Assembly (NCBI RefSeq): GCF_947581785.1
Contig: NZ_CANPVO010000006.1
Coordinates: 37,326 to 101,325, forward strand
Reading direction: 5' to 3'
DNA length: 64,000 nucleotides
DNA from: Candidatus Palauibacter polyketidifaciens
Lineage (GTDB): Bacteria > Gemmatimonadota > Gemmatimonadetes > Palauibacterales > Palauibacteraceae
Part shown: positions 1 through 64,000 of the stretch, one piece after another
Position numbering within the stretch: the stretch's first letter is position 1
How the letters are laid out: each line of letters starts with the position of its first letter
Translations under genes and position numbers: made by a program
Notes under the pieces: model-generated
What the model saw: the letters and a program-made list of their open reading frames with translations, nothing else
Databases searched by the model: none
Told to the model about the DNA's origin: nothing

Positions 1-1352
1 TTCGTTCCGTTCCGCTGCCCGCTGAGCGCCTGCTTCCCGGCCCAGTCGAACTGCGCCGCGCCCGCATCGATCGCCTCGCGCACGAAGGCGCTCGTCGTCG
101 TGACCCGCTGTGGCCCGAACTCCGAGTCGTGCGTGGGAGCGTTGATCTTCCGAATTTCCACCCGGTCGATGCCAAGTTCGCGCGCCGCCTTGTCGACGAG
201 CGGCTCCAGCATGGCGACGATCTGTGCGCCACCCGGCGCCCGCTGCGCCGCCCGCGGCGGCGTGTTCGTGTAGAGGGTGAGGCCGCGGAAGCGCATTGCG
301 TCGGGCTGGTACATGAGGTCCGTCACGGCGCCCGCGGTGTTGTAGTCGCCCGACCGCCCGTAGGGCCCGTGGTCCTGAATGATGTACAGGTCGATCCCGG
401 TGATCTTCCCATCGCTGCGGAAACCCATCTTCGTCCACGCCTGGAAGCCTGGGCGCGCGCGGCCGATGTAGTTCTCCTCGTAGCGGTTGATCCGCATCAT
501 CACCGGCCGCTGGATCTTTTTCGCCAGAAGCGCCGTGACCTGGTAGATGGGGACGCCGGCGATCTTCGAGCCGAAGCCGCCGCCGCAATACTGGCCCACG
601 AAGACGAGCTCGTCCGGCTCCAGATCGAGCTGTCCCGCGATTGCCTGGTGGGCGCGCTGCGTGCTCTGCGTGGACCCGTAGAGGTAGCAGCGGCCGTCCT
701 CCCAGTAGGCCATGGAGCTTCGCGGCTCCATCGGATGGTGGGTGAGCGACTGGTGCACGATCGTGTCCTCGAGCACGTAGTCCGCGTCGGCGAACGCCGC
801 GTCGAGGTCGCCGTGGTCCCACTCGTCCGTCGGCTCGCCCATCGGCAGCCGGCCTTCGGCCTCGGCCGCGTCGAACTCCGCCTGCGGCCACTTCAGGTCC
901 TCCCACTCACGCCCGCTTTCCCCCAGGCGCATGACGTTGCCCTCGAGCCGCGCGTTCGAGCCGCCGGGCCGCAGGCTGTCGAGCGGATCGATCGCGAAGG
1001 GGAGCGGCTCGAAGTCGATGTCGATCGCCTCGATCGCGTCCGCCGCCGTCGTCTCGTCCACGGCCGCCAGCGCCAGGATGGGCTCGCCCACGTACTTCGG
1101 CTCATCCGTGAGCGCGGCCTCGCCCGGGGCCTCGGGCTGGTTGACTTCGCTTGCCCGCAGGATTCCGAGCACGCCGGGCATCGCGAGCGCGCGGCTCGTG
1201 TCCACGCTGCGCACGCGGGCGTGCGGCATGGGGCTCAGGAGGAGCTTGGCGAAGACCATGCCTTCGGCCCTGAAGTCCTCCGCGTACTTGGCTCGTCCCG
1301 TGACTTTCGCGCGGAGATCCGGGGGCGAAATGTCCTGTCCGATTAGCGCCAT
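1..1352 (-). CDS. xanthine dehydrogenase/aldehyde oxidase family molybdopterin-binding large subunit (3' end runs off window)
   Basis: Absent from the ORF track because it runs off the left edge. My minus-strand translation from ATG at 1352 reads MALIGQDISPPDLRAKVTGRAKYAEDFRAEGMVFAKLLLSPMPHARVRSVDTSRALAMPGVLGIL..., a typical Mo-hydroxylase large-subunit N-terminus. GGAGG lies 6 nt upstream. It starts 13 nt after the stop of the 2Fe-2S subunit gene. Confidence 0.85.
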   Translation of the reverse strand, partial: MALIGQDISPPDLRAKVTGRAKYAEDFRAEGMVFAKLLLSPMPHARVRSVDTSRALAMPGVLGILRASEVNQPEAPGEAALTDEPKYVGEPILALAAVDETTAADAIEAIDIDFEPLPFAIDPLDSLRPGGSNARLEGNVMRLGESGREWEDLKWPQAEFDAAEAEGRLPMGEPTDEWDHGDLDAAFADADYVLEDTIVHQSLTHHPMEPRSSMAYWEDGRCYLYGSTQSTQRAHQAIAGQLDLEPDELVFVGQYCGGGFGSKIAGVPIYQVTALLAKKIQRPVMMRINRYEENYIGRARPGFQAWTKMGFRSDGKITGIDLYIIQDHGPYGRSGDYNTAGAVTDLMYQPDAMRFRGLTLYTNTPPRAAQRAPGGAQIVAMLEPLVDKAARELGIDRVEIRKINAPTHDSEFGPQRVTTTSAFVREAIDAGAAQFDWAGKQALSGQRNGT

Positions 1353-1365
1353 GATCGTCCTCCCC

Positions 1366-1998
1366 TCACACCATGCGCCGCGCGTACTCGGCGGCACGCA
1401 TGGCGGAGTTCAGGATTTTGTTGTAGTCCCCGCAGCGGCAGAGGTTGCCGGAGAGGGCCTCGGCCGCCTCCTCGCGCGTGGGCTCCGGATTCTCGTTCGT
1501 CAGCGCGACCATGCTCATGATGAAGCCGGGGGCGCAGAAGGCGCACTGGAATCCGCCCTCGTCGATCACCGCCTGTTGCACCGGGTGCAGCGTCCCGTCC
1601 GCGCTCTCGAGCCCCTCGATCGACGTCACCGACCGGTCGCGCACCGCGTTCGTCAGCAGCGAGCACGCGTAGTGCGAGACCCCGTCGATGAGCACCGTAC
1701 AGGCGCCGCACTCCGCGCGGTCGCAGCCGAGCTTCGTACCGGTGAGGCCCAGCTTGTAGCGGAGCGTCATGGCCAGCGTCTCCTGCGGCATGACATCCAC
1801 CGAACGCGACGTTCCGTTCACGTCCAGCGAGATCATGCGGGGCATCGACGCCCGCACGGTCGCGCTCGCCGACAGGCTCCGCGCCCGGAAGAGATGGCTG
1901 GAGGAGGAGACCACCGCGCCGGTCGCGATGACCCCCTTGATGAACGTCCTGCGGGAATGACCGGTTGGGGTCTCGGTCGTGATCTCGGCGTCACTCAT
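1366..1998 (-). CDS. (2Fe-2S)-binding small subunit of a Mo-hydroxylase, with twin-arginine (Tat) signal
   Basis: N-terminus has SRRTFIKGVIATGA (Tat motif). It carries CDRAECGACTV and CAFCAPG...CRCGDY, the two [2Fe-2S] cysteine clusters of CoxS/PaoA-type subunits. Confidence 0.9.
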   Translation of the reverse strand: MSDAEITTETPTGHSRRTFIKGVIATGAVVSSSSHLFRARSLSASATVRASMPRMISLDVNGTSRSVDVMPQETLAMTLRYKLGLTGTKLGCDRAECGACTVLIDGVSHYACSLLTNAVRDRSVTSIEGLESADGTLHPVQQAVIDEGGFQCAFCAPGFIMSMVALTNENPEPTREEAAEALSGNLCRCGDYNKILNSAMRAAEYARRMV

Positions 1999-2140
1999 GG
2001 GCGAACCTCAAGCGGGAGACCTTTTTACGCGTTTGCGCCGCGCTCGCCGCGCTTCCACGGGAGACACAACGATCCACGGTGAATCCTTACATCGCCCGCC
2101 CCCGGAAACAAGACTGCGGGCCGCGCTCCCGGCGGGGCTG

Positions 2141-4270
2141 TTACAGGATCCCGAGGAATCGGGGGTCGATGGAAAGGAGGAGGACCCAGTTCCCGCCGCT
2201 GCCGCCGGGCGGTGGCTCGCCGCGCAGACCGCGCACGACGTCGAGGCGAAAGATGTCGTAGACAAGTCCGAGGCCGAGTCCGGCCGAGGCGCGCAGACCC
2301 TCGCTTCCGCTCACGCCGAAGCGGCGGGCGGCGCCCTCCGCCGCACGGCCGAGGCCGACCCAGCCGGCGGCGCCGATGGCGCGCAGCCGCACCCACGGGG
2401 ACGCGATGGCCCGCGATACCTCGCCGCGCCACAGCGCCATGCGGTCCCCGCCCCAGCCGCGAAACTCATAGCCGGGCAGGGAACCGCGTCCCCCGAGCAG
2501 GAACAGCCGCTGGACCGGCAACTCCCCGCCGGCAAGACCGAACTCCACGCCACTCGCCCAGTCCCACCCGCCGCCCGGACTCCCCCGGGCCCGCAGCGCG
2601 ACCGTGGCGCGCGTATAGCCGAAGTTCCCGATGCCGTTCGCCGCCGCTTCGCCCGCGAGATCCAGCGTCCACCCCACGCCCGATCGGCTTCGGAGTCGCA
2701 CCGTCACACCTGCGTCGAGCCGCGCCAGCTCCCCCTCGTCGACGGGGCGCACGGGGCGAAGCGGCCGGTCTCCGAGCGGCACGGTGCCGACGACCAGCCC
2801 GGCGCTCCGGTGGCGCTCGAGCGAGGCGCCCAGCCGCCAGCGAACGGGACCGCCGTGGCGGGCAATCCCGATCCGTCCGCCGGTCGTGAGGTAGGGATCC
2901 TCGTAGTCCTCTCCGCGGGCGAGGAGGGAGAGCGTCCGCAGCGCCCCCACCCCGGCGGACGGCCCCACGTCGCGGTGAGTCCGTAGCCAGCCGTCGACCG
3001 CCACTTCGACCGGCCCGAGCCGCCTCCCCAGTCCGAGGCTCGCCTGCGGTCGCGCCTCCCCGACCGCAAGGCCGCCCCGGAACGATATCCGCGTGAGATC
3101 GTTCGGCCGCCAGGCGCCTCCCGCCCCGACGAACAGCCCCTCGGAACGCCGCGCGCGGATTCCCCCCGACGCGTTCGGAAGCGCGAGTTGCCAACGTCCG
3201 CCCCCGAGCAGCGCCTGCCGCCGCAGGAGTCCGCGAGCGTCCGCGACGGCCTTCGCCGGATCGCCGTCCGCGTTTCCCTCCTCGATGGGTCCCCCGTAGA
3301 GCGCGTCTTCCCATCCGTCGAAGCGGGCCAGCTCTTCGTCGCGATAGCTGTAGATGATCTGCCCCGGCCCGAGGCTGAAGAGCGCCTCCTCGTCGAAGGT
3401 GTAGTCGAGGACGCGGAAGCGGGTCCGGATCAGCGTCGCGAGGGGAAAGTCGAACCAGGGAAGGGAGCGCGCGATCTCGACTTCCTGCTCGTCGGGCAGC
3501 CAGTAACGACCCTCCTGCAGAGCCGAGCGCAGGTCAACGACGAGCCGCACGACCTGTGGATCCCGATAGGCGGCGGGCGTGAACGTGATCCGCATCCGGG
3601 CGATGGCCCCCGTCTCCCGTTCGACGAAGAGCGATCCGACGACGCCCGCGGCCGTCATCTCCCGCGGGCGGACCTCCAGTTCGAAGACCCGGGCGGTCCG
3701 CTCGCGAAGCCGGATCTCGAGCGAGTCCGCGAGCCGGTACTCATAGAATTCACGCGCGCCCGCCGCCGCGGGATGAAGCACGTCCCGGACCTCGTGACCC
3801 TCTCCGATCCCGATCCGGTCGCCGAAATTGTCGAGGACGAGAAAGAGGTGGTCGATGTGATAGTCGATGGTCGTCGGCAGCCGGCGTTCGTACCGGCGTC
3901 CGATGATCGTCTGCATCGAGCGGTCCGGGCCCTGCCAGCGGACATCGAGCGCGAGCTGGTCCGCCCTGATGACGTGCCGGTCCCCGAGGATGTCGCCGAG
4001 GTAGTAGATGTGTCCCTGCGCGTGGGCCCGAAATCGTTCGAGTGAGCTATCGGCCCACGCGTGCCGTCGCGCTTCGATCGCGCGCTCGATGAGCCCGAGC
4101 GCCGCCTCGGAGTTCCAGCCATCGGAAACCCCGGCCCGCGGAGCCGCAGCGGGCGAGGTGGGAATGGCCTGGGCTCCGGTTCGGGACGCGAAGCAGAGCG
4201 CCGCCAGGGCGACCGCCGTGGCGGCCGCCGCCCGTCGCCCGTCAGCCGAAGAGGTCCTCCTGGCCGTCAT
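2141..4270 (-). CDS. outer-membrane protein with Omp85/bacterial surface antigen (D15)-like C-terminal beta-barrel
   Basis: Signal peptide AAATAVALAALCFASRTGAQA. The C-terminal LGGRGSLPGYEFRGWGGDRMALWRGE...GLGLGLVYDIFRLDVV pattern is typical of Omp85-family barrels. Confidence 0.6.
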   Translation of the reverse strand: MTARRTSSADGRRAAAATAVALAALCFASRTGAQAIPTSPAAAPRAGVSDGWNSEAALGLIERAIEARRHAWADSSLERFRAHAQGHIYYLGDILGDRHVIRADQLALDVRWQGPDRSMQTIIGRRYERRLPTTIDYHIDHLFLVLDNFGDRIGIGEGHEVRDVLHPAAAGAREFYEYRLADSLEIRLRERTARVFELEVRPREMTAAGVVGSLFVERETGAIARMRITFTPAAYRDPQVVRLVVDLRSALQEGRYWLPDEQEVEIARSLPWFDFPLATLIRTRFRVLDYTFDEEALFSLGPGQIIYSYRDEELARFDGWEDALYGGPIEEGNADGDPAKAVADARGLLRRQALLGGGRWQLALPNASGGIRARRSEGLFVGAGGAWRPNDLTRISFRGGLAVGEARPQASLGLGRRLGPVEVAVDGWLRTHRDVGPSAGVGALRTLSLLARGEDYEDPYLTTGGRIGIARHGGPVRWRLGASLERHRSAGLVVGTVPLGDRPLRPVRPVDEGELARLDAGVTVRLRSRSGVGWTLDLAGEAAANGIGNFGYTRATVALRARGSPGGGWDWASGVEFGLAGGELPVQRLFLLGGRGSLPGYEFRGWGGDRMALWRGEVSRAIASPWVRLRAIGAAGWVGLGRAAEGAARRFGVSGSEGLRASAGLGLGLVYDIFRLDVVRGLRGEPPPGGSGGNWVLLLSIDPRFLGIL

Positions 4271-4649
4271 CGTCCGGCTCCATGACCCGCCGGAGTCTGC
4301 CGGCCCAGTACTCGACGTCGAAACCCTCTTCGTTCTTCAGCATCCGCTTGAGCACCGGCGACAGGTCGCGCAGCGCGCCCACGAGGTCCTCGGCGATGGA
4401 GCCGGCCTCCGCGACCCGGGCTTCGTCCGGGAGCGACGCCATGTCCCGGAGGATCGAAGCCTCGGATCGAGACGCCGTGACGGGCTCGGACCTGGTTGCG
4501 ACGAAGACCTCCGTCCGCCGGCCGGGTCCCCGATCCTCCTCGATCGGGAGTAATCCGACGATCTGCTCGGAGCGCCAGTACTTCGCGTACCCGAGGTGGA
4601 CCATCCGGTCGCGTTTGATCTCCACGCCGCCTCCGTTCCGCCTGCTCAT
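4242..4649 (-). CDS. hypothetical small protein with acidic C-terminus
   Basis: Trimmed from ORF 4242..4955 to the internal ATG at 4649 (alternative ATG at 4604). No family recognised. There is only a weak, unconvincing resemblance to RemA/DUF370. It overlaps the start of the Omp85-like gene by 29 nt. Confidence 0.35.
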   Translation of the reverse strand: MSRRNGGGVEIKRDRMVHLGYAKYWRSEQIVGLLPIEEDRGPGRRTEVFVATRSEPVTASRSEASILRDMASLPDEARVAEAGSIAEDLVGALRDLSPVLKRMLKNEEGFDVEYWAGRLRRVMEPDDDGQEDLFG

Positions 4650-4800
4650 GCTCCGGCCCCGCTGCCGGCTCCAAGCTCGCAAGGGCCCCGTCCGCGCCGC
4701 AACACCGCCGCCCCCCGGCAGGCCGTGGCAAAACCCTGCGTCAGCGCGGCCCCGGTTGATTGCCCGTTGACCGCGCGGCGGAGCATGTTCAGCGACGCCC

Positions 4801-6153
4801 ATGGCCAGAATACGCACCATCCGTGATCCCCTGTGGGGGAACGTCCGCGTGGAACAGGACGCGGCCGAGATTCTCGACGCGCCCCAGTTCCAGCGACTGC
4901 GGCGCGTCAAGCAACTCGGCTTCGCCCACCTCGTGTATCCCGGCGGCGTCCACAACCGCTTCCTGCACGCCCTCGGCGTCTACCATCTCGTGTCGCGGGC
5001 CATCTCCTGCCTCGAGCGCGACGGACACCTCGAGGTGCTGGATGCGGAAGACATGGGTGAACTGCCGGTGGTTCGCCTCGGCGCGCTCCTCCACGACGTC
5101 GGGCACTACGCCTTCTCGCACGCGTTGGAGGAGCTCGGTCCGGGAGCGATCCCCGGAGACCACGAGGAGATCGCGGCGCGCTTCATGGCGGCGGACCCCA
5201 TCCGGCGCGTCCTCGAGCGGCGTGGCCCGGATGCCGCGGCGCGCATCGGCGCCCTCATCCGGGGGCAGTCGAGCCACCCGCTGCAGGGGCTGATTTCGGG
5301 ATCGCTGGATCTCGACAAGATCGACTACCTCCGGCGCGACTCCCTCTTCTGCGGCGTGCCGTACGGGGCCGTGGACGTCGACCGCCTCCTCCCCGCGCTG
5401 ACCGTCGCCCGCGAAGGGGCCGGACGTCCGCTCGAACTCGCGGTCAGCGAGAAGGGACTCAGCGCGCTGGAGACGCTCCTATTCTCGAAGTACCAGATGT
5501 TCCGCAACGTCTACTGGCACCATGCCGTGCGCGCCGCGACGCTGACCTTCGTGCGCCTCGTCCAGACGGCGCTCGAGAGCGGTCTGCTCTCGTCGGAGGA
5601 CCTGACGGGCCCGACAGACGAGGAGCTGCTATCGCTCATCGATCAGCGGATTGCGCGGTCGTCGGCGGGCGGGGGGCACGATCCCGACTCGGCGCTCGGC
5701 CGTGCGGCGAAGCTCCTCCGCACGCTCGTGGACCGGCGTCTGCCGAAGCGGCTCGTGGAGTTGACGGGCGACCAGCTACCGAACGCGTTGTCGTCGTGGC
5801 CGTCGCGGCGCGCGGACCTCGTTGCCGCGCTCGAGCGGCGCATGGCCCTCGAGTGGGGTCTCTCAGAGGGAGCGGTGATGCTCGATTATCCGAGCTACCC
5901 CGGCATGCTCGAACTCAACCTGCTCCTCGTGCGGAACGACGGCGAAGTCCGCCGGCTGACCACGCTGGGTGAGCGAGGCCTCATCGACATCCCCCGGCTC
6001 GGACGTTCCCTGCACCACTCGGCGCGCGTGCTGCGCATCTTCTCCTTCGAACCTTCCGCTCCGCGCGATCCGAAGCCGGTGCTGGCGCTGATCGAAGCTT
6101 CTGAGGAGGAGGTGGAGGCACGGCTCCACTCGGGAGCCCCGCTCCTGACCTGA
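4801..6153 (+). CDS. HD-domain phosphohydrolase (dGTPase/SAMHD1-like family)
   Basis: FQRLRRVKQLG...HNRFLHALGVYHL and LLHDVGHYAFSHALEE are the HD motifs of the dNTP triphosphohydrolase-like family. Confidence 0.85.
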   Translation: MARIRTIRDPLWGNVRVEQDAAEILDAPQFQRLRRVKQLGFAHLVYPGGVHNRFLHALGVYHLVSRAISCLERDGHLEVLDAEDMGELPVVRLGALLHDVGHYAFSHALEELGPGAIPGDHEEIAARFMAADPIRRVLERRGPDAAARIGALIRGQSSHPLQGLISGSLDLDKIDYLRRDSLFCGVPYGAVDVDRLLPALTVAREGAGRPLELAVSEKGLSALETLLFSKYQMFRNVYWHHAVRAATLTFVRLVQTALESGLLSSEDLTGPTDEELLSLIDQRIARSSAGGGHDPDSALGRAAKLLRTLVDRRLPKRLVELTGDQLPNALSSWPSRRADLVAALERRMALEWGLSEGAVMLDYPSYPGMLELNLLLVRNDGEVRRLTTLGERGLIDIPRLGRSLHHSARVLRIFSFEPSAPRDPKPVLALIEASEEEVEARLHSGAPLLT

Positions 6154-6249
6154 AGGCCGTACTTGAAGCCCGCCGCGTCGACGCTCGGTCGCGCGCGCCC
6201 CGGCGCTCGCGGTAGGATCAACGACAGACCACCCGCAAAGGTTCATCTC

Positions 6250-7236
6250 ATGCACGGATCGGCGCCGCCGATCGAACCACGGCAAGACAGCGCGCGGCCG
6301 CGACGCATCCACTCGTCGCCGTCCGCGTCGAACGGCGCCGGATCGGCCGGCGCAGCGCCCCTCGTGCGCCTGGATCACCTGGATACACTCTGGTTCCAGG
6401 TGACCGGGACGATCTGCAACCTGCGCTGCGTCCACTGCTTCATCAGCTGCGCCCCGGACAACGACAGCTTCGAGTTTCTCTCCCTCGCCGAGGTCGAGGA
6501 CTGGCTCCGGCGCTCCGAGAAGTGGGGCGTCAAGGAGTACTACTTCACCGGCGGCGAGCCCTTCATGCATCCGGACCTCCCGGCCATGCTGGAACGGACC
6601 CTCGAGCGGGGACCCGCTTCCGTGCTGACGAACGGGACTCTGCTCCCCGCGCGGGCCCTGAAGCCCATCGCCCGGACCGCCCGCGCGGCGAGCTACTCGC
6701 TCGAGATGCGCGTTTCCCTCGACGGGCCGTCCCCCGAGACGAACGACCCCATCCGCGGCGACGGCACCTTCGATCGCGCCATGGACGGCGTCCGGAAGCT
6801 GCTTGAGTCGGGATTCCTGCCGATCATCACCGCCACGCAGGTGTGGGAACCGGAACGGGACGAAGAGGTGCGGCAGGCCTTCGTCGCCCGGCTTCGAGCG
6901 CTCGGATACGAGCACCCGCGGCTCAAGATTCTCCCGTCCCTCCGAATCGGGCGCGAGGCGGACCGCGTGCGCCCCTACACGCATGAGGAGCGTGTGACGG
7001 AGGCGATGATGGAGGGGTACGAGGAGAACCAGTTGCTCTGCGCGTCGAGCCGGGTGGTGACGAACCGCGGCATCTACGCCTGTCCGATCCTCATCGAGAC
7101 GCCGGCGGCCCGCTTGGGTTCGACGCTGGAGGAAGCGTCCCGCCCGGTGCGCCTCGACGAGTCCGCGTGCTACACGTGTTGGCTGCACGGCGCGATCTGC
7201 TCCAACTACGGGGGCATCGGGCAGGATGTCTCCTGA
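6250..7236 (+). CDS. radical SAM protein with Cys-rich (SPASM/twitch-like) C-terminus
   Basis: CNLRCVHC (CX3CX2C) followed by YYFTGGEPF. The C-terminal cysteines are C..C....CYTC....C. The start is uncertain: ATG at 6250, or TTG at 6163 only 9 nt after the HD gene. Confidence 0.8.
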   Translation: MHGSAPPIEPRQDSARPRRIHSSPSASNGAGSAGAAPLVRLDHLDTLWFQVTGTICNLRCVHCFISCAPDNDSFEFLSLAEVEDWLRRSEKWGVKEYYFTGGEPFMHPDLPAMLERTLERGPASVLTNGTLLPARALKPIARTARAASYSLEMRVSLDGPSPETNDPIRGDGTFDRAMDGVRKLLESGFLPIITATQVWEPERDEEVRQAFVARLRALGYEHPRLKILPSLRIGREADRVRPYTHEERVTEAMMEGYEENQLLCASSRVVTNRGIYACPILIETPAARLGSTLEEASRPVRLDESACYTCWLHGAICSNYGGIGQDVS

Positions 7237-8029
7237 ACCGCGCCGGATCGCCGTCTTCGGCGGTGTCTACAGCAACCACCTGGCGCTGGCGGCCGCGATC
7301 GAGGACGCCACGGACCGGGGGGCGGAAGCGCTCTATTGCCTGGGCGACCTCGGAGCGTTCGGCCCCCATCCGGACCGCGTGTTTCCGCTCCTCATCGACC
7401 ACGATGTCCGCGTCCTGCGCGGGAACTACGACGATTCGATCGCGCGTGGCCTCGAGGATTGCCAGTGCGGCTACACCGACCCGCGCGACAACCACTTCGC
7501 GCGGCTCTCATACCGCTACACGTTCCGGAACACGGACGAGCGGTGGCGCCGCTGGATGGACCGTCTCCCCGGCGAGATCCGCCTCGAGATAAACGGCGCG
7601 CGGGTGCTCATGTGCCACGGCAGCCCCCGGCGCATGAATGAATTCCTCTGGGAATCGGCGACCTCGACACAGTTCCTGACCTGGCTCGCCCGCGAGTACG
7701 AAGCGGACATCGTGCTCGCGACCCATACCGGGATTCCGTGGCAGCGCTCGCTGCCCGGCGGCGGGCTCTTCGCGAACGTCGGCGTTCTGGGCCGGCCCGC
7801 GAACGACGGGCGGACGGAGGTGTGGTACGCGCTCCTCGATTTCGGCGCCGCCATGGAGGCGCCGGCGGCCCTGAAGTTCGTGCCCGTAGGCTACGATCAC
7901 GAACGCCTCGCGGGTGAGATGCGCGACGAAGAGCTGCCGGAGGAGTTCGTGGACACGATCCTCACGGGCTGGTGGACGACCTGCCTCGAAGTCCTCCCGG
8001 CCCGCGAACGCGCGCTCGGTCGGTTCTGA
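7226..8029 (+). CDS. metallophosphoesterase (calcineurin-like, YfcE-type)
   Basis: IAVFGGVYSN, CLGDLGAFGP, LRGNYD and MCHGSP are metallophosphoesterase metal-ligand motifs. It overlaps the radical SAM gene by 11 nt. Confidence 0.85.
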   Translation: MSPEPRRIAVFGGVYSNHLALAAAIEDATDRGAEALYCLGDLGAFGPHPDRVFPLLIDHDVRVLRGNYDDSIARGLEDCQCGYTDPRDNHFARLSYRYTFRNTDERWRRWMDRLPGEIRLEINGARVLMCHGSPRRMNEFLWESATSTQFLTWLAREYEADIVLATHTGIPWQRSLPGGGLFANVGVLGRPANDGRTEVWYALLDFGAAMEAPAALKFVPVGYDHERLAGEMRDEELPEEFVDTILTGWWTTCLEVLPARERALGRF

Positions 8030-8204
8030 CGCTCCCACCGAGCCTGGTGTAGCGACACCACACTGGCCGCGCCCCATTTTGCGGGGTGACCGATCCGCGT
8101 TAGCTTCATTGCAGCGTCGGATGGTCCGAGCGCGACGGAGCCGGAATCGACAGATCGGCCCGCCAGCCTGGGCGGGTCGACGTCGGCAAGGAGAGGAAGT
8201 TGCG

Positions 8205-9044
8205 ATGGATCGCGAGGGTTTGTCGCCCAACATCCTCGAACGTTACCTCGAGGAACTGGGTCGTTATCCGCTCCTGAGCCCCACCGAGGAACGTGAGACC
8301 GCCCGCTCCGCTCGTGGCGGCGATGCGTCCGCCCTCGACCGCCTCATCCGCGCGAATCTTCGCTTCGTCATCTCCATCGCCCGAAGATACCGCAACAAGG
8401 GGCTGAGCTTCCTCGACCTAATTCAGGAGGGGAACGTCGGCCTGGTCATCGCCGCCCGGAAGTTCGATCCGGACCACGGGGTGAAGTTCATCAGCTACGC
8501 CGTGTGGTGGATTCGCCAGGCGATTCTGTCCGCGATCGCGAAGCAGGGCAGGCCCGTGCGGGTACCGCTCAATCGGGCGACCGAGTTGGCGCGCATGATC
8601 CGTGCGCGGGGTGAACTGCGTCAGACCCTCGACCGTGAGCCCAGCGATCGCGAGATCGCGGCCGAGACGGGGTTGACGATACCCACGGTCCAGCTGCTGC
8701 GAAGACTGAATGCGCGTGAGGTGCGACTCGACGCGCGGGTCGGGGCCGCCGACGACAGCGACCTGGCGGAGCGGTTCCTCGCGGACGAGACGGATGTCGA
8801 GGAAGTCGTGGAACGGCGGATGCTGAAGCGGCACATCGCCGATGGCCTGCGGCGCTTGCGTCCGCGGGACGCGCGCGTCGTCCGGCTGTACTACGGACTG
8901 CAGGGCGAAGACCCCCATACGCTGGAGCAGATTGGTCGCTTGCTGGGCGTCACGCGCGAACGCGTCCGGCAGCTCCGCGATCGAGCGCTCCGTGAGTTGC
9001 GGGAAGGCCCCGAGGGACAGAGCCTCGCGACCTTCGCGACCTGA
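8205..9044 (+). CDS. RNA polymerase sigma-70 family factor (RpoD/RpoS-like, about 279 aa)
   Basis: Trimmed to ATG 8205, preceded by AAGGAGAGG. It has DLIQEGNVGLVIAARKFD, YAVWWIRQAI (region 2) and TLEQIGRLLGVTRERVRQLRDRAL (region 4.2). Confidence 0.9.
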   Translation: MDREGLSPNILERYLEELGRYPLLSPTEERETARSARGGDASALDRLIRANLRFVISIARRYRNKGLSFLDLIQEGNVGLVIAARKFDPDHGVKFISYAVWWIRQAILSAIAKQGRPVRVPLNRATELARMIRARGELRQTLDREPSDREIAAETGLTIPTVQLLRRLNAREVRLDARVGAADDSDLAERFLADETDVEEVVERRMLKRHIADGLRRLRPRDARVVRLYYGLQGEDPHTLEQIGRLLGVTRERVRQLRDRALRELREGPEGQSLATFAT

Positions 9045-9071
9045 CGTGACGCCCTGCCCGAGGCGGCGCCG

Positions 9072-10040
9072 CTGAAGCGTCTGGGTCTCTTTCAGCATCC
9101 CGACTGCAGTCGGCACGACACGGGCTGGGGTCATCCGGAGCATCAGGGACGGCTCCGCGCCGTGATGGGCGCGCTCGAGCGGGCGTTGCCCGAACTTCAC
9201 GAGGACGTCCTCCCCGTCATGCCGCCCGCGGCCGAGATCACCCAACTGGAACGGGCCCACACGCCGGGACACGTGGAACGGACGCGGGCGATCTGCGACC
9301 GGTCCGTCGAGAGCGGAGGGATCGTGCGGATCGATCCCGATACGCCGGTCTCGCCGGGAAGCTGGGACGCCGCCGTCGCCGCGTCCGGGTGCGGGGTCGC
9401 GGCGGTGGACGCGGTCCTCGACGGAACGTGCCGTGCGGCTTTCTGCGCCGTGCGCCCGCCGGGACACCACGCGACGGCGGACCGGGCCATGGGATTCTGC
9501 CTCTTCAACAACATCGCCGTGGCCGCCCGCCACGCCCTGGCCCGGCCGGAAGTCGAGCGGGTTCTGATCGTGGACTGGGACGTGCACCACGGAAACGGGA
9601 CCCAGGACATCTTCTACGACGATCCCTCGGTCTTCTTCCTCTCGATGCACGAGTACCCCCTCTTCCCCGGCACCGGGTCCGCGGATCAACGCGGACGGGG
9701 AGCGGGGGAGGGAACGACGCTGAATCTTCCCATGCCCGGGGGTCTTCCGCCCGAGCGCTACGTGGAGACGCTGCTCGAGGGCGTGGACCGGGCACTGGCC
9801 CGCTTCGAACCCGACGTCACGCTCATCTCCGCCGGATTCGACGCGGGGGCGGAGGATCCGCTTGGGGGCTTCACCCTCACCCCGGCGCACTTCGACACGC
9901 TGACGCACGAGGTCGTCGGACGGACGCGGGCCACGGCCCGAAACCGCGTGGTCTCGTTCCTCGAGGGCGGTTACAATCCCGACGAACTGGGACGCAACGT
10001 CGTCTCGCACCTGACGGCCCTGCGCGACGCCACGGGCTGA
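9072..10040 (+). CDS. histone deacetylase-family amidohydrolase (acetoin utilisation/acetylpolyamine deacetylase-like)
   Basis: RPPGHHA, DWDVHHGNGTQ and the EGGY tail are HDAC motifs. The conserved N-terminus LKRLGLFQHPDCSRHDTGWGHPEHQGRL lies upstream of the track's GTG at 9162. Only CTG codons (9054, 9072, 9081) are available in frame, so the start is placed at CTG 9072. Confidence 0.8.
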   Translation: MKRLGLFQHPDCSRHDTGWGHPEHQGRLRAVMGALERALPELHEDVLPVMPPAAEITQLERAHTPGHVERTRAICDRSVESGGIVRIDPDTPVSPGSWDAAVAASGCGVAAVDAVLDGTCRAAFCAVRPPGHHATADRAMGFCLFNNIAVAARHALARPEVERVLIVDWDVHHGNGTQDIFYDDPSVFFLSMHEYPLFPGTGSADQRGRGAGEGTTLNLPMPGGLPPERYVETLLEGVDRALARFEPDVTLISAGFDAGAEDPLGGFTLTPAHFDTLTHEVVGRTRATARNRVVSFLEGGYNPDELGRNVVSHLTALRDATG

Positions 10041-10077
10041 CCGCCCGGGAGCGCGCCCCGCAGAACAGGAGCCCCCC

Positions 10078-11313
10078 TTGCCCGACCTTGACGCCACCTT
10101 CCTGGAGACTGCTTCCCGGGAGCTCGAACGACAGAAGATCGACGCCTGGCTGCTGTACGACTTCCGGGCCCTCAATCCGCTGGCGGCGCACCTCGTCGGC
10201 CTGCCTGAAGGCCAGAAGCGCCGGTATTTCGTCCTCATCGAGCCCGGGCGGACGCCGCACGCGCTCGTCCAGAAGATCGAAGTGTCCGGATGGGACCGGT
10301 GGCCGCATCGGCTCACGAGCTACGTCGGCTGGGATGAGATGGAGACCGCGCTGCAGGAGATGCTGCACGGCACGGATACGGTCGCGATGGAGGTGAGCCC
10401 CCGCGACTCGATCCCGTACGTGGACCACGTCCCCGCCGGCGTCGTCGAACTCGTGGAGTCGCTCGGGCCCCGGATCGTCAGTTCGGTGGAGCTGATCTCC
10501 GGGACGGCGGCGCAATGGGGGGCACGCGGGCACGCGCTGCACCACGAGGCGGCCGAGATCCTGGCGCGGACCGCGCGAACGGCGTTCGAGTTGGCCGTGC
10601 GCGCGGCGGGGCTCACGCCCGCGGCGGATCGCGAAACGGCCGCCGCCTTCGACGCCTCCGCCGAGCCGACCCCGGCCACGGAGCACGACCTCGCCGAGTG
10701 GATCCGGGCGCGCCTGCGCGCCGAGGGCCTGACAGAAGTCGACACGATCGTCGCGGTGGGCCCCAACGCCGCCAAGCCGCACTACGAACCGCGCGCCGAG
10801 GGATCGTCCGCTCTGACGGCGGACCAGGTGTTCATGGTGGATCTGTGGGGGCGCGCGGCCGGGGAACCTGACGCGATCTTCGCCGACCAGACATGGATGG
10901 GTTTCCTCGGCCCGGAGCCGCCCGCCGAGGTGATCGCCGCCTGGGACGCGGTCGTCGCGGCGCGCGACGCAGCGGTCGAGGTCATCCGGAAGGACCCGGG
11001 CGCCACGGGTGCGGACGCGGACCGGGCGGCCCGGGAGGCGCTGATCGCGCGCGGCTACGAGGACGCCATCTTCCATCGGACGGGGCACGGGATCGACCGC
11101 GAAATCCACGGCGTCGGTCCCACGCTGGACAGCATCGAGATGCGGGACGACCGGCGGCTCGTGGCGGGCGTCGGCTTTTCCGTCGAGCCCGGCGTCTACC
11201 TGGAGGGACGCTTCGGCCACCGGACGGAAATCGATGTCTACATGCGCGAGGATGGGCCCGAAGTCACTCCGTCCCGGATCCAGTACAACCTCTGGCGGAC
11301 GACCGGAACATGA
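10078..11313 (+). CDS. M24-family metallopeptidase (Xaa-Pro aminopeptidase/creatinase fold)
   Basis: The C-terminal pita-bread region contains VFMVDLWG...HRTGHGIDREIHG...GFSVEPGVY...RTEIDV. Confidence 0.85.
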   Translation: MPDLDATFLETASRELERQKIDAWLLYDFRALNPLAAHLVGLPEGQKRRYFVLIEPGRTPHALVQKIEVSGWDRWPHRLTSYVGWDEMETALQEMLHGTDTVAMEVSPRDSIPYVDHVPAGVVELVESLGPRIVSSVELISGTAAQWGARGHALHHEAAEILARTARTAFELAVRAAGLTPAADRETAAAFDASAEPTPATEHDLAEWIRARLRAEGLTEVDTIVAVGPNAAKPHYEPRAEGSSALTADQVFMVDLWGRAAGEPDAIFADQTWMGFLGPEPPAEVIAAWDAVVAARDAAVEVIRKDPGATGADADRAAREALIARGYEDAIFHRTGHGIDREIHGVGPTLDSIEMRDDRRLVAGVGFSVEPGVYLEGRFGHRTEIDVYMREDGPEVTPSRIQYNLWRTTGT

Positions 11314-12344
11314 GAATCTCGTGGGAGCCGTTCTACGTCGAAACGGCGCACCCCTTCGGCATCAGCCGCGGCGTGAAGACCGGCGACGACCTGGTGTGGG
11401 TGCGACTGGAGCATGAGGGGATCGAGGGCTGGGGCGAGGCGGATCCGTCCGGGTACTACGGGGAGACGGCGGATACGGTGGAGGCCGCGCTGAAGAAGCT
11501 GGCCCCCCGCATCGAGGAGGTGGAAGACCCGTTCCAGCTCGAGGTCATCGAGCGGGACCTTGCGAACCTCCTCGGCCGGAGCGGGTCGGCCCGCTGCGCG
11601 CTCTCGTCGGCGCTTCACGACTGGGTCGGAAAGCGCGCGGGCCTTCCGCTCTGGAAGCTCTGGGGCCTGAATCCGGACGACGCGCCGCTCAGTTCGTTCA
11701 CGATCGGGATCGACGCTCCGGAGGTCATGGCCCGGAAGACGCGCGAGGCCGAAGCGTGGCCGATCCTCAAGATCAAGCTCGGAAGCGACGACGATGAAGC
11801 GCGGCTGAGCGCGGTACGCGGCGCGGCGCCGGACAAGATCCTGCGCGTGGACGCGAACGCGGCCTGGACTCCCGCCGAAGCCATCGAGGGGATCGCGATG
11901 TGCGCCGAATACGGCGTGGAGTTCGTGGAACAACCGCTCCCGCCGACGGAGAACGACGAGCTGGCCTTCGTCCGCTCGCGTGCGGTTCTCCCCATCGTCG
12001 TGGACGAGTCGAGCATCGTGGCGACCGACATTCCGCGACTCGACGGCCTCGTCGACGGCATCAACATCAAGCTCGCGAAGTGCGGAGGTCCGCGAGAGGC
12101 GCTCCGCATGGTTCACACCGCGCGCGCCTGCGGCCTCTCGGTCATGCTCGGGTGCATGCTGGAGACGAGTCTCGGGATCGCGCCCGCGGCGCACCTCGCC
12201 TCGCTTGTGGACTACGCGGACCTGGACGGCGCCGCGCTCCTGCGTTCCGATCCGTTCACCGGCCCGCATCTCGAGGAGGGCCGAATCGTCCTGCCCGACC
12301 GTCCCGGGCTCGGCGTCGAACCAGCCACGGGGGCGGCCGCCTGA
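11310..12344 (+). CDS. dipeptide epimerase (L-Ala-D/L-Glu epimerase-like, enolase superfamily)
   Basis: Trimmed to ATG 11310 (ATGA overlap with the M24 stop). It has ILKIKLG, LRVDANAAW, VEFVEQPL, VVDES and INIKLAKCGG, typical of the MLE/dipeptide epimerase subgroup. Confidence 0.85.
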   Translation: MRISWEPFYVETAHPFGISRGVKTGDDLVWVRLEHEGIEGWGEADPSGYYGETADTVEAALKKLAPRIEEVEDPFQLEVIERDLANLLGRSGSARCALSSALHDWVGKRAGLPLWKLWGLNPDDAPLSSFTIGIDAPEVMARKTREAEAWPILKIKLGSDDDEARLSAVRGAAPDKILRVDANAAWTPAEAIEGIAMCAEYGVEFVEQPLPPTENDELAFVRSRAVLPIVVDESSIVATDIPRLDGLVDGINIKLAKCGGPREALRMVHTARACGLSVMLGCMLETSLGIAPAAHLASLVDYADLDGAALLRSDPFTGPHLEEGRIVLPDRPGLGVEPATGAAA

Positions 12345-13012
12345 GTCAACGGAAGCCCGCGGTCAAGATCTGCTGCATCAGGACCCCCGAAGAGGCCGCG
12401 CTCGCCGCCCGTCACGGGGCGACGGCGATCGGGCTCGTCTCCGCGATGCCGAGCGGACCGGGAGTCATCGATGACGCCGCGATCCGCCGCATCGCGGCTG
12501 CGGCCCCGCGCGGCGTCGCGACCTTCCTGCTCACGTCGCGGACGGACCCGGAGGAGATCGCGGCCCAGCAGCGCGACGCCCGGGCCGACACACTCCAGCT
12601 CGTGGACCGGCTGGCGCCCGACGCGCTCCGCAGCCTGCGCCGCCTGTTGCCGGGCGTCGCGCTCGTCCAGGTCGTCCACGTCCGGGGAGAGCACTCGGTG
12701 GAGGAGGCCGCCGCGGTGGCGCCGCTGGTCGACGCCGTCCTTCTCGACTCGGGCAACCCGGACCTCGTCGTGCGGCAACTCGGGGGCACGGGCCGCGTTC
12801 ACGACTGGGGTCACAGCCGCAGGATCGTCGAGCGGGCCGACTGCCCGGTCTATCTTGCAGGAGGCCTCCGGCCGACGAACGTGGCCGCGGCTCTGCAAGC
12901 GGTCCGTCCCTTCGGCGTGGACGTCTGCTCGGGCGTGAGAACGGACGGGCGACTCGACGAGAGGCTGCTGCGACGCTTCATGCGCGAAGCGAGGGGCGGC
13001 GGGTCCGGCTAG
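12341..13012 (+). CDS. trpF: phosphoribosylanthranilate isomerase
   Basis: VKICCIRTPEEAALAARHGATAIGLV...GGTGRVHDW...YLAGGLRPTNV is TrpF-like. No ATG/GTG/TTG lies between the conserved VKIC strand and a start about 60 codons upstream. The CTG at 12341 overlaps the epimerase stop (CTGA). Confidence 0.75.
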   Translation: MSQRKPAVKICCIRTPEEAALAARHGATAIGLVSAMPSGPGVIDDAAIRRIAAAAPRGVATFLLTSRTDPEEIAAQQRDARADTLQLVDRLAPDALRSLRRLLPGVALVQVVHVRGEHSVEEAAAVAPLVDAVLLDSGNPDLVVRQLGGTGRVHDWGHSRRIVERADCPVYLAGGLRPTNVAAALQAVRPFGVDVCSGVRTDGRLDERLLRRFMREARGGGSG

Positions 13013-13042
13013 CAGCCACTGGCCGCCGGCCAGTCGGAACGG

Positions 13043-14359
13043 CTAGTCCGCCCGCACGCGGGCGCCGCGCCGGCAATCGAGCGCGAGTTCCTCCGTCTCC
13101 GACACTTCGCACGCCTCGCGCCGCGCGGCTTCGTCCGCGTAGAGCGAGTACAGCGACTCTCCCATGGCTTCGTGACACCGCGGCTTCGCCGAGTCTTCGA
13201 TGATGCGGCAGAACGAGAATCCGGCCCCGGTCGTCGCGGTCACATCCACGAAGTTCTTGACGACGCCCACGTAGCACCACTCGCGGTGGTCCGCCGGCGA
13301 TTTCCGACATTCGTTGTGCGCTTCGTCCTCGTCCTGCAGCGTGCGGCCGCTGATATCGCGGCCGAGACTCATGAAGCAGTCGTCTCGCCAGCCGTCCGGC
13401 GCATCGAGACAGGAGGTGGCCGCGTCCGCGATGTCCCAGTCGTTGTGCCAGAGCATGGCGGACGTCTGCGTCTGGTAACAGGAAGTGAGGTACCGCTCGT
13501 CCAGGATCGAGCAGGGATAGTGCGGGTCGTCGGCACGCAGCGGCTCGAAGGGTTCGACGCCCTCGGCCATCGCCATCGTCCCGTGGACGTGCGCGCCCGC
13601 GCCGTGGTCCGAGGCCTCGGCCGCCTCGCCTGCCCCACCCTCCATGACGGTCCCGTCGGACACGAGGGCGGCGGCCGGATGATGGGGGGCGATCGCGTTG
13701 ACCACGTTCTCCATGAACGCCCCGCCGTAGCACGAGTTCCGGTTCCAGCCAGTCGTCAGCAGGTCGCAGCCCTCGAGGGCCATGAGAAGGTGGTGGCCGT
13801 AGTACATCGTGAGACCGTGTCCGAGACCGTGCAGGCACTGGAAGAGCAGCCAGCGGTCGGCCGGGTCCGCCTCGTAGGGCTCGCAGAGCCCGGCGACCTT
13901 CTCCGCGCTCGGTTCGCCCGTGGCGATGAAATAGGCCTGGACGACGCCGTGGTAGCACCCCGACTGGAAGACCTCCGTGCACTCCTCGAAGGCGTCGGTG
14001 AAGGTCTCTCCGGGCGAGTAGGCGTTGATGCCGATCGCGTGCGTGAGGACATGGGACCCGGCCCGGACCGCCCGGTCCGCGACGGCCAGCGACTCGAGCA
14101 TGTCCAGCGCCGCAACTGTCCCGGCCGCGTCGAGTTCGTCGAGGAGCCGTGCTTCATAGCATCCCTGCCTCTCCTCCCACGCCAGCTCGCGGCACGCCTC
14201 GAACGCGGCCGCCGCCTCGACCGAAGCGATAGGTGGCGGCGACGGCCCCCCGCAGGTCGCCGCCGCGATCCCGATCGCCATGACAAGCCCGAGGCTCCGA
14301 GCGTGACGGCGCCGGTGAACTCCCGTGGACACGACGGTGCGCGATCCCGATTCGCTCAT
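13043..14359 (-). CDS. Cys-rich repeat lipoprotein, unknown function
   Basis: Trimmed to ATG 14359, preceded by GGGAGAGGGA. The signal ends at lipobox-like IGIAAATCGG. About nine cysteine-pair repeats follow. Confidence 0.6.
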   Translation of the reverse strand: MSESGSRTVVSTGVHRRRHARSLGLVMAIGIAAATCGGPSPPPIASVEAAAAFEACRELAWEERQGCYEARLLDELDAAGTVAALDMLESLAVADRAVRAGSHVLTHAIGINAYSPGETFTDAFEECTEVFQSGCYHGVVQAYFIATGEPSAEKVAGLCEPYEADPADRWLLFQCLHGLGHGLTMYYGHHLLMALEGCDLLTTGWNRNSCYGGAFMENVVNAIAPHHPAAALVSDGTVMEGGAGEAAEASDHGAGAHVHGTMAMAEGVEPFEPLRADDPHYPCSILDERYLTSCYQTQTSAMLWHNDWDIADAATSCLDAPDGWRDDCFMSLGRDISGRTLQDEDEAHNECRKSPADHREWCYVGVVKNFVDVTATTGAGFSFCRIIEDSAKPRCHEAMGESLYSLYADEAARREACEVSETEELALDCRRGARVRAD

Positions 14360-14463
14360 TCCCTCTCCCTCGTCTTGCACCCGCGACAGGCGGGCGGAAC
14401 CAGCGGCACAACCTGACGGAGCGAGGCCCTCCCAACAAGCGAAGCGCGGAGCGGACGGCCCCT

Positions 14464-16740
14464 TCACAGGAGCGCCTCGGGATCACGGTCGATCTCGAGC
14501 CGGAGGCCGGAGCCGGGCTGGCCCTGCTGCTCTCCGAGGAAGCGGAGAACGCCGCCGAGCGTCGCGGCGCGATCCGCCTTGATCAGGAAATGCCACCTCC
14601 ACCGCTCCCGGAGTCGATCGATGGGGCAGGGGGCCGGGCCGATGACCTCGACTCCGGCGAGCCGGCGATCCAGAATCAGCCGCCGCGTCCACTCGGACAG
14701 TTCCTCCGCGACGTCGATCACCCGGGACTCCGACTTCCCGGAGACGACGAGGTTCGCGAGCCGGCGGTGCGGCGGATAGCCGGGTTCCTCCCGGTCCCCG
14801 AGTTCGCGTTCCGCGAAGCCGACGTAGTCGTGCTCCGCGGCTGCGGCGAGCGCGTAGTGCCCGGGGCGCGACGTCTGGACGAGGACCTCCCCCGGCTCCT
14901 CGCCCCGTCCGGCCCGGCCCGCGACCTGTTCCAGGAGTTGGAAGGTGCGCTCGCTCGCCCGGAAGTCCGGCAGATGGAGACCGACATCCGCGTTGATCAC
15001 TCCCACGAGCGTGACCTGCGGGAAGTCGAGGCCCTTGGCGATCATCTGCGTGCCGAGCAGGATGTCGACCTCCCGCCTCCGGAACGCGTCGAGAATCTCG
15101 ACGTGCGCCCACTTGGAGCCCGTGGTGTCGAGGTCCATGCGGGCGATGCCGGCCTTCGGAAAGAGCTCGCCCACGCGGCGTTCGACCTGTTCGGTGCCGA
15201 CCCCGGCGTAACGCGGCGCGGGGCCCCCGCACTCGCCGCATCCGGAGGGGAGCGGGCTCGTCGAGCCGCAGTGATGACACACGAGTTGCCTGCGTCGGCG
15301 ATGATAGGTGAGGGTCACGGAGCAGGCGCCACAGCTCCACACGTGACCGCAGGCCGCGCACTCGGCGAAGGAGGCGTATCCGCGGCGGTTGAGAAAGAGG
15401 ATCGTCTGCTCGCCCCGCTCCAGGCGCAGGGCGATCGCCTCCCGCAGCCGCCTGGAGAAGACCCGCGGTCCGCCACCCGGAACCGGCTCCTCCGCGTCCT
15501 GGCCCGGGTCCTCGCCGGCGTCGGCCCGCAGATCGACGAGTTCCACCGAGGGGAGCCCGTGGCCCGTCACCCGCTTCTCGAGTTCGAGCAGGTGGTAGCG
15601 TCCGGTGCGCGCATTCTTCCAGCTCTCGAGGGCAGGCGTGGCGGACCCGAGCACGCACAGGCCACCTTCCAGCCGCGCGCGCATGATCGCAACGGAACGG
15701 GCGTGGTAGCGCGGTACGTCGGACTGCTTGTAGCTGCTCTCGTGCTCCTCGTCGACGATGATCGCGCCCAGGTTCCGGACCGGCGCGAATACCGCCGAGC
15801 GCGGACCGATCGCGATCCGCTTCCTCCCCTCGCGCAGACTGCGCCAGGCGTCGAAGCGTTCCCCGTCCGAGAGCCCCGAGTGCAACACGGTGACCTCGTC
15901 GCCGAAGCGGGCCCGGAAGCGCTGCACCGTCTGGGGCGTGAGAGAGATCTCCGGCACGAGGAAGATGCCGGAGCGGCCCAGCGCGAGTTGACGCTCCAGC
16001 ACCTCCAGGTAGACGGCCGTCTTGCCCGAGCCCGTCACGCCGCGCAGCAGCGCGACCCGTCCCGGCGTATCGAGGCGCTCGAGGTCGCCGACGACCCGCG
16101 TCTGGTCCGGAGTGAGGGTAAACCGCGGCTCCGGCTCCACCGGGCCGGCGAACGGATCCCGCTCCACCTCGCGCTCCACGATTTCCGCGAGCCGCCGCTC
16201 CACGAGCCCGTCGAGCACGCCCCGACTGAAGCCGAGTTGCTTCACCAGGTGCCCGACGCCCGCCTGACCTCCGACCGACTCGAGCGTCTCGTACAATTCG
16301 CGCTGCCGTTTCGCCCGGCCGAAGGCGCGGTCCCGTTCGCTCAGCGTTCGCAGTTCGCGCGCAATCCGGAGCACGCGCTCGGTGCGCGGTCGTCCCGGGC
16401 TCCCTCCGCGGGCGGCCTGTGACCCGAGCGCACCCGGAGGGAGGGCTGCGCGCAGCACAACGCCGAGAGGCGCGACGTAGTAGTCCGAGATCCAGCGGCA
16501 GAGATCGAGGAGACGCGCGTCGACCACCGGCGCTTCGTCGAGGACGCCCCGCAGCTCGCGCAATCGGGGTTTCCGTCCCCGGTCCGCCCGCAGCCCGAGG
16601 CGGTCCACGACCCCGACCGCCGTCCCGCCGCCGAGCGGCACGCGGACCCGGACGCCCGGCCCCACGGCCCCGACGAGCGAGGCGGGGATCGCGTAGGCGA
16701 GCGTCCCGAGGAACGTCCGCGCGACCGCCACCTCGCACAC
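14464..16740 (-). CDS. priA: primosomal protein N' (replication restart helicase)
   Basis: GVTGSGKT, DEEHE, the Cys4-Cys4 zinc region CAACGHVWSCGACSVTLTYHRRRRQLVCHHCG...CGECGG, and the helicase C-terminal motifs. The start is placed at in-frame GTG 16740. The upstream ATG at 16848 would overlap the divergent HNH start. Confidence 0.9.
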   Translation of the reverse strand: MCEVAVARTFLGTLAYAIPASLVGAVGPGVRVRVPLGGGTAVGVVDRLGLRADRGRKPRLRELRGVLDEAPVVDARLLDLCRWISDYYVAPLGVVLRAALPPGALGSQAARGGSPGRPRTERVLRIARELRTLSERDRAFGRAKRQRELYETLESVGGQAGVGHLVKQLGFSRGVLDGLVERRLAEIVEREVERDPFAGPVEPEPRFTLTPDQTRVVGDLERLDTPGRVALLRGVTGSGKTAVYLEVLERQLALGRSGIFLVPEISLTPQTVQRFRARFGDEVTVLHSGLSDGERFDAWRSLREGRKRIAIGPRSAVFAPVRNLGAIIVDEEHESSYKQSDVPRYHARSVAIMRARLEGGLCVLGSATPALESWKNARTGRYHLLELEKRVTGHGLPSVELVDLRADAGEDPGQDAEEPVPGGGPRVFSRRLREAIALRLERGEQTILFLNRRGYASFAECAACGHVWSCGACSVTLTYHRRRRQLVCHHCGSTSPLPSGCGECGGPAPRYAGVGTEQVERRVGELFPKAGIARMDLDTTGSKWAHVEILDAFRRREVDILLGTQMIAKGLDFPQVTLVGVINADVGLHLPDFRASERTFQLLEQVAGRAGRGEEPGEVLVQTSRPGHYALAAAAEHDYVGFAERELGDREEPGYPPHRRLANLVVSGKSESRVIDVAEELSEWTRRLILDRRLAGVEVIGPAPCPIDRLRERWRWHFLIKADRAATLGGVLRFLGEQQGQPGSGLRLEIDRDPEALL

Positions 16741-16846
16741 GCCGGCGGAGCCCGCCTCCCGCGCCGCCTTCCCGGGGGGGCCTTCGCTTGACACGTCGCA
16801 GCCGGATTGCTTGTTTTCCGCCACCGAATCCAATGGGGGGTCGCTC

Positions 16847-17395
16847 ATGGGCTGTCTGGCCCTGAACGCTTCATACGAGCCGTTGACGATCATTCCGGTC
16901 CGGCGCGCCGTTCGCCTGCTCATCGACCGGAAGGCCGACGCGCTGGAGGTGGATTCGGAACGTCCCATCCGATCCGAGCGCGTGCGGATGGATACGCCCG
17001 TCGTCATCCGCCTCGTCCGGTTCATCCAGATCCCCCGCCGCTTCCGCCGTCAGGTCACGAACACGTTCCTGTTCGCGCGCGACGCCTATCGCTGTCAGTA
17101 TTGCGGCCGTCACCGGCGGGAACTGGGGTATCGCGAGTCGCTGACCCGCGATCACGTGATCCCGATCTCGCGTGGCGGAGACAACGGATGGTCGAACGTG
17201 GTCACGGCCTGCAGCAAGTGCAACCTGAAGAAGGCGGACCGCCTGCTGGCCGAATGCGGGTTCTCGCTCCCGGCGGAGCCTCGCGAACCCAACCACGTCG
17301 AACTGATCTGGGCCGTCCGCACGGTCACGCCGGTGCAGGCCAGGTATATCGGCATGTTCTACGGCGAGGACGTGCTGCGGGCGCTGACCCCCTGA
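16847..17395 (+). CDS. HNH endonuclease domain protein
   Basis: YRCQYCGRH...LTRDHVIPISRGGDNGWSNVVTACSKCNLKK is the HNH motif. Trimmed to ATG 16847. Confidence 0.8.
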   Translation: MGCLALNASYEPLTIIPVRRAVRLLIDRKADALEVDSERPIRSERVRMDTPVVIRLVRFIQIPRRFRRQVTNTFLFARDAYRCQYCGRHRRELGYRESLTRDHVIPISRGGDNGWSNVVTACSKCNLKKADRLLAECGFSLPAEPREPNHVELIWAVRTVTPVQARYIGMFYGEDVLRALTP

Positions 17396-17428
17396 GGTCG
17401 GCCCGGCCGGCCGGCTGATCGCACCGTC

Positions 17429-17983
17429 ATGAATATGACCGGGTTCGGAATCGGCGAGGTCCTCCTCATTGCGATGCTCGTGCTCATCGTATTCGGGCCC
17501 CGTCGCCTGCCCGAGATCACCCGCACCATCGGCAAGGGGATCCGGGAGTTCCGGAAGGGGATGAACGAGATTCAGCGCGAACTCGAGGCCGCCGGCCGGG
17601 AGACGCAGTGGAAGTCGCCGCCCACGGCCCGAAAACCGGCGACCGCGAGCAATGCGACAATCGCCGGAACCGCCACCGCCGCCGGGACCGCCGCGGCCGC
17701 CGGGGCGTCCACCGACTCCGCGGACGAGACGGAGGACGAAGAGGACGCCTCCGGAGCGACGGCGGGGCCGGTCGTGGAGGAACAGGAACCGCCCACGCCG
17801 CGCGATGAAGTGGATCCGGCTCAGGAGTTCATCGATCCCTGGTCCACGGATTCCTCGCGTCCGACGTTCGGCCCGAAGCCGCCCTCGGAGCCCGTATCGG
17901 AGCCCGTGATCGCCCCGCCTACGACCGAGCCCGCACCGCCGGAGCCGTCTGAAGGGGAGGATCCGGCGACGGCCCCCCAATGA
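17429..17983 (+). CDS. tatA: twin-arginine translocase TatA/TatB-family subunit with long Ala/Pro/Glu-rich tail
   Basis: FGIGEVLLIAMLVLIVFGPRRLPEITRTIGKGIREFRKG is the TatA/E/B signature. Confidence 0.85.
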   Translation: MNMTGFGIGEVLLIAMLVLIVFGPRRLPEITRTIGKGIREFRKGMNEIQRELEAAGRETQWKSPPTARKPATASNATIAGTATAAGTAAAAGASTDSADETEDEEDASGATAGPVVEEQEPPTPRDEVDPAQEFIDPWSTDSSRPTFGPKPPSEPVSEPVIAPPTTEPAPPEPSEGEDPATAPQ

Positions 17984-19472
17984 GCGCGCGGTAGCGGCGG
18001 TTATCCCCTTCCAGCGCCCTCAGCAACTCGATCGCCGACGGCGCGCCGGTTGCGGATAGATCCGGGAAACCGGGCCCCGCGATGCGCGCGCGCGGCGGCT
18101 CCGCACCGCCGCCGGCACTTCCGCGGAACTCGACTTCCAGCCGTCGGCCGCGCTCGCACGGGTTGCACAGGACGCCGTCCTCCGCCGCGGATCCGTCGAC
18201 GGCCCACGATCCCTCCGTGCCTCGGAGTGTGAAGCCGGCCAGCGCGTCCGGAACCCGTAACGTGCCGCGCCATACGCCGTCCGTCCCGGCATCGAGCGCC
18301 AGGTCCAGCGTGCCGTGGAACGCTCTCAACACCGGCGCCGCGGACATGCGCCCCTCGCCCTCGCCGTCTCCGCCCTCCCAGCGAAACTCGGCCTTCATGC
18401 CGTCGTCGCGCAGCGCGGCCTCACGGAGCTTCCGGAACGGGAGAACACCCTGGAAGGAGACGGGTACGCCCGGTTTGAGTTCGCCGGAGGCGGCGATGAA
18501 CGACTCGCCCGCAAGGCGCAACTCGGCGGAGCCCTCTCTCGGCGCCGGGGTACGGGCTTCCGGTCGGCGCAGCAGGAACGCGACCATCCGCGCCCGCTGT
18601 CCATCCGGATCCGTGGGCCCGGTCTCATCATCGTCCTCTGCCGCATCGCCCGGGGCGCCCGTGGCGCCGCCGCCCCGGCGGGGGAGGTCGAGGGGGTTTT
18701 GGAATCGGGCCTCGGGGCGCTGGATCCCCGGGGCGCCGCCGCCGTCCATGCCGGCGCTGAACTCGCGACCCCAGCTCCCGAGGTCATAGCTGATTGCGGC
18801 CTGGAGATCTTCGTCGTCCGGGCGCCAGGCGAGCCCCGTAATGCGGGGGGCCGAGACCGTCACGACACCGTCGGGCCAGGTCGGCCGCACGCCGGGCGGG
18901 CGGGAGGCCTGCACGGTCAACCGGTCGCCCGAAGGGTCGTCGCGCTCCGTCCGCACGTTCGGGCCCGTGTCCGGAGAGAGCCGCGCGGCGAGCGAGCGCT
19001 CACACCCGGGTTCGCCGTCGAGCACGACGAGGAGCGTGTTCCAGCCCGCCGCCAGCCGCACTTCGCGCGCGGTTCCAGCGTCCGCGATCTGCTGCGCGTT
19101 CACCCACGCTTCGAGCCGCGCGCAGGGCTCGACACCCAGTTCGAGCCGCACGCTCGCGTCCGCGGACGACTTCAGATATGCGTGGGCGAGCGTCGCCCGC
19201 CCGGCTTCCGAGACATCCGAAAAATCCATCGGCGTCTCACCGTCGCGGCGAAAGAGCGTCCACGTACCCGCAGCGGTTTCGAGGTTCCGGTCCGGGAATC
19301 GGTCCGGCCCCGCGACGGGGAGCGGATGGTCGCCCGCCGCGTGTTCCGCGCTCGTGACCAGCCAGCGGTCCACCGGGATCTCCTGGGCCCACGCGGCTTC
19401 GGGGGCGAGCGCGCACACTCCCGAGGCGGAGAGCACGAGCGGGAGCAGGGTTCGTCGAGCCAGGCGATGCAT
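17919..19472 (-). CDS. secreted hypothetical protein
   Basis: Trimmed to ATG 19472, which gives signal peptide MHRLARRTLLPLVLSASGVCALAPEAAWAQ. No family recognised. Its 3' end overlaps the tatA tail by 65 nt. Confidence 0.5.
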   Translation of the reverse strand: MHRLARRTLLPLVLSASGVCALAPEAAWAQEIPVDRWLVTSAEHAAGDHPLPVAGPDRFPDRNLETAAGTWTLFRRDGETPMDFSDVSEAGRATLAHAYLKSSADASVRLELGVEPCARLEAWVNAQQIADAGTAREVRLAAGWNTLLVVLDGEPGCERSLAARLSPDTGPNVRTERDDPSGDRLTVQASRPPGVRPTWPDGVVTVSAPRITGLAWRPDDEDLQAAISYDLGSWGREFSAGMDGGGAPGIQRPEARFQNPLDLPRRGGGATGAPGDAAEDDDETGPTDPDGQRARMVAFLLRRPEARTPAPREGSAELRLAGESFIAASGELKPGVPVSFQGVLPFRKLREAALRDDGMKAEFRWEGGDGEGEGRMSAAPVLRAFHGTLDLALDAGTDGVWRGTLRVPDALAGFTLRGTEGSWAVDGSAAEDGVLCNPCERGRRLEVEFRGSAGGGAEPPRARIAGPGFPDLSATGAPSAIELLRALEGDNRRYRALIGGPSPDPPLQTAPAVRARS

Positions 19473-19631
19473 CGTGTGTTCCCTCATTTGACCGTCATCC
19501 ACGGGCGGACTCTCTCCAGACGGTTGAACATGGGGCTTTCGTCACACGATGCGCACCCGGCGCGTACCCGGACCGTGCCCGCCACCCGATTCCGGTTGCC
19601 GCCCGGGAGGCCCCCGGACAACTTGATTCTC

Positions 19632-20156
19632 ATGCACAGCGTGGTTGAACTGCGGGTGAACGGAGACCGGCGCCGGGTCGGAGTGCCGTCCCACTACACC
19701 CTCCTCGAGACCCTTCGCTACGGGCTCGGCCTCACGGGATCGAAGCAGGGGTGCGACAAGGGGGACTGCGGGGCGTGCACGGTGCTCCGCGATGGCGAGG
19801 CCGTGCTCTCCTGCATCATGCCGGTGCACGAAGCGACGGGTCACGAGATTACGACCGTCGAAGGTCTCGGGGACGCGTCCGGCCCCCACCCGCTCCAGGA
19901 TGCCTTCGATCTCACGGGAGGGGCGCAATGCGGCTTCTGCACACCGGGCATCCTCTGCTCGGCCCATGGACTGCTGACCCGCGATCCGGACCCCGCTCGC
20001 GAGGATGTCGCGCGGGCGCTCTCCGGCAATCTCTGCCGCTGCACCGGCTATACGAAGATCTTCGAGGCCGTGGACATCGCGGCCGAGGCGATTCGCACGG
20101 GCGAGACCCCCGAGGAGATCGTCTCCCGCCGCCGCGATCCGGGTGGGACGGCATGA
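19632..20156 (+). CDS. (2Fe-2S)-binding protein, CoxS/XdhC-small-subunit type (no signal peptide)
   Basis: Trimmed to ATG 19632. It has CDKGDCGACTV, CGFCTPG and CRCTGY. Confidence 0.9.
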   Translation: MHSVVELRVNGDRRRVGVPSHYTLLETLRYGLGLTGSKQGCDKGDCGACTVLRDGEAVLSCIMPVHEATGHEITTVEGLGDASGPHPLQDAFDLTGGAQCGFCTPGILCSAHGLLTRDPDPAREDVARALSGNLCRCTGYTKIFEAVDIAAEAIRTGETPEEIVSRRRDPGGTA

Positions 20157-20722
20157 TTCCGCCCTCCCCGCGATCCGCGCGCGCGCCTCGCACCCTCGCC
20201 GGCGCGTTCGTGGGGCTCTTCGTCCTCCTGACCCTGGCGGCCGGAGCCGCCGCCCAGACGCCGGAAGAGCGTCTCGCCGAACTCGGAATCGAACTCCCGA
20301 CTCCGGATGCGCCGACCGCCAACTTCGTGAAGGCGGTGACGACCGGAAATCTCGTCTTCCTCGCCGGGCACGGCCCGTGCGGCGGCCTCGACGAGAGCAA
20401 CACCGGGAAGGTCGGCCTCGACCACACCGTCGAGGAGGGCTACGAGATCGCCCGCTGGGTCGGCGTCTGCCTCCTCGCCTCGCTCGCCCGAGAGATCGGC
20501 GACCTCTCCCGGGTGAGGCGGATCGTGCGGGTGTTCGGGATGGTGAACACGCCTCCGGACTTCACGCAGCACTCGCAGGTCATCAACGGCTGCTCAGACC
20601 TCATGGAACAGGTGTTCGGCCCCGCGATCTCGAAGCACGCCCGCGCGGCCGTGGGCATGGCGTCGCTCCCGCGCGACCAGTCGGTCGAGATCGAGATGCT
20701 GGTCGAACTCCACGACCCCTGA
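20153..20722 (+). CDS. RidA/YjgF/L-PSP family protein with predicted N-terminal signal/TM segment
   Basis: ATGA overlap with the preceding stop. LVFLAGHGP...ARAAVGMASLPRDQSVEIEMLVEL is a RidA-like C-terminus. The N-terminus LAGAFVGLFVLLTLAAGAAAQ is hydrophobic. Confidence 0.75.
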   Translation: MIPPSPRSARAPRTLAGAFVGLFVLLTLAAGAAAQTPEERLAELGIELPTPDAPTANFVKAVTTGNLVFLAGHGPCGGLDESNTGKVGLDHTVEEGYEIARWVGVCLLASLAREIGDLSRVRRIVRVFGMVNTPPDFTQHSQVINGCSDLMEQVFGPAISKHARAAVGMASLPRDQSVEIEMLVELHDP

Positions 20723-20738
20723 TCGCACGACCGCCCGC

Positions 20739-22244
20739 ATGCGTCCCGTAGCCCCCGCCCCCGCCGCCTTCCTCGCGCTCCTCGCCGTAGCCCTGCTCGC
20801 CGGGTGCGGCAGCGCCGGAGATACGGGCTCGTCTTCCGACCTCGCGCGCGGGATCGACGCCGTGTTCGCCGACCTGGACCGCCCGGGCTCGCCGGGCGCC
20901 GCCGTATCGGTCATCCGCGACGGCGAGATCATTCACTCCCGCGGCTACGGCTACGCCCAGATCGAGCACGGCATCCCCGTGACCCCGCGGACGGTCTTCC
21001 ACGTCGCCTCCGTGTCGAAGCAGTTCACGGCCATGGCCGTCACCATGCTCGCGGCCGAGGGGGCGCTTTCGCTGGACGACCCCGTGCAGGCGCACCTCGA
21101 GTTCGTCCCCGAGTTCGAACATCCGGTCACCGTCCGCCAGATGATCCACCACACGAGCGGCATCCGGGACCAGTGGCAGCTCCTCGGGATCTCCGGCTGG
21201 CGCCTCGACGACGTGATCACGACGGAACAGATCCTCCGACTCATGTCGCGCCAGCGGGAACTCAACTTCGTGCCCGGCTCGGAGTACCTCTACTCCAACA
21301 TGGGCTACACGCTCCTCGCGGAGACGGCGGTGGCGGTCGGCGGCCTGCCATTCCCGGAGTTCACGGCCGCAAGGATCTTCCAGCCGCTCGAAATGGACCG
21401 AACGCACTTCCACGACGACCACGAACACATCGTCCCCGACCGCGCCTATTCCTACCGGCCGGTCCCGACGGGAGACGATGGGAGTGTTGAGGGAAGCGGG
21501 GCGGGGCCGCAGCCGGAGTACACCAAGGCCGTTCTCAGCTACGCGAACGCGGGGGCGACGAGCCTGTTCACGACGGCGGACGACCTCGCCCGCTGGCTCG
21601 ACAACTTCCGGCACGAGACGGTCGGCGGCCCCGAGGTGATGGAGATGATGACGACGCGCGGGGTCCTGAACGGCGGAGATACGATTCCCTACGCGCACGG
21701 CCTGAGCATCGGCGACCACCGGGGGCTGCGCACGGTGGGGCACGGAGGCGCCGACGCAGGGTTCCGGACGCAGGCGATCTGGTATCCCGAGGCGAATGCC
21801 GGGGTCGTCGTCCTCACCAATGTGGCGAACGGCAATCCGGGCGGTCGCGCCCGACAGGTGGCGGAACTCGTCCTCGCCGGAGTCTTCCCCGAGGGCGCGC
21901 CGGAGGAGGAAGAGGAGGACCCGTCCGCGGCCGCCGCTTCAGAGGCGCCTCCGAAGCCCGACGCGGGGACGCTGGCGGGATACGCCGGCAGCTACTACAG
22001 CCCGGAAGTCGATGCGCTGTATCACCTCGACGTCACGGACGACGGGCTCGTCGCGCGCCACGTACGCCACGGCGAGATCGCCCTCGAACCGCGGGCCGCC
22101 GACGAGTTCGCCACGGATCGCTGGTTCATGCGCGAGATCCGCTTCGAGCGCGCGCCGGACGGCGCCGTCACGGAAATGCGGGTCGGCGGCGGCAGGGTCC
22201 GGAACCTGCTCTTCGTCAAGCTGATCCGTCCGCTGCCCCGTTAG
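20739..22244 (+). CDS. serine hydrolase, beta-lactamase/PBP4* (class C-like) family lipoprotein
   Basis: Lipobox LLAGC and the SxxK motif in FHVASVSKQFTAM. YSNMGY is a YxN-like motif. Confidence 0.85.
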   Translation: MRPVAPAPAAFLALLAVALLAGCGSAGDTGSSSDLARGIDAVFADLDRPGSPGAAVSVIRDGEIIHSRGYGYAQIEHGIPVTPRTVFHVASVSKQFTAMAVTMLAAEGALSLDDPVQAHLEFVPEFEHPVTVRQMIHHTSGIRDQWQLLGISGWRLDDVITTEQILRLMSRQRELNFVPGSEYLYSNMGYTLLAETAVAVGGLPFPEFTAARIFQPLEMDRTHFHDDHEHIVPDRAYSYRPVPTGDDGSVEGSGAGPQPEYTKAVLSYANAGATSLFTTADDLARWLDNFRHETVGGPEVMEMMTTRGVLNGGDTIPYAHGLSIGDHRGLRTVGHGGADAGFRTQAIWYPEANAGVVVLTNVANGNPGGRARQVAELVLAGVFPEGAPEEEEEDPSAAAASEAPPKPDAGTLAGYAGSYYSPEVDALYHLDVTDDGLVARHVRHGEIALEPRAADEFATDRWFMREIRFERAPDGAVTEMRVGGGRVRNLLFVKLIRPLPR

Positions 22245-22627
22245 GGACTCAGCGTCCTCGCACGCCCATACAGCTTGCCGGCAAGCCTCCGGATCCATCA
22301 CCACGACCGGGCGTCGCTGCTGGCCGGCAAACTGCACGCGACGCTCCACCGGCCCTGGCTGAAGGGCAGGGACATCTACGATCTCGTCTGGTACCTGAGC
22401 GATCCTGCGTGGCCGGAACCGAACCTCGATCTGCTGAACGCCGCGCGCCGCCAAACGGAGCCGACCGCGGCGGCGCTCACAGAGGACACGTGGCGGGAAA
22501 CGGTGCGGCGAGGGTCGCGGGCGAGGAGTGGGCGACGGTCGAGGCCGATGTCCGCCCCTTTCTGGAGAGCGGCGAAACGATGCCCGCGCTGGCCGACACG
22601 ATGGACCTGCTGCGCCCGGACCGCTGA
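22245..22627 (+). pseudogene. remnant of a nucleotidyltransferase AbiEii/AbiGii-type toxin gene (N-terminally truncated, one frameshift)
   Basis: Frame 0 gives ...LLAGKLHATLHRPWLKGRDIYDLVWYLSDP...TEDTWRETVRR. After a frameshift near 22505-22515, frame 2 continues VAGEEWATVEADVRPFLESGETMPALADTMDLL. The reading frame opens directly at the stop of the upstream gene, so the catalytic N-terminal half is missing. Confidence 0.5.
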
Positions 22628-22683
22628 CCCGAGACGAACTCGGCCCGCCTCCCTCGAACGGGCCGTCTAGCCTTCGAGGAGGC

Positions 22684-23229
22684 CTACGAACCGCCGGGGC
22701 TCTCCGAGGCGAGGCGGTCGATGACGAGTTGCGTGATGTCGACGCGTTCGCTGAACAGGATGATGATGGGGCTCGTCGCGTTCAGGATCAGGTCGTAATC
22801 CAGTTCCGCCTGAATCGCTTCGATCACCGGCGCGAGTTCCGCGCGGATCCGCTCGCGTCCGTCGTTCTGCAGCGCGGTCGCTTCCTCCTGCTTGTCCTGC
22901 TGGTAGCGCTGGAAAGCCGTGAGGGCATCCTGATACTCGCGTTCGAGCACGCGTTGCTCGTCGACGGTCAGGCTGTCCGCTTCGGCGACCCGTAGCTCGA
23001 CCGCGCGCACCGCTTCCTGGCGCGACTGCAGTTCGGCGGCGAGTTCCTGCTGGAAGTCCGTCAGTTGCTGCGCGAGTTCCTGTCCCGCCGGCGACCCGAA
23101 CGCGGCGGCGTCCAGGTCGATGACGCCGATCCTGAGCGGTGCCTCGTCCGCCTGACCCGCCAGCGCCGTGGGCGCCAGCGCCAGGAGCAGCGCGGCGAAC
23201 GAAAGCACGAGACGTGCGTACCTTTCCAT
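22684..23229 (-). CDS. OmpH/Skp-family periplasmic chaperone
   Basis: Trimmed to ATG 23229, preceded by GAGGGAGAA. The signal peptide is LVLSFAALLLALAPTALAGQ. The body is coiled-coil and Gln/Glu-rich, and ends in a DYDLILN...ILF pattern typical of Skp. Confidence 0.7.
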   Translation of the reverse strand: MERYARLVLSFAALLLALAPTALAGQADEAPLRIGVIDLDAAAFGSPAGQELAQQLTDFQQELAAELQSRQEAVRAVELRVAEADSLTVDEQRVLEREYQDALTAFQRYQQDKQEEATALQNDGRERIRAELAPVIEAIQAELDYDLILNATSPIIILFSERVDITQLVIDRLASESPGGS

Positions 23230-23320
23230 CGTTCTCCCTCTATTGGAACCTGCCGGAACGGGCCTACCCTTGAGGGGCCGCACCGGCTTCATCGTCACGG
23301 AAACATGAAAGTAACGCGAT

Positions 23321-24889
23321 ATGTCTGAAGGAACGAAACGCCCCCGCGGCGGCGGGCGCAGCCTCCACCTCCTTTCGGCGCTGATCCTTGGAGTCGCCGG
23401 AGGCGCCGGCGCTCCGGAACGGGCCGCCGCGCAGGCGGCCACGGGTGTGACGGAAGAACCGGCCACAGTCCTCTTCACGAACGCGACGCTCGTCGACGGG
23501 ATGGGCGCACCCGGCTATGTCGGCGACCTGCTCATCGACGGGGGACGCATTGCGGCACTCGGCGCCCCGGGCTCCGTCGAGGCCCCGCCCGATGCGGAAC
23601 GGCGCGACCTCACGGGCCTCGTCCTCGCTCCGGGCTTCATCGACATCCACAACCACTCCACGGACCGCCTGTTCAACTTCCCGCTGGCCACGACCCAACT
23701 CGCGCAGGGCATCACGACGATCGTCGTCGGGGCCGACGGCTCCTCTCCGTGGCCGATCTCGGACTACCTGGCGCGCATCGACGAACTCCGTCCCACGGTG
23801 GACGTCGCGACGCTCGTCGGACACGGGACCGTGCGCAGACTCGCGCTGGGGGAGAACTACCGGCGCAGCGCGACGGACGCCGAGATCGCGGACATGACGG
23901 TGCGCGTCGAGCGCGGGATGACCGACGGCGCGTTCGGCCTTTCGAGCGGACTCGAATACGACCCCGGCTTCTACTCCACGACGGGCGAGCTGATCGCGGT
24001 GGCGCGGGCGGCGGCGGGCCACGGCGGCTTCTACATGACCCACATGCGCGACGAGGAAGAAGGGCTGATGGAGGCCGTGGACGAGGCGATCCGCATCGGG
24101 CGCGAGGCGGGGCTTCCGGTGCAGATCTCGCACATCAAGGCGGGGAACGCCTCGGTCTGGGGACGCGCTCCGGACGTGCTTGAGCGGATCCGGCGGGCGA
24201 ACGACGAGGGGCTGGACGTGACGGCGGACCAGTACCCGTACGCGGCGTGGCAGTCCGGACTCGCGATCGTGGTGCGTTCGAGGATGTTCTCGAACCCCGA
24301 CTCCGTGGCGAAGGGGATCGCGGCGGCCGGCGGCGCGAACCGGCTGCAGATCGTCGCCTTCTGGGACGAACCCGAACTGAACGGGCTGCGGCTCGACGAG
24401 ATCGCCCGGCGCCGGGGGATGACGGACGTCGAGGCGTACATATGGATCATGGAGAACGGGGGCTCCGGGCTCATCGGCCACACGATGAACGAGGACGACG
24501 TCGATACGTTCATGGCCTCGCCGTGGGTGATGACGTCGAGCGACGGCGGGGTGCGGAGCGCGCACCCGCGCGGCGCCGGGACTTTCCCGCGCGTGCTGGG
24601 CCACTACGTGCGGGAACGCGGCATCCTGACGCTGGAGCGGGCGGTGCAGCGCGGCACCTCGATGCCGGCGCGGCGGCTGAAGCTGAACGACCGCGGAGTG
24701 CTGCGCGCCGGGGCCCGGGCGGACCTCGTGATCTTCGACCCCGTGCGCGTGGTGGACCGGTCGACCTTCGACAACGGGACCCGGCAGGCGGAGGGCGTCG
24801 AGAGCGTGTGGCTCGGCGGCGTGGAGACCTGGTCCGCCGGGGAGCCGACCGGCGCCCGCCCCGGCCGCGCCATCCGCCGCGCGCCCTGA
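23321..24889 (+). CDS. amidohydrolase, N-acyl-D-amino-acid deacylase (D-aminoacylase)-like, secreted
   Basis: APGFIDIHNHS is the metal-binding HxH motif, and the length and layout fit D-aminoacylases. There is an N-terminal signal-like segment. Confidence 0.75.
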   Translation: MSEGTKRPRGGGRSLHLLSALILGVAGGAGAPERAAAQAATGVTEEPATVLFTNATLVDGMGAPGYVGDLLIDGGRIAALGAPGSVEAPPDAERRDLTGLVLAPGFIDIHNHSTDRLFNFPLATTQLAQGITTIVVGADGSSPWPISDYLARIDELRPTVDVATLVGHGTVRRLALGENYRRSATDAEIADMTVRVERGMTDGAFGLSSGLEYDPGFYSTTGELIAVARAAAGHGGFYMTHMRDEEEGLMEAVDEAIRIGREAGLPVQISHIKAGNASVWGRAPDVLERIRRANDEGLDVTADQYPYAAWQSGLAIVVRSRMFSNPDSVAKGIAAAGGANRLQIVAFWDEPELNGLRLDEIARRRGMTDVEAYIWIMENGGSGLIGHTMNEDDVDTFMASPWVMTSSDGGVRSAHPRGAGTFPRVLGHYVRERGILTLERAVQRGTSMPARRLKLNDRGVLRAGARADLVIFDPVRVVDRSTFDNGTRQAEGVESVWLGGVETWSAGEPTGARPGRAIRRAP

Positions 24890-24935
24890 CCGGGCATTCG
24901 GACGCGCGCGTCGCCTGTGGGGCGGGGTGGGAGCC

Positions 24936-25340
24936 TCAGTCGGCGGCCGCCTCCCCGCGCTCGGCGGTCGCGACGATCTCGATGCCGCCACGGACGTTCT
25001 GCTCAACCTCGACGCGCACCCGGCGCGGCGCCACGGCGTAGACCACGTCGTCGGCGATCCGGGCCGCGAGCGTCTCGCAAAACTCCCCCTCGTCGCGGAA
25101 GGACCACAGGTAGAACTTGAGCGCCTTCGACTCCAGGCAGCGGTCGCGCGGCTCGTAGTCGATCGTCACCCGCCCGAAGTCCGGCTGTCCCGTCTTCGGG
25201 CACAGCGATGTGAACTCCAGCGCCCGCAGTCGGACGCGCTGGACGTCGGCCGCCGGGATCGCCTCCGCGCGCAGCGTCTCGCGTCCCTCCTCCGGGTCCC
25301 GGGGCCGCGGCAGGGGACCGGACGCGGGGAGCCTCGTCAT
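24936..25340 (-). CDS. queF: NADPH-dependent 7-cyano-7-deazaguanine (preQ0) reductase, unimodular type
   Basis: SLCPKTGQPDF carries the catalytic Cys. ESKALKFYLWSFR is the QueF motif. Confidence 0.85.
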   Translation of the reverse strand: MTRLPASGPLPRPRDPEEGRETLRAEAIPAADVQRVRLRALEFTSLCPKTGQPDFGRVTIDYEPRDRCLESKALKFYLWSFRDEGEFCETLAARIADDVVYAVAPRRVRVEVEQNVRGGIEIVATAERGEAAAD

Positions 25341-26581
25341 CCGTCCTCCGTCCCTCCGGTCATCTCTTCATCCGCCTCTTCATCGTTGCGCGTCATCGCA
25401 TCGACGGTCGTGGCGGCGGCCATGTGGCCGATGACGTTCGTCGCCGAGCGGAAGACGTCGGGCACGCGGTCGATCCCGAGCAGGATCCCGAGTCCGGCCA
25501 GGGGGACGCCCACCACATCGAGCGCCGGCACCATCGACACGATGCTCGCGCTCGGCACCGGCGCCACCGTCATCGCTGCGAGGAAGATCGCGAGGACCGC
25601 CGCGGCGATGAGCCCCGCATCGAGCGGGACCCCGTACATGGCGGCGAGGAAGACCAGCGAAGCGCTCTGGAAGAGGGCGCTCCCCGGCCGGTTGATCGAG
25701 GCCCCGAGCGGGAGGATCAGGGTGTAGCGGTCTCGCCGGAGCCCCAGCTTCTCCGCCTCCTGCAGCATCATGGGCAGCGTACCCACCGACGTCGTCGTGG
25801 TGAAGCCGACGGTGTACGTACCCACCGTGCCGCGGATGAATCGCCCCGCCCGCATGCCGCCGACGAAGCGGACCATGGGCAGCAGGACGAGACCCTTGAG
25901 GATGAAGAGACCGACGACGACCGCGAGGATGAAGACGGCGAGGTTCTGGAGCAGCGCGAGCCCCGTGCGCGCGACCACCGGCGCGGCGAGGCCGAACACG
26001 CCCACCGGGGCCGTCCACAGAACCCAGTTCATGAGCTTGATGAGGGCGTCGCCCGCCGACTCCGCGAATCCGGTGAGCAACTCCCGCTTCTCACGCGGCA
26101 GTGTCGTCGTGGCCGCCGCGAGAAGGACGATGAAGATGAGGATCGAGAGCAGCGATCCGTCCGCCGCCGCCTGCACCGGGTTCCTCGGCACGAGGTTCAC
26201 GAGGAAGTCGATCACGCCCGGGTTCGCTGTGTTCAGCTCCGTCGTCGGGGTCGGGGGCGGCACCGGCGCCGTGAAGCTGAGCGCGAACCCCATCACGCCC
26301 ATTCCGATGAGGATCGCCGGCAGCGTCGTGATCCAGAAAAAGCCGACGGAGAGGCCGCCGATGCGCCCCAGCTTGCGGAGGCTCCCGATCCGCCCCACGC
26401 CGACGAACACGACCGCGGCGACGAGCGGAATCACGACCATCTGAATCGCGCGCAGGAAGACCTGTCCGAGCGGCGCCACGGCCTCTGCCGCGCGCAGGAG
26501 CGCCGGAGATCCGGTGACGGAGGCGGCGACCCCGAGCCCCAGTCCAAGTGCGAGACCGATGAGAATGGCGCGAGTGTTCAC
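25337..26581 (-). CDS. dicarboxylate/amino acid:cation symporter (DAACS, GltP/DctA family)
   Basis: Multi-TM protein. FLRAIQMVVIPLV, TSSVGTLP-like TTSVGTLPM, and GASINRPGSAL, INMDG-like, are DAACS signatures. The GTG start at 26581 overlaps the upstream stop (GTGA). Confidence 0.85.
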   Translation of the reverse strand: MNTRAILIGLALGLGLGVAASVTGSPALLRAAEAVAPLGQVFLRAIQMVVIPLVAAVVFVGVGRIGSLRKLGRIGGLSVGFFWITTLPAILIGMGVMGFALSFTAPVPPPTPTTELNTANPGVIDFLVNLVPRNPVQAAADGSLLSILIFIVLLAAATTTLPREKRELLTGFAESAGDALIKLMNWVLWTAPVGVFGLAAPVVARTGLALLQNLAVFILAVVVGLFILKGLVLLPMVRFVGGMRAGRFIRGTVGTYTVGFTTTTSVGTLPMMLQEAEKLGLRRDRYTLILPLGASINRPGSALFQSASLVFLAAMYGVPLDAGLIAAAVLAIFLAAMTVAPVPSASIVSMVPALDVVGVPLAGLGILLGIDRVPDVFRSATNVIGHMAAATTVDAMTRNDEEADEEMTGGTEDG

Positions 26582-27705
26582 GTCCCTTCACCCCCTCCGG
26601 ATGTCCCGGCGTTCCCAGTTCCTCGCCGCTTCCGGAACGCGAGCCACGCGCCGACCGTGAGCACGGGCAGGACGTAGTAGACGATGAAGCCCCAGGTGAT
26701 CGTCCCGTAGCCCTGACGGATGAGGTCGATGAGGCCGAGAGGGGTGAGGGACAGCGCGATCCCGAGGAAGACCGCCGCGACCACCGGCCTCGCCCAGCTC
26801 GGCATCCCGGCGCCCCGCTCACCCCGCGTGACGGCGAGCCGCTCGTTCACCGCGTGGATCATCCCGGTGCCGGTCTCGATCAGGGTGCCGAAGAGGATGA
26901 CCTGGTAGGCGATCTGGAACGTCCTCGACCCGAGCGCCTCGAGGATGAAGTTCGAGGGGACGGTCGCGTCGATGATCGCGGGGTAGTGCGGCACCATCGC
27001 GAGGTAGAAGAAGAACGCCGGCAGCATCCCGATGACGCCGGCCAGCAGGCCGGCCCACACGGCCTGGATCCGGGTCTGGATGTGGCGCACGGTGAAGAGC
27101 GCGACGGCGGCCGCGGAGAGGTTGTAGCCTCCGTACTGGACCCCCTTCACGAGCCAGTCGCCGTTGGGACCGCTGGCGGTGAAGCTCGGGCCCAGCGTGG
27201 ACCCGAAGCGCACCAGCGACCACACGACGAGCGCCACGAACACGGCGTAGAGCGCGAACGACCAGCCGGCGAAGAAGCGCTCGATCGCGACGCTCCCGTA
27301 GAAGAGAAGCAGCGCGACCGCCCCCAGCGCCACGATCACGCCCAGCGCATACGGAAGGCCGAAGGTCTCGTCCACGATCGAGCCCGCCGCCGCCCCGATG
27401 ACGGCGAGCACGAGGAGCGTGAGCAGTACGTACGTGACCTCGAACAGGACCCAGGACGGCCCGAGCAGACGCTTGAAAAAGTTGCGGTATTCGTAGCTGC
27501 GGAACTGCCGCGCGAGTTCGAACGTGACGGCGCACACCGCGCTCCAGATCGCGGTCGAGAGGGCCATGGCCCAGAGGCCCGGCGTGGGGCCGATGGAGAG
27601 GAAGAACTCGACGTTCTCCCGCCCCGTGCCGTATCCGCCGGCGATCACGGCCGATTGGAAGACGAGCCCCGGCAGCAGATAGCGGCGGAACCAGGGAGCT
27701 TTCAC
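26578..27705 (-). CDS. polytopic membrane protein, putative transporter (YkvI-like)
   Basis: About 11 hydrophobic segments. AGGYGTGRENVEFF resembles the GAGFASGQEI motif of YkvI-family proteins. The family call is tentative. Confidence 0.5.
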   Translation of the reverse strand: MKAPWFRRYLLPGLVFQSAVIAGGYGTGRENVEFFLSIGPTPGLWAMALSTAIWSAVCAVTFELARQFRSYEYRNFFKRLLGPSWVLFEVTYVLLTLLVLAVIGAAAGSIVDETFGLPYALGVIVALGAVALLLFYGSVAIERFFAGWSFALYAVFVALVVWSLVRFGSTLGPSFTASGPNGDWLVKGVQYGGYNLSAAAVALFTVRHIQTRIQAVWAGLLAGVIGMLPAFFFYLAMVPHYPAIIDATVPSNFILEALGSRTFQIAYQVILFGTLIETGTGMIHAVNERLAVTRGERGAGMPSWARPVVAAVFLGIALSLTPLGLIDLIRQGYGTITWGFIVYYVLPVLTVGAWLAFRKRRGTGNAGTSGGGEGT

Positions 27706-27826
27706 GCTGGCGTCCCTTTCTCTCGGCCGGTCCCTGCCCCAAGGTTTCGCCCGTCAGCGAGGGGCGAGTGGACCCGGGCGCCGGGTGCCGGCGGCCACTT
27801 GCGACCCGCCAAGCTAGAGAACAGCG

Positions 27827-29182
27827 ATGGAACGAGACAGACGCGAGACGTTCGGCTCCCGCTTCGGGCTCGTGGCCACGATGATCGGCGTCGCCGTCGG
27901 GCTGGGGAACGTCTGGCGCTTCCCGTACATGGTCGGCGAGTTCGGCGGGGCTCCCTTCGTGGCCTTCTACGTTCTGGCCGTGGTGCTGATCGGAGTTCCC
28001 GCGCTCATGGCGGAGTGGACGCTGGGCCGGCATACCCGCCGCGGCCCGGTCGGCGCGTTCGAGTCGGGAGGTCTCCCCTTCGGCCGCGCCCTCGGCTGGA
28101 TCTTCTTCGTCGGCGTCACCGCCGCCACCGGCTACTACTCGAACGCGCTCGGCTGGGTGCTGTACCACGCCTTGGCCGGGCTGCTCTCCGGCGTCGGGGT
28201 CGAGATCGACGCCGCCGCGATCCTGCCCCCGGACGAGGGGTTCTCCCTTCGCTCCTTCCTGCTGCAGTGCGCCTGCACCGGGGCCGTCCTCCTCACCTGC
28301 GCCGCGGTGCTGCGCCGCGGGCTGCGGCGCGGGATCGAGAAAGCGAGCCGCTTCATCGTTCCGGCGCTCCTTGCGGGGCTCGTGATCCTCATCGCCCGCT
28401 CTCTGACGCTGCCGGGGGCCGGCGAGGGTCTCCGCTGGTACCTCGGCGCCTTCGATCCCGGCGCGCTCACGCCGCCGGTCATGCTGGGCGCCTTGGGTCA
28501 GGCGATCTTCAGCCTCTCGCTGGGCGGCACCTTCATGGTCGTGTACGGCTCCTACCTGAACCGCGACGACCCCCTGCGCGGCAACGCCGTCTTCACCGCG
28601 GGCGGCGACCTTTGCGCCGGACTCATGGCGGGGCTCGCCATCTTCCCCGCCGTGTTCGCGTTCGGACTTGAACCGGCGAGCGGCCCCGGCCTCCTCTTCG
28701 TCACGCTGCCCGAGGTGTTCGGACGGATCCCTGCCGGGGCCGTGTTCGGGACGCTCTTCTTCCTGGCCCTGTTCGGCGGCGCTTACCTGTCGGATGTGGC
28801 GGCGCTGGAGGTGCTGGTGGCCGGGGTCACCGACAACACCGGAATCGGCCGCTCGCGCGCCGTCACCCTGACGACCGTGGTCGTGTTCGCGTTCGCGCTA
28901 CCGCCGATGATCAACATGAACGTGTTCACGCCGTGGGATCTGACCTTCGGATCGGGCTTCCAGACGCTCGGCGCGCTGCTCTCGGTCGTCGCCGTGGGAT
29001 GGGCTCTGGACCGCTCTGAAGTACTGCGGCAACTGGCGGCGGGCGAGGATCGGCGCGCGAAGCGGGGCGTGCCGGCGATCTGGCTCTACTACTGGCTCCG
29101 CTTCGTGATCCCCGCCGCGATCCTCGCCGTCGGTGCCTGGTGGCTCCTCACCGACGTGCTCGGCGTCTTCGCGGGGTCGTGA
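27827..29182 (+). CDS. neurotransmitter:sodium symporter (NSS/SNF) family transporter
   Basis: GVAVGLGNVWRFPYMVGEFGGAPF is the NSS signature. Confidence 0.9.
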   Translation: MERDRRETFGSRFGLVATMIGVAVGLGNVWRFPYMVGEFGGAPFVAFYVLAVVLIGVPALMAEWTLGRHTRRGPVGAFESGGLPFGRALGWIFFVGVTAATGYYSNALGWVLYHALAGLLSGVGVEIDAAAILPPDEGFSLRSFLLQCACTGAVLLTCAAVLRRGLRRGIEKASRFIVPALLAGLVILIARSLTLPGAGEGLRWYLGAFDPGALTPPVMLGALGQAIFSLSLGGTFMVVYGSYLNRDDPLRGNAVFTAGGDLCAGLMAGLAIFPAVFAFGLEPASGPGLLFVTLPEVFGRIPAGAVFGTLFFLALFGGAYLSDVAALEVLVAGVTDNTGIGRSRAVTLTTVVVFAFALPPMINMNVFTPWDLTFGSGFQTLGALLSVVAVGWALDRSEVLRQLAAGEDRRAKRGVPAIWLYYWLRFVIPAAILAVGAWWLLTDVLGVFAGS

Positions 29183-29207
29183 GTCCCTGCGGGCGACGGA
29201 GCCCGGT

Positions 29208-30515
29208 TCAACGTTCGTCCTCCGGAGCCCGTCCCATGGCACGCAGGAGGTCCCAGTAGTCGACCCACGCCGCGGATCGCATGGAGAGGGCGCTGAGCCG
29301 CGCGCTCCGGAAGGCGTTCGCCGCGTCGAGCAACTCCAGGAGCGACATCTCGTTCTCTCCGTACGCCGCCGTCGCCGAGGCGAGCAGCGCCTCGGCATCC
29401 GCCAGCAGGCCATCGGCCGCCGTTTCGAGACGGCCTCGACTGGAGGCGTACCGGTCCGCGGTCATCAGGAGATCGTTCTCGGCCAGCCGTCTCCGGAGGT
29501 CGAGGCGATGGGCGGCCGCGGCGCTCCGGGCGTCGGCTGCCTGCCGGTCCCCCCCTCCGCGATCGAACAGCGGCAGCGGGAGATCGAGACCCAGGCTGAG
29601 GCCCTGGAATCCGCCCTCCTGCCGTCGATATCCCATACTGACGGTCGGATCGGGCATCCAGCCGGACTTCGCAACGGCGAGTTCGGCCTGCGCGGCGTCC
29701 AGATCCCGGGCCGCGGCCTCGAGGTCCGGCCGCTCGAGCAGCGCGCCGAGCGCGGCTTCCCGAGTCACCGCGGGCGGCAGCCCTTCCAGCCCCGCGGACG
29801 GTCCGACCTCCTCGATTCCCGTCCCGGGAAAGGTCAGCGCGGCGAGGCGCCTGCGGGCGTCGCGAGACCGGAGTTCGGCCTCCGCCACACCCTGCTCCGC
29901 CTGCACCCGTTCCAGTCGCAGCCGCCGCGTTTCGTAGGCGGAGATGTCTCCCTCCTCCAGGCGGATCTCCGCATCCTCGGCGACCTCCTGGATCACCGCC
30001 ACGGTCTGCCGCGCCGTGAGTTCCGCCGCTTCCGCAAACCACGCGAGCGCCCAGGCTTCGCGAACCTCGAAGGCGAGCCGGGTCGAGTCGCTGCGGAAAC
30101 GGGCGGTGCTCGCTTCGATCGTGCGGGCGGCGGCCCGGTAGCGGGCGGCGGTGCGGCCGGGCCATTCGAGGGGCTGAGAGAGGAGCAGATTCTCCTCCCA
30201 GTACTCGTCGCCATTCCGGTCGAGGTCGTCGCGCCTGGCCGAGAGCGACGGGTTGAACCAGGCGCGGGACTGGCGCGCGGCTCCCGCGATCTCGGCGGCC
30301 TCGGAGCGTGAGATCCTCAGAGCGAGGCTGTTCGCGGCGAACGCCTCGAGGGCTGCCGCGAGCGAGACTCGGTGTACGGCTTCCTGACCGAGCGTCGGGC
30401 CCGGCAGAAGGAGAAGGGCGCCAAGCCCCAGAAGCGTGATGTAGCGGATATTCAGTTCCTCGTTGCGATAGCCCGGATCCGGTCCAACCTCACCAATCGC
30501 CGCGCCGCACAGCAA
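29208..30515 (-). CDS. TolC-family outer-membrane efflux protein
   Basis: Two-repeat helical/barrel architecture with L..A...A...N..L motifs typical of the outer membrane efflux protein (OEP) family. The start is uncertain: TTG 30515 precedes the signal-like NIRYITLLGLGALLLLPGPTLGQ by about 20 aa. Confidence 0.75.
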   Translation of the reverse strand: MLCGAAIGEVGPDPGYRNEELNIRYITLLGLGALLLLPGPTLGQEAVHRVSLAAALEAFAANSLALRISRSEAAEIAGAARQSRAWFNPSLSARRDDLDRNGDEYWEENLLLSQPLEWPGRTAARYRAAARTIEASTARFRSDSTRLAFEVREAWALAWFAEAAELTARQTVAVIQEVAEDAEIRLEEGDISAYETRRLRLERVQAEQGVAEAELRSRDARRRLAALTFPGTGIEEVGPSAGLEGLPPAVTREAALGALLERPDLEAAARDLDAAQAELAVAKSGWMPDPTVSMGYRRQEGGFQGLSLGLDLPLPLFDRGGGDRQAADARSAAAAHRLDLRRRLAENDLLMTADRYASSRGRLETAADGLLADAEALLASATAAYGENEMSLLELLDAANAFRSARLSALSMRSAAWVDYWDLLRAMGRAPEDER

Positions 30516-30648
30516 GTGCCCCCGACGTGACGAGTGACCCCGCCCGTCGGTCCGCCGTCAGTCTATCATGCAGCCGCATCAGAAGCCGGTCAGCGGCACG
30601 CGGTCTTCCGTGGGGAAACTCGTTCACGGTCGCTTTTCGGAGGTCGCC

Positions 30649-31755
30649 ATGAATCAACGGAGGGAACGCTCCCGCTGCCTCGTCACGGCGCCGATGCGCG
30701 CCGGGACGCTACGGATCGGTGTCCTGCTCGGCGCGCTCCAGTTCACGGTGGGTGCCGGCGGGCTGGCGGGACAGGAGGCGGGAGACTGCGGTGCCCATCT
30801 TTCCCTCGGGGTCGCCGTCGTGGACGAGTCCGGCTCGATCCCGATCCCGTTCGCAACGGTGCGCCTGACGTCGGAAGACGAGGGTGCGCTGGACGGGCCG
30901 TTGCGAGGTCAGGCCGGATCCGACGGGCGACTCGTGTTCTGCGTCCCCGCGGGCGTCCGTCACGCGACGCTGCGGGCGGAGTTCGGGGATGCCTCCAGCG
31001 ACGAAACCGAAATCAATATCGGGCTCGCGGCAACGCAGGATGTGGTCCTCAGACTCCGCGTCGCTTCGGTCGAGAACGGGCGTCTGCTGGGCACTGTGAC
31101 GGACGCGCTCAGCAACGCCCGGGTGGCCGCGGCCGCGGTGTCCCTCCGGGGCCGTTCGCAGGAAGTTCAGACGAACCGGCAGGGCGGATTCATCCTCAGC
31201 GACGTGCCGGTAGGCGTGTACGAGCTGTCCGTGCGGCACCTCGGGTACGCCCCGTTGCGCCACATGGTCAATGTGGCCCGCGGCGCCACCACGGAAGTCC
31301 AGATCGGCCTCGTCCCGGCTCCGCTCGAGATGGAACCGCTCGTGGCAACGGCCGTGCGCCTGCGCCGACTGGAGATCAAGGGCTTCTACGAGCGGAAACG
31401 CTGGGGCGAACTTCTCGGACTCGGCGCCTTTTTCACCGTGGCCGACATCGAGCGTCGCAACCCCCGGATCATATCCGACATGATCATGGAGGAAGCGTCG
31501 ATCCGACGCGTCTGCGGTATGGGTTCGCGCACCTGCAGGCTATACACGACGCGGCTGACCACCGGTTTCGGCTCGCGTTGCCTCATGCAGATCTACCTCG
31601 ATGGCATTCTCATCAGCGAGGAAGGCGCGGCCGACACGTGGGTGTCACCCGTCGAAATCGCAGGCGTCGAGGTGTACAAGGGTCCGGCATCGCTGCCGGC
31701 CGAGTTCAGTGGACCCAATTCACGGTGCGGCGTAGTCGCGATCTGGACGAAATAG
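30649..31755 (+). CDS. carboxypeptidase-regulatory-like domain protein with TonB-plug-like C-terminus
   Basis: Trimmed to ATG 30649, with GGAGG 5 nt upstream. GRLLGTVTDALSNARVAAAAVSLRG...QTNRQGGFILSDVPVGVYELSVRHLGY is a CarboxypepD_reg fold. The C-terminus IAGVEVYKGPASLPAEF is plug-like. Confidence 0.6.
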   Translation: MNQRRERSRCLVTAPMRAGTLRIGVLLGALQFTVGAGGLAGQEAGDCGAHLSLGVAVVDESGSIPIPFATVRLTSEDEGALDGPLRGQAGSDGRLVFCVPAGVRHATLRAEFGDASSDETEINIGLAATQDVVLRLRVASVENGRLLGTVTDALSNARVAAAAVSLRGRSQEVQTNRQGGFILSDVPVGVYELSVRHLGYAPLRHMVNVARGATTEVQIGLVPAPLEMEPLVATAVRLRRLEIKGFYERKRWGELLGLGAFFTVADIERRNPRIISDMIMEEASIRRVCGMGSRTCRLYTTRLTTGFGSRCLMQIYLDGILISEEGAADTWVSPVEIAGVEVYKGPASLPAEFSGPNSRCGVVAIWTK

Positions 31756-31900
31756 GCCTGCGGGCGGCGTCAGCAGCCCGTGGCCTCCCGCAGTTCGGAG
31801 AGAGGTCACGCCCCGGTGAAGGCGCCCGCGCACCTGTCGAGCACGTCGGCGTTCGTCCGCAGCCGATGCCCGGTTCGCCGGCCGGACGTAGATTGAACGC

Positions 31901-34315
31901 ATGCACCCGCACGAACTGACGCCCGCACAGCGCGCGGCCGCCGAAGCCCCGGACGGGCTCCCGGGGCTCGCCGACGCCGAGTTCACGGCGCTCGGCCGCC
32001 GCGCGCGCCGCGTCGAAGGGCTCCGCAAGTCGACCGGCCGCGAGATCTACACGGACGACATCGTCCTGCCGGGGATGCTGCACGGGAAGATCCTCCGCTC
32101 CACGGAGGCCCACGCCCGGATCGTGTCCATCGACACGGCCGAAGCCGAGGCCCTCGAGGGTGTGTACGGAGTCATCACCGGGCAGGACCTGCCGACGCCG
32201 TACGGGATCATCCCGTGGACCCGCGACGAGCACGCGCTCTGCGTCGACAAGGTGCGCTTCATCGGCGACGCGGTCGCGGCGGTGGCCGCGGTCGACGAGG
32301 ACACGGCGAACGCGGCGCTCGAGCGGATTCACGTCGAGTACGCGCCGCTTCCCGTCTATCTTTCGCCCGAGGAGTCGCTGGCGTCCGAAGCCGCCGCGGA
32401 GCCCATCCACGCGCCGCGCAAGCCGGGGGCGAACGGCAACGTCCTCAAGCACGTCCACCTCGAGTTCGGGGACGTGGACGCGCAGATGGCGGAGTCGGAT
32501 GTCGCCATCGAGGGGGAGTACTTCTTCCACGGGACGACGCACACGCCGATCGAACCCCACTGCGCGATCTCCCGACTCAACCCGGATGGCGTGCTCGAGG
32601 TGTGGTCCTCCACGCAGGTCCCGCACTATCTGCAGCGGGAGCTCGCGCGGGTGCTCGACCACGACGTGGCGAAGGTGCGGGTCGCGCAGCCGGCCGTGGG
32701 CGGGGCCTTCGGCGGCAAGTCCGAGCCGTTCGATCTCGAGTTCTGCGTGGCGCTCCTCGCGATGCGGACCGGCCGTCCGGTGAAGATCCTCTACACGCGT
32801 GAAGAACTCTTCTACTCGCACCGCGGCCGTCACCCCATGCGCATGAAGTACCGGCTCGGCGCCTCGCGCGGCGGGAAGCTCAGGGCGCTCGACGCGCGCA
32901 CGATCCTGGACGGCGGCGCCTACGCCTCGTTCGGCCTCGTAACCACGTACTACTCGGGGCAGCTCCTCACCGCGCCTTGCCATATCGAGTCCTACCGTTT
33001 CGACTCGACGCGCGTGTACACGAACGTCGCCCCGTGCGGCCCCAAGCGCGGCCACGGCTCCGTACAGCCGCGCTTCGCGTACGAGATCTCGCTCGACAAG
33101 CTGGCCGGGAGGCTCGGCCTCGACCCGTTCGAACTCCGCCGCCGCAACTTCATGGGCACGGGTCGGACGGTGAACGAGTTCAAGGTCCGGTCGAACGGTT
33201 TCCTGGAGTGCCTGGAGGCGGTCGAGCGTGCCAGCGACTGGAAGACGCGGTACCGGCGGCTGCCGACAGGTCGCGGCCTCGGGATGGCCGCCTCCTCCTA
33301 CATCTCCGGCACGAACTACCCCATCTATCCGAACGAGATGCCCCAGGCTGCGGTGCAGGTGCAGATCGAGCGCTCCGGCCGGGTGGCGATCCTGCACGGC
33401 GCGTCGGAGATCGGGCAGGGTTCCGACTCCACCATGGCCTACATCGCCTGTGAGGAACTCGGCGTCCCGCTCGAGTACGTGCGCGTCTTCTCCGCCGACA
33501 CGGACCTCACGCCGGTGGACTTGGGGGCCTACTCCTCGCGCGAGACCGTGATGGTGGGAAACGCCTGCCTCGAGGCCTGCCGCGCGCTGCGAGGGCAGGT
33601 GACGGAGGCGGTCGGGGAGGTCTGGGGCGTTGCGGCCGGCCGGGTGCGTCTGGCGCGCGGCTGGGCCTTCGACAGCGACACCCCCGAGGACGCCGACCGC
33701 CGCCTCCCCATCTCGGAGGCGTTCAACATCGCCGAAGCGAAGTTCGGCCTGTTGGGCGCCGTGGGTTCCTACGACACGCCGAAGGATGTCCACGGCGACT
33801 ACCGGGGCGGCACGATCGGATCGTCGCCGGCCTATTCCTTCACCGCGCACGTGGCCGAAGTCGAGGTCGACGAGGACACGGGGGTCGTCGACGTGAAGAA
33901 CATCTGGGTGGCGCACGACTGCGGCCGCGCGCTCAACCCGGTGCTTGTCGAAGGCCAGATCGAGGGCTCCGCCTACATGGGATTCGCGGAGGCGATCTTC
34001 GAGGAACAGCTCTTCCGCGAGGGGGAGGTGGAGGGCGGCCTGCACACGTCGCCATCGCTCCTCGACTACCGGATCCCCACCTCGATGGACTGCCCGGAGT
34101 TCGAGGCCCTCATCGTCGAGTCGGTGGATCCGGAAGGCCCCTACGGGGCGAAGGAGGCGGGGGAAGGGCCGCTGCACCCGTCGCTCCCCGCGATCGCGAA
34201 CGCGATATACGACGCGGTGGGAGTGAGGATCGACGAACTTCCCTTCACGCCGCAGCGCGTATGGAGGGCCTTGCGCGCGCACGCCGCCGCCGCGAGCCGC
34301 GAGGACGTGGCCTGA
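31901..34315 (+). CDS. xanthine dehydrogenase family molybdopterin-binding subunit (CoxL/HcrA-like)
   Basis: GREIYTDDIVLPGMLHGKILRS, GGAFGGK, GSRETVM-type segments and KEAGEGPL near the C-terminus. Confidence 0.9.
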   Translation: MHPHELTPAQRAAAEAPDGLPGLADAEFTALGRRARRVEGLRKSTGREIYTDDIVLPGMLHGKILRSTEAHARIVSIDTAEAEALEGVYGVITGQDLPTPYGIIPWTRDEHALCVDKVRFIGDAVAAVAAVDEDTANAALERIHVEYAPLPVYLSPEESLASEAAAEPIHAPRKPGANGNVLKHVHLEFGDVDAQMAESDVAIEGEYFFHGTTHTPIEPHCAISRLNPDGVLEVWSSTQVPHYLQRELARVLDHDVAKVRVAQPAVGGAFGGKSEPFDLEFCVALLAMRTGRPVKILYTREELFYSHRGRHPMRMKYRLGASRGGKLRALDARTILDGGAYASFGLVTTYYSGQLLTAPCHIESYRFDSTRVYTNVAPCGPKRGHGSVQPRFAYEISLDKLAGRLGLDPFELRRRNFMGTGRTVNEFKVRSNGFLECLEAVERASDWKTRYRRLPTGRGLGMAASSYISGTNYPIYPNEMPQAAVQVQIERSGRVAILHGASEIGQGSDSTMAYIACEELGVPLEYVRVFSADTDLTPVDLGAYSSRETVMVGNACLEACRALRGQVTEAVGEVWGVAAGRVRLARGWAFDSDTPEDADRRLPISEAFNIAEAKFGLLGAVGSYDTPKDVHGDYRGGTIGSSPAYSFTAHVAEVEVDEDTGVVDVKNIWVAHDCGRALNPVLVEGQIEGSAYMGFAEAIFEEQLFREGEVEGGLHTSPSLLDYRIPTSMDCPEFEALIVESVDPEGPYGAKEAGEGPLHPSLPAIANAIYDAVGVRIDELPFTPQRVWRALRAHAAAASREDVA

Positions 34316-34337
34316 ACTCCTCCTGCGTCCCGCCGGA

Positions 34338-34757
34338 ATGAAGCAGTTCGTCCGACAACTCGGCGTCGAGACGCGAGGGAAGGGCCTGTATGAGATCACC
34401 CGCCCCGTCCTCGAGTGGACGGCCGGGCTCGAGATCGAGACGGGGATGCTCACCGTCTACATCCGCCACACGTCGGCGTCGCTGACGATCCAGGAGAACG
34501 CGGACCCGGACGTCCTCCACGACCTCTCGAACTTCTTCGCCCGGCTCGTTCCGGAAGGTGACCGCCGCTACCGGCACACGATGGAAGGGCCCGATGACAT
34601 GCCGGCGCACATCCGGTCGGCCCTGACCCAGACGCACCTGGCCATCCCGGTGCTCGACGGGGCGCCGGCCCTGGGAACCTGGCAGGGGATCTTCCTCTTC
34701 GAGCACCGCAGCCGTCCGCACCGCCGTACGGCGGTCCTCCACGTCACCGGCGCATAG
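34338..34757 (+). CDS. YjbQ/UPF0047 family protein (secondary thiamine-phosphate synthase-like)
   Basis: YEIT..V......G.L.VYIRHTSASLTIQENADPDV..D...F..LVP...YRH...GPDDMPAHI...L is the canonical YjbQ pattern. Confidence 0.85.
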   Translation: MKQFVRQLGVETRGKGLYEITRPVLEWTAGLEIETGMLTVYIRHTSASLTIQENADPDVLHDLSNFFARLVPEGDRRYRHTMEGPDDMPAHIRSALTQTHLAIPVLDGAPALGTWQGIFLFEHRSRPHRRTAVLHVTGA

Positions 34758-34761
34758 CGGT

Positions 34762-35946
34762 CTACTTGGAGCCGTATTTTCCGATGGCCTCGAAGTCGAG
34801 GTCCACCACGAATTCGCCCGAATCCGCGTCGCGCTCGAAGATGATGAAACCGAGTTCGGCAAGCCTCGTGAGTTCCCGGAAGAACGTTCGTGAAGTTACG
34901 GCGCGATAAACGGTGTCGACGAAGGGTGAATCGATCAGCGCGTCGAGCGAGAGTCGCCGAGAGGGGCTCTCCGAAAAGGGATCGGCCGGCTCCGTTTCCT
35001 CAAGGAGGAAACCCAGGAGGCCATGCTCCCGCTCGTTGATGAGACGGCGACGCTTGCTCACTCGCTTGTCGCGCGCCCAAGTCAACGTTTGCCGGTAGAC
35101 CAGGCGGTTCAGCTTCGAGTTGATGAAGGAGTTGATTCCGCGCAGCTCGGCGTCGAAGCCACGCAACCCGAACTCCACGAAGCGCGTGACGTCGACCGGT
35201 TGCACCCTGCGGCATTCCTGCTGGCGCCTTTTGTAGAGGTCTCCGTTGCGGTAGAAATAGTTCGAGAGCCCGTAGAAACCGTGGACGTTGTATCCCCCTT
35301 CAAAGAGGATGGCTGCCTCGACCAGCCTCGACACGCGGCCGTTTCCGTCTCCGAACGGATGGATGGTCACCAGGAAGAAGTGGGCGAGCAGCGCTCGGAC
35401 CACCGGATGCTCGTTCCGTACGCGCCGAGAGTTGACGAAGACGACGAAGTCGTCCAGCAACTGCGGGAGCTCCTCGTGAGGTGCTCCCAGGTGGACTCCT
35501 CCCAAATCCGGCGTACCCACCTGCACGCCGTATGCTCGCAGCCGGCCGGGTACGTTGTTTCCTTCATCGGAGCCCCTGGTGAGCAATTCATGCATTCGGA
35601 GGATGTCCGCCACCGCCAGCGGTGCCTCGCCGGGTCCGAACCGTTCGCGAACCCAGTTCTGGGCGGCATCGGCATTCTCGATCTGTCGAGATTCCCTAGT
35701 TGTGGCGCTGGCTTCGGTTTCACGATCCAGCAGTTCGCGCACCTGCGCTTCCGACAGCGGGTTGCCCTCGAGGGCGGTCGTGCCACGGATCGTCCTGATG
35801 CGATTCAATCGGTCGAGCTGGTCCCTCCAATCCGGGGGCAGCAGAAGTTTCTCGACGGCCTTCCGACTCGCCTCGATTTCGATGAGAAGGCTAGTCAGGC
35901 CGGGGCCGTCGAGGCGGTATTCGAAGCTGAACGTCTGCCAATCCAT
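34762..35946 (-). CDS. fic: Fic-family protein (AMPylase-type) with N-terminal inhibitory motif and C-terminal winged-helix-like domain
   Basis: HPFGDGNGRVSR matches HxFx(D/E)GNGRxxR. TTALEGN matches the (S/T)xxxE(G/N) inhibitory helix motif. My spot GC count is about 60%, against 75-80% in the flanks. Confidence 0.9.
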   Translation of the reverse strand: MDWQTFSFEYRLDGPGLTSLLIEIEASRKAVEKLLLPPDWRDQLDRLNRIRTIRGTTALEGNPLSEAQVRELLDRETEASATTRESRQIENADAAQNWVRERFGPGEAPLAVADILRMHELLTRGSDEGNNVPGRLRAYGVQVGTPDLGGVHLGAPHEELPQLLDDFVVFVNSRRVRNEHPVVRALLAHFFLVTIHPFGDGNGRVSRLVEAAILFEGGYNVHGFYGLSNYFYRNGDLYKRRQQECRRVQPVDVTRFVEFGLRGFDAELRGINSFINSKLNRLVYRQTLTWARDKRVSKRRRLINEREHGLLGFLLEETEPADPFSESPSRRLSLDALIDSPFVDTVYRAVTSRTFFRELTRLAELGFIIFERDADSGEFVVDLDFEAIGKYGSK

Positions 35947-35951
35947 ATCTT

Positions 35952-35995
35952 ACGACACCTTTTATGACACCTTGTGTGACACCTTGTTTGACAGG
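35952..35995. repeat. three and a half tandem copies of a 12-bp unit (RTGACACCTTGT) abutting the fic start codon
   Basis: The copies are ACGACACCTTTT (35952-63), ATGACACCTTGT (35964-75), GTGACACCTTGT (35976-87) and a partial TTGACAGG (35988-95). They lie in an AT-rich 102-bp divergent intergenic region. Confidence 0.8.
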
Positions 35996-36048
35996 TATGT
36001 AACATCCATAAACTCTAATGATGATAGGCATATCCGACCTTCAGATCA

Positions 36049-37596
36049 ATGGATAGCATTCCTTACGTGACAGCTTGTACGACGGTGTTCACGACCGAAT
36101 CGGCGCACGCCCGAAAGGTTGTATTCGGGATATGCGCGGTTCTGCTCGCCGTGGGGATCGCGGCGTGCGGGGACGGGAGCACGGACCTTCCTCTGACGCA
36201 CGCTCCGAGGGCCGTCGGCGCGCTTCCCGACCTCGAACTTCCCGTGGGTGAGACGGCGCTGGTGGAGGTGACGGGCCTCTTCAGCGATGCGGACGGGGAT
36301 GTGCTTTCCTATGAGGTTCGGTCTTCGGCCCCCGACGTGGTCGCGGCGGAGGTGTCGGGCGGCACCGTGCGGCTGGTCGCCCTGGCGCGCGGGATGGCTA
36401 CGGTGACCGTCACGGCGCGCGATCCCCAAGGCCGGGCCGTCGCCCTCCGGTTCGAGGTCACCGTACCGAACGTGGCGCCGGTAACGATTGGCGCGATCCC
36501 CGATGTCGAACTTCGGGTCGGAAGTGCGGAGCTGCTCGCCGTATCGGGCTTCTTCTCCGATCCGGACGGCGACGCGCTACGCTACGAAGCCACGTCGTCG
36601 CAGCCGGACGTGGCCGGGATCGACGTCTCGGCGGACACCGTCACGGTAACCGCCCTCGCGGCGGGAACGTCGACGGTGACCGTCGCGGCGCGCGACCCTG
36701 GCGGGCTGGGCGCCGAACTGTCGTTCGCCGTGGAGGTCCGACCGGGCCGCAGGTTCGACATCGAGGTCCGCTTCGACACCACGGCTGCCGAGCCGTGGCG
36801 GGCCCCGGTCCTCGCGGCGGCGGAACTGTGGATGTCGGTGCTGGCCGATACGGAACTGCTCGAGGTTGCGGTCGACGACCGCATTGAATGTTACGGCGCG
36901 AGCACGGCGGAGCCGGTCGGCACCATCGATGACCTGATGGTTCTCGTCGAGTTCCGGGAGATCGACGGTCCGGGCCGCACGCTCGCCCAGGCCGGCGTGT
37001 GCCGCCTGCGCGAAGGGTCAATGCTGCCGGTCGCGAGCGTGGCGTTCTTCGATGTGGCGGACATCGACCGGCTCATCGACTCCGGCGACGCGGTGGAACT
37101 CGCGGTTCACGAGATCGCGCACGCGCTCGGATTCGGCCTGCTGTGGCGCCCTCTCGGTCTCCTCCGGGATCCCTCCCTGGGCGTGGGAGCGATCGACGCG
37201 CATTTCGTGGGTCCCGGGGCCATCGCCGCCTTCGACGCGGCGGGCGGCACGGACTACACGGGCGGGGCGAAGGTCCCCGTCGAGAACCGCGGCGGAGCCG
37301 GGAGCGCGAACCTCCATTGGCGGGGCTCCGTCCTCCGGGGGGAACTCATGAGGCCGCTCAACAGGATCGGAGTCCGGGAGGCCCTCAGCGCGGTCACGAT
37401 CCGGTCGCTGGCCGACCTGGGTTACGCAGTCGACGCGAGCCAGGCGGAGCCGTACACGCTCCCCGGCGTTGGCGCCGCGGACGAGAAACCCGGCCGCGTG
37501 GTCGACCTGGGCGACGATGTCCTCAGGGGGCCGGTGCAGGTCGTCGATTCGGCCGGCCGCGTCGTGCGCGTGCTCCGCGACCGTTCGCCGGAGTAG
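36049..37596 (+). CDS. lipoprotein with two tandem Ig-like domains and a leishmanolysin-like (M8) zinc-metalloprotease domain
   Basis: Lipobox LAVGIAAC. Two domains of about 90 aa are homologous (PDLELPVGETALVEVTGLFSDADGDVLSYEV... and PDVELRVGSAELLAVSGFFSDPDGDALRYEA...). HEIAHALGFG is HExxHxxGF. Confidence 0.7.
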   Translation: MDSIPYVTACTTVFTTESAHARKVVFGICAVLLAVGIAACGDGSTDLPLTHAPRAVGALPDLELPVGETALVEVTGLFSDADGDVLSYEVRSSAPDVVAAEVSGGTVRLVALARGMATVTVTARDPQGRAVALRFEVTVPNVAPVTIGAIPDVELRVGSAELLAVSGFFSDPDGDALRYEATSSQPDVAGIDVSADTVTVTALAAGTSTVTVAARDPGGLGAELSFAVEVRPGRRFDIEVRFDTTAAEPWRAPVLAAAELWMSVLADTELLEVAVDDRIECYGASTAEPVGTIDDLMVLVEFREIDGPGRTLAQAGVCRLREGSMLPVASVAFFDVADIDRLIDSGDAVELAVHEIAHALGFGLLWRPLGLLRDPSLGVGAIDAHFVGPGAIAAFDAAGGTDYTGGAKVPVENRGGAGSANLHWRGSVLRGELMRPLNRIGVREALSAVTIRSLADLGYAVDASQAEPYTLPGVGAADEKPGRVVDLGDDVLRGPVQVVDSAGRVVRVLRDRSPE

Positions 37597-37607
37597 GTTC
37601 CGTCCCG

Positions 37608-37637
37608 TTGACCGAACAAACCGCGGATTCCTATGCT
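37608..37637 (+). promoter_or_regulatory. candidate sigma-70-type promoter for the RND/P450/methyltransferase run
   Basis: TTGACC (37608-13), an 18-bp spacer, then TATGCT (37632-37), 38 nt upstream of the adaptor gene ATG. Consensus-based guess only. Confidence 0.3.
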
Positions 37638-37674
37638 CAAGCTGGCGCTCCTCGACTCCATGGGATAAGGCACA

Positions 37675-38895
37675 ATGCTGCGCAGATTGCTGTTCGGATC
37701 CAGTCTCAGGATCATCGCCGTGATCATCGTCGGTACGATTGCGGTCGCGGCACTAATGCTCTCGCTCGCCCCCGAACCGGAGAGCCAGGAGCCGCCCCCC
37801 CAGATCCCGTTTGCGCAAACGGCCGGCGTTGTGGCCGGATCGGGCGCGATACCCGTGTTCGGATCCGGCACCGTGCGGCCAAGCGAGGAGATCGATGTCG
37901 CACCCCAGGTGGGCGGCAAGGTCGTCTGGGTCAATCCGCGGTTCCAGAGCGGAGGGCGCGTCGAGGCGGGCCAGACGCTCTTCCGCATCGAAGAAGCCGA
38001 CTACGCGTACCGCGTACAGGTAGCGGAAGCGAACGTCGCGGCAAGCCGCGTCGCCTTCCTCGAGGAACAGGAACGGGCGAAGATCGCCAGCGCCCAGTAT
38101 GAACTGTACTCGGAGCGGCGCGAGACGGGCCCCCCGCCGTCGGAGGCGAGTCCGCTCACATTGAGGGAGCCTCAGCTGGAAGCGGCCAGCGCCGCGCTGA
38201 GCCGGGACGAAGCCCGGCTTGAGGAGGCGAGGCTTGCGCTCTCCAGGACCCAGGTCACCGCGCCGTTCGATGGCTTCGTGCGCGAGGAGTCCGTCGATGC
38301 GGGGCAGGTCGTGAACCCCGGGCAGCCCGTCGGACGCCTCTTCGCTTCGGAGGCGGTGGAGGTCGTCGTTCCCCTCTCCGACGCCGACGCCGCCCTGGTC
38401 CCCGGATTGTGGGGGCTCGAGGCAGGCGACGGAGCACGGGACGTAGCGGCCCGTGTGATCGCCCACTACGGGGAGGTGATGTACGCCTGGGAGGGTTACG
38501 TGGATCGGGGTGAGAGTTCCGTTGACGCGCAGACACGCACCATCGACGTGATCGTGCGCGTGCCGGACCCGTTCGACCCAAGCGCGCGGGCGGGCCCGTC
38601 CGCCGCGGTCGGGAGCGATCCTCCGTTGCTGGTCGGCAAGTTCGTGGAGGTGGAGATCGAGGGACTCTCACCGGAGGACTACTTCCGGATCCCGCGAGCG
38701 GCGCTGCAACCTGGCAACGAAATCTGGACGGTTGACCGCGACGGCGTCGTGAACATCGTTCCGGTTCAGGTGCTGCAACGCGCCAACGATGCAGTGTTCG
38801 TCACCGGTGCCCTGCGAGGCGGCCAGTCGGTAGTCACCGGTGGACTTCAGTTCGCCACCGAAGGGATGCGCGTCCAGACCGACCCGGCGCGATGA
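37675..38895 (+). CDS. efflux RND transporter periplasmic adaptor (membrane fusion protein)
   Basis: N-terminal TM segment. GTVRPSEEIDVAPQVGGKV and the coiled-coil region VAEANVAASRVAF...L..A...L....V.APFDG are HlyD/MFP-like. Confidence 0.9.
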   Translation: MLRRLLFGSSLRIIAVIIVGTIAVAALMLSLAPEPESQEPPPQIPFAQTAGVVAGSGAIPVFGSGTVRPSEEIDVAPQVGGKVVWVNPRFQSGGRVEAGQTLFRIEEADYAYRVQVAEANVAASRVAFLEEQERAKIASAQYELYSERRETGPPPSEASPLTLREPQLEAASAALSRDEARLEEARLALSRTQVTAPFDGFVREESVDAGQVVNPGQPVGRLFASEAVEVVVPLSDADAALVPGLWGLEAGDGARDVAARVIAHYGEVMYAWEGYVDRGESSVDAQTRTIDVIVRVPDPFDPSARAGPSAAVGSDPPLLVGKFVEVEIEGLSPEDYFRIPRAALQPGNEIWTVDRDGVVNIVPVQVLQRANDAVFVTGALRGGQSVVTGGLQFATEGMRVQTDPAR

Positions 38896-41800
38896 ATCCC
38901 GACGCGGGTCCCGAACCGGACGACCGCCGCGAGCGGTCCGGCCCGCTCGCCTACATGGCCAGCAACGGCATCGCGGCCAATCTCCTGATGATGGGCATCG
39001 TTGCGGCCGGACTCGTGGCCCTGACCGGCCTCGAGCGAGAAGCCTGGCCCATCACCCCCTTCTACCACATCGAAGTCTCGATGGCCTATCCCGGCGCCAC
39101 GCCGGAGGAGATCGAGGAGTCGATCATCGTCAAGATCGAGGACCAGGTCAGCGGGCTCGATGACGTGAGGGCTGTCAAGTCCCTGGCGGCTCCGGGCATT
39201 GCCTCCGTGCGGATCCAGATGGATTCCCGCACGGACATGGCTCGGGCCCTGGACGACATCGAATCCGCCGTCAATCGTGTCCAGTCCTTCCCGGCCGGAG
39301 CCGAACGTCCGCGTTTCCAGGAGATGGACAACCGCTTCAGCATGATGCGGCTCATCGTCCACGGCGACGTCTCCGAGCGCTCGCTGAAGGAACTGGCGCA
39401 TCGGATCGAGGACGACCTTGCCGCGCTACCCTCCGTCTCCCAGGTCGAGGTCAGCGGGGTCCGGAACTACGAGATCTCCATCGAGGTATCGCTTCACCGG
39501 CTCAGAGCCCTGGGACTCTCTCTCACCGACGTTGCCGGGGCGATCCGCCGCAGTTCGCTCGACCTGTCGGCCGGAAGCATCGACACGCGGGAATCCCAGG
39601 TTCGAGTGCGGACCCTCGGGCAGAACTACGACCAGCAGGACTTCGAGGAAATCGTCCTTCTCAGCGGCCGCGACGGCACGGTCGTGCGCCTCGGCGACAT
39701 TGCCGAGGTCCGCGACGGGTTCCAGGAGGCAGACCTGATCGTCCGCCATCAGGACCAGCCCGCCGTATTCGTCGAGGTTTACCGGGCCGGTGGCGAGCAG
39801 GTGATGGATGTGGCCACGACCGTCCGTCGGCACCTGGCGAACGAGGTGATCCCGGCCTTGCCGGACAGCGTGGGCATCACCCTGTGGAACGACGAGTCCC
39901 AGGCCTACGAGGAGCGCGCCGATCTTCTTCTGAAGAACGGATTTCTGGGTTTGTTGCTGGTGTTGGTCGCACTGAGCCTGTTTCTACAGGTTCGGCTTGC
40001 CCTGTGGGTCGCCGTGGGCCTCGCCGTTTCGGGTGTAGGCGCCCTCGCCGCCATGATGGCGTTCGACGTGGCGATCAACACCATCAGCCTCTTCTCCTTT
40101 GTCCTCGCCATTGGGATCGTCGTTGACGACGCCATCGTTGTGGCCGAGCACATTCAACACGAACGCAATCAGGGAACCCCCGGGGTCGCGGCCGCGATCC
40201 GCGGCGTCCGGCGGATCAAGGTGCCGTTGACGTTCGCCGTCCTCACCTCGGTGGTGGCTTTCGTCCCGTTGTTGTTCATCCCGGGCGGTGTCGGTGACGT
40301 GTGGCGGGCCCTGCCGATCATCATGATCGCCATGCTGCTGTTTTCGCTGGTGGAATCGCTGTTCGTCCTGCCGAACCACCTGTCCCACCTGCCCGGTCCG
40401 GAATGGGTGCCGGGCAATGCCTTCGACCGATTCTTCTCGCGACTCCAGAGTCGTGTCGACGCCCAATTGCAGCGGTTCATCCAGGGGCCCTTGGACCGGG
40501 CACTGCGGTTTGCCACGGCCCGGCCCGGGGTGACGATGACGGGGGCCGTTGCAATGCTCGTGCTGAGCATTTCCCTGTTGCCCGCGGGAATCGTCCCCAC
40601 CACGCTGGCCGACGACGTGGAGGGCGATATCGTGACGGTCGTGTTGGAGATGCCCGATGGGGCCACCGCTCCGAGAACGTACGAGGTCGCCCGGGAGCTG
40701 GAGGCCGCGGGCCACCGGGTCATCGAACAACTCTCTCGAAGCCGGCCCGCGGACGCGCCGCCGCTGCTAACCGGCGTCACCGTGACCGTCGGACTGGGAT
40801 CGAGAATCGAGGGCGGACTCAACCCGCAGCCCACCCTCAATCCGCAGGCCAATATCGCCACCATCGAGTTCAAGCTCCTCGGTGCGCAGCAGAGACGGAT
40901 CTCCACCGGAGAAGTCGTGCAGGCGTGGCGCGAGGAGGTGGGTGTGCTGCCCTACGTCCGCGGCATCACCTTCAGCGGCGAGATCTTCACCCTGGGGAAC
41001 CCGGTCGAGGTCGTACTGTCGCACCCGGACCCGGAGCGGCTCGCCGGGATCGCCGGCTCGGTGGTCGACGGACTCCGCAGCGTGAGAGGCGTCTACGACA
41101 TACGGTCGGATCACGCCCCGGGGATCCCGGAAGTTCAGCTGGAGTTGCGGCCCGAGGCGCGGACCCTCGGTCTCACCGTGCAGGAGTTGGCGGGACAGGC
41201 GAGGGCCGCGTTCTTCGGCGCGGAAGCCGTCCGGGTGCAGCGCGGCCGGGAAGAGGTACGAGTCTATGTTCGGCTGCCCGCGGAAGAACGAAACTCGATT
41301 ACCGATATCGAAGGCTACCTGCTCCGTACGCCGGGCGGGGACGAGGTGCCGATGGTCAGTGTGGCGTCGCTGGTCCCGGGCGTTTCGCCATCGGCCCTCC
41401 GGCGCAGGGACGGCCAGCGCGTCGTCACCGTCACCGCCGATGTGGACGCCTCGGTGATCTCAGGCGACGAAGCCAACGAGATCCTGGCCGGTTCGATCCT
41501 CGCGGACCTGGCCGCGGCGTACCCGGGCCTCACATACACGTTCGGGGGCGAGCAGCAGCAGCAGCTGGAGTCGATCGACGCGCTGTACCGCGGCTTCGCG
41601 GTCGCTCTGATCCTGATTTTCGCGCTCCTCGCCATCCCCCTCCGTTCATATACCAAGCCGTTCATCATCATGGCCGTCATCCCCTTCGGGTTCATCGGCG
41701 TGATCCTGGGCCACTGGATCCTGGGAGTAGCTCTGAGCGCCGTCTCCTTCATGGGGATCTTCGGTCTGAGCGGCGTGGTGGTGAACGATTCCCTGGTCAT

Positions 41801-42098
41801 GATCGACTTCATCGATCAGAAACTCCGGGAGGGCGTCCCGCCGCGAACCGCGATCATGGAGGGGGCAAAAGGGCGTTTTCGTCCGATCATGCTCACTTCC
41901 CTGACCACGTTCCTCGGCTTCACCCCCCTGATCCTGGAGCGCGCCATCCAGGCCCAATTCCTGATTCCGTTTGCCGCGTCACTCGGTTGCGGCATTCTCT
42001 TCATCACGGCCATACTCATGATGGTAGTTCCGGCGCTATGCACGTTGCATCTGCGCTTGATGCCGTCGCGGCGTCCTTCGATTCCGAACGCCGCGTAG
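38892..42098 (+). CDS. efflux RND transporter permease (AcrB/HAE-type, 1068 aa)
   Basis: ATGA overlap with the adaptor gene. Twelve-TM RND layout with two large periplasmic loops. GIVVDDAIVVAEHI and VVNDSLVMIDF are the conserved TM4/TM10 motifs. Confidence 0.9.
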   Translation: MNPDAGPEPDDRRERSGPLAYMASNGIAANLLMMGIVAAGLVALTGLEREAWPITPFYHIEVSMAYPGATPEEIEESIIVKIEDQVSGLDDVRAVKSLAAPGIASVRIQMDSRTDMARALDDIESAVNRVQSFPAGAERPRFQEMDNRFSMMRLIVHGDVSERSLKELAHRIEDDLAALPSVSQVEVSGVRNYEISIEVSLHRLRALGLSLTDVAGAIRRSSLDLSAGSIDTRESQVRVRTLGQNYDQQDFEEIVLLSGRDGTVVRLGDIAEVRDGFQEADLIVRHQDQPAVFVEVYRAGGEQVMDVATTVRRHLANEVIPALPDSVGITLWNDESQAYEERADLLLKNGFLGLLLVLVALSLFLQVRLALWVAVGLAVSGVGALAAMMAFDVAINTISLFSFVLAIGIVVDDAIVVAEHIQHERNQGTPGVAAAIRGVRRIKVPLTFAVLTSVVAFVPLLFIPGGVGDVWRALPIIMIAMLLFSLVESLFVLPNHLSHLPGPEWVPGNAFDRFFSRLQSRVDAQLQRFIQGPLDRALRFATARPGVTMTGAVAMLVLSISLLPAGIVPTTLADDVEGDIVTVVLEMPDGATAPRTYEVARELEAAGHRVIEQLSRSRPADAPPLLTGVTVTVGLGSRIEGGLNPQPTLNPQANIATIEFKLLGAQQRRISTGEVVQAWREEVGVLPYVRGITFSGEIFTLGNPVEVVLSHPDPERLAGIAGSVVDGLRSVRGVYDIRSDHAPGIPEVQLELRPEARTLGLTVQELAGQARAAFFGAEAVRVQRGREEVRVYVRLPAEERNSITDIEGYLLRTPGGDEVPMVSVASLVPGVSPSALRRRDGQRVVTVTADVDASVISGDEANEILAGSILADLAAAYPGLTYTFGGEQQQQLESIDALYRGFAVALILIFALLAIPLRSYTKPFIIMAVIPFGFIGVILGHWILGVALSAVSFMGIFGLSGVVVNDSLVMIDFIDQKLREGVPPRTAIMEGAKGRFRPIMLTSLTTFLGFTPLILERAIQAQFLIPFAASLGCGILFITAILMMVVPALCTLHLRLMPSRRPSIPNAA

Positions 42099-42132
42099 TG
42101 CACGTCGACCGCGGCAAGGCGAGAACCGACGA

Positions 42133-44160
42133 ATGACGGTGGAGAGTCTGAAGGTCGAATCCCTGAGCCTCGTCGACGAACTCATCCTGATGCTTCTCGA
42201 CGAGAAGGGAGGCTACTTCCATCAGGTCCCCGGCTGGCAACTGAACTGCGCCGTGGTCGGCGGGGTGCTGGCGGAACTCTCCTTCCGGTCGCGGCTCGAC
42301 TCGGACCTGACATCCCTGTACGTGGTGGACCGGGACGAAACGGGCGATCCCGTCCTGGATCCCATTCTGAAGGAGATCGCGGACGAACCGGTCCAACGCA
42401 CGGCCCGGTACTGGGTCGAACGGCTCGCCCCCCGCGCGGAGTCGGTCGTCGACCTGACCTTGGATCGCCTGGTTCAACGGGGGATCCTCCAACACCACGA
42501 CGGGGAATTCTGGACGCTGGCTCCCCCCGTCATGCATCGGCAGCAGTACGGGATGTTCGAGGAAGACGCGACCGACCAGTTCATCAAGGCGCGCATCGGC
42601 AACGTCATCTTCGCCGACGAGGTTCCCGAACCGAGAGACGTCGTCATCGTCTGCCTCGTCAACACCTGCGACGTCTTTCGCCTGATCTTCGAACTCGATG
42701 AAGCGGCGGAAGAGCGCATCAAGTGGATATGCCAGCTGGACCTGATCGGCCGGTCCATCGCCGCTGCGGTCTCCGAGAACCTCGTCGGCCCGATTCGCAG
42801 ACATGCTCCTCTCGCCAAGAAGATTCCGACGGTTTCGCTGACTAGGCTGCTGCGCAACCCGCATGTCCGAGACGGCAACCTGAACGCGCTCTTCGGAAGC
42901 CTCGCGGAGGAGTACGGTCCGGTGTTCCAGATCCGGCCTCCCTTCTCGGAGCGCATGATCTTCCTGGCCGGACTCGAGACGAATGAATGGATGCAGAAGC
43001 GCGGGCGCATGTACCTGAGAACCAGGGACTACTTCGCCGACTTCGAGAAGGTCTACGGCGCGGCCGGCGTTCTGCCCGCCCTTGACGGGACCGACCACTT
43101 CCGGCTTCGCAAGTTCCTGTCGCCGGCCTATTCCCGCACGAGGCTGGCGGGGCAGCTGGACGAGCTCTACAGCAGGGGGCGAGCGTACATGTCGACGCTG
43201 GCGGTCGGGGATTCGTACCGCGCCACGTCCATGAGCCGGGCAATGGTGAACGCCCAGCTATCGCCGCTGTTCATCGGCGTCGACACGCAGGATCTCATGG
43301 GCGACCTGATGGTCTATAAGGAGCGGGCCCTCAGCGTGCATATTGCCAGGGTCCTGCCCGAGTTCACGCTGCATACCCCGGGTATGAGACGTCGGGCGGC
43401 CGTCCTGGAGACGCTGATGAAGCGGATCTTGAGCGTCCATACTCCGGCCCAACGCGTGGACAGCCAACGGAACCTGGTGGACGACTACCTCAGCCTGCAT
43501 GCCAGCGACCCGCAGTTTCTCCCGGAGTCCAACCTGCTCTTCGCTTTTTCCGCGGCCCTGATTGCCAGCGTGTACCTCGGTGACACGTTCAGCCTCGTCG
43601 TCTACGCCATGGCGTCGCAGCCCGCGCTCTACGAGAGGATCCGCGCCGAAGCGGACGCGCTGTTTGCCAGCGGTGACCCCGAAAAAGAGGACTTCACCCC
43701 GGCCAACATCGACGTGACGCATCGCTTCCTCATGGAGTGCATGCGCATGTACCCGATCGTGCCCATGTCTGTTCGGAACGTGATGAATACCTGCACGGTC
43801 GAGAACTACGAGTTACCCCTGGGGGAACGGATCCACATCGCCATGACCGCCACGCACTACATGAGCGACGTCTTTCCCGAACCCCACAAGTTTGACATCG
43901 ACCGCTTCCTGCCGTCGCGCCGTGAGCATCATAGCCTCGGGTTCGCCCCGTACGGGCTGGGTACGCACAAGTGTCTCGGCACCCGCTGGATGGAGATGCA
44001 CCTGGCGGCCAACCTGTTGATGCTGGCGCACTACTTCACGATCGAGGTGTCGCCGGCGAAATACGCCCGGAAGCTCCGCTTCAATCCGGTTCCGTCGCTG
44101 AAGCCGAGCAAGAAGGTCAGGTTCCGCATTACCGAGCAGAGGCGGGAGCTGCCCGCCTGA
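42133..44160 (+). CDS. fusion protein: N-terminal GPP34/GOLPH3-family domain + C-terminal cytochrome P450
   Basis: Residues about 10-215 read LSLVDELILMLLDEKGGYF....LNCAVVGGVLAELSFRSRL....TGDPVLDPILKEIA...RTARYWVERL....LDRLVQRGIL, which is the GPP34 pattern. The C-terminal region has ExxR (ECMR) and the heme loop FAPYGLGTHKCLG (Cys codon 43972-74). Confidence 0.85.
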   Translation: MTVESLKVESLSLVDELILMLLDEKGGYFHQVPGWQLNCAVVGGVLAELSFRSRLDSDLTSLYVVDRDETGDPVLDPILKEIADEPVQRTARYWVERLAPRAESVVDLTLDRLVQRGILQHHDGEFWTLAPPVMHRQQYGMFEEDATDQFIKARIGNVIFADEVPEPRDVVIVCLVNTCDVFRLIFELDEAAEERIKWICQLDLIGRSIAAAVSENLVGPIRRHAPLAKKIPTVSLTRLLRNPHVRDGNLNALFGSLAEEYGPVFQIRPPFSERMIFLAGLETNEWMQKRGRMYLRTRDYFADFEKVYGAAGVLPALDGTDHFRLRKFLSPAYSRTRLAGQLDELYSRGRAYMSTLAVGDSYRATSMSRAMVNAQLSPLFIGVDTQDLMGDLMVYKERALSVHIARVLPEFTLHTPGMRRRAAVLETLMKRILSVHTPAQRVDSQRNLVDDYLSLHASDPQFLPESNLLFAFSAALIASVYLGDTFSLVVYAMASQPALYERIRAEADALFASGDPEKEDFTPANIDVTHRFLMECMRMYPIVPMSVRNVMNTCTVENYELPLGERIHIAMTATHYMSDVFPEPHKFDIDRFLPSRREHHSLGFAPYGLGTHKCLGTRWMEMHLAANLLMLAHYFTIEVSPAKYARKLRFNPVPSLKPSKKVRFRITEQRRELPA

Positions 44161-44171
44161 GCCCCCCCGAT

Positions 44172-45203
44172 TTGCGACTGGGCAAACTGTCGAAAGCGCT
44201 GCGGGATGCGCACCCGGGATCGGGCGTCGCGCGTCGAGTCCGGCACTTTGACGGCTGGCTTGAGCGGGCGGCATCGGAGGCTGCCGGCGCCGGCACCTAC
44301 GACCACGCGGAAACGGTCAGGGACTACTACGAGCTGTGCAACGGTTTCATGGTGTACGGCTGGGGCGAATCCCTGCATTTTGCGCCCCTCACGCCCGACG
44401 AAAGCCTGGAGGAGTCCAAGGTCCGGCACCAGCGGGCGATGATCTCCAGGTTGAAGCTGGAACAGGGCATGAAGGTGGTCGACGTCGGTTGTGGAATCGG
44501 CGGCCCCATGCGCCGAGTCGCCCGTGAGGCGGGCGTCAGGGTCGTGGGAATCAACATCAATGACATCCAGCTCGCGGAGGCGAAGAAGTTGAACGCCGAG
44601 GCGGGGCTGGAGCACATGACCGATTTCAGGAAGTGCAGCTTCGAGGATATGAGCGCCATCGAGGCCGACACCTTCGATGGGGGTTACGCGATAGAGTCGA
44701 CGTGCCATGCGCAGGACAAGCGACGCGCGTTCGCGGAGATATTCCGCATACTGAAGCCGGGCGCCCTGTTCTGGGGTCAGGAAATGTGCCTGACGGACCG
44801 GTTCGATCCCGGGAATGCCCGGCACCGGACCATCAAGCGGGAGCTCATGCGCGGTATTGCGCTGCACGACATCGCCACGTTCGGGGAAGTGAACCGCGCT
44901 CTCGAAGGGGCGGGATTCCAGGTCATCGAGGGGAGTGATTGGGAGGTCCGGGAAGGACCCGCCACCCCGTGGTATCAACCCATGGAGAGTCGGCACGGGA
45001 CGTTGGGGACTGCGGTGCGCAGGCTTCCCCGGGGCCGCAAGGCGTTCATCGCGGGGTCGAAGTTGGCCGAGGTACTGCGGTTCTTTCCGAGGGGCTCGGC
45101 GGAGGTGGTTCGGCTCCTTGATCGAACCGCGGAGGCTTACGTCGAGGGCGGCAGGACGGGCATCTTCACGCCCCTGTACTGTTTCCTGGCCCGCAAGCTC
45201 TAG
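44172..45203 (+). CDS. sterol C-24 methyltransferase-like (ERG6/SMT family) SAM-dependent methyltransferase
   Basis: YYELCNGFMVYGWGESLHFAP, VVDVGCGIGGP, YAIESTCHAQ, LKPGALF, PWYQPM and FTPLYCFLARK align block-for-block with what I recall of yeast ERG6 (YYNVVTDFYEYGWGSSFHF, LDVGCGVGGP, YAIEATCHAP, IPWYYPL, LFTPMMLFVARK). The start is TTG 44172, or CTG 44157 overlapping the P450 stop. Confidence 0.85.
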   Translation: MRLGKLSKALRDAHPGSGVARRVRHFDGWLERAASEAAGAGTYDHAETVRDYYELCNGFMVYGWGESLHFAPLTPDESLEESKVRHQRAMISRLKLEQGMKVVDVGCGIGGPMRRVAREAGVRVVGININDIQLAEAKKLNAEAGLEHMTDFRKCSFEDMSAIEADTFDGGYAIESTCHAQDKRRAFAEIFRILKPGALFWGQEMCLTDRFDPGNARHRTIKRELMRGIALHDIATFGEVNRALEGAGFQVIEGSDWEVREGPATPWYQPMESRHGTLGTAVRRLPRGRKAFIAGSKLAEVLRFFPRGSAEVVRLLDRTAEAYVEGGRTGIFTPLYCFLARKL

Positions 45204-45216
45204 CAGCCAGGGGCTG

Positions 45217-46260
45217 CTAGTCGGCGTTGCGGTCCGGGCTTCGCGGCGCCGGCGCCGGGTCCGGATAGAACTGTCGGCAGTGTCGGCGGTACTTCCCGAT
45301 GGGGCCGTCCGTCCGGCAAAGCCGGGGGGGAGACCGGTAGCGCTTCCTGTCCCATATCACGATGTCCTGCAGTACGAACCGCCTCTCCTCGCGGAGGATG
45401 AAGAAATTCAGCAGCCGGTGGCGCAGCGGCACGGGTAGAAAGCCCAGACCCGATATGAACCGCCCCGGTTTCCGGATCTCCCGCACCTGGTTGACCATCG
45501 TCAACTCCACGAATTCGCCGTCGACGGGCGTTGTGAGCACCCACATGCGCGACCTCACGCCGACCGACTTCTCGTGAATCTCGACGAAGGAGTAGCCGAG
45601 TCCGTGGACGTGCGTGACGACCGAGACTTCGGAATGAATGTCCACCAGACCAAGGATCCGGCGAACCGCCTTGAAGTCGAAACAGCTCCTCAGGTAGGCG
45701 CCGTCGGTCGAAAAGTCGGTCGGCTCCACATCGTGGTAGCCATGCGTGTACTCCAGGTGTTCCACGTCGACCGAGTTCTCCGTCGTCTCCTGGGGATGCC
45801 CTCGGAACCGCAGGATCGTGGAGCGCAAACCGGTCCACTCCGCGCCGGCGGGTGGCTCATCCGGCAGGTGCCATTGAGGGCCTCGGCCACCGCTCCCCCA
45901 CCAGGCGAAGATCATGCCGAGGATCTCCCGGGTCTCGTAGAGCTTCAGCTTCGCGGCCTTCGGAGGCGGAGCATTGGGCGTGGCCACGCACTGGCCGGTC
46001 GTGTCGAACTCGAACCCGTGAAACGGACAGACGAGGCAGCCGTCGCGCACCAGACCGCCCGTGGTCGGTCCCATATGCGAGCCCAGGTGCGGACAGAAGG
46101 CGTCCGCCACGCAGATGCGGCCCTCGTCGTCGGCCCAGGCGACGATCTCCTCGCCCATCCACGTCTTCTCGATGAGCTTCGCGCGCTCGATGGACGTGCG
46201 GCGTCCGATGAAATACCAGCCTTCGGGAAACGGCGGCAGCGCATCGCTGTACGTAGCCAT
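45217..46260 (-). CDS. Rieske [2Fe-2S] non-heme-iron oxygenase, Neverland/DAF-36- or KshA/SdmA-like
   Basis: CPHLGSHMGPTTGGLVRDGCLVCPFHGFEF is the Rieske centre. ENSVDVEHLEYTH matches the mononuclear iron motif Ex3Dx2Hx4H. Confidence 0.85.
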   Translation of the reverse strand: MATYSDALPPFPEGWYFIGRRTSIERAKLIEKTWMGEEIVAWADDEGRICVADAFCPHLGSHMGPTTGGLVRDGCLVCPFHGFEFDTTGQCVATPNAPPPKAAKLKLYETREILGMIFAWWGSGGRGPQWHLPDEPPAGAEWTGLRSTILRFRGHPQETTENSVDVEHLEYTHGYHDVEPTDFSTDGAYLRSCFDFKAVRRILGLVDIHSEVSVVTHVHGLGYSFVEIHEKSVGVRSRMWVLTTPVDGEFVELTMVNQVREIRKPGRFISGLGFLPVPLRHRLLNFFILREERRFVLQDIVIWDRKRYRSPPRLCRTDGPIGKYRRHCRQFYPDPAPAPRSPDRNAD

Positions 46261-46362
46261 GCGGGCGAACTTGGTTTCGGTCCCGCTGGCGCGTCAACTA
46301 GTGTACACTCGTGCGGTGGCGGCCGGCCGGAAACGGATCTTGAGAAAGCGAGGACTACGGTG

Positions 46363-48969
46363 ATGACTCTGGACTCTGCGCCGCGCGTCTCGGTTCTCAT
46401 GCTCTTCGCCGCGATGGCCGCCGGCCTGCCGGCGAACGGCTCCGGCCAGACCGCCGCCGAGGTTCCGCGCTTCGAGATCGCGTCGTCGCCGATCGAACTC
46501 ACGGGACCCGTCCGTCCCGGCGAGTACCTGGGCGTGACCGGACCCCGGTCCGCGTGGCTCGGCCTCGAGACCGGGGAGGCGGAGCTGTGGGTCCACCCCC
46601 TCAAGGTCGGAAACCGGTTTCGGCTCGGCTTCTCGACCCCGGCCTACGGCGCGCCGATTCCCGGTAGCGCCGTCGCGCGCACGGTGCATGTCCGGCCCGA
46701 ACTGACGACGATCGCCTACAGCCACGCGGCCTTTCAGGTGCGCCAGCACATCCTTGCGCCCGCCGAACTCCCCGGCCTCCTGGTTCTGCTCGAGGTGGAC
46801 AGCCCCGAACCACTCGAGATCATCGCCGAGTTCGAGCCGGTGCTGAACTACATGTGGCCGGGTTCGCTGGGGGGGCAGTACGCCTACTGGGACGGCGGCC
46901 GGCGCGCCTTCGTGCTGTCCGAGAGCCTGCAGGAGACGAACGCCGTCGTCGGGTCGCCGTGGGCCGTCAACTCGGTCGAACACCCGGCGCATCAACTGGG
47001 CGAAGCGCCGCGCACCATGGTGATCCCGGTCGAGCCGGAACGCGCCCGACGGGAGTTCATCCCCATCGCCGTAGCGGGCGGCACCATGCCCCGCGAGGAG
47101 GTCTTCGCCAGCTACGATCGGCTGATCGCCGAGGCCCACTCGCTGTACGGCGCGAAACGGGCATGGGCCGACTCGGTGCTCGCCTCCACCGTCTCCATCG
47201 AGTCGCCGGATCCACAGCTCGACCTCGCCCTCGAGTGGGCGAAGATCAACCTGGAGGAGCAGCGCGTCTGCAATCCCGACCTCGGCTGCGGGTTCGTCGC
47301 GGGCTGGGGCCTGTCGCGCAACGGAACCCGTCCCGGATTCGGATGGTTCTTCGGCGGCGACGCGGCGCAGACGACCTTCGCCATGGATGTGCTCGGGCAG
47401 TGGGGGGTGGTGGCGGAGGAACTCGCCTTTCTCGCGAGATACCAGCGTGAAGACGGGAAGATCACGCACGAAATCTCTCAGGCGGCCGCGCGCATCCCGT
47501 GGTTCGAGGTGTATCCGTACGCCTACTACCACGCGGACACCACGCCCTACTGGATGGTCGCGCTGTACGAATACTGGCGGGCGAGCGGGGACGACGAACT
47601 GCTGCGGGAGCTGTGGCCGGCCTACCGGCGCGCGTGGGAATGGTGCCTCGGCGCCGAGACCGACGGCGACGGAATCATCGAAAACACGGTGGGCGGGCTC
47701 GCAGCGGTCGAGGTCGGGGGCCTCGGGGCGGCGCTCCACCAGGACGTCTACCTGGCAGGGGTTTGGACCGCGGCCCTCGAGGGGACCGCGGCGCTGGCGG
47801 AGCGCATGGGCGAACCCGGGATGGCGAATCGGGCTCGGGAGATGGCTCCCCGCGCGCGGAAGACGCTGAACGACGCGTACTGGCTCGAGGAGGCGGGGCA
47901 CCATGCCTTCGGGATCCTCGCCGATGGCGGCACCAACGACAATCTGACCGTGTGGCCCGCGACGGCGGCCGCGTTCGGCCTGTTCGACGAGGCGCGCGGG
48001 CGATCGACCCTCGCCCGGCTCGCGAGCGACCGGATCTCGTCGGACTGGGGCGCCCACATGCTCTCGACGGAGAGCGAACTGTATCACCCGCTCCAGTACA
48101 ACATGGGTTCGGTGTGGCCCTTCGTGACGGCGTACGTGTCGTGGGCCCAGTACCGGTACCGGCGTCCATGGGCGGGCTTCCACCTCGTGGACGCGGTGAA
48201 GCAGATGACCTTCGACTGGAGCCTAGGACGCCATCCGGAGTTGCTGTCCGGAACGTTCTACCAGCCCCTCGACCAGACCGTCCCGCACCAGTTCTTCGCG
48301 ACTTCGGCCCTGGTGACACCGTTACTGCGCGGCGTCATCGGCTGGGAGCCCGATGCGCCGCTGGACCGCGTGCGCCTCGCCCCGCAACTCCCGCCGGATT
48401 GGCCGGCCGTGACGGTGAGACGGCTCCGAGCCGGGGAAACGGCGACGGACGTGGAGATCCGACAACGGTGGACGGCCGAAGGCGGGGAGCGACGGACGAC
48501 GCTCACGACCACGGGGCCTGCGCTGACATTCGCCTTCGTACCCGACGTGCCGGCGGGCGCGCGGGACGTGTCCATCGGCGTGAACGGGGCAGTCACCGAA
48601 CTCACCGAGGATGGAACGGTGGAGGTGACGCTGGGCGAGACCGTCGCCGCCGGCGACCGCGCGGAAATCGTCGTGACGTGGGGCGGCGGGCTCGCGATCG
48701 CGCCGCCCCGGATCGACTTGGAGCCCGGTCAAGTGAGCAGCGGCCTGCGCATCCTCGACTTCAACGCAGATCCGGATGGCTGGCTTCTCGAAGTGGAGGG
48801 ACTGGCGGGTCGGAGCTACGACCTCGGACTCTTCGGCGCCACGGTCGAAGCTGACGTCGTGCAAGGGGCCGCAACGACCGCTCTGGCCAACCCCGCGACC
48901 GTACGTATTGCGTTTCCTCCGGACACTGCGGAACGCACGACAGCTGTGGTTCGTTTCACGACCCCGTAG
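46363..48969 (+). CDS. secreted (alpha/alpha)6-barrel glycoside hydrolase, amylo-alpha-1,6-glucosidase (GDE_C)-like
   Basis: Trimmed to ATG 46363 (GTG 46360 is also possible), with GAAAGCGAGGA upstream. It has a signal peptide. GFGWFFGGDAAQTTFAM resembles the PWF..WFGRD motif of GDE_C-type enzymes. Confidence 0.65.
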   Translation: MTLDSAPRVSVLMLFAAMAAGLPANGSGQTAAEVPRFEIASSPIELTGPVRPGEYLGVTGPRSAWLGLETGEAELWVHPLKVGNRFRLGFSTPAYGAPIPGSAVARTVHVRPELTTIAYSHAAFQVRQHILAPAELPGLLVLLEVDSPEPLEIIAEFEPVLNYMWPGSLGGQYAYWDGGRRAFVLSESLQETNAVVGSPWAVNSVEHPAHQLGEAPRTMVIPVEPERARREFIPIAVAGGTMPREEVFASYDRLIAEAHSLYGAKRAWADSVLASTVSIESPDPQLDLALEWAKINLEEQRVCNPDLGCGFVAGWGLSRNGTRPGFGWFFGGDAAQTTFAMDVLGQWGVVAEELAFLARYQREDGKITHEISQAAARIPWFEVYPYAYYHADTTPYWMVALYEYWRASGDDELLRELWPAYRRAWEWCLGAETDGDGIIENTVGGLAAVEVGGLGAALHQDVYLAGVWTAALEGTAALAERMGEPGMANRAREMAPRARKTLNDAYWLEEAGHHAFGILADGGTNDNLTVWPATAAAFGLFDEARGRSTLARLASDRISSDWGAHMLSTESELYHPLQYNMGSVWPFVTAYVSWAQYRYRRPWAGFHLVDAVKQMTFDWSLGRHPELLSGTFYQPLDQTVPHQFFATSALVTPLLRGVIGWEPDAPLDRVRLAPQLPPDWPAVTVRRLRAGETATDVEIRQRWTAEGGERRTTLTTTGPALTFAFVPDVPAGARDVSIGVNGAVTELTEDGTVEVTLGETVAAGDRAEIVVTWGGGLAIAPPRIDLEPGQVSSGLRILDFNADPDGWLLEVEGLAGRSYDLGLFGATVEADVVQGAATTALANPATVRIAFPPDTAERTTAVVRFTTP

Positions 48970-49234
48970 GCGAGAGTCTGCTGCCTGCCGCTCCGCAACC
49001 CTTGAATATCGTCAGATTATCGTTGATTTACGGTTGCCTGTCGCCCTAAAGTCGCATACCATCAGCTATCGTATGAGTGTGAGTGGGGATTGGGCGGTGT
49101 CCACGTGATCGCAAGGCTCGTGGCGACCTCCTCGGCTCGGCATAGCGCCGTCCAGTCCCCCTCCGCGACCGCATTCCGGACTCCAGTCGATTCGGGCGTC
49201 CGGGAATCGACGGTCCGGCGGCTCCCGGTCGGCG

Positions 49235-50389
49235 TCAGTCGGCCAGTACTTCCGTCAGCGTATCCGCCACCTCGTCGATCTGCGCTTCGGTGATCACGAG
49301 CGGCGGCAGCAGCCGGATGACCGTGGTGCCGGCCGGGAGGGCGAGGACGCCCCGCTCCGCGAGAGCTCCCAGGTAGGGTCGGCAGCGCTCGCGGAGTTCG
49401 ACGCCGATCATGAGGCCGACCTGCCGCACGGCGCGGACGCGAGCCGACTGGCGTCGGGCGAAACGCTCGCTGAAGCGGGCGCCAAGCGCCTCCGCCCGAT
49501 CGTCGAGCCGCTCATCCCGCATGAAGCGGATCGCGGCCAGGGCGGCGGCGCTGGCGAGCGGGTTGCCGCCGAAGGTCGTGCCGTGCCGCCCGGGCGGCGG
49601 CTGCAGCCGTTCATGCGCCAGGACCGCTCCCAGCGGCACGCCGCCCGCGATCGCCTTCGCGAGGCAGAGCACGTCCGGCGCGACGCCGTAGCGGTCGCAG
49701 GCGAACATGCGGCCGGTGCGGCAGAAGCCCGTCTGGATCTCGTCGAACACGAGGACCGCACCGGCCTCGTCGCAGATGCGGCGCGCCGCCGACAGATAGT
49801 CCCGGCTGGCCGGCCGCACCCCGCCTTCTCCCTGTACCGGTTCGATGATCACCGCCGCCGTGTCCGCGCCCACGGCCGCGCGCAGCTTCTCCACGTGGTT
49901 GAACGGCACGAACGAGAACCCCGGCACGAGCGGCTCGAACGGCTCCCGGTACTCCTTCTTGTGCGTTGCGCTCAGCGCTCCCAGCGTGCGCCCATGGAAG
50001 CCGCGCATTGCGGACACGACCCCCGCCCGTCCCGTCGCGAGGCGCGCGAACTTGATCGCCGCCTCCACCGCCTCCGCCCCGGAATTGCAGAGGAAGGCGC
50101 GCGTGAGCCCCGCCGGCGCGATCGACACGAGTTCGGCCAGCAACCGCGCCCGGACATCGTTGTAGAAGATCCCGGGACAGGACACGAGCACCCGAGCCTG
50201 CTCCGCCAACGCTTCGGCGACGGCCGGGTTGGCGTGGCCGATGCTCGCCACGCCGATGCCGCCCACGCAATCGATGTAGCGGCGACCCTCGTCGTCCCAC
50301 ACGCACGCGCCCTCGCCCCGCACGATGGTGAGGTCCCGCTTGGGGAAGACCTCGAGGGCGTACGCCCGTTCCAGTTCGCGCGCGTTCAT
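49235..50389 (-). CDS. lysJ: acetylornithine/[LysW]-aminoadipate-semialdehyde aminotransferase (class III PLP)
   Basis: VWDDEGRRYIDCVGGIGV, NSGAEAVEAAIKFAR, DEIQTGFCRTG and AKAIAGG (the PLP-binding Lys). It sits in the lysW cluster. Confidence 0.85.
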   Translation of the reverse strand: MNARELERAYALEVFPKRDLTIVRGEGACVWDDEGRRYIDCVGGIGVASIGHANPAVAEALAEQARVLVSCPGIFYNDVRARLLAELVSIAPAGLTRAFLCNSGAEAVEAAIKFARLATGRAGVVSAMRGFHGRTLGALSATHKKEYREPFEPLVPGFSFVPFNHVEKLRAAVGADTAAVIIEPVQGEGGVRPASRDYLSAARRICDEAGAVLVFDEIQTGFCRTGRMFACDRYGVAPDVLCLAKAIAGGVPLGAVLAHERLQPPPGRHGTTFGGNPLASAAALAAIRFMRDERLDDRAEALGARFSERFARRQSARVRAVRQVGLMIGVELRERCRPYLGALAERGVLALPAGTTVIRLLPPLVITEAQIDEVADTLTEVLAD

Positions 50390-50393
50390 CCAA

Positions 50394-51230
50394 TCATCCG
50401 ATCACCGTGCCCCGCCCCGCCAGCGCCTCCCCGACCGGCCGTTCAATGCGCCCATCCGCGATCACGACGCGCGTCGTGCCGGATTCCACGAGTCGCCGCA
50501 GGGCGAGCAGCTTCCGCTTCATGCGCCCGGAAACATCGTCCTCCCGACGTGCAAGCTCCCCACGCGAGAGCCGTGCGACGACGGACGCCGGATCGTCCGG
50601 ATCTTCGAGGAAACCGGGCGCCTCGATCAACTGGATCACGCAATCCGCGCCCAGTTCGGCGCTGAGCAGGGTCACGACGTCATCGTTCTCCGAGTTGATC
50701 GCCACGTTGTGTTCGTCGATGAGGGGCACGGTCACGACCGGAGTGAAGCCGCCGTCGAGGAGCAACCCCATCAGCTTGCGGTTCACCTCCGCCGGCTTCC
50801 CGGACAGGTCCCGCCTGATCAGCGTCTTGCCGCCCTCTCTCACCCGGATACCCCTGTTGCGGCGGCCGCGCACGAGCGCGCCGTCGAGCCCCGTGAGCCC
50901 GACCGCGTTTACGCCGTGGCCCTGCAGCAGTTCCACGATGCGCTTGTTCCGCACGCCGGCGTAGGCCATGAGCATCACGTCGATCAGGTCGTGGTCGGAC
51001 TGCACGCTCTCGTGCCCGGACACCGATGTGAGGACGCGTTTTCCGACCCCGAGCCGCCGGGCCAGCGAATCGCGCAGCGCGTTCGCGCCGTGCACGATGA
51101 CGAACGGACCGGACAGGCCCGCCAGGTCGCGGGCAATCCCGTCCAGGTTGATCGATTCGCCGCCGCCGATCTTGACGATGAGCAGCCCGCCGGACTCGCC
51201 CGGCCTCGGTTCGGGTGTCGGTCCCGGCAT
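50394..51230 (-). CDS. lysZ: [LysW]-aminoadipate/glutamate kinase (acetylglutamate kinase family)
   Basis: LIVKIGGG...VIVHGA...GLTG.DG....NADDV-like NSENDDV are amino acid kinase fold motifs. It sits in the lysW cluster. Confidence 0.8.
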   Translation of the reverse strand: MPGPTPEPRPGESGGLLIVKIGGGESINLDGIARDLAGLSGPFVIVHGANALRDSLARRLGVGKRVLTSVSGHESVQSDHDLIDVMLMAYAGVRNKRIVELLQGHGVNAVGLTGLDGALVRGRRNRGIRVREGGKTLIRRDLSGKPAEVNRKLMGLLLDGGFTPVVTVPLIDEHNVAINSENDDVVTLLSAELGADCVIQLIEAPGFLEDPDDPASVVARLSRGELARREDDVSGRMKRKLLALRRLVESGTTRVVIADGRIERPVGEALAGRGTVIG

Positions 51231-51233
51231 CGG

Positions 51234-51914
51234 TCAGAACGTCCCGATGGCGCCGTTCGCGACCGGCGTCCACGCCCACCGCCCGTCCGACGGCGGACAG
51301 GAAGCCGGATAGGGCGCCGAGCACAGGATCCGCACGCCGTTCCGCCGGGCGGCATGCATCCGGAAGTAGGCCGGGTCCTCGTTGAACCGGGTCGCGAAGT
51401 GGACCCGGCGCGACGCGTCGGCGATGATCAGATTCATTGCCCGCACGTAACGCGTGCGCTTCTCGATCGCGTCGAGTCCCCGCTCCAGCGCGAGACCCAT
51501 GTCTACGTTGCCGTCCCCGCCGGCGAAGCGCTTGACGAAGTTGAACACCTTCTCCGCGCCGATCCGCCCCCGTTCCTTTATCCGCACTCCGTGCAGCTCC
51601 CCGTTGAAGATGAATGCGCGTTCCCCGTCGAAGAACGGCATGTTGTTCTCGACCCGTATCCCTTCCCCGCGATACGCGCTCCTCGCGTGCGCGAGCAGAA
51701 GCGTCGTGCGTCCGGGCGGCGCCGCGGCGTCCTCCCACACCGGCGAGACGTTGCGGTAGACGCGCCACCCGTCGGACCCGTCGGCATCGATCCAGGCACA
51801 CCCCCACCCGTCACCCTGATACTCGGGACTCTCTCGGGCGAGCTGCGCGAAGGCGGCGAGGTGCGGCTCCATGTCGAAGGGCTCGTCGCTGCGGACGCAG
51901 AGGATGCGGCACAC
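51234..51914 (-). CDS. class II (Ntn) glutamine amidotransferase domain protein
   Basis: MCRIL has the N-terminal nucleophile Cys2. LLAHARSA, NNMPF and FIFNGEL are typical of GATase_4/YafJ-like proteins. Confidence 0.65.
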   Translation of the reverse strand: MCRILCVRSDEPFDMEPHLAAFAQLARESPEYQGDGWGCAWIDADGSDGWRVYRNVSPVWEDAAAPPGRTTLLLAHARSAYRGEGIRVENNMPFFDGERAFIFNGELHGVRIKERGRIGAEKVFNFVKRFAGGDGNVDMGLALERGLDAIEKRTRYVRAMNLIIADASRRVHFATRFNEDPAYFRMHAARRNGVRILCSAPYPASCPPSDGRWAWTPVANGAIGTF

Positions 51915-51939
51915 GAGGATTCAGCTCCGCGTGTCGCGG

Positions 51940-52962
51940 TCAGGCCGGATGCAGCCCGGGGAACTCGAGCCCCCGCGCCTCCGGCAACCCGTGCATCACG
52001 TTGAACGCCTGCACCGCCTGTCCCGCCGCTCCCTTCATGAGATTGTCGATCGCGCTCAGGACCACGACCCGGCTCGAGAGCGGATCGCGCTCGAACCCCA
52101 CGTCACAGTAGTTCGCGCCCGCCAGGAGGTTGGGGTCGGGATAACGGTGGATGCCGCTTCGCTCCTTGACGATGCGCACGAACGGTTCGTCGGCGTATGC
52201 GCTCCGATAGATCTTCCACAGCGCCTTCTCATCGAGATCCCGGTTCAGGAATACGTGACAGGTGGCGAGGACGCCGCGCACCATTTCGACCGCCGTCGCG
52301 GAGAAATGCACCTCGCCGCCGAGCACCGCGGCGATCTCGGCCGCGTGGCGGTGGCCCGTCGGCCGATACGACCGCATGGCGCCGCTGCGCTCCGGGTGGT
52401 GGCTGCCCTCGCTGGCGCGGTTCCCGGCCTCGCTCGATCCCACCTTCACCTCGATCACGACCGAGTCCGCGACCCCCTCCCGGTACAGCGGCAGAAGCCC
52501 GAGGATGGAAGCCGTCGCGTTACAGCCCGCGCACGCGACGAGATCCGCGACCGCCAGCGCCTCGCGGTTCACCTCCGCGATCCCGTACACGAACGATCCC
52601 AGGAGTTCCGGCCGAGGGTGCGGCCGGCCGTAGAAGCGCTCATAGTCGGCCCCGTCGTCGAGCCGGAAGTCCGCGCCCAGGTCGACGATCCGCCCCGCCA
52701 GAGACCGGAACTCGTCGATACGGCGGGACGACTCCCCGTGCGGGAGACAGAGGAAGAGCACGTCGCACTCCGACAGCTCTTCGAGCGTGCTGAAGCGCAG
52801 TCGCGTGACGCCCCGCAGGTTGGGATGGACCCGGGGCGCGAACCGCCCCGCGAAGCGCTCCGATGTGATCTGCCGCACATCGACGTCCGGATGGCCGAGC
52901 AGCAGCCTCAACAGTTCCCCGCCGGCGTAGCCGGATCCGCCCGCGATCGACGCGCGGATCAT
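51940..52962 (-). CDS. lysY: N-acetyl-gamma-glutamyl-phosphate/[LysW]-aminoadipate-6-phosphate reductase
   Basis: Trimmed to ATG 52962 (ATGA overlap with the lysX stop). [16 protein letters not shown], the active-site Cys in CAGCNATA, and [13 protein letters not shown]. Confidence 0.85.
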
Positions 52963-53807
52963 CGGTCCGCCGCCCGGTCCGGCGAGGCGACGTAGGACAC
53001 GATCCTCTCCGGAATGTTCACGCCCGTCGCCTCGATGCTGTTCCGGAACTCCATCGTGTAGTTCACCTCGTTGACCAGCAGTTCGCCGCCGCTCTCGAGC
53101 AGATCCACCGCGACCACGCCCCCGCCCATGGCGGCCGCCGCCCGCAGGGACAGCTCCGCGATCTCGCTCGTCACCGGACAGTTCGAGGCCGTTCCGCCGC
53201 GGGCCGTATTCGTGATCCAGTGCTCGGATGACCGGTAGATGGCCGCCACGCAGTCGTCGCCCACGACGAACGCGCGGATGTCGCGGCCGCCCTTCTCGAC
53301 ATACTTCTGTACGAAGAAGATCGAGTGATGATAGCTGCCCAGGATCGCCTTGTGTTCGAGGACCGTCTCCGCCGCGTGCCGGTCGTTGATCCTCGACAGC
53401 AGGCGGCCCCAGGAGCCGACTGCGGGCTTGAGGACCACGGGATAGCCGAGTTCCTCGATGGCCTCGAGCGCGGATTCCTCGGTGAACGCGACCCTGGCTT
53501 CGGGCTGCGGCACACCGCATTCCTGGAGCGACGCCGCGGTGAGGATCTTGTCCCCGCAGCGGCGCGACACCTCGTAGCGGTTCACGCAATCGAGACCGGC
53601 CCCCTCGAAGAGCCGCAACGCGTGCATGGCCCGCGAGTGGTTGATGCAGCGCTCCAGAACGACATCGACGTCCGGGACGTTCCGGAAATCGAACGTGAGC
53701 TTGCGGTCGTCCAGAAACACCAGTTCGACGTCGCCGCGCCCGCGCAACTCCGCGATCAGCAGCTTCTCGTCCTTGCGGATGAGGGAATGAAGAAAGCCGA
53801 CTCTCAT
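52959..53807 (-). CDS. lysX: RimK-type ATP-grasp ligase, [LysW]-alpha-aminoadipate/glutamate ligase
   Basis: Trimmed to ATG 53807. [41 protein letters not shown] and [11 protein letters not shown] are LysX/ArgX-like. Confidence 0.85.
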
Positions 53808-53968
53808 TCGCCCCAGTCCTCCTCCGCGTCCGGCGCCTCTCCAAGGGTGATGGGGTCGAGCGCGAGGATCTCGAGCTCGACGCCGCACTCCTCACATTCG
53901 AGCAACTCACCTTCGACGGGGTCGTCGGAAATCGTCGGTTCCGCGCCGCATACAGGACATTCCGGCAT
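53804..53968 (-). CDS. lysW: amino-group carrier protein LysW (54 aa; not in ORF track)
   Basis: My translation is [54 protein letters not shown]. It has a zinc-ribbon CxxC...CxxC and the hallmark C-terminal EDWGE. GGAGG lies 9 nt upstream. Its stop overlaps the lysX ATG (ATGA). Confidence 0.85.
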
Positions 53969-54044
53969 GCCGTTCATCCTCCATTTGGGTTCTTTGCAAG
54001 AGTTCCATACACAGGTTATTCGAGCAGAAAGAGACTTGGTACCG

Positions 54045-54749
54045 TCAGTCTGCCGCCGGGTTCCGGAAAGGAAGCCGCAGCGCCAGGAAGAGCCCGATGG
54101 CCACCGGTTCGAGGAGCGGAATGTACCACGGCCAGTTCGGGAAAACGTCCAGTATCGATGCCGTCGGCGGCTTGTCGATAAGATACAGGTAGTTGGACCC
54201 GAGTACGCGGTTGATGGGATACACCGCGATGGCGTACACGTTCAGCAGGCCGAACGCCAGCCAGGGATCCCGCGCCTTCGGCCGGTAGTCCTCCACCGTC
54301 ACCGCCCACACGCCCGCGATGACGGCGATTCCGTGCGACGCCATCGTCTCGTAGAAGGCGAAATGGAGAACGCCGTGGGACGCATCGGGCGTCAGCACGG
54401 CCTGAACGGCCCCCGCGACGCCGAAGAAGTACATGAGCCGAAGGGTCCAGAGGTGCCGCGTCCACAGCCCGTACACCGTCATCCAGGCCATCGCCGCGCA
54501 CAGGTGCAGCGGGAGGTCGTTCTGCAGGGTCCATATCCCGACCGAAGCTTTCCACATGTGCCTGAGGCCGAGGAGAAGGAGGATCGCGGCGCCCATGGCG
54601 AAGCGGAGGCGGCGGCGCCGATCCTCGTCGCCAGCCATGCCTGCCCGGATCAGACAGACTCCGATCGCGACCAACACGCCCATCGTCACGAGATGGACCG
54701 GGCCGAAGAGATCCAGCGGTACCGACTCCGTCCCGAAGAACCCGCTCAT
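54045..54749 (-). CDS. YwaF/TMEM164-like integral membrane protein (TIGR02206-type)
   Basis: Seven hydrophobic segments. LPLHLCAAMAW...FFGVAGAVQAVLTPD resembles the YwaF family. Tentative. Confidence 0.55.
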   Translation of the reverse strand: MSGFFGTESVPLDLFGPVHLVTMGVLVAIGVCLIRAGMAGDEDRRRRLRFAMGAAILLLLGLRHMWKASVGIWTLQNDLPLHLCAAMAWMTVYGLWTRHLWTLRLMYFFGVAGAVQAVLTPDASHGVLHFAFYETMASHGIAVIAGVWAVTVEDYRPKARDPWLAFGLLNVYAIAVYPINRVLGSNYLYLIDKPPTASILDVFPNWPWYIPLLEPVAIGLFLALRLPFRNPAAD

Positions 54750-54793
54750 GTCAGGCTGTCACGCCGCGTGGGCCGACCGGACGCGCCACGGGT

Positions 54794-56707
54794 TCACGCA
54801 TCCGCGTCCGCGAGCGAGGAGGTGGGGATCTCGGGCCCCTCCACCCGCCGTCCATCCCGCAGCGTCACGTACGCCTCCATGGCGTAGTAGGCCGGAAGTC
54901 CCAGGGCGGCCAGCCGGTCGGCGGTATCCCGGTTTCGCTCGACGACGCGCTGCCAGAATTCGCGCGGGTCCGGTCCGGGGAAGGGGGCCGAGTCCTTCTG
55001 CGACTCGTGCCGGAAGATCGCCTGGACCTTGCCGTGCAGTTCGCGTTCGGAGAGCGGTACGAGGACCGTCGCTTCGTCCAGATCCCACTCCTGCCACGCG
55101 CCGCGGTAGAGCCAGAGCCACGGCGGGTCGCCGCGGTAGCCGGCGAGCGCCGCATCCACCGTCTCGAGGCACATGCGGTGCGTGCCGTGCGGATCGGACA
55201 GGTCCCCGGCGGCGAACACGATCGTCGGCCGCACTTCCTCCAGCACCCGCGCGACGATCTCCACGTCCTCCGACGTGATCGGGTTCTTCTTCACCGCTCC
55301 CGTCTGATAGAACGGCTGGTTCAGAAAGCGGGCGCGGTCGGCGGAGAGCCCCAGCGATTCGATCGCGGCCGTGGCCTCCGTCTCGCGGATGATCCGCTTG
55401 AGTTGTTGAACCACGCCGGGATCGACGTCCCCCGGCTCCTTGCGGGCGAGCCGATGCTCGAGAGACCGCAGCACCCCCTTGAGGTTCGCGGCGTCGCCGA
55501 GCTCGATGATGCCGGCCGCGCGCCGCAGGAAGTCCAGGTAGCGGCGCACCTCGTGGTCGAAGACGGCGATGTTCCCGGAAGTCTGATACGCCACCGTGAC
55601 GCGGTTGCCGTTCTCGACCAGCTTGCGCAGCAGTCCGCCCATCGAAATCACATCATCGTCCGGGTGAGGCGAGAAGACGACGATGTCCTGGTCGCGCGGC
55701 AGCCTGCTCTTCCCCCGGATCTTGGAGATGAGCGCGTTGAAGACCTGTCCGTTGATCGGCCCGGCCGAACCGTGCCGGGACGTGAGCGGAGCGAGGTGAT
55801 TCGCGCGATAATCGTCGGTCGCGAGGTGCAGGATCGACTTGTCGATGCGTTCGCTCAGCCAGATGACAGCCGCGGTCTCGCGCTCGGCCGTCCACTCCAC
55901 ATCGCCCACGAGCCACGGCGTGCGGACGCGGGTGAGATCGGACGCGGCGGCCGGATCGAGATAGACCGTCGCGGCGGCGTGTTGCTGCAGAAAGGTCGCG
56001 GCGACATCCGCGTGGACCTCACCTTCGACGGCTCGACGCACGATCCCGGCCTTGTGTTCGCCCGTCGCGAGCAGCACGACTTCCCGCGCTTCGAGAATCG
56101 TGGCCACGCCCATGGTGATCGCCTGCGGCGGCACGTTCTCCTCGCCGAAGAAATCGGACGCGGCATCGCTCCGGGTGACGGTGTCCAGATAGAGCCGCCG
56201 GGTGCGCGAGTCGCGCTCGGACCCCGGCTCGTTGAAACCGATGTGACCGCTGCGCCCGATCCCGAGAATCTGGAAGTCGATCCCGCCCGCCTGCCGGATG
56301 CGGCGCTCGAACTCGACGCAGTGTGCCTCGACGTCCGCTTCCCGCACATCACCTCGAGGGATGTGGCGGTGTTCCGCCGGGATGTTCACATGGTCGAACA
56401 GGTGCTCCCGCATGTAGCGGTGATAGCTGTGCAGGCTGCCGGGCCGCATCGGGAAGTACTCATCGAGGTTGAAGGCGACCGCGTTGGAGAAGTCGAGTCC
56501 TTCGTCCCGGTGCAGGCGGATGAGTTCCCGATAGACGCCGACGGGCGTGGCGCCGGTTGCGAGGCCGAGGACGGCGGAGCGCCCGTTCTCCGCCCTCTCT
56601 CGCAGGAGCGTCGCGATCCGGCCCGCGACTTCGGCGGCGATGCTGTCGTGGTCCGGCATGATCCGGACGGGCACACGTTCCCTCCGCGCGTGCCCCGCAG
56701 CGCTCAT
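54794..56707 (-). CDS. nagB: glucosamine-6-phosphate deaminase fused to a LmbE/PIG-L-type deacetylase domain
   Basis: The N-terminal half has LGLATGATP, FNLDEY and GIGRSGHIGFNEPGS. The C-terminal half has VVFSPHPDDDVISMGG and GDLSDPHGTHR. Alternative starts are GTG 56674 and ATG 56659. Confidence 0.85.
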   Translation of the reverse strand: MSAAGHARRERVPVRIMPDHDSIAAEVAGRIATLLRERAENGRSAVLGLATGATPVGVYRELIRLHRDEGLDFSNAVAFNLDEYFPMRPGSLHSYHRYMREHLFDHVNIPAEHRHIPRGDVREADVEAHCVEFERRIRQAGGIDFQILGIGRSGHIGFNEPGSERDSRTRRLYLDTVTRSDAASDFFGEENVPPQAITMGVATILEAREVVLLATGEHKAGIVRRAVEGEVHADVAATFLQQHAAATVYLDPAAASDLTRVRTPWLVGDVEWTAERETAAVIWLSERIDKSILHLATDDYRANHLAPLTSRHGSAGPINGQVFNALISKIRGKSRLPRDQDIVVFSPHPDDDVISMGGLLRKLVENGNRVTVAYQTSGNIAVFDHEVRRYLDFLRRAAGIIELGDAANLKGVLRSLEHRLARKEPGDVDPGVVQQLKRIIRETEATAAIESLGLSADRARFLNQPFYQTGAVKKNPITSEDVEIVARVLEEVRPTIVFAAGDLSDPHGTHRMCLETVDAALAGYRGDPPWLWLYRGAWQEWDLDEATVLVPLSERELHGKVQAIFRHESQKDSAPFPGPDPREFWQRVVERNRDTADRLAALGLPAYYAMEAYVTLRDGRRVEGPEIPTSSLADADA

Positions 56708-56737
56708 CCGGTCATCCGCCCGTCGCGGGACACGGCA

Positions 56738-59575
56738 CTAGGGGACCTTCTGCTCCGGGAGCAGCACGAACCGGGCGTACTGGTCGGTGCGGAGGTAACG
56801 GACGGCGGCCTCCCGCACCTGCTCCGCGGTCCAGCTTTCGATCCCCTCGAAGCTCGGGATCTCGTTCAGATCCCAGCCTCCGCGCTCGAAACTCGCCAAC
56901 TGGTTCAGCCAGTACCGGTTCTCGCGCAGGCTCGTCTCCAGCCCCCGCCGCTGTGTCTCGCGGACCTTGCCCACGGTCTCCGCGTCCGGCCCCTCGGTCC
57001 TGAGCCGCTCGATCTCCTCGAAGACCACGGAGGAGAGTTCCTCGGCGCGCTCGGGCGCGGACCCGAACCCGATGGTCACGCTGTATTCCTCGTCGGGCCG
57101 GTACGTAAGCCGTCCGTTCACGCCCACGCTGTACGTTCCGCCCAGGTCTTCGCGCAGCAACTCACGCAGCCGGATCTGCAGAACCTCCGCCATGGCGTAG
57201 ATGGCACCCGCCTCTTCGCGCGAGTACTCGGCGTCTCCGGCGAAGATGATCTGCGTGCGGCTCTGCGGCTCCAGCCCCTTGTACACAACAGTCTCGATCA
57301 CGCCCGCGGGAGGGTCGATGTCGTGATCCACCCAGTTCTCCACCCGCCCCAGATTGGGGAGCGCACCGAGATACCGCTCTACGAGGGGACGCATCATCGC
57401 GAGATCGAAGGCGCCCGTGAAGTAGAAGGTGAAGTCGCTGGCGTCCGCGAAGCGCTCCCGGAAGATCTCGTAGCCCGCGTCGAGGTCGGCCTGCAGGAGG
57501 TCATCCATGAGCTGGCTCACCCGCTGGACCCGCGGATGTCCCTGGGACATGATGGCCGAAACGGTGTCGGAAAACACGACGTTGGGATTGGCCCCGACGT
57601 TCGCGAGCACTGCCGTCTGCTGTGCCTTGAGCGCCTCGAACATCGTCTCATCCCTGCGGGGCGCCGAGAAGTACAGGTAGATGAGCTGAAACGCCGTCTC
57701 GACATCCTGCGGGGACGACGACCCTCCGATCCCTTCCGAAAGCGACCCCAGCAACGGCGAGACACGAACGGCCTTGCCGGTGAGCTTCTTCCCAAGCTCG
57801 GTCTGATCGAACTCCCCGACTCCCGACTGGGCGATGACGTTGAGGGCGAACGACGTCTTCCGCATCAGATCGTCGGGAAGCAGCGACGTGCCGCCGGGGC
57901 TCGTCGCGGAGAAGAGAATCTCGTCGTCCTTGAAGTCGGTGGGCTTGAGGACGACGCGCACGCCGTTCTCCAGAGTCCAGATGGAGACGCCCACATCCTC
58001 GAGCGTCTCCTCCGAAACGACCGGCGCGCCCTCGGGGACGACGGGGAGGAGGGGAGCATCGGCCGCCACGTCCACGTACGCTTCGATCTCCGCGCCCGAA
58101 ACCGACGCGAAGACGCCGACCAGGTCCGCCTCCGCAGGGGTCTCGAGACCGTCCTTCTCGGGCGCGTTGACCAGGATGATGCGCCCTTCCTCCGCCAGCC
58201 ACGCCTGGGCGACGGCGTTGGTCTCGGCGAGCGTGATCCCGGGCAGCAGGGCGTCCACGAGCGCCGTCTGCGTCTCGATGGACGGGTACGGACTATCCTG
58301 AAGAAACGCCTGCAGGTAGCGGTTCGCGAGCACGATCGACTCCTGGTTCTCTCGCTCCGCGAGTCGCCGCTCGTAGGCACGTCTCACGTCCGTCTTCTGC
58401 CGCTCCAGCTCCGTCCCGGTGAAGCCGTGCCGCACGACGCGCTCCGCCTCCATCAGCAGCGCCTCGAGCCCGCGTTCAATCCCGCCATCCCCGACCACCG
58501 CCGCGAGCTGGTAGGCGTCCACTCCCCGCGCGAACTGGCCCTGGCCCGAGAACCCCACCAGGAAGGGCGCGTCGGCCTGCAGCCGGAGTTCATCGAGGCG
58601 GGCGTTCAGCATGCCCGAGTAGAGGCCTTCGACGAGGCCGCGGCGAAAGTCGGCGACGGTGCCTCGCGGGGCCGGCGGCTGCTTGTACAGCACGCCGACC
58701 TGGCTCTGCATGGCTTCGGTGTCCGTCGCAATCGCGACGCGCGGCGGGTGGTCCACGGGGATGTCGGCGAACACCCGCGGACGGGGCTCCGCGGGTCCGG
58801 TCAGCCCGGCGAACTGCTCGCGGATCGTCGACTCGATCTCGCGGTCGTCGAAATCACCGACGGCGATGATCGCCATCAGGTCCGGCCGGTACCAGTCCTC
58901 ATAAAAGTCGCGCAGCCGCTCGACGGGGGCCGTCTCGAGGATCTCCGTCTTCCCGATCGGGAGACGCTCAGCGTAGAGCGACCCCTCGAACATGACGGGG
59001 AACTGCCGGTCCTGCATCCGCGCCTGGGCGCCTCGCCGTCCGCGCCATTCCTCGATCACGACGCCGCGCTCCTTGTCGACCTCCTCCGGGTCGAAGCGCA
59101 CGCCCTGGGCCCAGTCCCCGAGGATTCGGAACGCGGTGGCCAGCATCTCCGGGTCGTCCATCGGCACCTGGAGCATGTAGACTGTCTCGTCGAAGCTCGT
59201 GTAGGCGTTGATGTCGGGGCCGAACTGCATCCCGATCGACTCGAGATAGTCGACGAGCGCCTGCTTCTCGAAGTTCTCCGTCCCGTTGAACGCCATGTGC
59301 TCGACGAAATGTGCGAGCCCGAGCTGGTCCTCGTCCTCGAGGATGGAGCCCGCGTTCACGACGAGGCGCAGTTCCGCCCGGTTCTCCGGCTGATCGTTTT
59401 CATGCACGAAGTAGCGCAGACCGTTGTCCAGCGTCCCGGTGATGACGGCCGGATCCGGCGGAATCGGATCCGTCGGAGCCGGGGTCTGCGCCGCCGCTCC
59501 GGAAGCGGAGAGGGAGGAAAGGAGGATGACGGCGATCGAAACGAAAGCGAGGCCGGGCAAGCGGGACGTCTTCAT
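56738..59575 (-). CDS. M16-family (pitrilysin/insulinase-like) zinc peptidase, double-unit, secreted
   Basis: Trimmed to ATG 59575, which gives signal MKTSRLPGLAFVSIAVILLSSLSASGAAAQ. GLAHFVEHMAFNGT carries the inverted HxxEH motif. Confidence 0.85.
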   Translation of the reverse strand: MKTSRLPGLAFVSIAVILLSSLSASGAAAQTPAPTDPIPPDPAVITGTLDNGLRYFVHENDQPENRAELRLVVNAGSILEDEDQLGLAHFVEHMAFNGTENFEKQALVDYLESIGMQFGPDINAYTSFDETVYMLQVPMDDPEMLATAFRILGDWAQGVRFDPEEVDKERGVVIEEWRGRRGAQARMQDRQFPVMFEGSLYAERLPIGKTEILETAPVERLRDFYEDWYRPDLMAIIAVGDFDDREIESTIREQFAGLTGPAEPRPRVFADIPVDHPPRVAIATDTEAMQSQVGVLYKQPPAPRGTVADFRRGLVEGLYSGMLNARLDELRLQADAPFLVGFSGQGQFARGVDAYQLAAVVGDGGIERGLEALLMEAERVVRHGFTGTELERQKTDVRRAYERRLAERENQESIVLANRYLQAFLQDSPYPSIETQTALVDALLPGITLAETNAVAQAWLAEEGRIILVNAPEKDGLETPAEADLVGVFASVSGAEIEAYVDVAADAPLLPVVPEGAPVVSEETLEDVGVSIWTLENGVRVVLKPTDFKDDEILFSATSPGGTSLLPDDLMRKTSFALNVIAQSGVGEFDQTELGKKLTGKAVRVSPLLGSLSEGIGGSSSPQDVETAFQLIYLYFSAPRRDETMFEALKAQQTAVLANVGANPNVVFSDTVSAIMSQGHPRVQRVSQLMDDLLQADLDAGYEIFRERFADASDFTFYFTGAFDLAMMRPLVERYLGALPNLGRVENWVDHDIDPPAGVIETVVYKGLEPQSRTQIIFAGDAEYSREEAGAIYAMAEVLQIRLRELLREDLGGTYSVGVNGRLTYRPDEEYSVTIGFGSAPERAEELSSVVFEEIERLRTEGPDAETVGKVRETQRRGLETSLRENRYWLNQLASFERGGWDLNEIPSFEGIESWTAEQVREAAVRYLRTDQYARFVLLPEQKVP

Positions 59576-59788
59576 CCATGACTCTCGGCAGAGGGAGTGG
59601 CCTTCGGTGTGGAAGCCCGGCAAGATAGCCGACCTTCGGGAAAGCGGCGAGCTACGCGGCGCGAGGGGGGGTGCGGGTCTGGCCGGATTCGAGCGCCGGA
59701 TGCGACACTGGTGGGCGCTGGGTGATCTGGTCCGAAAGAACGGGAACAGGGAAGGGGAGGAACGAGTCGTGCTCAACCTCGGTTCGAC

Positions 59789-60778
59789 ATGAGATGGCGC
59801 AGCGTCTTCACGCTGGCGAAAGTCGTCGTCTGTATCCTCGCCACCGTCGCCGTCATTGCGGCGCTCGCCTGGTCGCAGGTGCAGCCCTCCACCTCCACCG
59901 TGGTTGACGAGATGGGTGGCTTCGGTACGGAATCTTCCGCGCCCTCGGGCGGAACCGCCTGGGCCCCGGAGGACTGGGCCGTCTTCGAGGAGAAGGTGCG
60001 GTTTGCCGCGGAGGGCGGGCTCGCGGAGATGGAGCTGGGAGAGTCCATCGTGCAGCTCGCCGAGACCTTCGTCGGGACGACGTACGAACCCGGCACCCTC
60101 GAAGTCCCCGGACCCGAGCGACTTGTGATCAACTTTCGCGAGCTCGATTGCGTGACGCTAGTCGAGACCGTTCTCGCCCTGACGCGGTTCGTTCGCGAGG
60201 AGGGTGTCGAGGGCCTTTCGGATCCCCCCGGCGCGCAGGCCCGCTACGAGGCCCACCTGACGGCGCTCCGATACCGTGGGGGCCGGCTCGACGGGTACCC
60301 GAGCCGCCTGCACTACTTCTCGGAATGGCTCGCGGACAACGAAGCCCGGGGGACCGTGCGCATCGCGACCGGTGAACTGAATCCCGCCATCGATCCGGAG
60401 CCCGTGAACTTCATGTCCCGGCACCCCGAAGCGTATCGGCAACTCTCCGAGCCCGGCGTGCTCCAGGCCATCGCGGCCACCGAGGCGCGGCTCGACGAGG
60501 GGCCCGGCCGGGAATACGTGCCGCAGGATAGGATCGCGCAGGTGGCGGACCGGATCCGCAACGGCGACGTGATCGCGGCCACTTCGACCGTCGAAGGGCT
60601 GGACGTCGCCCACACCGGATTCGCCGTGTGGCGCGACGGGGCGCTTCACCTCCTCCACGCCCCCCTCGTCGGCAGGTCCGTGGAGATTTCGGAGCGGCCG
60701 CTGCCGGAGCGGATCCTCTCCATCGACTCGCAGGACGGCATCATGGTCGCGCGCCCCGTCGAGCCGCCGCGCCCGTAG
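59789..60778 (+). CDS. DUF1460-type (N-acetylmuramoyl-L-alanine amidase-like) protein with N-terminal membrane anchor
   Basis: GTTYEPGTLE......LVINFRELDCVTLVETVLAL, YPSRLHYFSEWL and GDVIA...........VAHTGF resemble the DUF1460 family. Tentative. Confidence 0.5.
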   Translation: MRWRSVFTLAKVVVCILATVAVIAALAWSQVQPSTSTVVDEMGGFGTESSAPSGGTAWAPEDWAVFEEKVRFAAEGGLAEMELGESIVQLAETFVGTTYEPGTLEVPGPERLVINFRELDCVTLVETVLALTRFVREEGVEGLSDPPGAQARYEAHLTALRYRGGRLDGYPSRLHYFSEWLADNEARGTVRIATGELNPAIDPEPVNFMSRHPEAYRQLSEPGVLQAIAATEARLDEGPGREYVPQDRIAQVADRIRNGDVIAATSTVEGLDVAHTGFAVWRDGALHLLHAPLVGRSVEISERPLPERILSIDSQDGIMVARPVEPPRP

Positions 60779-60827
60779 CCTGAGGGCCGGCTCCGCCTCG
60801 ACGTCGGAGCCGGCCCGCGGGCGTTCG

Positions 60828-63800
60828 CTAGTTGATCGTGTAGGTCATGCCAACCTTGATCCGCCGTCCCTTGGGATCGTGCGTGAAGCCATCGTACGAG
60901 GTCTCCCAGTTGACGAGGGGAGGAGGCGTTCCCAGCAGGTTGAACCCCGTAACGAACCCGTCGATGCTGTCGTTGACCTTCAACATCAATGTCGCGTCCA
61001 GCGTGCCGAAGGAATCGATCACGCGATGGTTCTCGTCCGCGGAGTCCGGATCGTCGTAGGAGGAGATGTAGTAATAGGCTCCGATCGCCGAGAGACGCTC
61101 CGTGTGGAACCCCACGGAAGCTGTCCACTTCCACTGCGGAAGAGGCCACGCGATGGGGTTGTTCCGGTTGAGAAGCCCGGCCCCGCTGGTCGCGGCCTGC
61201 AGCTCCACGCCTCCTCGCGTGAGCGCCAGGATGTCGTACTTGTGGGTGTAGGTGCCGTCGATCCCGAATGACATCTCGGCACTCCCCACCGGCTGGCGCG
61301 TCGACACGCTCCAGTCGAGGCCGGAGGTCTTCATGCCCGGCCAGTTCACGAGGTCGATCCGAATACGTTCGATGAAAGCCGCGTCGCACGTTCCCGTCCC
61401 CCAGCCGTCCGGACACCTGATGAACTCCTTCACGGCCTCCCGGCTGGCGCCGCCTTCGTCGTAGAGCCTCGTGACGGCCGTATAGGGAACGACGTTGATG
61501 ATGTCCTTGAAGTCGTACGTCCAGTAGTCGAACGTCGCCTGCGTACGACTCGGGAAATGGAAGAGGACGAGGCCCACGTTGCCCGTGGTGGCCCGTTCCG
61601 GCACCAGATCCTCGCTCCCGTACGTATCCACCGCCTTGTAGACATCCGTCTCCCACACATACTCGAGGGCCGTAATCTTGTCCGTGTTGACATCGTCGAC
61701 GGACGGGACGCGGAACGTGGATTGCAGGGATGCCCGCGCCGAGAGCTGGTAGTCGTCGGAGTCCACCAACCGGACGGCCAGGGCCGCCTTCGGGTCGAAG
61801 CTGCTGGCAACATCGTGGAACTCATAGTTGGCGGCGAACTGAAGATCCACCCGGTCGCCCAGGTTTATCGGCAACTCACCGTAGAACCGATGGACCGTCT
61901 GTGAACTCGCGTACGGGAAGTACCCGGTCGTGAACGTAAACGGCCCCGCCTGGTCGAGGCAGCTCCGGTCGCCCGGCACCTGGCAGGGGGTGAGACGCTG
62001 GTTCCCCGGGTCGTTGGGTTGGCCCGACACATCGAACCAGCGGAACTGATACCCGACCGCGTAGCCGATCGCGTCGTTCAGCGAGTTGGTGAACGTAGCC
62101 TCGGCCGTGAGAAGCTCGGCGGTACTGAAGAGGTCGACCTCCTCGTTGATCCAGTCGATCATCGCGGGCGAGTTCGCGACCGAGGGGTCGTAACCCGGAT
62201 TGTCCGCGTTGGTGTACGTCGTGCCCGGCTGCTGCGCGCGAAGGATCGCATTGCTGAACGGATTGTAGAACATGCAGTTGCCCTGGCCCGCCACGGCGCC
62301 GCCGGTGTCTCCGAGTCTCATCCCGGCTGCCGACGTGGGGTCGACGACTACGCCGACTCCGCAGTCCGGTCCCCCGAAGCCGCGAAAAGCCAGATATTTG
62401 CGGTAGGCGTACTCCGCAGGCTGGTTCACGTTGCCCGCCGCCCGAGAGTAGCCGATGGCCACGTCCACCTCGCCCGTCGCGCCAATGTGGTGATCCAGCG
62501 AAGCCGCGATCCTCTGCGTACGCGACTCCCGCCTCAGCGTTCGGCCGGGACCGCTGTTGCCCACCAGGCGTCCGAAGAAGAACCAGTCGTCCTCGAGGCA
62601 CGCCGCCTGCGAGGCAAAACCGGCCGCGGCCGCATTCGAGCTGCAGAACGCCTGCCTGCCCGGATTCTCGGGCATGACCACCTGAAGCCCGTCGTATAGC
62701 GACGTCGGCGGGAAGGAGGGGGTCGTGTACCAGTCAGGGATGGCGGCCTCCGACCACAGCCCCTCGACGTGCACCATGGTGTTTTCGCCCAACTCGCTGT
62801 TCAACTCGCCGAACACCCGGGCGTGCCACTGGTTCTCGATCAGGTTGTCCCACGGCCCGTATCGGAACCGGCAGGTGACGCCGGCATTCGTTCCGCCCAG
62901 ACCCTCGCAGCCCGGGTCCACGAACAGACGCGCATCGCCCTGGCTGTCCCCGTAGTGGGAGCGGATCAGCGCGCTGATGAATTCGCCGGGAGTCTCGGTC
63001 CCGGTGAGTGTCGGCCGCAGAAAGGCCCCGGGGTTCCCGTAGTAGGACCAGCCGCCGCCGCCCGGCCCGGGATACGGGCGCAGCACCCAGTCGCGCTCCT
63101 CGGCTTCCAGCTGCCGGCGCATGGCCCAATCGGCCGAAAGGACGGCAGTTGTTCCGTCGCCCAGACTCGTGCCCCAGATGGCGCCTATGTTCGTGTCGCC
63201 GGCACCGCTGAAGTAGTCATGCGAGGCGGACAACTCGAATCCCTGAAAGTCTCTTCGTGTCACAAAGTTGGCCACGCCGGCTACGGCGTCGGAGCCGTAA
63301 ATGGCCGAGGCGCCCTCCTTCAGGACTTCGATACGGTCGAGCGCGATGGCGGGAAAGGCGTTGATGTCCACGAACCGGCCGCCGGGAAGTCTGGCCGGGG
63401 TGTACACCTGGCGGCGACCGTTCAACAGCGTCAACGTTCGCGAGGCGCCCAGGCCTCGCAGATTGACGTTGGTCGCGGTCTCCGGAACGAGCGTCCCGCT
63501 CTGGTTGTACCAGCCGTTGCGCTCGCCGATCGTGCCGTGGGCGGCACCCAGTTTCTTGAAGAAGTCCACTGCTTGCGGCGCGCCCTTCTCGCGCAGCGAC
63601 TCTCGGTCGGTCACGTCGACCGCGTACGGCAGATTCTCCGGCGGCGCCGAGAAGTGCGACCCGGTCACCACGGCCGTCAGCTCCTCCAACGCGATGGTTC
63701 GCTGGGAGGCCATCTGCATGTCGACGTTCGTGCGCTCCCCGGCCTGAACGACCACGCCCGAACTCACTCCCTCGACGAAGCCGGGAAGGGTGAAGCGCAG

Positions 63801-64000
63801 CGAATAGGTACCCGCGGGGAGGCCGGTGATCGTGTACACGCCCTGCGCGGACGTCATCGCGGTGCGCGACTCGTCGCCGAGAGGCGCCCCCGTCGCCGTG
63901 ACCGTCACGGTGGGCATCGCGAGGCCCTCCTCGTTAATCACGGTTCCGGTGATGGCTCCGTCCTGCGCGAGGACGGCCGTCGGAAATACAAGCGCAAGAG
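60828..64000 (-). CDS. TonB-dependent receptor with N-terminal carboxypeptidase-regulatory-like domain (5' end just beyond the window)
   Basis: The frame stays open upstream of the track's GTG to the window edge (...LALVFPTAVLAQDGAITGTVINEEG), which is the end of a signal peptide. The plug region reads IEVLKGASAIYGSDAVAGVANFVT. A long beta-barrel follows. Confidence 0.85.
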   Translation of the reverse strand, partial: LALVFPTAVLAQDGAITGTVINEEGLAMPTVTVTATGAPLGDESRTAMTSAQGVYTITGLPAGTYSLRFTLPGFVEGVSSGVVVQAGERTNVDMQMASQRTIALEELTAVVTGSHFSAPPENLPYAVDVTDRESLREKGAPQAVDFFKKLGAAHGTIGERNGWYNQSGTLVPETATNVNLRGLGASRTLTLLNGRRQVYTPARLPGGRFVDINAFPAIALDRIEVLKEGASAIYGSDAVAGVANFVTRRDFQGFELSASHDYFSGAGDTNIGAIWGTSLGDGTTAVLSADWAMRRQLEAEERDWVLRPYPGPGGGGWSYYGNPGAFLRPTLTGTETPGEFISALIRSHYGDSQGDARLFVDPGCEGLGGTNAGVTCRFRYGPWDNLIENQWHARVFGELNSELGENTMVHVEGLWSEAAIPDWYTTPSFPPTSLYDGLQVVMPENPGRQAFCSSNAAAAGFASQAACLEDDWFFFGRLVGNSGPGRTLRRESRTQRIAASLDHHIGATGEVDVAIGYSRAAGNVNQPAEYAYRKYLAFRGFGGPDCGVGVVVDPTSAAGMRLGDTGGAVAGQGNCMFYNPFSNAILRAQQPGTTYTNADNPGYDPSVANSPAMIDWINEEVDLFSTAELLTAEATFTNSLNDAIGYAVGYQFRWFDVSGQPNDPGNQRLTPCQVPGDRSCLDQAGPFTFTTGYFPYASSQTVHRFYGELPINLGDRVDLQFAANYEFHDVASSFDPKAALAVRLVDSDDYQLSARASLQSTFRVPSVDDVNTDKITALEYVWETDVYKAVDTYGSEDLVPERATTGNVGLVLFHFPSRTQATFDYWTYDFKDIINVVPYTAVTRLYDEGGASREAVKEFIRCPDGWGTGTCDAAFIERIRIDLVNWPGMKTSGLDWSVSTRQPVGSAEMSFGIDGTYTHKYDILALTRGGVELQAATSGAGLLNRNNPIAWPLPQWKWTASVGFHTERLSAIGAYYYISSYDDPDSADENHRVIDSFGTLDATLMLKVNDSIDGFVTGFNLLGTPPPLVNWETSYDGFTHDPKGRRIKVGMTYTIN

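Follow-up and report, generated by a model that had tools for sequence, protein, structure and literature searches.

We identified, in a 64-kb window (the whole stretch of DNA that was analysed) of a sponge metagenome contig from the Robbins 2021 set, a region that is probably a copy of a cassette spread by horizontal transfer and serving the tailoring and export of a sterol-type lipid, a functional reading drawn from its genomic context. The core of this cassette comprises a type-B sterol methyltransferase (SMT) homologue, a GPP34-cytochrome P450 fusion, a KshA-class Rieske oxygenase and an RND-superfamily transporter, and was, within the sampling available, confined to sponge- and coral-dwelling bacteria. 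It thereby connects two published "sponge-symbiont signature" genes, between which we found no earlier link. The first-pass annotation of this DNA, made from the sequence alone, had proposed a comparable interpretation, which was partly supported by our analysis.

Gene calls and Pfam/NCBIfam profile searches agreed in placing the five genes where the first-pass annotation had put them, between positions 37675 and 46260:

37608..37637, + strand: promoter-like site (TTGACC, 18 nt spacer, TATGCT), 38 nt 5' of the adaptor start, a consensus match only
37675..38895, + strand: RND periplasmic adaptor (membrane-fusion protein), 406 aa, matching HlyD_3, HlyD_D23 and TIGR01730
38892..42098, + strand: AcrB-type (HAE1-like) RND inner-membrane transporter, 1068 aa, ACR_tran 525 bits
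42133..44160, + strand: fusion of GPP34 and cytochrome P450, GPP34_L architecture, Pfam GPP34 103 bits and p450 116 bits
44172..45203, + strand: type-B SMT homologue, 343 aa, TTG start, Sterol_MT_C 48 bits
45191..45231, no strand: hairpin, from folding energy, its stem including the stop codons of the convergent SMT and Rieske genes
45217..46260, - strand: KshA-class Rieske non-haem iron oxygenase, 347 aa, convergent with the SMT gene, matching Rieske and KshA_C

The tight packing that had been described was also recovered, with a 4-nt ATGA overlap between adaptor and pump, 34 nt between pump and fusion, 11 nt between fusion and SMT, and 13 nt between SMT and Rieske genes. A scan of the four-gene run detected no terminator-like site within it, and a consensus scan of the region returned four promoter-like sites, with 1.1 expected. 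The hairpin (-27.3 kcal/mol, z = -4.4) might tentatively be taken as a bidirectional terminator, and is not kept in the closest relatives, which display an indel region at this place. An independent gene caller applied to the source contig delivered the same 343-aa SMT. Genes for redox partners are missing from the cassette, and a motif scan together with Pfam scans of the other genes revealed no cyclase, squalene epoxidase or CYP51 within the 64-kb window, in agreement with the previous observation for the first two.

The association of these genes was evaluated through a neighbourhood survey of the 80 closest SMT relatives, which were distributed over more than ten phyla and apparently all originated from sponge or coral MAGs. 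Of the loci whose flanks were complete (63), 62 contained the fusion, 58 the Rieske gene, 54 any RND-superfamily transporter and 27 a FAD oxidoreductase; this last, amine-oxidase-like gene occurs in many cassette copies and is absent from the present window. Gene order was shuffled and gene content conserved across Gemmatimonadota, Acidobacteriota, Latescibacterota, Rhodothermales, Opitutales, Gammaproteobacteria, Binatia, Nitrospirales and Dehalococcoidia, and this recurrence of the same set in more than ten phyla despite reshuffling supports that the genes form one unit. Furthermore, Nitrospirales loci carry an SMO-OSC fusion and CYP51 within 10 kb of the cassette, and the GPP34-P450 gene lies within 8 kb of a cyclase in Binatia, Thermodesulfobacteriota, Gammaproteobacteria and Opitutales. 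None of the 25 cassette-bearing Gemmatimonadota assemblies appeared among the cyclase matches listed, and among 537 Ircinia MAGs, Kelly et al. 2022 (PMC9531527) reported cyclase clusters in just 115.

Horizontal acquisition, previously proposed on compositional grounds, is borne out by much stronger arguments than the GC content of this window. The pump gene retains 84–90% nucleotide identity between phyla (82–95% at the amino-acid level), against 77% for argD within the phylum, and cassette GC is pulled toward about 60–64% in high-GC and low-GC hosts alike. Identities within the cassette are mosaic, and in a congeneric genome (L027) a cassette variant has been exchanged between conserved flanks. 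By contrast, composition within this window is weak evidence of transfer, because GC3 of the cassette (0.81–0.85) falls inside the window range (0.76–0.93) and the GC contrast is small: whole-gene GC reaches 63.0–65.3% for the pump, fusion, SMT and Rieske genes and 67.9% for the adaptor, for a window median of about 69%. The initial GC claim is therefore only partly right, the contrast not being one of 55–58% to 75–80%.

The SMT homologue exceeds the Sterol_MT_C cut-off of 21.7 bits, also matches class I methyltransferase domains and, of the 25 residues described as conserved among functional SMTs, retains 23. Its sequence, 70–93% identical across phyla, assigns it to a divergent (type-B) subfamily with invariant active-site changes (T78 to S/N, F89 to L, Met at residue 81 and Ile at residue 249, in 61–62 of 62 family members). 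This subfamily has already been assayed (PMC10070321). The orthologue at locus L048 (contig JAAXIB010000027) corresponds to "Nitrospira coral reef 2 of 2", whose SMT was tested in Brown 2023 (PMC10070321), and the Brown & Welander preprint leads us to infer that the subfamily probably showed no in vitro activity on desmosterol or 24-methylenecholesterol. Because F89 and T78, both invariant among functional SMTs, are changed and activity on these two compounds is probably absent, a sterol may not be the SMT substrate. The "ERG6-type" label of the first-pass annotation is appropriate at the family level only, the subfamily being divergent, with an invariantly altered active site and probable inactivity on standard C-24 substrates.

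These observations bear directly on an unlikely alternative, in which the substrate would be a non-sterol lipid or a secondary metabolite of the host or neighbours (candidates being squalene, some other isoprenoid olefin and a sponge terpenoid), and the cassette would serve as a detoxification line running from P450/Rieske oxidation to methylation and RND efflux. Botryococcus uses SMT-like enzymes to methylate squalene and botryococcene, the pump most resembles multidrug exporters, and the SMT deviates at the sterol-contacting residues 81, 89 and 249. The probable inactivity on two sterols and the many carriers that seem to be without a cyclase (from the matches listed, and PMC9531527 versus PMC11706023) point in the same direction. 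However, the cassette repeatedly adjoins SMO-OSC/CYP51/ERG24/SdmAB clusters, the SMT conserves its Sterol_MT_C domain and nearly all functional-SMT residues, the nearest solved relatives of both oxygenases (CYP51 and KshA) act on steroids, and in other lineages the pump is replaced by HAE3 transporters with sterol-sensing-domain matches. The Sterol_MT_C domain and the proximity of SMO-OSC/CYP51/SdmAB clusters, in Nitrospirales and other lineages, make a sterol substrate plausible, as first suggested.

The fusion combines GPP34 (residues 13–214) and P450 (about residues 245–670) domains, both found in all 120 homologues listed, and its predicted structure, with a pLDDT of only 43.6, lends no support to a membrane- or lipid-binding role of GPP34. 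The P450 part carries the ExxR (ECMR) and haem-ligand (FAPYGLGTHKCLG) motifs; its best solved match is the Methylococcus CYP51 (73 bits), with only 22% identity to a co-resident symbiont CYP51 and a helix I reading LGDTFS rather than AGQHTS. Ferreira et al. 2025 (PMC11706023) described the same GPP34+P450 architecture (GPP34_L) from sponge symbionts exclusively, with 92.6% of the symbiotic Gemmatimonadota carrying it; they proposed a secreted anti-phagocytosis effector, and their main text mentions neither sterols, methyltransferases nor RND pumps. Such an effector would bind host phosphatidylinositol-4-phosphate (PI4P) and block phagosome maturation, its neighbours being unrelated, and we regard it as improbable here. 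The binding of PI4P by GPP34 in eukaryotes, the restriction of the family to sponge and coral symbionts and its expression in Aplysina aerophoba (PMC11706023) fit this proposal, but hydropathy detected no N-terminal hydrophobic or signal segment, and the haem-ligand and ExxR motifs are kept, a working P450 needing cytoplasmic haem loading and redox partners. In addition, SMT, Rieske and RND genes flank the fusion in 57–62 of the 63 loci across phyla, the fusion occurs close to cyclase clusters, and the flanks analysed in PMC11706023 were those of the short GPP34 form only. The cassette neighbourhood points instead to an intracellular lipid-tailoring enzyme.

The Rieske protein matches the Rieske profile with 59 bits and, along the full domain, the KshA_C profile with 77 bits, and displays the CxH...CxxH and DxxHxxxxH motifs. 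An SdmA identity was rejected (32 bits versus a cut-off of 600), and the protein is 22% identical to the SdmA of a Nitrospirales cluster, where its orthologue co-occurs. KshA is the best solved match of this protein, which the first-pass annotation had called "Neverland-like", and the KshA_C domain is fully covered, as would be expected if the genes served steroid degradation, the Rieske protein acting as a ring hydroxylase like KshA and the P450 oxidising the side chain. This is very improbable, since a C-methyltransferase has, to our knowledge, no place in known steroid catabolism, KstD, Hsa, thiolase and acyl-CoA genes are absent among the conserved neighbours, the KshA match (82 bits) is limited to the N-terminal half, and the cassette adjoins biosynthetic clusters.

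Regarding transport, the adaptor (TIGR01730, 161 bits versus a cut-off of 94.9) has an N-terminal anchor at residues 4–35 according to hydropathy and is 89–95% identical in the closest relatives, but in roughly half of the AcrB-type loci (e.g. L007, L017) the pump has no adjacent adaptor. The pump scores 419 bits against NCBIfam RND_permease_2, below the cut-off of 1250, about 20 bits against HpnN models (cut-off 1100) and has no match to BstA; its best solved relatives are multidrug pumps (233 bits). By sequence it is a generic HAE1-like RND with undetectable relation to HpnN or BstA. In a reciprocal test, cassette genes adjoined 20 of 25 pump relatives of at least 66% identity (metagenome loci; those with a recognised source all being from sponge metagenomes) and none of the 21 relatives of at most 56% identity, supporting that this pump clade is specifically tied to the cassette enzymes. 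An ordinary multidrug efflux operon lying by chance beside three unrelated enzyme genes is hardly credible, for although pump and adaptor score as generic RND components only and the adaptor is not always present, this is contradicted by the reciprocal test, by a linkage recurring in many phyla with shuffled order, and by a pump sharing the cross-phylum nucleotide identity of the cassette. Where the AcrB-type pump is absent, a HAE3/MMPL-type RND with sterol-sensing-domain matches occurs in the neighbourhood (17 of 63 full-flank loci), directly adjoining the cassette in L070 and L078. A TPR protein encoded in some cassette loci had no match among solved structures.

In the sterol-tailoring and export reading, a sterol or closely related triterpenoid located in the cytoplasmic membrane would be oxidised or desaturated by the P450, which GPP34 would anchor to the membrane or lipid, and by the Rieske oxygenase. 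The SMT would then C-methylate a side-chain double bond unlike those of desmosterol and 24-methylenecholesterol, and the RND transporter would move product or substrate from the inner membrane to the outer membrane or the surroundings; export "to the envelope", as formerly stated, is likewise something that we infer. In Nitrospirales and several other lineages, where the cassette stands beside a de novo pathway, it would tailor a self-made sterol. In this Gemmatimonadota lineage, the absence of a cyclase from the window, and from the listed matches for related carriers, suggests that the substrate is probably acquired from the host or neighbouring cells; that these carriers do not appear among the listed matches fits the earlier proposal of a lipid "made elsewhere or scavenged".

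The individual pieces have been published separately (Brown 2023, Kelly 2022, Ferreira 2025), and we found no description in the literature of the linkage between SMT, GPP34-P450, Rieske and RND genes. The initial sense of total novelty was overstated, as GPP34_L (PMC11706023) and the SMT subfamily (PMC10070321) were already known. The window fusion has exactly the architecture of GPP34_L and its homologues constitute the same family, the difference being that long-form neighbours were not covered in that study.

Compared with ERG6/SMT1/SMT2 and bacterial type-A SMTs, the window SMT shares the fold, the C-terminal domain, the SAM motif DxGxGxxGP, H90 and E195, but differs by its region I (FMVYGWGESLHF versus FYEYGWGxSFHF), by Ile at residue 249 and by a subfamily identity to ERG6 of about 35%, versus about 40% for type A. 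Similarly, the Rieske protein has the Rieske-cluster and mononuclear-iron motifs of KshA, SdmA and Neverland/DAF-36 and the full-length KshA_C domain, with a similarity to KshA confined to the N-terminal half. Like HpnN (hopanoids) and BstA of the Methylococcus BstABC system (sterols), the cassette transporter is an RND-superfamily member encoded with triterpenoid enzymes, and the HAE3/MMPL-type RNDs of other cassette lineages show weak similarity to HpnN (115 bits); unlike them, the window pump is AcrB-type (HAE1-like) with an adaptor, and BstB or BstC equivalents were not identified in the cassette. Also among the closest known systems are the ERG24-CYP51-LSS clusters with SdmAB and SMT (PMC9531527; PMC10070321), found in the same hosts and phyla, under purifying selection and horizontal transfer, also with an SMT homologue, and physically adjoining the present cassette in Nitrospirales and others. 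In those papers the GPP34-P450, the second Rieske and the FAD oxidoreductase were not recognised as sterol genes. The window cassette differs from these clusters in being devoid of cyclase, CYP51, ERG24 and SdmAB, in its SMT of a separate subfamily, and in carrying a dedicated RND transporter.

We found that a sterol-methyltransferase (SMT) homologue and a GPP34-P450 fusion belong, by physical and evolutionary linkage, to one mobile cassette that also encodes a dedicated RND transporter and two further enzymes, a Rieske oxygenase and an FAD oxidoreductase, a gene combination for which no published description was found in our literature search. The first-pass annotation had read those of these genes that lie in the window as a horizontally acquired lipid-tailoring and transport unit acting on a sterol-type substrate, a core interpretation supported by genomic context and predicted functions. 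Its claim of novelty holds for the linkage, but was overstated for the parts, as the fusion and the SMT subfamily had both been published. ORF listing and profile searches confirmed the five window genes, arranged as follows.

Cassette features in the window (window positions)
37608-37637: promoter-like site, upstream of the adaptor gene
37675-38895: RND adaptor (TIGR01730, 161 bits)
38892-42098: AcrB-type RND permease (ACR_tran, 525 bits, residues 27-1049)
42133-44160: GPP34-P450 fusion, 675 aa (GPP34 at residues 13-214, cytochrome P450 behind it)
44172-45203: SMT homologue, 343 aa, TTG start (Sterol_MT_C, PF08498, residues 288-342, 48.2 bits against a cut-off of 21.7)
45217-46260: oxygenase with Rieske and KshA_C domains, on the opposite strand to the other four genes

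The spacings also agreed with those announced, with an ATGA overlap followed by intervals of 34, 11 and 13 nt, and no terminator-like site was found inside the adaptor-to-SMT run. A motif scan of the 64-kb window revealed no cyclase or squalene epoxidase, as claimed, and no CYP51; the C-14 reductase, CYP51 and cyclase of the sponge-symbiont steroid gene cluster (CSG, ERG24-CYP51-LSS) were all absent from it. In Nitrospirales loci these cluster genes do adjoin the cassette. The flanks are unrelated to the cassette, with genes for a Fic protein and an Ig-domain protease of leishmanolysin type upstream, a GH116-like hydrolase and then arginine/lysine-biosynthesis-type genes downstream, and housekeeping and transport genes in the remainder of the window.

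The Fic-domain gene (34762-35946, minus strand) has the most deviant composition of the window (61.4% GC, GC3 0.76) and is 91% conserved in the flank of a congeneric locus. In several Gemmatimonadota, the cassette is immediately preceded by genes for large secreted proteins that combine a leishmanolysin-like protease domain with bacterial Ig, cadherin and PKD repeats (window 36049-37596; L007:1117-4494 in another genome); these proteins may have a role in host interaction. A hairpin at 45191-45231 (-27.3 kcal/mol, z = -4.4), whose stem spans the stop codons of the SMT and convergent Rieske genes, is stable yet not conserved, this stretch being an indel region missing from the closest relatives. 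The gene at 54045-54749 (minus strand) encodes a 234-aa protein with a strong match (173 bits) to the TMEM164 family, known mainly from eukaryotic membrane acyltransferases, and may represent a further eukaryote-like lipid gene of the symbiont. A protein identical to the window fusion at every residue is encoded on a 340-kb contig, ROBB21-1_SAMN13943212_METAG-scaffold_34. Judging by its name, this source contig presumably belongs to the demosponge metagenome set that Robbins et al. 2021 published.

In a set of 185,579 species-representative genomes, the best 80 SMT relatives share 70-93% identity with the window SMT. They include Gemmatimonadota, Acidobacteriota (Holophagales, Thermoanaerobaculia, Vicinamibacteraceae, Bryobacterales), Latescibacterota, Rhodothermales, Nitrospirales, Nitrospinota, Dehalococcoidia, Chloroflexota, Actinomycetes, Gammaproteobacteria, Opitutales and Binatia, the closest genomic relatives being MAGs named Candidatus Palauibacter and Gemmatimonadota/Longimicrobiales. 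All interpretable isolate labels (SB06xx, COS, RHO, IRC, APA, CAR, Plut, jk18x, p16x) point, as we take them, to sponge or coral metagenomes. Tblastn and all-against-all clustering of the ±10-kb flanks gave the following counts for the 63 loci with full flanks.

Genes neighbouring the SMT in the 63 full-flank loci
GPP34-P450 fusion: 62 of 63
Rieske oxygenase: 58 of 63
AcrB-type pump: 37 of 63
HAE3/MMPL-type RND transporter in place of the pump: 17 of 63
Any RND-superfamily transporter: 54 of 63
FAD amine-oxidase-like gene (absent from the window): 27 of 63

Gene order and orientation vary by phylum, and yet the set remains linked, a classical signature of functional coupling. Of the loci with an AcrB-type pump, only about half also have an adaptor gene, and an outer-membrane factor gene lies beside the pump in 12 loci. 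The FAD oxidoreductase gene, mostly adjoining the Rieske gene, is a frequent fifth member of the cassette; its 462-aa product, amine-oxidase/protoporphyrinogen-oxidase-like with weak HpnE similarity (representative L070:6111-7499), was observed in 34 of the 80 loci and might, as a guess, reduce double bonds of sterols or introduce them.

Another GPP34-P450 paralogue, divergent from the window fusion (29-43% identity), recurs with its own pump (~70%), Rieske (~58%) and FAD oxidoreductase genes (loci L024, L034-L038, L045, L049, L056, L074, L075, L369, L372-L375, L378, L380, L400 and L402), and both occur side by side in some genomes, so that there must be two or more lineages of the cassette. 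Two proteins from relatives, an SMT homologue of 477 aa whose annotation includes a KshA_C domain (P0068) and a 645-aa Acidimicrobiia protein whose C-terminal half is 38% identical to the window Rieske protein (P0400), may be fusions or miscalls of adjacent cassette genes. A GPP34-Rieske fusion was rejected for P0400, whose N-terminal 300 residues have no detectable GPP34 or any Pfam family.

The pump belongs to the cassette unit. In a reciprocal test on pump relatives from JGI metagenomes, cassette genes adjoin 20 of the 25 usable relatives with at least 66% identity, four of the five exceptions being nearly flankless, and none of the 21 relatives with at most 56% identity, despite the usual OMF-adaptor-pump arrangement of this second set, most of which comes from other marine metagenomes. 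Relatives of at least 66% identity with a recognisable record all come from sponge metagenomes (Petrosia ficiformis, Sarcotragus foetidus, Aplysina aerophoba), sources listed in the supplement of PMC10070321. A full-length ACR_tran match, a hydropathy pattern of 12 membrane helices with two large periplasmic loops, and a partner adaptor whose gene overlaps the pump start by 4 nt identify the window protein as HAE1 (AcrB-type), and its scores below the curated NCBIfam subfamily cut-offs (419 against 1250) make it a divergent member. An HpnN/BstA type was rejected using the NCBIfam equivalogs NF052374, TIGR03480 and NF045600, the HpnN models yielding 20 and 18 bits against cut-offs of 1100 and 752 and BstA no match. 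An outer-membrane efflux protein gene (OEP, 106 bits; 29208-30515, minus strand), 7 kb upstream of the adaptor and on the opposite strand, could encode the missing outer-membrane partner of the pump.

The window pump gene (3.2 kb) shares 90% nucleotide identity with those of Acidobacteria and Thermoanaerobaculia, 88% with those of Rhodothermales and Bryobacterales and 84% with that of Latescibacterota, whereas the flanking argD shares just 77% with its counterpart in a different order of Gemmatimonadota. A congeneric Ca. Palauibacter locus (L027:1-19000, against window 34762-50389) carries a different, rearranged cassette variant at the same chromosomal site. Its borders hold the same genes as those of the window, Fic and the M8 protease at one end and GH116 with argD at the other, conserved at the amino-acid level (argD 95%, GH116 90%, Fic 91%). 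Its cassette is only 74% (pump) and 73% (fusion) identical in DNA and ordered adaptor-pump-SMT-fusion-Rieske with a second fusion gene upstream, which looks like a cassette replacement at a fixed site. Identities are also mosaic within the cassette, as in an Acidobacteria locus (L009) with pump and SMT at 90% and fusion at 71%. Across 74 loci, GC ranges from 54.5 to 68.1% in the cassettes and from 50.6 to 69.9% in the flanks, cassettes being 4-6 points lower than their flanks in high-GC hosts and 8-9 points higher in low-GC hosts.

Cross-locus identity, the L027 swap, mosaicism and composition therefore establish horizontal transfer. The acquisition proposed in the first-pass annotation is borne out by the 84-90% cross-phylum pump identity and the cross-locus composition, and not by its spot GC counts: the GC dip is real but small (63.0-65.3% for pump, fusion, SMT and Rieske genes against a median of ~69% in the window, whose overall G+C content is also about 69%), and window-internal GC was rejected as weak evidence of transfer, the cassette GC3 lying within the window range.

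The window fusion has the GPP34_L architecture, with an N-terminal GPP34 and a C-terminal P450 on one polypeptide from a sponge-metagenome source, and both domains are present in all 120 listed homologues. It keeps the ExxR and Cys-ligand motifs. The best solved match of its P450 is the distant Methylococcus CYP51 (73 bits); an assignment to CYP51 was rejected, helix I reading LGDTFS, not AGQHTS, with 22% identity to the AGQHTS-bearing symbiont CYP51. An AlphaFold2 model from an alignment of 40 orthologues was too poor for a fold search (mean pLDDT 43.6, pTM 0.30).

For the Rieske protein, the best solved match is KshA (82 bits, residues 10-173 only), and no KshB-type reductase was found near its gene. 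Its CxH...CxxH and DxxHxxxxH motifs are common to the whole class, Neverland/DAF-36 included, and the initial label of "Neverland-like" was overstated. SdmA was rejected (NF052579, 32.4 bits against a cut-off of 600). The Nitrospirales cluster has an SdmA-type Rieske protein alongside an orthologue of the window protein, and identity between this SdmA-type protein and the window protein is 22%. An exhaustive search of representatives returned 7643 relatives, whose ten sampled clusters had no informative names, and the close orthologues, which saturated a word-indexed search, are named only "Rieske 2Fe-2S domain-containing protein".

The SMT homologue has a class I SAM methyltransferase domain (Methyltransf_11/25/31 and CMAS matches) and, like its family, reads DVGCGIGGP at the Region II motif DxGxGxxGP. 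The loci hold two SMT subfamilies, the bacterial type A (canonical GWGxSFHF, ~40% identical to ERG6) and type B, to which the window protein belongs (GWGESLHF, ~35%). The sterol-binding motif of Region I reads (Y/F)E(Y/F)GWGxSFHF, and 25 residues are conserved in all functional SMTs (Brown & Welander 2025 preprint). Type B keeps 23 of these 25 residues and departs from the full pattern: F89 is replaced by Leu in 62 of 62 family members, and T78 by Ser or Asn in 61 and Gly in one (numbering from an ERG6 reference sequence, which reproduces the 84GWGxxFHF91 of the preprint). Residue 81 is Met in all 62 and residue 249 is Ile in 61 of 62, both positions lying within 5 Å of the sterol side chain (Brown & Welander 2025 preprint).

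Bacterial SMTs alkylate C-24 (Brown et al. 2023, PMC10070321). A type-B orthologue, 75% identical to the window SMT and carrying Leu89, is among the SMTs tested: gene 2682229270 ("Nitrospira coral reef 2 of 2"), which shares 35.6% identity with ERG6 (PMC10070321) and is located on JAAXIB010000027 (locus L048). As every functional SMT keeps F89 (Brown & Welander 2025 preprint), we infer that this orthologue was among the inactive enzymes and that type-B SMTs are probably inactive on delta-24(25) and delta-24(28) substrates. This is our own reading rather than a statement of these papers; no statement naming the inactive SMTs was found in the papers on bacterial SMTs.

In several lineages, the cassette also adjoins sterol synthesis genes. 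In Nitrospirales loci, the cassette SMT has a squalene-monooxygenase-oxidosqualene-cyclase fusion (DCTAE) and a CYP51 (AGQHTS) no more than 10 kb away. Loci retrieved with the cyclase as query gave the converse picture: in Nitrospirales, Binatia, Thermodesulfobacteriota, Gammaproteobacteria and Opitutales, the cyclase has a GPP34-P450 fusion, 59-68% identical to that of the window, at a distance of at most 8 kb. On L048 (70,077 bp), which Brown et al. 2023 reported as "Nitrospira sp., coral reef", Rieske, outer-membrane barrel and FAD oxidoreductase genes separate the "2 of 2" and "1 of 2" SMTs, the GPP34-P450 fusion lying on the other side of "2 of 2". The table of sterol-gene homologues for that MAG in the supplement consulted lists none of these neighbours, and the main text mentions no Rieske protein, P450 or RND pump (PMC10070321).

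Squalene monooxygenase and oxidosqualene cyclase form one ORF of ~1050-1220 residues in L042:2181-5621, L036:121-3579, L050:4360-8022 and the cyclase ORFs of L199 and L182. Nitrospirales and Gemmatimonadota symbionts of sponges and corals share this arrangement, which is consistent with the single gene ID given for ERG1 and ERG7 by Brown et al. 2023 (PMC10070321). Near the DCTAE motif, cyclase DNA is almost identical across phyla, and the cyclase relatives (from at least 521 to more than 567) are highly similar across sponge-symbiont phyla, in agreement with Kelly et al. 2022 (PMC9531527), who described cyclase-CYP51-reductase clusters, their transfer and SMT enrichment in sponge symbionts.

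Among the matches listed, a Longimicrobiales cyclase query returned seven Gemmatimonadota assemblies at 84-100% identity, followed by matches of at most 78%. Two protein-guided scans and one DNA-pattern scan gave at least nine cyclase-bearing Gemmatimonadota assemblies, with only type-A SMTs near the cyclase and, among the matches listed, zero overlap with the 25 cassette-bearing assemblies, ten of which are complete chromosomes. By published frequencies, 92.6% of the genomes of symbiotic Gemmatimonadota encode GPP34_L (PMC11706023), and 115 of 537 Ircinia MAGs carry cyclase clusters (PMC9531527). Together with this non-overlap, these frequencies suggest that the lineage of the window probably lacks a cyclase and would use acquired sterol.

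These observations bear on what the cassette does. In a joint reading, the type-B SMT would alkylate a position other than C-24, the cassette, which most bacterial symbionts would carry, would remodel and export sterols made by the host or by symbionts, the demosponge sterol signature would be partly bacterial, and GPP34 would serve as a lipid-targeting device rather than a host effector, a conjunction that we consider quite unlikely to hold in full. The leading candidate for the position would be C-26 of codisterol- or clerosterol-type delta-25 sterols, yielding aplysterol and 26-methylstigmastane precursors. The joint reading is consistent with a family restricted to sponge and coral symbionts, with the invariant changes at side-chain-contacting residues 81, 89 and 249, with the probable inactivity on delta-24(25) and delta-24(28) substrates, and with the (epi)codisterol, a proposed 26-SMT substrate, made by the partner type-A SMT of the Nitrospirales cluster (PMC10070321). 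The C-26-methylating enzyme, important for the 26-methylstigmastane biomarker, was stated to be still unknown (Brown et al. 2023, PMC10070321).

An alternative reading concerns the fusion. GPP34 proteins have been proposed to be secreted, to bind host PI4P and to block phagosome maturation, and the GPP34-P450 fusion (656 proteins, monophyletic) is exclusive to sponge symbionts and expressed (Ferreira et al. 2025, PMC11706023). That study examined flanks for the short GPP34 form only, its main text being without sterol, methyltransferase or RND. Hydropathy revealed no N-terminal signal or anchor in the window fusion, and the linkage of the fusion with SMT, Rieske, FAD oxidoreductase and RND genes implies a different reading. 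Steroid catabolism and chance adjacency were both considered and rejected.

If the joint reading were true, the "demosponge" sterol signature, used as the oldest animal biomarker, would be partly bacterial. Separate findings on sponge microbiomes, namely sterol-gene and SMT enrichment and transfer and the symbiont-exclusive GPP34-P450, are united here as one physical unit, in which a dedicated transporter and two further enzymes are newly tied to sterols. GPP34_L, currently seen as an anti-phagocytosis effector that is secreted, thereby gains a specific competing explanation, and an SMT subfamily probably inactive in standard assays gains candidate partners and substrates. The question of who makes the unusual "sponge" sterols, including the 26-methylating enzyme behind a key Neoproterozoic animal biomarker, becomes testable with a defined five- or six-gene set. 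At 84-90% nucleotide identity, the lipid-remodelling cassette is also an example of recent exchange between phyla inside a single community associated with animals. The cassette is relevant to both sponge-symbiosis biology and the sterane biomarker debate.

The transporter of the cassette varies between lineages. Nitrospirales, Binatia and Dehalococcoidia have HAE3/MMPL-type RND proteins where other lineages have the AcrB-type pump; these proteins form two families, both with sterol-sensing-domain and weak HpnN matches. In 14-15 loci the transporters are accompanied by a TPR protein of the periplasm and a beta-barrel protein of the outer membrane. Representative coordinates for this set of proteins are:

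L036:5068-7362, minus strand
L070:11109-13586, minus strand
L058:2276-3043, minus strand
L069:7793-8713, plus strand

The TPR protein (15 loci) was rejected as a BstC-like partner, having no significant match among solved structures or NCBIfam models. Although no sequence match to BstABC was found, this association of an HAE3/MMPL-type transporter with a TPR protein and a barrel is reminiscent of the BstABC arrangement.

Follow-up and report, generated by a model that had tools for sequence, protein, structure and literature searches.

Gene organization of the locus

The window (the whole stretch of 64,000 nucleotides that was analysed) contains a single, uninterrupted ATG-to-TGA frame that encodes a protein of 675 residues, in which a GPP34 (GOLPH3/Vps74-like) domain is followed by a cytochrome P450 domain (Table 1). 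The initial annotation had made this two-domain call from sequence motifs, and all the motifs that it quoted were located in the protein, including LSLVDELILMLLDEKGGYF (residues 11-29), DGTDHFRLRKFLSPAYS (residues 318-334) and FDIDRF (residues 587-592). Both domains matched their Pfam profiles above the curated cut-offs within one ORF. The GPP34 match (PF05719) extends over residues 13-214 of the protein and positions 1-199 of the 201-position profile (E = 3.7e-29; 102.6 bits, cut-off 29.1), which supports the GPP34 homology claimed for residues 1-215, and p450 (PF00067) was found with E = 2e-33 (116.3 bits, cut-off 22.8). The N-terminal Pro-rich motif of the P450 begins at KKIPTVSL (residues 229-236). 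Sequence-based prediction gave neither a signal peptide nor a transmembrane helix. An identical protein is present in NCBI, ENA and UniRef; the remaining members of its 90%-identity cluster come from Candidatus Palauibacter species and are labelled merely "cytochrome P450".

Structure prediction had been suggested as a check on whether the two domains dock, and AlphaFold packed them together. The pTM was 0.83 for the window protein and 0.76 for a 41%-identical paralogue; both values exceed the share of the larger domain (~0.67), and fixed interdomain packing is therefore predicted. Thus, the model predicts rigid docking of the GPP34 and P450 domains, with a short linker region (residues 218-224) of pLDDT <50.

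Table 1. Features of the GPP34-P450 locus (positions in the window)
Feature	Position	Strand	Remarks
RND periplasmic adaptor (MFP)	37675..38895	+	Pfam HlyD_3, HlyD_D23; heads the same-strand run
AcrB-type RND permease	38892..42098	+	Pfam ACR_tran, E = 3.5e-157; stop 34 nt before the fusion ATG
GPP34-cytochrome P450 fusion gene	42133..44160	+	675 aa; both Pfam domains above cut-offs; GPP34_L member
GPP34 (GOLPH3/Vps74-like) domain	42169..42774	+	residues 13-214; Pfam
Interdomain linker	42775..42816	+	residues 215-228; in basic stretch 218-240 (net charge +5)
Cytochrome P450 domain	42817..44157	+	residues ~229-675; Pfam p450
I-helix segment AALIASVYLGDTFS	43552..43593	+	residues 474-487; acid-alcohol pair missing
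ExxR motif	43735..43746	+	E535-R538; K-helix
Heme-binding loop FAPYGLGTHKCLG	43942..43980	+	residues 604-616; thiolate ligand Cys614
Sterol C-24 methyltransferase homologue (SMT)	44172..45203	+	Pfam CMAS and Sterol_MT_C, E = 1.7e-12
Rieske [2Fe-2S] oxygenase, KshA-type catalytic domain	45217..46260	-	Pfam Rieske and KshA_C; convergent with SMT

The fusion gene is the third of four genes on the same strand, in the order MFP-RND-fusion-SMT with gaps of -4, 34 and 11 nt, and the Rieske gene converges on this run. The MFP gene, whose last 4 nt overlap the start of the RND gene, scored 161 bits with NCBIfam RND_mfp (cut-off 94.9). The SMT probably starts with a TTG codon 11 nt 3' of the fusion stop and contains the SMT-like regions MVYGWGESLHF, VDVGCGIGGP and YAIESTCHA; from its sequence, we infer that it acts on sterols. 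The closest solved relative of the Rieske protein is 3-ketosteroid 9alpha-hydroxylase KshA (E = 3.5e-22). A scan for promoters and terminators inside the cassette gave nothing decisive; in its vicinity, a single promoter-like site lies on the same strand, at 37608-37637 in front of the MFP gene.

In agreement with the initial annotation, which had noted no redox partner next to the fusion, the cassette (~36-49 kb of the window) showed neither a ferredoxin nor a reductase gene. The nearest 2Fe-2S proteins, at 1366-1998 and 18315-20156, have Fer2 and Fer2_2 domains, and the former adjoins a molybdopterin-binding subunit. OSC, CYP51, ERG24 and SdmA/B were not detected by Pfam among the main candidate ORFs of the 64-kb window, and scans of the window for DCTAE, SHC and further P450-loop motifs revealed no sterol synthesis genes. 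With OSC, CYP51 and SdmA/B missing from the window, sterols would have to be supplied by another part of the genome or by the host.

The P450 domain

The C-terminal part of the protein has the hallmarks of the P450 superfamily, with a heme-thiolate loop FxxGxxxCxG that includes the Cys, and a K-helix ExxR accompanied by a PERF-type Arg. Across 46 relatives, which share 25-76% identity with the window protein, E535, R538, R591 and C614 do not vary. Within the loop, G608 and H612 are invariant along with C614, and G610 is at least 90% conserved.

An odd I-helix and the lack of a CYP51 signature had both been noted from the sequence, and both observations held. We sought the (A/G)Gx(D/E)T(T/S) oxygen-activation motif in I-helix residues 474-487 and did not find it; HTS is likewise missing. 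This motif is usual in the P450 superfamily, though not obligatory. The segment reads A-S-V-Y-L-G in the window clade, with Tyr481 invariant and Gly483 at least 90% conserved, and position 485 is Thr in the window protein and Ala in the clade consensus. In a phmmer alignment with the CYP51 of Methylococcus capsulatus (McCYP51), Leu482 stands at the position of the conserved Thr. Judging from these alignments, the window clade has lost the acid-alcohol pair of the I-helix. Many distant fusion members retain AG(L/I)(D/E)T, some retain a CYP51-like AGxHT(S/A), and class B fusions have AGHY.

The closest solved relatives by sequence were McCYP51 (E = 2e-19) and CYP120A1, and by fold CYP184A1, McCYP51, P450 BM3 and CYP120A1, with TM-scores of 0.77-0.83 (normalised to target length). 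All of these fold neighbours act on lipids (CYP184A1 on oleate, CYP51 on lanosterol; BM3 and CYP120A1). The M. capsulatus CYP51-ferredoxin protein (PDB 6MCW, 7JJ1, 7SNM) is likewise a bacterial fusion that involves a sterol-pathway P450, whereas in the window protein the fused domain is N-terminal and has no redox cofactor. We ruled out that the protein itself is a CYP51, as it is only 19-21% identical to solved CYP51s, McCYP51 included (family level, at least 40%), and has an I-helix without the HTS of the CYP51 signature (A/G)GQHTS. Such an identity is also disfavoured by the separate ERG11/CYP51 homologue that Brown et al. list in the cluster abutting the fusion of a related locus, L046.

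Distribution of the fusion

The initial annotation had named a missed stop or frameshift as a possible source of an artificial fusion. The same single ORF (662-686 aa, 68-100% identity) was found in 120 clusters among the matches listed, and all 120 carry both Pfam domains. Fusion was also seen in 47 full-length proteins (630-720 aa), each of which represents a 50%-identity cluster and is 26-55% identical to the query. Species-representative genomes contain at least 561 stretches with the fusion, many of them in Mb-size records titled "chromosome". The domain junction is conserved among relatives and modelled by AlphaFold. That two genes were joined by an assembly or annotation artefact is, given this recurrence, exceedingly improbable.

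The fusion is spread over about 10 phylum-level lineages, a range that MAG taxonomy and binning may inflate, and several paralogous fusions occur side by side within genomes. Records of the related contigs read as sponge metagenomes and MAGs; two loci that encode the fusion, L018 and L046, are from MAGs labelled Plut_, which we read as the coral Porites lutea. Short GPP34-only genes beside stand-alone P450 homologues were not observed in the related loci examined, so that the present sample did not reproduce the split GPP34/P450 genes that Ferreira et al. (2025, PMC11706023) reported from Actinobacteriota.

The fused architecture is already known, having been published in 2025. Ferreira et al. 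(Microbiome 13:4, PMC11706023) named the succession of GPP34 and P450 GPP34_L, with 656 proteins, and described it as a hallmark of sponge symbionts that is present in 92.6% of the Gemmatimonadota symbiont genomes studied. The window protein, which combines GPP34 and P450 in one polypeptide and belongs to a Candidatus Palauibacter cluster, is a GPP34_L member: the architecture and the kind of host-associated bacteria are the same, and there is no structural difference. GPP34_L was said to be exclusive to sponge symbionts (PMC11706023), whereas L018 and L046 read as coral-derived. Thus, "unusual", the word of the initial annotation, does not suit an architecture that occurs commonly among symbionts of sponges and corals. 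The alternative considered there, that the architecture is common and already characterised, proved right as to its being common and described, but not as to biochemical characterisation.

The GPP34 domain and the published effector model

The N-terminal domain has a fold homologous to that of GOLPH3/Vps74 (PDB 3KN1, 2ZIH), matching PF05719 over its full length, and its AlphaFold model shows a core of helices and, at residues 119-129, a beta hairpin; the family profile matched GOLPH3 (3kn1) with E = 5e-13. In contrast to GOLPH3/Vps74, it is acidic, bacterial and fused to an enzyme, and its PI4P pocket residues are replaced. Four residues form this pocket in GOLPH3, W81, R90, R171 and R174 (PMC2806290). 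They correspond in the alignment to P33, V42, E103 and V106 of the window protein, none of the four being kept, and a clade alignment of 123 sequences had no basic residue at the R90, R171 or R174 position. In the family as a whole, the R90 position is never basic and the R171 position is mainly Asp or Glu, while Arg is retained at the R174 position in about half of the diverse members. As far as the alignment can tell, the window clade is thereby left without a structural basis for binding PI4P.

The N-domain (residues 1-217) of the window protein has a net charge of -19, and electrostatic binding to anionic lipid is therefore unlikely. N-domains are acidic and P450 domains basic throughout the family (median charges -12 versus +6.5). 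A flavin or Fe-S Pfam match was sought in the N-domain, and GPP34 alone was found; the cysteines of this domain vary across the family. Fusion to a redox partner was ruled out, as Pfam detected no cofactor domain in the N-domain. Like P450 BM3/CYP102, CYP116B and CYP51-Fx, the window protein joins a P450 and a helper domain in one polypeptide; unlike in these P450-redox fusions, the helper is N-terminal and unable to supply electrons.

Ferreira et al. proposed that GPP34_L is a secreted PI4P-binding effector, which would be released into the sponge cell, bind phagosomal PI4P and block maturation, the P450 being accessory; their text assigns it no enzymatic role and does not mention sterols or methyltransferases (PMC11706023). 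The near restriction of the family to sponge and coral symbionts, its expression in situ and the true homology of the GPP34 fold to GOLPH3 are what one would expect of such an effector, as is the Arg at the R174 position in half of the family, and the P450 domain resembles P450s of the eukaryote (microsomal-like) type, so that a host reductase could be used in principle. However, the pocket positions are occupied by P, V, E and V, the R90 position is never basic and the R171 position mainly Asp or Glu across the family, and the N-domain is acidic. Nor is a signal peptide predicted, and a heme enzyme that depends on a redox partner would be odd as a secreted protein. The genomic context argues in the same direction: the fusion gene is operonic with an SMT, and its neighbours are small-molecule RND/MFS pumps and lipid enzymes, with no protein secretion systems among them. 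We consider the effector model very unlikely.

Conserved neighbourhood in related loci

Unbiased ORF clustering was applied to 82 loci holding the window clade, and counts were taken from the 71 whose flanks extended for at least 5 kb in both directions. An SMT was a neighbour of the fusion in 58 of the 71 loci, lying within 500 bp of it in 47, and a Rieske/KshA_C protein in 59; both occurred together in 49. Transporters of any kind were found in 60 loci, among them an MMPL/sterol-sensing RND in 34 and an AcrB-type pump in 26 (in 20 of them no more than 500 bp from the fusion). An amine-oxidase-like FAD oxidoreductase was present in 37 loci and an ERG4/ERG24 reductase in 7, and only 3/71 had none of SMT, Rieske and transporter. 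What is new here is that, in about 80% of genomes, the window subfamily is flanked by an SMT, a steroid-type Rieske oxygenase and lipid pumps. Pumps also accompany the other fusion clades: AcrB and MFP in 9/10 loci of class B fusions, 8 of those having OEP too, and MFS in 8/13 loci of the canonical fusion clade. The three pump types are unrelated, and general hydrophobic efflux fits them equally well as sterol trafficking.

One function that would suit this setting is general detoxification, in which the P450 oxidises membrane-partitioning terpenoids, brominated alkaloids or fatty acids and the RND/MFS pump expels them, with SMT and Rieske proteins being secondary. The linkage of efflux pumps to every fusion clade (class B, canonical and window) speaks for this possibility, as do the side-by-side paralogues, which recall a diversifying xenobiotic family, and the fatty-acid P450s among the fold neighbours. 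On the other hand, the SMT is a tighter neighbour than the pump in the window clade (47 versus 20 loci at 500 bp or less), the enzymes recruited are of steroid type (KshA_C Rieske, ERG4/ERG24 and the RND with a sterol-sensing domain), the loci L046 and L020 have a de novo sterol cluster directly beside the cassette, and loss of the oxygen-activation motif would be unusual in a broad-range hydroxylase. Detoxification thus appears unlikely.

The transporters also bear on the GPP34 domain, which might be a protein-protein adaptor whose acidic face docks a transporter or redox partner, or a regulatory lid that acts as a gate on the basic P450 face. GOLPH3 itself has an adaptor role, in which it recognises membrane enzymes by their short, basic cytosolic tails; this role counts in favour of the idea. 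The family-wide pairing of an acidic N-domain with a basic P450 domain, the fixed docking predicted by AlphaFold and the co-encoded transporter in most loci would all agree with it, but pumps of families as unrelated as AcrB, MMPL, MFS and ABC argue against one specific docking partner. We regard an adaptor or lid as improbable, somewhat more so than detoxification.

Link to sterol biosynthesis clusters

The initial annotation had placed the P450 in a sterol framework. This framing was strengthened by the downstream SMT with its Sterol_MT_C domain, by the conservation of the neighbourhood, and by one relative that abuts a full sterol pathway cluster. In this relative (L046, a Nitrospirales coral MAG), the gene order is fusion, SMT, Rieske, outer-membrane barrel, FAD oxidoreductase, a second SMT (SMT2), SdmB-like, SdmA-like and ERG24, and its fusion-adjacent SMT is 75% identical to that of the window. 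With 70,077 bp, L046 agrees in size, taxon and gene order with the scaffold that Brown et al. (2023) published as "Nitrospira sp., coral reef", the sole match between the related loci and the SMT contigs assayed in that study. The published gene list of the scaffold goes on to ERG11/CYP51 and OSC, and one of its SMTs ("1 of 2") converts desmosterol to (epi)codisterol (PMC10070321). In a further locus, L020, the cassette is contiguous with a sterol cluster, SdmA-like and ERG24 genes lying beside it.

Sterol clusters of sponge symbionts are defined by OSC, CYP51, ERG24 and SdmA/B (Brown et al. 2023, PMC10070321; Kelly et al. 2022, PMC9531527). They share with the cassette the symbiont phyla, horizontal spread and the SMT, whereas GPP34-P450, KshA-like Rieske and FAD oxidoreductase are in neither paper's sterol pathway (PMC10070321, PMC9531527). 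The cassette Rieske was ruled out as SdmA, with 32 bits against a model cut-off of 600; the SdmA-like protein of L046 reached 414.7 bits on the same model.

Proposed function

Taken together, these data point to sterol tailoring rather than to the published secreted, host-manipulating protein. We propose that the fusion is a cytoplasmic, GPP34-docked P450 and one enzyme of a cassette that tailors sterols or related membrane isoprenoid lipids, a proposal to which we give about an even chance of being correct; its substrate class, reaction, location and GPP34 role are what we infer from the evidence above. The protein would be a cytoplasmic heme-thiolate P450 with a rigidly docked N-terminus of GPP34 fold, encoded in a cassette that has spread horizontally among sponge and coral symbionts. 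Besides the fusion, this cassette would comprise a sterol C-24 methyltransferase, a KshA-like Rieske protein, often an FAD amine-oxidase-like oxidoreductase, and a transporter of the RND (AcrB-type or MMPL/Patched/sterol-sensing type) or MFS class. Sterols or close membrane isoprenoid lipids, made by the bacterium itself or taken from the host, would be modified and then moved through the envelope.

The P450 step would most likely be an extra sterol oxidation, for example a desaturation or an atypical oxidation, and not C-14 demethylation. As the initial annotation had suggested, and as the predicted fixed packing of the domains would favour, the GPP34 domain may plausibly replace the membrane anchor known from eukaryotic sterol P450s, either keeping the enzyme at the inner membrane face or handing over a lipid or a transporter, by a mechanism that would be distinct from the PI4P pocket of GOLPH3. 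With respect to such a role at the membrane, we observed that the acidity of the N-domain (net charge -19, against a family median of -12) counts against simple electrostatic anchoring on anionic bacterial membranes. Ferreira et al. (2025, PMC11706023) also reported proteins in which the fusion partner of GPP34 is a Rieske domain or an ABC ATPase; these are types of other cassette components, and such fusions therefore lend Rosetta-stone support to the cassette reading.

A broader and more tentative reading, which we hold to be possible but less than probable, is that bacterial GPP34 is a sterol or membrane-lipid module that feeds oxygenases, and that the GPP34-P450/SMT/Rieske/pump cassette is a mobile device that serves symbionts of many phyla, in sponges and corals, for the alkylation, oxidation and export of sterols of either bacterial or host origin. 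It would cover GPP34 fused to P450s, to Rieske proteins and to ABC ATPases.

Implications for sponge and coral symbionts

GPP34_L is among the gene families that most clearly distinguish sponge symbionts from their free-living relatives, and the sole published hypothesis for it, that of a secreted PI4P effector, was built on GOLPH3 homology. The cassette described here ties these symbiosis marker genes to bacterial sterol alkylation, two subjects with separate literatures, and it is physically joined to a sterol cluster with assayed methyltransferase activity. This suggests a purpose for bacterial GPP34 domains and offers a testable biochemical hypothesis for the origin of unusual sponge sterols and sterane biomarkers. 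If the broader reading is true, symbiont enzymes would contribute to the unconventional sterols of sponges, which would bear on the debate over 24-isopropylcholestane as a "sponge biomarker", and a marker family of symbiosis would move from immune evasion to lipid chemistry.

The fusion family

The GPP34-cytochrome P450 gene was found to be a single uninterrupted ORF of 675 aa, as the initial annotation had described, and both of its assigned domains were recovered by Pfam: GPP34 (PF05719, E 3.7e-29, 102.6 bits against a curated cut-off of 29.1, nearly the entire profile) and p450 (PF00067, E 2e-33, 116.3 bits against 22.8). All motifs quoted in that annotation, including ExxR, the heme loop and an odd I-helix, were present as well (Table). 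GC3 of the ORF was 0.84, and its GC content by codon position was that of a genuine gene. An assembly artefact, such as a missed stop or frameshift joining two genes, was excluded by comparative data: both domains occurred in all 120 listed protein clusters (68–100% identity, 662–686 aa), and, with each species represented by one genome, at least 561 stretches were found to encode the fusion. The best 80 of these, many on Mb-size 'chromosome' records, were 62–96% identical to the window protein and came from MAGs labeled, perhaps wrongly in some cases, as Gemmatimonadota/Longimicrobiales, Vicinamibacteria, Latescibacterota, Dehalococcoidia/Chloroflexota, Nitrospirales, Opitutia, Binatia, Thermodesulfobacteriota, Rhodothermaceae and Paracoccaceae. 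When 1.8 billion representatives were searched exhaustively with HMMER, 360 matched at E 1e-30 or better, and the best 150 included 47 full-length (630–720 aa) fusions with 26–55% identity to the query. The identical protein falls in a Candidatus Palauibacter species cluster whose other members are named only 'cytochrome P450'.

The initial view of the fusion as unusual did not stand, the family being common and already published. Ferreira et al. (2025, Microbiome 13:4, PMC11706023) named this architecture GPP34_L, counted 656 GPP34+P450 proteins, and described the family as monophyletic, confined to sponge symbionts from many phyla, carried by 92.6% of Gemmatimonadota symbiont genomes and expressed in situ; rarer GPP34+Rieske and GPP34+ABC-ATPase fusions also exist (PMC11706023). 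Architecture and ecological distribution are thus known. The restriction to sponge symbionts looks too narrow, because two carriers, at loci L018 (MAG Plut_88884) and L046 (MAG Plut_88904), bear a prefix that we read as the coral Porites lutea. Sterols and methyltransferases are mentioned nowhere in PMC11706023, which was the only relevant paper on bacterial GPP34-P450 fusions in the literature searched; the sterol-type gene linkage, loss of the PI4P site and I-helix subclasses described below were found in no paper there.

Structure and I-helix of the P450

The protein is a genuine heme-thiolate P450, against which the GPP34 domain is predicted to dock. AlphaFold2, run on a 123-sequence alignment, gave a mean pLDDT of 86.5 and a pTM of 0.83 (0.76 for a 41%-identical paralogue), with predicted disorder (pLDDT < 50) confined to residues 1–9, 138–149 and the linker 218–224. 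The larger domain makes up ~67% of residues, and a fixed docking of the two domains is predicted since a pTM above ~0.67 needs both in one frame. Foldseek matched the P450 domain only (CYP184A1 with oleate, M. capsulatus CYP51 with lanosterol, P450 BM3 and CYP120A1; 19–21% identity), and because the query-normalised TM-score never exceeded 0.57, no solved structure in this search shares the two-domain design. By sequence, the closest solved relatives were M. capsulatus CYP51 (E 2e-19) and CYP120A1.

The departure of the I-helix from the usual motif, pointed out in the initial annotation, proved real and clade-wide. Many distant members have the canonical AG(L/I)(D/E)T, a few a CYP51-like AGxHT(S/A), and class B (about 40% identical) AGHY(L/T)G; the window's clade has A-S-x-Y-L-G, in which Tyr481 is invariant and Gly483 at least 90% conserved. 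At position 485 the window protein has Thr and the clade consensus Ala. This clade has therefore lost the acid-alcohol pair that serves in O2 activation. Among known P450s, such a loss is associated with desaturase, isomerase, peroxygenase or substrate-assisted chemistry.

Conserved genomic neighborhood

The fusion comes third in a closely spaced series of genes on one strand; the series also encodes a resistance-nodulation-division (RND) pump and a sterol C-24 methyltransferase homologue (SMT), and is followed by a convergent Rieske gene (Table). Oxidosqualene cyclase (OSC), CYP51 and SdmA/B were not found in the rest of the 64-kb window by motif scans or by Pfam scans of its main candidate ORFs. 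We clustered all-against-all every ORF of at least 110 aa (small ferredoxins would escape) from 82 loci of the window's clade and annotated the recurrent clusters; the context sample comprised the best-scoring 80 loci per scan, and counts refer to the 71 loci in which the fusion was flanked by 5 kb or more on each side. SMT was present in 58/71 loci (within 500 bp of the fusion in 47), the Rieske/KshA_C protein in 59 and both in 49. At least one transporter was found in 60 loci, distributed among MMPL/Patched/sterol-sensing RND (34), AcrB-type RND (26), MFS (15) and ABC (15) families; only 3 loci had neither SMT, Rieske nor transporter. Less frequent neighbors were a FAD amine-oxidase-like protein of ~460 aa (37), a LppX/LprAFG-type lipoprotein (15) and an ERG4/ERG24 sterol reductase (7). 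The fusion shows a conserved, operon-like association with SMT, with lipid/efflux transporters and with a steroid-type Rieske oxygenase.

The closest solved relative of the cassette Rieske was 3-ketosteroid 9alpha-hydroxylase KshA (E 3.5e-22). The FAD protein, which is not encoded in the window, was closest to LkcE (E 1e-30) and to entry 2b9w, which we take to be the Propionibacterium acnes fatty-acid double-bond isomerase. The FAD protein may be the enzyme that reduces or isomerises a double bond of the methylated side chain.

Other fusion clades lack SMT, yet pumps adjoin them: AcrB and the periplasmic adaptor MFP in 9/10 class B loci (8 of these also with OEP), and MFS in 8/13 loci of the canonical clade. 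Fusion paralogues are often neighbors, as at loci L082 and L083 of other clades (Table). Pump linkage in all fusion clades fits a general role in detoxification and efflux, which however leaves unexplained the tighter linkage of the window's clade to SMT, Rieske and sterol-cluster genes.

GC content of the window was 62–70% over 30–56 kb, with a dip to 62–66% at 39–46 kb (RND-fusion-SMT-Rieske) against 68–70% in most flanking sequence. This dip and the high identity of the fusion across phyla suggest that the cassette was spread by horizontal transfer.

Features of the window and of related loci
Feature	Location	Strand	Remarks
ORF	2141-4270	-	709 aa
ORF	13043-14467	-	474 aa
HNH endonuclease	16811-17395	+	
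AbiEii-toxin-like	22275-22670	+	short fragment
ORF	26578-27705	-	375 aa
Fic/DOC-family protein	34762-35946	-	upstream of pump operon
Leishmanolysin-like M8 peptidase	36049-37596	+	bacterial Ig-like domains; upstream of pump operon
RND adaptor	37675-38895	+	first in run
AcrB-type RND permease	38892-42098	+	stop 34 nt upstream of fusion ATG
GPP34-P450 fusion	42133-44160	+	
GPP34 domain	residues 13-214		
I-helix AALIASVYLGDTFS	residues 474-487		atypical
ExxR	E535-R538		P450 part
Heme loop FAPYGLGTHKCLG	Cys614		P450 part
SMT	44172-45203	+	CMAS + Sterol_MT_C; probable TTG start, 11 nt past fusion stop
Rieske protein with KshA catalytic domain	45217-46260	-	convergent
GH116/DUF608-like homologue	46363-48969	+	open from 45574; probable start past Rieske gene
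TMEM164-family protein	54045-54749	-	Pfam E 6.8e-51
Two-domain protein	54794-56707	-	637 aa
Cassette and sterol genes	L046:9953-21871		
FAD amine-oxidase-like gene	L054:7402-8790		also in 36 other loci
Two fusion copies	L082:1-10010		within 8 kb, directly by AcrB/OEP/adaptor efflux operon; no SMT
Fusion paralogues	L083:5807-9995		divergent; AcrB/OEP/adaptor efflux operon adjoining; no SMT

Other genes in the window

Directly past the cassette lies a large GH116/DUF608-like glycoside hydrolase homologue (Pfam DUF608, E 2.2e-10, and MGH1-like GH), whose family also occurs in 6/82 related loci. The substrates of eukaryotic GH116 (GBA2) include glucosylceramide and steryl glucosides, and this gene could be part of a lipid theme. 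A TMEM164-family protein is notable for a host-associated bacterium; TMEM164 is better known in animals, in ether phospholipid remodelling. A single 637-aa protein (54794-56707) combines glucosamine-6-phosphate isomerase/6-phosphogluconolactonase-type and PIG-L (GlcNAc-PI de-N-acetylase) domains. Leishmanolysin-like M8 and Fic/DOC families, both represented, are frequently associated with host interaction. The HNH and AbiEii-like pieces may be left over from mobile or defence elements. Three ORFs (2141-4270, 13043-14467 and 26578-27705) matched no Pfam family at E ≤ 1e-4; their codon GC pattern is gene-like.

Linkage to a bacterial sterol cluster

In some genomes the cassette is contiguous with a sterol pathway. 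Locus L046, on a Nitrospirales MAG contig (JAAXIB010000027.1, 70,077 bp), has the order fusion, SMT, Rieske/KshA_C, outer-membrane barrel, FAD oxidoreductase, second SMT, SdmB-like (303 bits), SdmA-like (414.7 bits, E 2.6e-124) and ERG24-type reductase. A second Nitrospirales MAG (locus L020) has the same labeled neighbors: second SMT, SdmA-like Rieske and ERG24. Brown et al. (2023, PMC10070321) described a 70,077-bp scaffold of 'Nitrospira sp., coral reef 1 and 2' with SMT (…270), SMT (…274), sdmB (…275), sdmA (…276), ERG24 (…277), ERG11/CYP51 (…278) and OSC (…279). Given the same size, taxon and gene order, the L046 contig is almost certainly this scaffold, whose SMTs were assayed in that study, and its fusion, missing from the published gene list, would be the gene just ahead of …270. 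The 'Nitrospira 1 of 2' SMT, either of the two genes, converted desmosterol to (epi)codisterol (PMC10070321). The window SMT was 75% identical to the fusion-adjacent L046 SMT and 44% to the second.

From this gene order, the cassette can be assigned to sterol metabolism. The cluster already contains an SdmA-like gene and, according to PMC10070321, an ERG11/CYP51 homologue, so that the fused P450 and the cassette Rieske, which scored 32.7 bits with the SdmA model, appear to be additional tailoring enzymes. In a study of Ircinia symbionts, Kelly et al. (2022, PMC9531527) reported ERG24-CYP51-OSC clusters in 115/537 MAGs from 10 phyla and noted SMT enrichment and indications of horizontal transfer; many cassette-carrying lineages recur in their list.

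The GPP34 domain and a proposed role

A profile of 19 N-domains matched human GOLPH3 over almost the entire domain (3kn1, E 5e-13; 9qpq, E 9e-13). The PI4P pocket of GOLPH3 comprises W81, R90, R171 and R174, and binding is lost in the W81A/R90A and R171A/R174A double mutants (Wood et al. 2009, PMC2806290). The profile alignment pairs the four pocket residues, in order, with P33 (Pro in 120/123 clade sequences), V42 (Ala, Val or Ile in the family, never basic), E103 (mostly Asp or Glu) and V106 (Arg in about half of a diverse set; Ile, Val, Ser or Asn in the window's clade). The domain resembles GOLPH3 in fold but has lost the PI4P pocket. According to the proposal of Ferreira et al. (PMC11706023), GPP34 proteins are secreted, bind PI4P and act as effectors that stop phagosomes from maturing. 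This model is weakened for the fusion by the missing pocket, the acidic GPP34 domain (net charge of residues 1–217, -19; family median -12, range -19 to 0), the location in a metabolic operon and the lack of a secretion signal, neither signal peptide nor transmembrane helix being found in the fusion protein. The P450 domain is basic (+6; family median +6.5), and the complementary charges are compatible with GPP34 as an adaptor or regulatory domain.

Assignment of the fusion to a sterol cassette is, in our judgment, probable. The enzyme would act in the cytoplasm, at the membrane, on a sterol or sterol-like membrane lipid alkylated by the neighboring SMT; its reaction may be a non-standard oxidation, desaturation being one candidate, and the pump may import or export substrate or product. 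More tentatively, at somewhat below even chances, we suggest a membrane or lipid-handling role for GPP34, which might replace the membrane anchor of eukaryotic sterol P450s by orienting the enzyme on the bilayer, binding lipid or bridging to the transporter. Taken as a whole, this explanation of the fusion stands at roughly even odds.

Follow-up and report, generated by a model that had tools for sequence, protein, structure and literature searches.

A divergent sterol methyltransferase-like protein encoded in a mobile oxygenase and efflux cassette of sponge and coral symbionts

Does a bacterial gene that carries the familiar motifs of a sterol C-24 methyltransferase (SMT) encode an enzyme with that activity? 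The question is raised by a 64-kb stretch of DNA (hereafter the window), in which an intact, TTG-initiated open reading frame for a 343-residue protein, without internal stops, had been described in an initial annotation as an ERG6-like sterol C-24 methyltransferase of a high-GC diderm bacterium. The description of the host is correct, with a GC content of ~0.63–0.72 and ~90% nucleotide identity over >20 kb to Candidatus Palauibacter MAGs (Gemmatimonadota, diderm). The enzyme assignment holds in part: the protein belongs to the SMT superfamily, having a class I domain and Sterol_MT_C, whilst the C-24 function as stated is not supported.

The five motifs quoted in that annotation are all found, collinear, in the window protein, and the profile search it had proposed gives a significant match to Sterol_MT_C (PF08498; E=1.2e-12, 48.2 bits, gathering cut-off 21.7). 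A second Pfam match, to Methyltransf_11 (E=3.5e-17, 63 bits), corresponds to a class I SAM methyltransferase domain; both matches are far beyond chance and support assignment of the protein, as judged from its sequence, to the SMT superfamily. The active canonical SMT paralogue of a Nitrospira coral-reef locus scores higher for Sterol_MT_C (80.4 bits). In common with canonical SMTs (yeast ERG6, plant SMT1/SMT2 and active bacterial SMTs; PMC10070321), the window protein has both domains, a length of ~340 residues, the GWG..HF core, DxGxGxxGP, E195, G217, W286 and the C-terminal FTP motif; overall identity is 33–44% (42–44% to canonical bacterial and plant SMTs, 33% to a fungal ERG6). A PDB sequence search returned generic class I methyltransferases (MitM, CMAS) as best matches and no solved SMT, and an NCBIfam profile search returned no SMT model, all matches lying far under their cut-offs.

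The claim that every canonical block is present is right for the five motifs, but Region I of the window protein reads FMVYGWGESLHF where the canonical form is FYEYGWGxSFHF. It departs from the aromatic signature Y81-E-Y-G-W-G...F89-H-F, which is required for cation-pi stabilisation in C-24 chemistry (PMC6997595). The difference extends to the whole clade to which the protein belongs (hereafter the SLHF clade), with FMV[YW]GWGESLHF in Region I compared with FYE[YFW]GWGxSFHF in canonical SMTs, and LFWGQEM in Region IV compared with F..YEW. Alignment against 106 canonical representatives reveals the clade-wide replacements T78N, Y81M, E82V, F89L, W225M and E246M (ERG6 numbering, by motif anchoring and without an ERG6 sequence in the alignment); the pocket aromatics and acids Y81, E82, F89, W225 and E246 are thus Met, Val, Leu, Met and Met throughout the clade, at positions of which Y81, E82, W225 and E246 are ≥79% conserved among the canonical representatives. 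In the numbering of the window protein, Y81M, E82V, F89L and W225M fall at M60, V61, L68 and M205. The aromatic residue at position 83 (Y83/W83) is kept in both the window protein and the clade, and the SAM motif residues D125, G127, G129, G132 and P133 are retained together with E195, H90 and W286. Among 80 related loci, the Region I pattern [FILM][MLIT]x[YWFM][GSA]W[GSND][ED][SA]LHF, most often as FMVWGWGESLHF, is present in 71, and a KPGALFWGQEMCLT-type Region IV signature in 77.

Twenty-five residues, T78 and F89 included, are invariant in every functional SMT (Brown and Welander, preprint 10.64898/2025.12.19.695621). The window protein keeps 23 of these and deviates by T78N and F89L; since both positions are invariant in all functional SMTs, no member of the SLHF clade is within the authors' functional set. 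The gene is under purifying selection (dN/dS 0.14–0.23, about 0.2, against eight orthologues). A decaying pseudogene was considered and rejected, given the intact reading frame, this ratio and the conserved clade signature. Purifying selection, together with a clade-specific pocket signature in 71–77 of the 80 loci, is easier to reconcile with an altered active site than with decay.

The window protein lies in a separate clade (bootstrap 100/100), apart from fungal, plant, algal and active bacterial SMTs, in an unrooted neighbour-joining tree (a distance method; 118 taxa, 325 columns); the canonical representatives include a rice SMT1-like protein, fungal ERG6, an algal SMT and the active Nitrospira '1 of 2'. 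The clade that holds the characterised SMTs thus excludes the window protein. Two close orthologues are 'Nitrospira sp., coral reef 2 of 2' (locus L048; 75% identical to the window protein) and 'Aplysina aerophoba JGIcombinedJ30088_10000835 2 of 2' (locus L050; 76% identical). The former corresponds to IMG 2682229270 (gene order 277 to 270; first residue L, from TTG), which is listed under 'No activity', desmosterol and 24-methylenecholesterol both giving no product, whilst 23–24 other bacterial SMTs were active in the same assay system (Brown and Welander, same preprint). This protein and the Beatty hot-spring SMT make up the two environmental SMTs without activity in Brown 2023 (PMC10070321). 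The assay status of the A. aerophoba protein is slightly ambiguous, the counts of inactive enzymes in the two papers differing by one. Because these assays used E. coli lysates and two substrates, a false negative is possible (through solubility, a missing partner or nucleus specificity). The Nitrospira and A. aerophoba orthologues resemble the window gene in their TTG start, SLHF signature and GPP34-P450 and KshA-like Rieske neighbours, but they belong to Nitrospirales hosts in which a full de novo sterol cluster lies beside the cassette, whereas the window gene belongs to a Palauibacter-like Gemmatimonadota host and to a cassette with an RND pump and without sterol genes.

The SMT-like gene is the final gene of an MFP-RND-(GPP34-P450)-SMT operon and is convergent with the KshA-like Rieske gene (Table 1). 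The MFP and RND genes overlap by 4 nt, the TTG start codon is 11 nt past the stop of the P450 gene, the stop codons of the SMT-like and Rieske genes are 13 nt apart, and the stretch from 38.1 to 46.5 kb revealed no terminator-like site. Linkage is widespread: the GPP34-P450 fusion lies ≤10 kb from the SMT-like gene in 76 of the 80 loci (median gap 57 bp), and within 3 kb in 69; a KshA-like Rieske gene occurs in 71, a copy of the RND gene (68–96% identical; 88–91% in Acidobacteriota and Rhodothermales loci) in 42, an FAD amine-oxidase-like gene in 38 and a copy of the MFP gene (61–96% identical) in 20.

Table 1. Features of the SMT-like gene and its cassette, in window positions
Feature	Position	Strand	Details
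Sigma-70-like promoter match TTGACC-18-TATGCT	37608..37637	+	just 5' of first cassette gene; consensus match only
RND efflux periplasmic adaptor (MFP)	37675..38895	+	Pfam HlyD_3, HlyD_D23; NCBIfam TIGR01730 RND_mfp 161 bits
AcrB-type RND efflux permease	38892..42098	+	Pfam ACR_tran 525 bits
GPP34 (GOLPH3-like, aa 13-214) fused to cytochrome P450 (aa ~245-669), 'GPP34_L'	42133..44160	+	Pfam GPP34 103 bits, p450 116 bits
SMT-superfamily methyltransferase, divergent 'SLHF' clade	44172..45203	+	343 aa; Pfam, alignment, NJ tree, dN/dS
Region I YGWGESLHF	44355..44381 (aa 62-70)	+	NGFMV precedes; T78N, Y81M, E82V, F89L (ERG6 numbering)
Region II SAM-binding loop VDVGCGIGGP	44478..44507 (aa 103-112)	+	canonical DxGxGxxGP retained
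Region III YAIESTCHA	44685..44711 (aa 172-180)	+	E195 equivalent retained
Region IV KPGALFWGQEMCLTD	44754..44798	+	canonical form KPGGxFxxYEWxxTD; W225M; Gln aligned to Y223
PWYQPM motif	44967..44984 (aa 266-271)	+	
Sterol_MT_C domain	45033..45197 (aa 288-342)	+	Pfam 48.2 bits
FTPLYCFLARK motif	45165..45197 (aa 332-342)	+	
Rieske [2Fe-2S] oxygenase, KshA-type catalytic domain	45217..46260	-	Pfam Rieske 59 bits, KshA_C 77 bits

The P450 part of the fusion carries the heme motif GLGTHKCLG, and among solved structures it is closest to CYP51 and CYP120 (about 73 bits). Assignment as a CYP51 orthologue was rejected, in view of this score against CYP51 structures and with no CYP51 helix-I signature seen in the translation. 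The Rieske protein has the iron ligands CxH...CxxH and DxxH(x4)H; its best solved relatives are the KshA 3-ketosteroid 9alpha-hydroxylases (PDB 4QDC, 2ZYL), with which it shares the Rieske and KshA_C catalytic domain, at a distant similarity (82 bits) that covers the N-terminal half only. No KshB reductase or steroid-degradation genes are found near it. Identity as the C-4 demethylase SdmA was also rejected (32 bits on NF052579, compared with 415 for a true SdmA). At ~73–82 bits, these distant similarities suggest that both oxygenases may be steroid enzymes.

The gene immediately upstream of the SMT-like gene has exactly the architecture of GPP34_L (GPP34 plus P450), and, as for that family, is present in a sponge-associated bacterium. 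GPP34_L proteins were reported to be exclusive to sponge symbionts of many phyla and were proposed to bind PI4P and to act in anti-phagocytosis, in a paper that mentions neither a methyltransferase nor sterols (PMC11706023). The operonic association of GPP34-P450 with an SMT-like gene in most loci points to a lipid-metabolic role, and the cassette offers an alternative, metabolic reading of proteins that are currently read as phagocytosis effectors.

Symbionts that belong to at least 11 phyla and live in sponges and corals share the ~8.5-kb module at 70–93% protein identity, and the SLHF-clade gene is among the commonest SMT-like genes of sponge microbiomes, being present in at least 557 species genomes. 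Nucleotide identity across phyla (71–91%) is limited to window positions 37.7–46.25 kb; the dS values for an Acidobacteria copy (0.30) and a congeneric Palauibacter copy (0.31) match, and GC content dips at the cassette. These features show horizontal transfer of the module among the symbionts of sponges and corals.

The genomic context is unlike that of canonical SMT genes in that linkage to OSC, CYP51 or ERG24 is usually absent. No oxidosqualene cyclase or other sterol-synthesis gene (OSC, CYP51, ERG24, sdmAB) was found in the 64-kb window, and such genes lie within 10 kb in only 5–7 of the 80 loci, nearly all of them Nitrospirales, where the SMT-like gene is 4 kb from a complete de novo cluster (SMO-OSC / CYP51 / ERG24 / sdmAB / canonical SMT). 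Genome scans revealed a fused SMO-OSC in at least 7 genomes of sponge Gemmatimonadota; among the OSC matches listed from three genome scans, none is on a cassette-bearing Gemmatimonadota chromosome.

The proposal of a delta-24 sterol substrate is not supported by the non-canonical Regions I and IV, the position of the clade outside characterised SMTs, the inactive 75%-identical orthologue and the window's lack of sterol-synthesis genes. The reading we favour, to which we give about an even chance, is that of a neofunctionalised SMT paralogue: a functional SAM-dependent C-methyltransferase that acts on a steroid or triterpenoid outside the canonical range, as part of a mobile module for modification and export. 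For the substrate, the sequence of reactions and the pump we infer the following scheme. The host, neighbouring symbionts or the cell's own pathway would supply a hydrophobic steroid or triterpenoid, which would be oxidised or desaturated by the P450, the Rieske enzyme or both, and in about half of the loci perhaps also by the FAD amine-oxidase-like enzyme. The SMT-like enzyme would then add a methyl group, either at a position that is not delta-24(25) or delta-24(28) of desmosterol-type sterols or on a different scaffold, and the RND pump would handle the substrate or product. This reading is favoured by the retention of the SAM site, SMT architecture and C-terminal domain whilst pocket residues are replaced clade-wide, and by the steroid flavour of the neighbours, the closest solved relatives of which are CYP51 and KshA. 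Against it are the 23 of 25 functional residues and the aromatic at position 83 that are kept, orthologue negatives that come from lysates and two substrates, and the distance of the similarities that tie the P450 and the Rieske enzyme to steroids. The Nitrospirales gene, close to a sterol cluster with a canonical SMT, also fits a second, ordinary side-chain methylation.

That the protein is, after all, a bona fide C-24 (or C-28) methyltransferase of delta-24 sterols seems unlikely to us. Such an enzyme would depend on membranes or partners, or would accept a narrow range of substrates (for example 4,4-dimethyl, delta-8 or cyclopropyl nuclei, or one particular 24-alkylidene intermediate), and the published assays, with two substrates only, would be false negatives; the presence of Sterol_MT_C and most SMT motifs, including those 23 residues, and the adjoining sterol cluster in Nitrospirales loci are consistent with it. 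However, an orthologue was inactive on both substrates in a system in which 23–24 other bacterial SMTs worked, the whole of a phylogenetically separate clade lacks the cation-pi and acidic pocket residues, no de novo sterol gene is nearby in at least 73 of the 80 loci or in the window, and the cassette-bearing Gemmatimonadota chromosomes are not among the OSC matches listed.

A non-steroid substrate is another explanation that we consider improbable. The cassette could then be a detoxification or resistance unit, in which oxygenases, methyltransferase and RND pump act in turn on toxic sponge or symbiont metabolites, or could modify a bacterial lipid (a linear triterpene, a carotenoid or an unsaturated acyl chain). 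Co-transfer of an AcrB-type multidrug pump at up to 91% identity, a resistance-gene-like distribution over at least 11 phyla, the linked FAD enzyme of amine-oxidase / phytoene-desaturase type (38 of 80 loci) and CMAS as top Pfam match of the methyltransferase core would all fit. There is also a precedent in the alga Botryococcus braunii, the SMT-like triterpene methyltransferases of which methylate non-sterol isoprenoid olefins (squalene, botryococcene). Retention of the sterol-MT C-terminal domain and the Region II/III architecture argues against a non-steroid substrate, as do the Nitrospirales cassette that abuts a sterol cluster and the fact that each of the three enzymes is most closely related, among characterised proteins, to a steroid enzyme (SMT, CYP51 and KshA).

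The favoured reading has a precedent of changed regiochemistry in SMT homologues without the Region I aromatic signature, namely the STRM-type C-4 methyltransferases (C. elegans STRM-1 / 4-SMT and dinoflagellate BmSTRM), of which nematode 4-SMT methylates C-4 of 3-oxosteroids (PMC6997595; PMC9136925). These enzymes are eukaryotic with a proven 3-oxosteroid substrate, whereas the window protein is bacterial and is likened to them by published descriptions; it has lost Y81 and F89 but keeps an aromatic at position 83. The KshA-like neighbour, of a family acting on 3-ketosteroids, may be a circumstantial hint of a 3-oxosteroid substrate. A more specific and quite speculative proposal, with only a slim chance of being right, is that the SLHF clade is a sponge-holobiont sterol methyltransferase for a non-C-24 position, acting on host sterols after these have been processed by the GPP34-P450 and Rieske enzymes of the cassette; candidates would be C-26 of delta-25 sterols (codisterol), giving aplysterol-type 26-methyl sterols, or C-4 of 3-oxosteroids. 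As aplysterol-type sterols are precursors of the 26-methylstigmastane 'sponge' biomarker, symbionts of many phyla would, if this is true, shape diagnostic sponge sterols via a mobile cassette. That the protein has lost catalysis and now serves the P450/Rieske system as an accessory or regulatory subunit that binds lipid or SAM is very improbable: the inactive orthologue and the missing acidic pocket residues would fit, but the retained SAM motif and other residues listed above, the strong purifying selection and the conserved pocket signature argue against it.

Side-chain-alkylated steranes serve as eukaryote and sponge biomarkers, a use that bacterial SMTs are already known to complicate. The bearing on 24-alkyl steranes suggested in the initial annotation is already published for bacterial SMTs (PMC10070321); the window protein's clade gave no 24-alkyl sterol there. 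Since tests of the SLHF branch yielded no such sterols, it should be left out of estimates of C-24 alkylation capacity, and annotation as 'sterol 24-C-methyltransferase' by Pfam domain alone over-calls function. The linkage to GPP34-P450, the KshA-like oxygenase and the RND pump defines a candidate pathway for symbiont modification or export of host steroids or terpenoids. Whilst bacterial SMTs and GPP34-P450 fusions have been published, the status of the SLHF subfamily and its cassette linkage appear to be unpublished. Window DNA is also matched in 'sponge metagenome' runs, and sponge metatranscriptome contigs (contigs only, which may include DNA) cover the cassette, giving a faint indication that it is expressed.

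The SMT-like gene, which the initial annotation had read as an ERG6-like sterol C-24 methyltransferase, is an uninterrupted open reading frame of 343 codons that begins with TTG, 11 nt past the stop of the gene before it, and contains, in collinear order, all five sequence blocks then quoted for it. Pfam matches in the encoded protein (the window protein) are to Methyltransf_11 (63 bits) and, significantly, to the sterol methyltransferase (SMT) C-terminal domain Sterol_MT_C (PF08498; 48.2 bits against a cut-off of 21.7, E=1.2e-12), which bears out the domain check proposed in the initial annotation; a PDB sequence search found no true SMT structure, the matches being generic class I methyltransferases. 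With dN/dS values of 0.14-0.23, the gene is maintained by selection. The host is a sponge-associated Gemmatimonadota bacterium, since the window (63-72% G+C) shares ~90% nucleotide identity over more than 20 kb with Candidatus Palauibacter / Longimicrobiales (Gemmatimonadota) MAGs and its DNA is present in public 'sponge metagenome' runs (up to 92% of sampled words).

An unrooted neighbour-joining tree of 118-121 sequences, with relatives drawn from a search across 1.84 billion cluster representatives, sets the window protein and those closely related to it on a branch of their own (100/100 bootstrap), separate from 106 canonical representatives that include a rice cycloartenol C-24 methyltransferase-like protein, a fungal ERG6 cluster, an algal SMT cluster and sponge-symbiont SMTs. 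Region I reads Y[DE]LC[NSG]xFMV[YWF]GWGESLHF in this clade, against Y[DN]L[VA]TDFYE[YFW]GWGxSFHF in the canonical set. Where at least 75% of canonical sequences agree on a residue (numbered after ERG6 through anchoring on motifs), the replacements T78N/S, Y81M, E82V, F89L, W225M and E246M are fixed in the clade, with further changes of E to Q and D to S at positions 87 and 156 of the window protein; the SAM loop, H90, F91, E195, G217, W286 and the C-terminal motifs are kept. Brown and Welander list 25 residues as invariant across all functional SMTs (10.64898/2025.12.19.695621), of which the window protein, by the same motif-anchored numbering, keeps 23 and deviates at T78 and F89. Three rare outliers (P0121, P0123, P0125; 41-56% identical to the window protein) join the window branch and keep the SLHF and LFW.QE signatures, with GWN, GWD or AWS replacing GWG; they show the divergent subfamily to predate the sponge-symbiont core clade and to extend beyond it.

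An orthologue of the window protein has been assayed. Locus L048 is contig JAAXIB010000027.1 (70077 bp) of a Nitrospirales MAG from Porites lutea, and its gene order fits one-to-one that published by Brown et al. 2023 for 'Nitrospira sp., coral reef 1 and 2', on a 70077 bp contig with 63 genes where IMG 2682229279-270 cover SMO-OSC, ERG11, ERG24, sdmA, sdmB, SMT 1 of 2 (..274) and SMT 2 of 2 (..270) (PMC10070321). 'Nitrospira ... 2 of 2 2682229270', with L as first residue, stands in the 'No activity' block of Supplementary Figure 1 of the subsequent preprint (10.64898/2025.12.19.695621). Twelve of 14 environmental SMTs were active in the earlier study (PMC10070321); as all 12 are located in the preprint's active blocks, the two inactive enzymes are the Beatty hot-spring SMT and Nitrospira 2 of 2. 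The synteny of L050 (Nitrospira bin75, Aplysina aerophoba) with genes 16 to 9 of A. aerophoba contig 10000835 places 'A. aerophoba 2 of 2', which heads the 'No activity' block, in the same clade; the totals of inactive enzymes differ by one between the two papers (10.64898/2025.12.19.695621; PMC10070321). Independently of the activity table, the invariance of T78 and F89 in every functional SMT means that no SLHF-signature protein is among the authors' functional enzymes. The original observation is correct, and its family assignment holds at the superfamily level. The more specific proposal of a delta-24 sterol C-24 methyltransferase with a bearing on 24-alkyl steranes is unsupported, and for this close orthologue experiment contradicts it. 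That SMTs occur in bacteria and bear on the reading of sterane biomarkers is already published (PMC10070321). A true C-24 SMT of narrow specificity, with the 23 retained residues on one side and the inactive orthologue on the other, is unlikely.

Features of the window and of related loci in other genomes
Locus	Feature	Position (nt)	Strand	Remark
Window	Fic/DOC-domain protein	34762-35946	-	394 aa; near cassette; 91% identical in Palauibacter genome L027
Window	Leishmanolysin-like (Peptidase_M8) protein with bacterial Ig-like domains	36049-37596	+	eukaryote-like protease; directly upstream of cassette, same position in Palauibacter MAGs
Window	Promoter-like site	37608-37637	+	sigma-70-like consensus match only
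Window	RND adaptor	37675-38895	+	first gene of set
Window	AcrB-type RND permease	38892-42098	+	second gene
Window	GPP34 (GOLPH3-like) domain fused to cytochrome P450	42133-44160	+	third gene; 'GPP34_L' architecture
Window	SMT-like gene	44172-45203	+	last gene of set
Window	YGWGESLHF	44355-44381	+	in SMT-like ORF
Window	VDVGCGIGGP	44478-44507	+	in SMT-like ORF
Window	YAIESTCHA	44685-44711	+	in SMT-like ORF
Window	PWYQPM	44967-44984	+	in SMT-like ORF
Window	FTPLYCFLARK	45165-45197	+	in SMT-like ORF
Window	Rieske oxygenase, KshA-type catalytic domain (Pfam)	45217-46260	-	convergent on SMT-like gene
Window	Large GH116 / DUF608-like glycoside hydrolase	46354-48969	+	adjoins Rieske gene
Window	Class III aminotransferase, amino-acid kinase, semialdehyde dehydrogenase, LysX/RimK ATP-grasp protein	49235-53910	-	
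Window	TMEM164-family protein	54045-54749	-	173 bits
L048	ERG24	1308-2414		IMG ..277
L048	sdmA	2395-3522		IMG ..276
L048	sdmB	3515-4639		IMG ..275
L048	Canonical SMT (1 of 2)	4636-5670		IMG ..274
L048	Amine oxidase-like (FAD amine-oxidase / phytoene-desaturase-like)	5582-7432	+	IMG ..273
L048	OMP	7833-8729		IMG ..272
L048	KshA-like Rieske	8883-9908		IMG ..271
L048	SMT-like (2 of 2)	10001-11035		IMG ..270; TTG start; 75% identical to window protein
L005	FAD amine-oxidase / phytoene-desaturase-like	11095-12465		
L009	FAD amine-oxidase / phytoene-desaturase-like	12972-14474		
L050	Fused squalene monooxygenase / oxidosqualene cyclase (SMO-OSC)	4360-8022		also in loci L081-L160 and L281-L360
L210	Fused SMO-OSC	3885-7262		

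The SMT-like gene closes a co-directional, closely spaced set that begins with the RND genes, within which terminator-like sites were looked for and none found. The P450 part of the GPP34-P450 fusion has CYP51 and CYP120 as its nearest structures, at only ~73 bits, and the nearest relatives of the Rieske protein are KshA 3-ketosteroid 9alpha-hydroxylases (82 bits); its identity as the sterol C-4 demethylase SdmA was ruled out (32 bits against 415 for genuine SdmA). Elsewhere the 64-kb window contains genes for housekeeping and transport, and squalene synthase, squalene epoxidase, oxidosqualene cyclase, CYP51, ERG24 and sdmAB were looked for in it and not found. A published account treats GPP34-P450 fusions as confined to sponge symbionts and reads them as PI4P-binding anti-phagocytosis factors; the words 'methyltransferase' and 'sterol' are absent from it (PMC11706023). 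The operonic position of the fusion with the RND pump and SMT-like gene, and the lack of an obvious N-terminal signal peptide on reading, suggest a lipid-metabolic role rather than that of a phagocytosis effector. A literature search found no description of the linkage of SMT-like, GPP34-P450, Rieske and RND genes.

The best 120 database relatives of the window protein are 74-89% identical to it, and the few with a source name are MAGs of Gemmatimonadota, Nitrospira and Gammaproteobacteria. In GTDB contigs (one genome per species), relatives occur in at least 557 genomes; the 80 best-matching of these (70-93% identity), nearly all MAGs with isolate names marking sponge or coral studies, span at least 11 phyla (Gemmatimonadota, Acidobacteriota, Rhodothermales, Chloroflexota, Latescibacterota, Nitrospirota, Nitrospinota, Actinomycetota, Gammaproteobacteria, Verrucomicrobiota, Binatia). 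Of these 80 loci, 76 have a GPP34-P450 fusion no more than 10 kb from the SMT-like gene, and 69 have it no more than 3 kb away (median gap 57 bp). The KshA-like Rieske gene occurs in 71 loci and the RND permease in 42; de novo sterol genes are found in only 5-7. A frequent fifth cassette member (38/80; looked for in the 64-kb window and absent) is the FAD amine-oxidase / phytoene-desaturase-like gene; its copies share 71-100% identity across loci, and its product may desaturate the substrate ahead of methylation.

Between the window and loci of other phyla, nucleotide-level homology is limited to window 37.7-46.25 kb (8.5 kb at 79% identity for a Latescibacterota locus). Together with SMT gene dS values that are as low to an Acidobacteria copy (0.30) as to another Palauibacter copy (0.31), and a G+C dip at the cassette, this shows a recent transfer of the module between phyla. 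Relative to window 38929-46246, the Acidobacteria copies (L009, L016, L017) have RND and SMT genes with 89-91% nucleotide identity, but a P450 fusion with only 71% and a Rieske gene with 77-78%, and their gene order is RND-SMT-P450, unlike the window; with this disparity the module is a mosaic, which indicates that cassette variants have recombined. Sponge metatranscriptome contigs cover the whole cassette, which hints at its expression.

Fused SMO-OSC proteins like that of L050 have at least 521-566 relatives among species genomes (~70-90% identity), which, among the matches listed, are sponge symbionts of many phyla, in agreement with the ERG24-CYP51-LSS clusters of 115/537 Ircinia MAGs (Kelly et al. 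2022); judged by this protein identity across phyla, the de novo sterol cluster, too, seems to move horizontally within the sponge habitat. With a Gemmatimonadota OSC as query, only seven Gemmatimonadota genomes ranked above other phyla among the matches listed, none of them a cassette-bearing Gemmatimonadota chromosome; among such chromosomes are closed genomes whose cassette proteins match those of the window at 92-95% identity. The window's lineage probably has no sterol pathway of its own, although this is suggestive only; if so, action on host or community lipids would follow.

The reading we favour, at about an even chance, is that the window protein is an SMT paralogue that has become neofunctionalised and acts on a non-canonical steroid or triterpenoid, as part of a horizontally mobile cassette for oxidation, methylation and export that only sponge and coral symbionts carry. 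A non-steroid or detoxification role, set between the pump genes on one side and the Sterol_MT_C match and KshA-like partner on the other, is no likelier than a narrow C-24 SMT. According to Zhou et al., C-24 methylation depends on cation-pi contacts with the aromatic residues of Region I (Y81EYGWG86), and these are missing from the nematode C-4 methyltransferase, an SMT homologue with 3-oxosteroids as substrates (PMC6997595); the window clade keeps GWG and has lost Y81. A sterol methyltransferase for another position, such as C-26 of delta-25 sterols or C-4 of 3-oxosteroids, is improbable. A non-catalytic role, in a protein with its SAM loop kept, is more improbable still.

The GH116 / DUF608-like gene is syntenic in Palauibacter relatives (84-89% identity) and outside the cross-phylum module, and the genes at 49235-53910 look like a LysW-type lysine/arginine biosynthesis cluster. 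The TMEM164-family protein is unexpected in a bacterium, the family being better known from eukaryotes.
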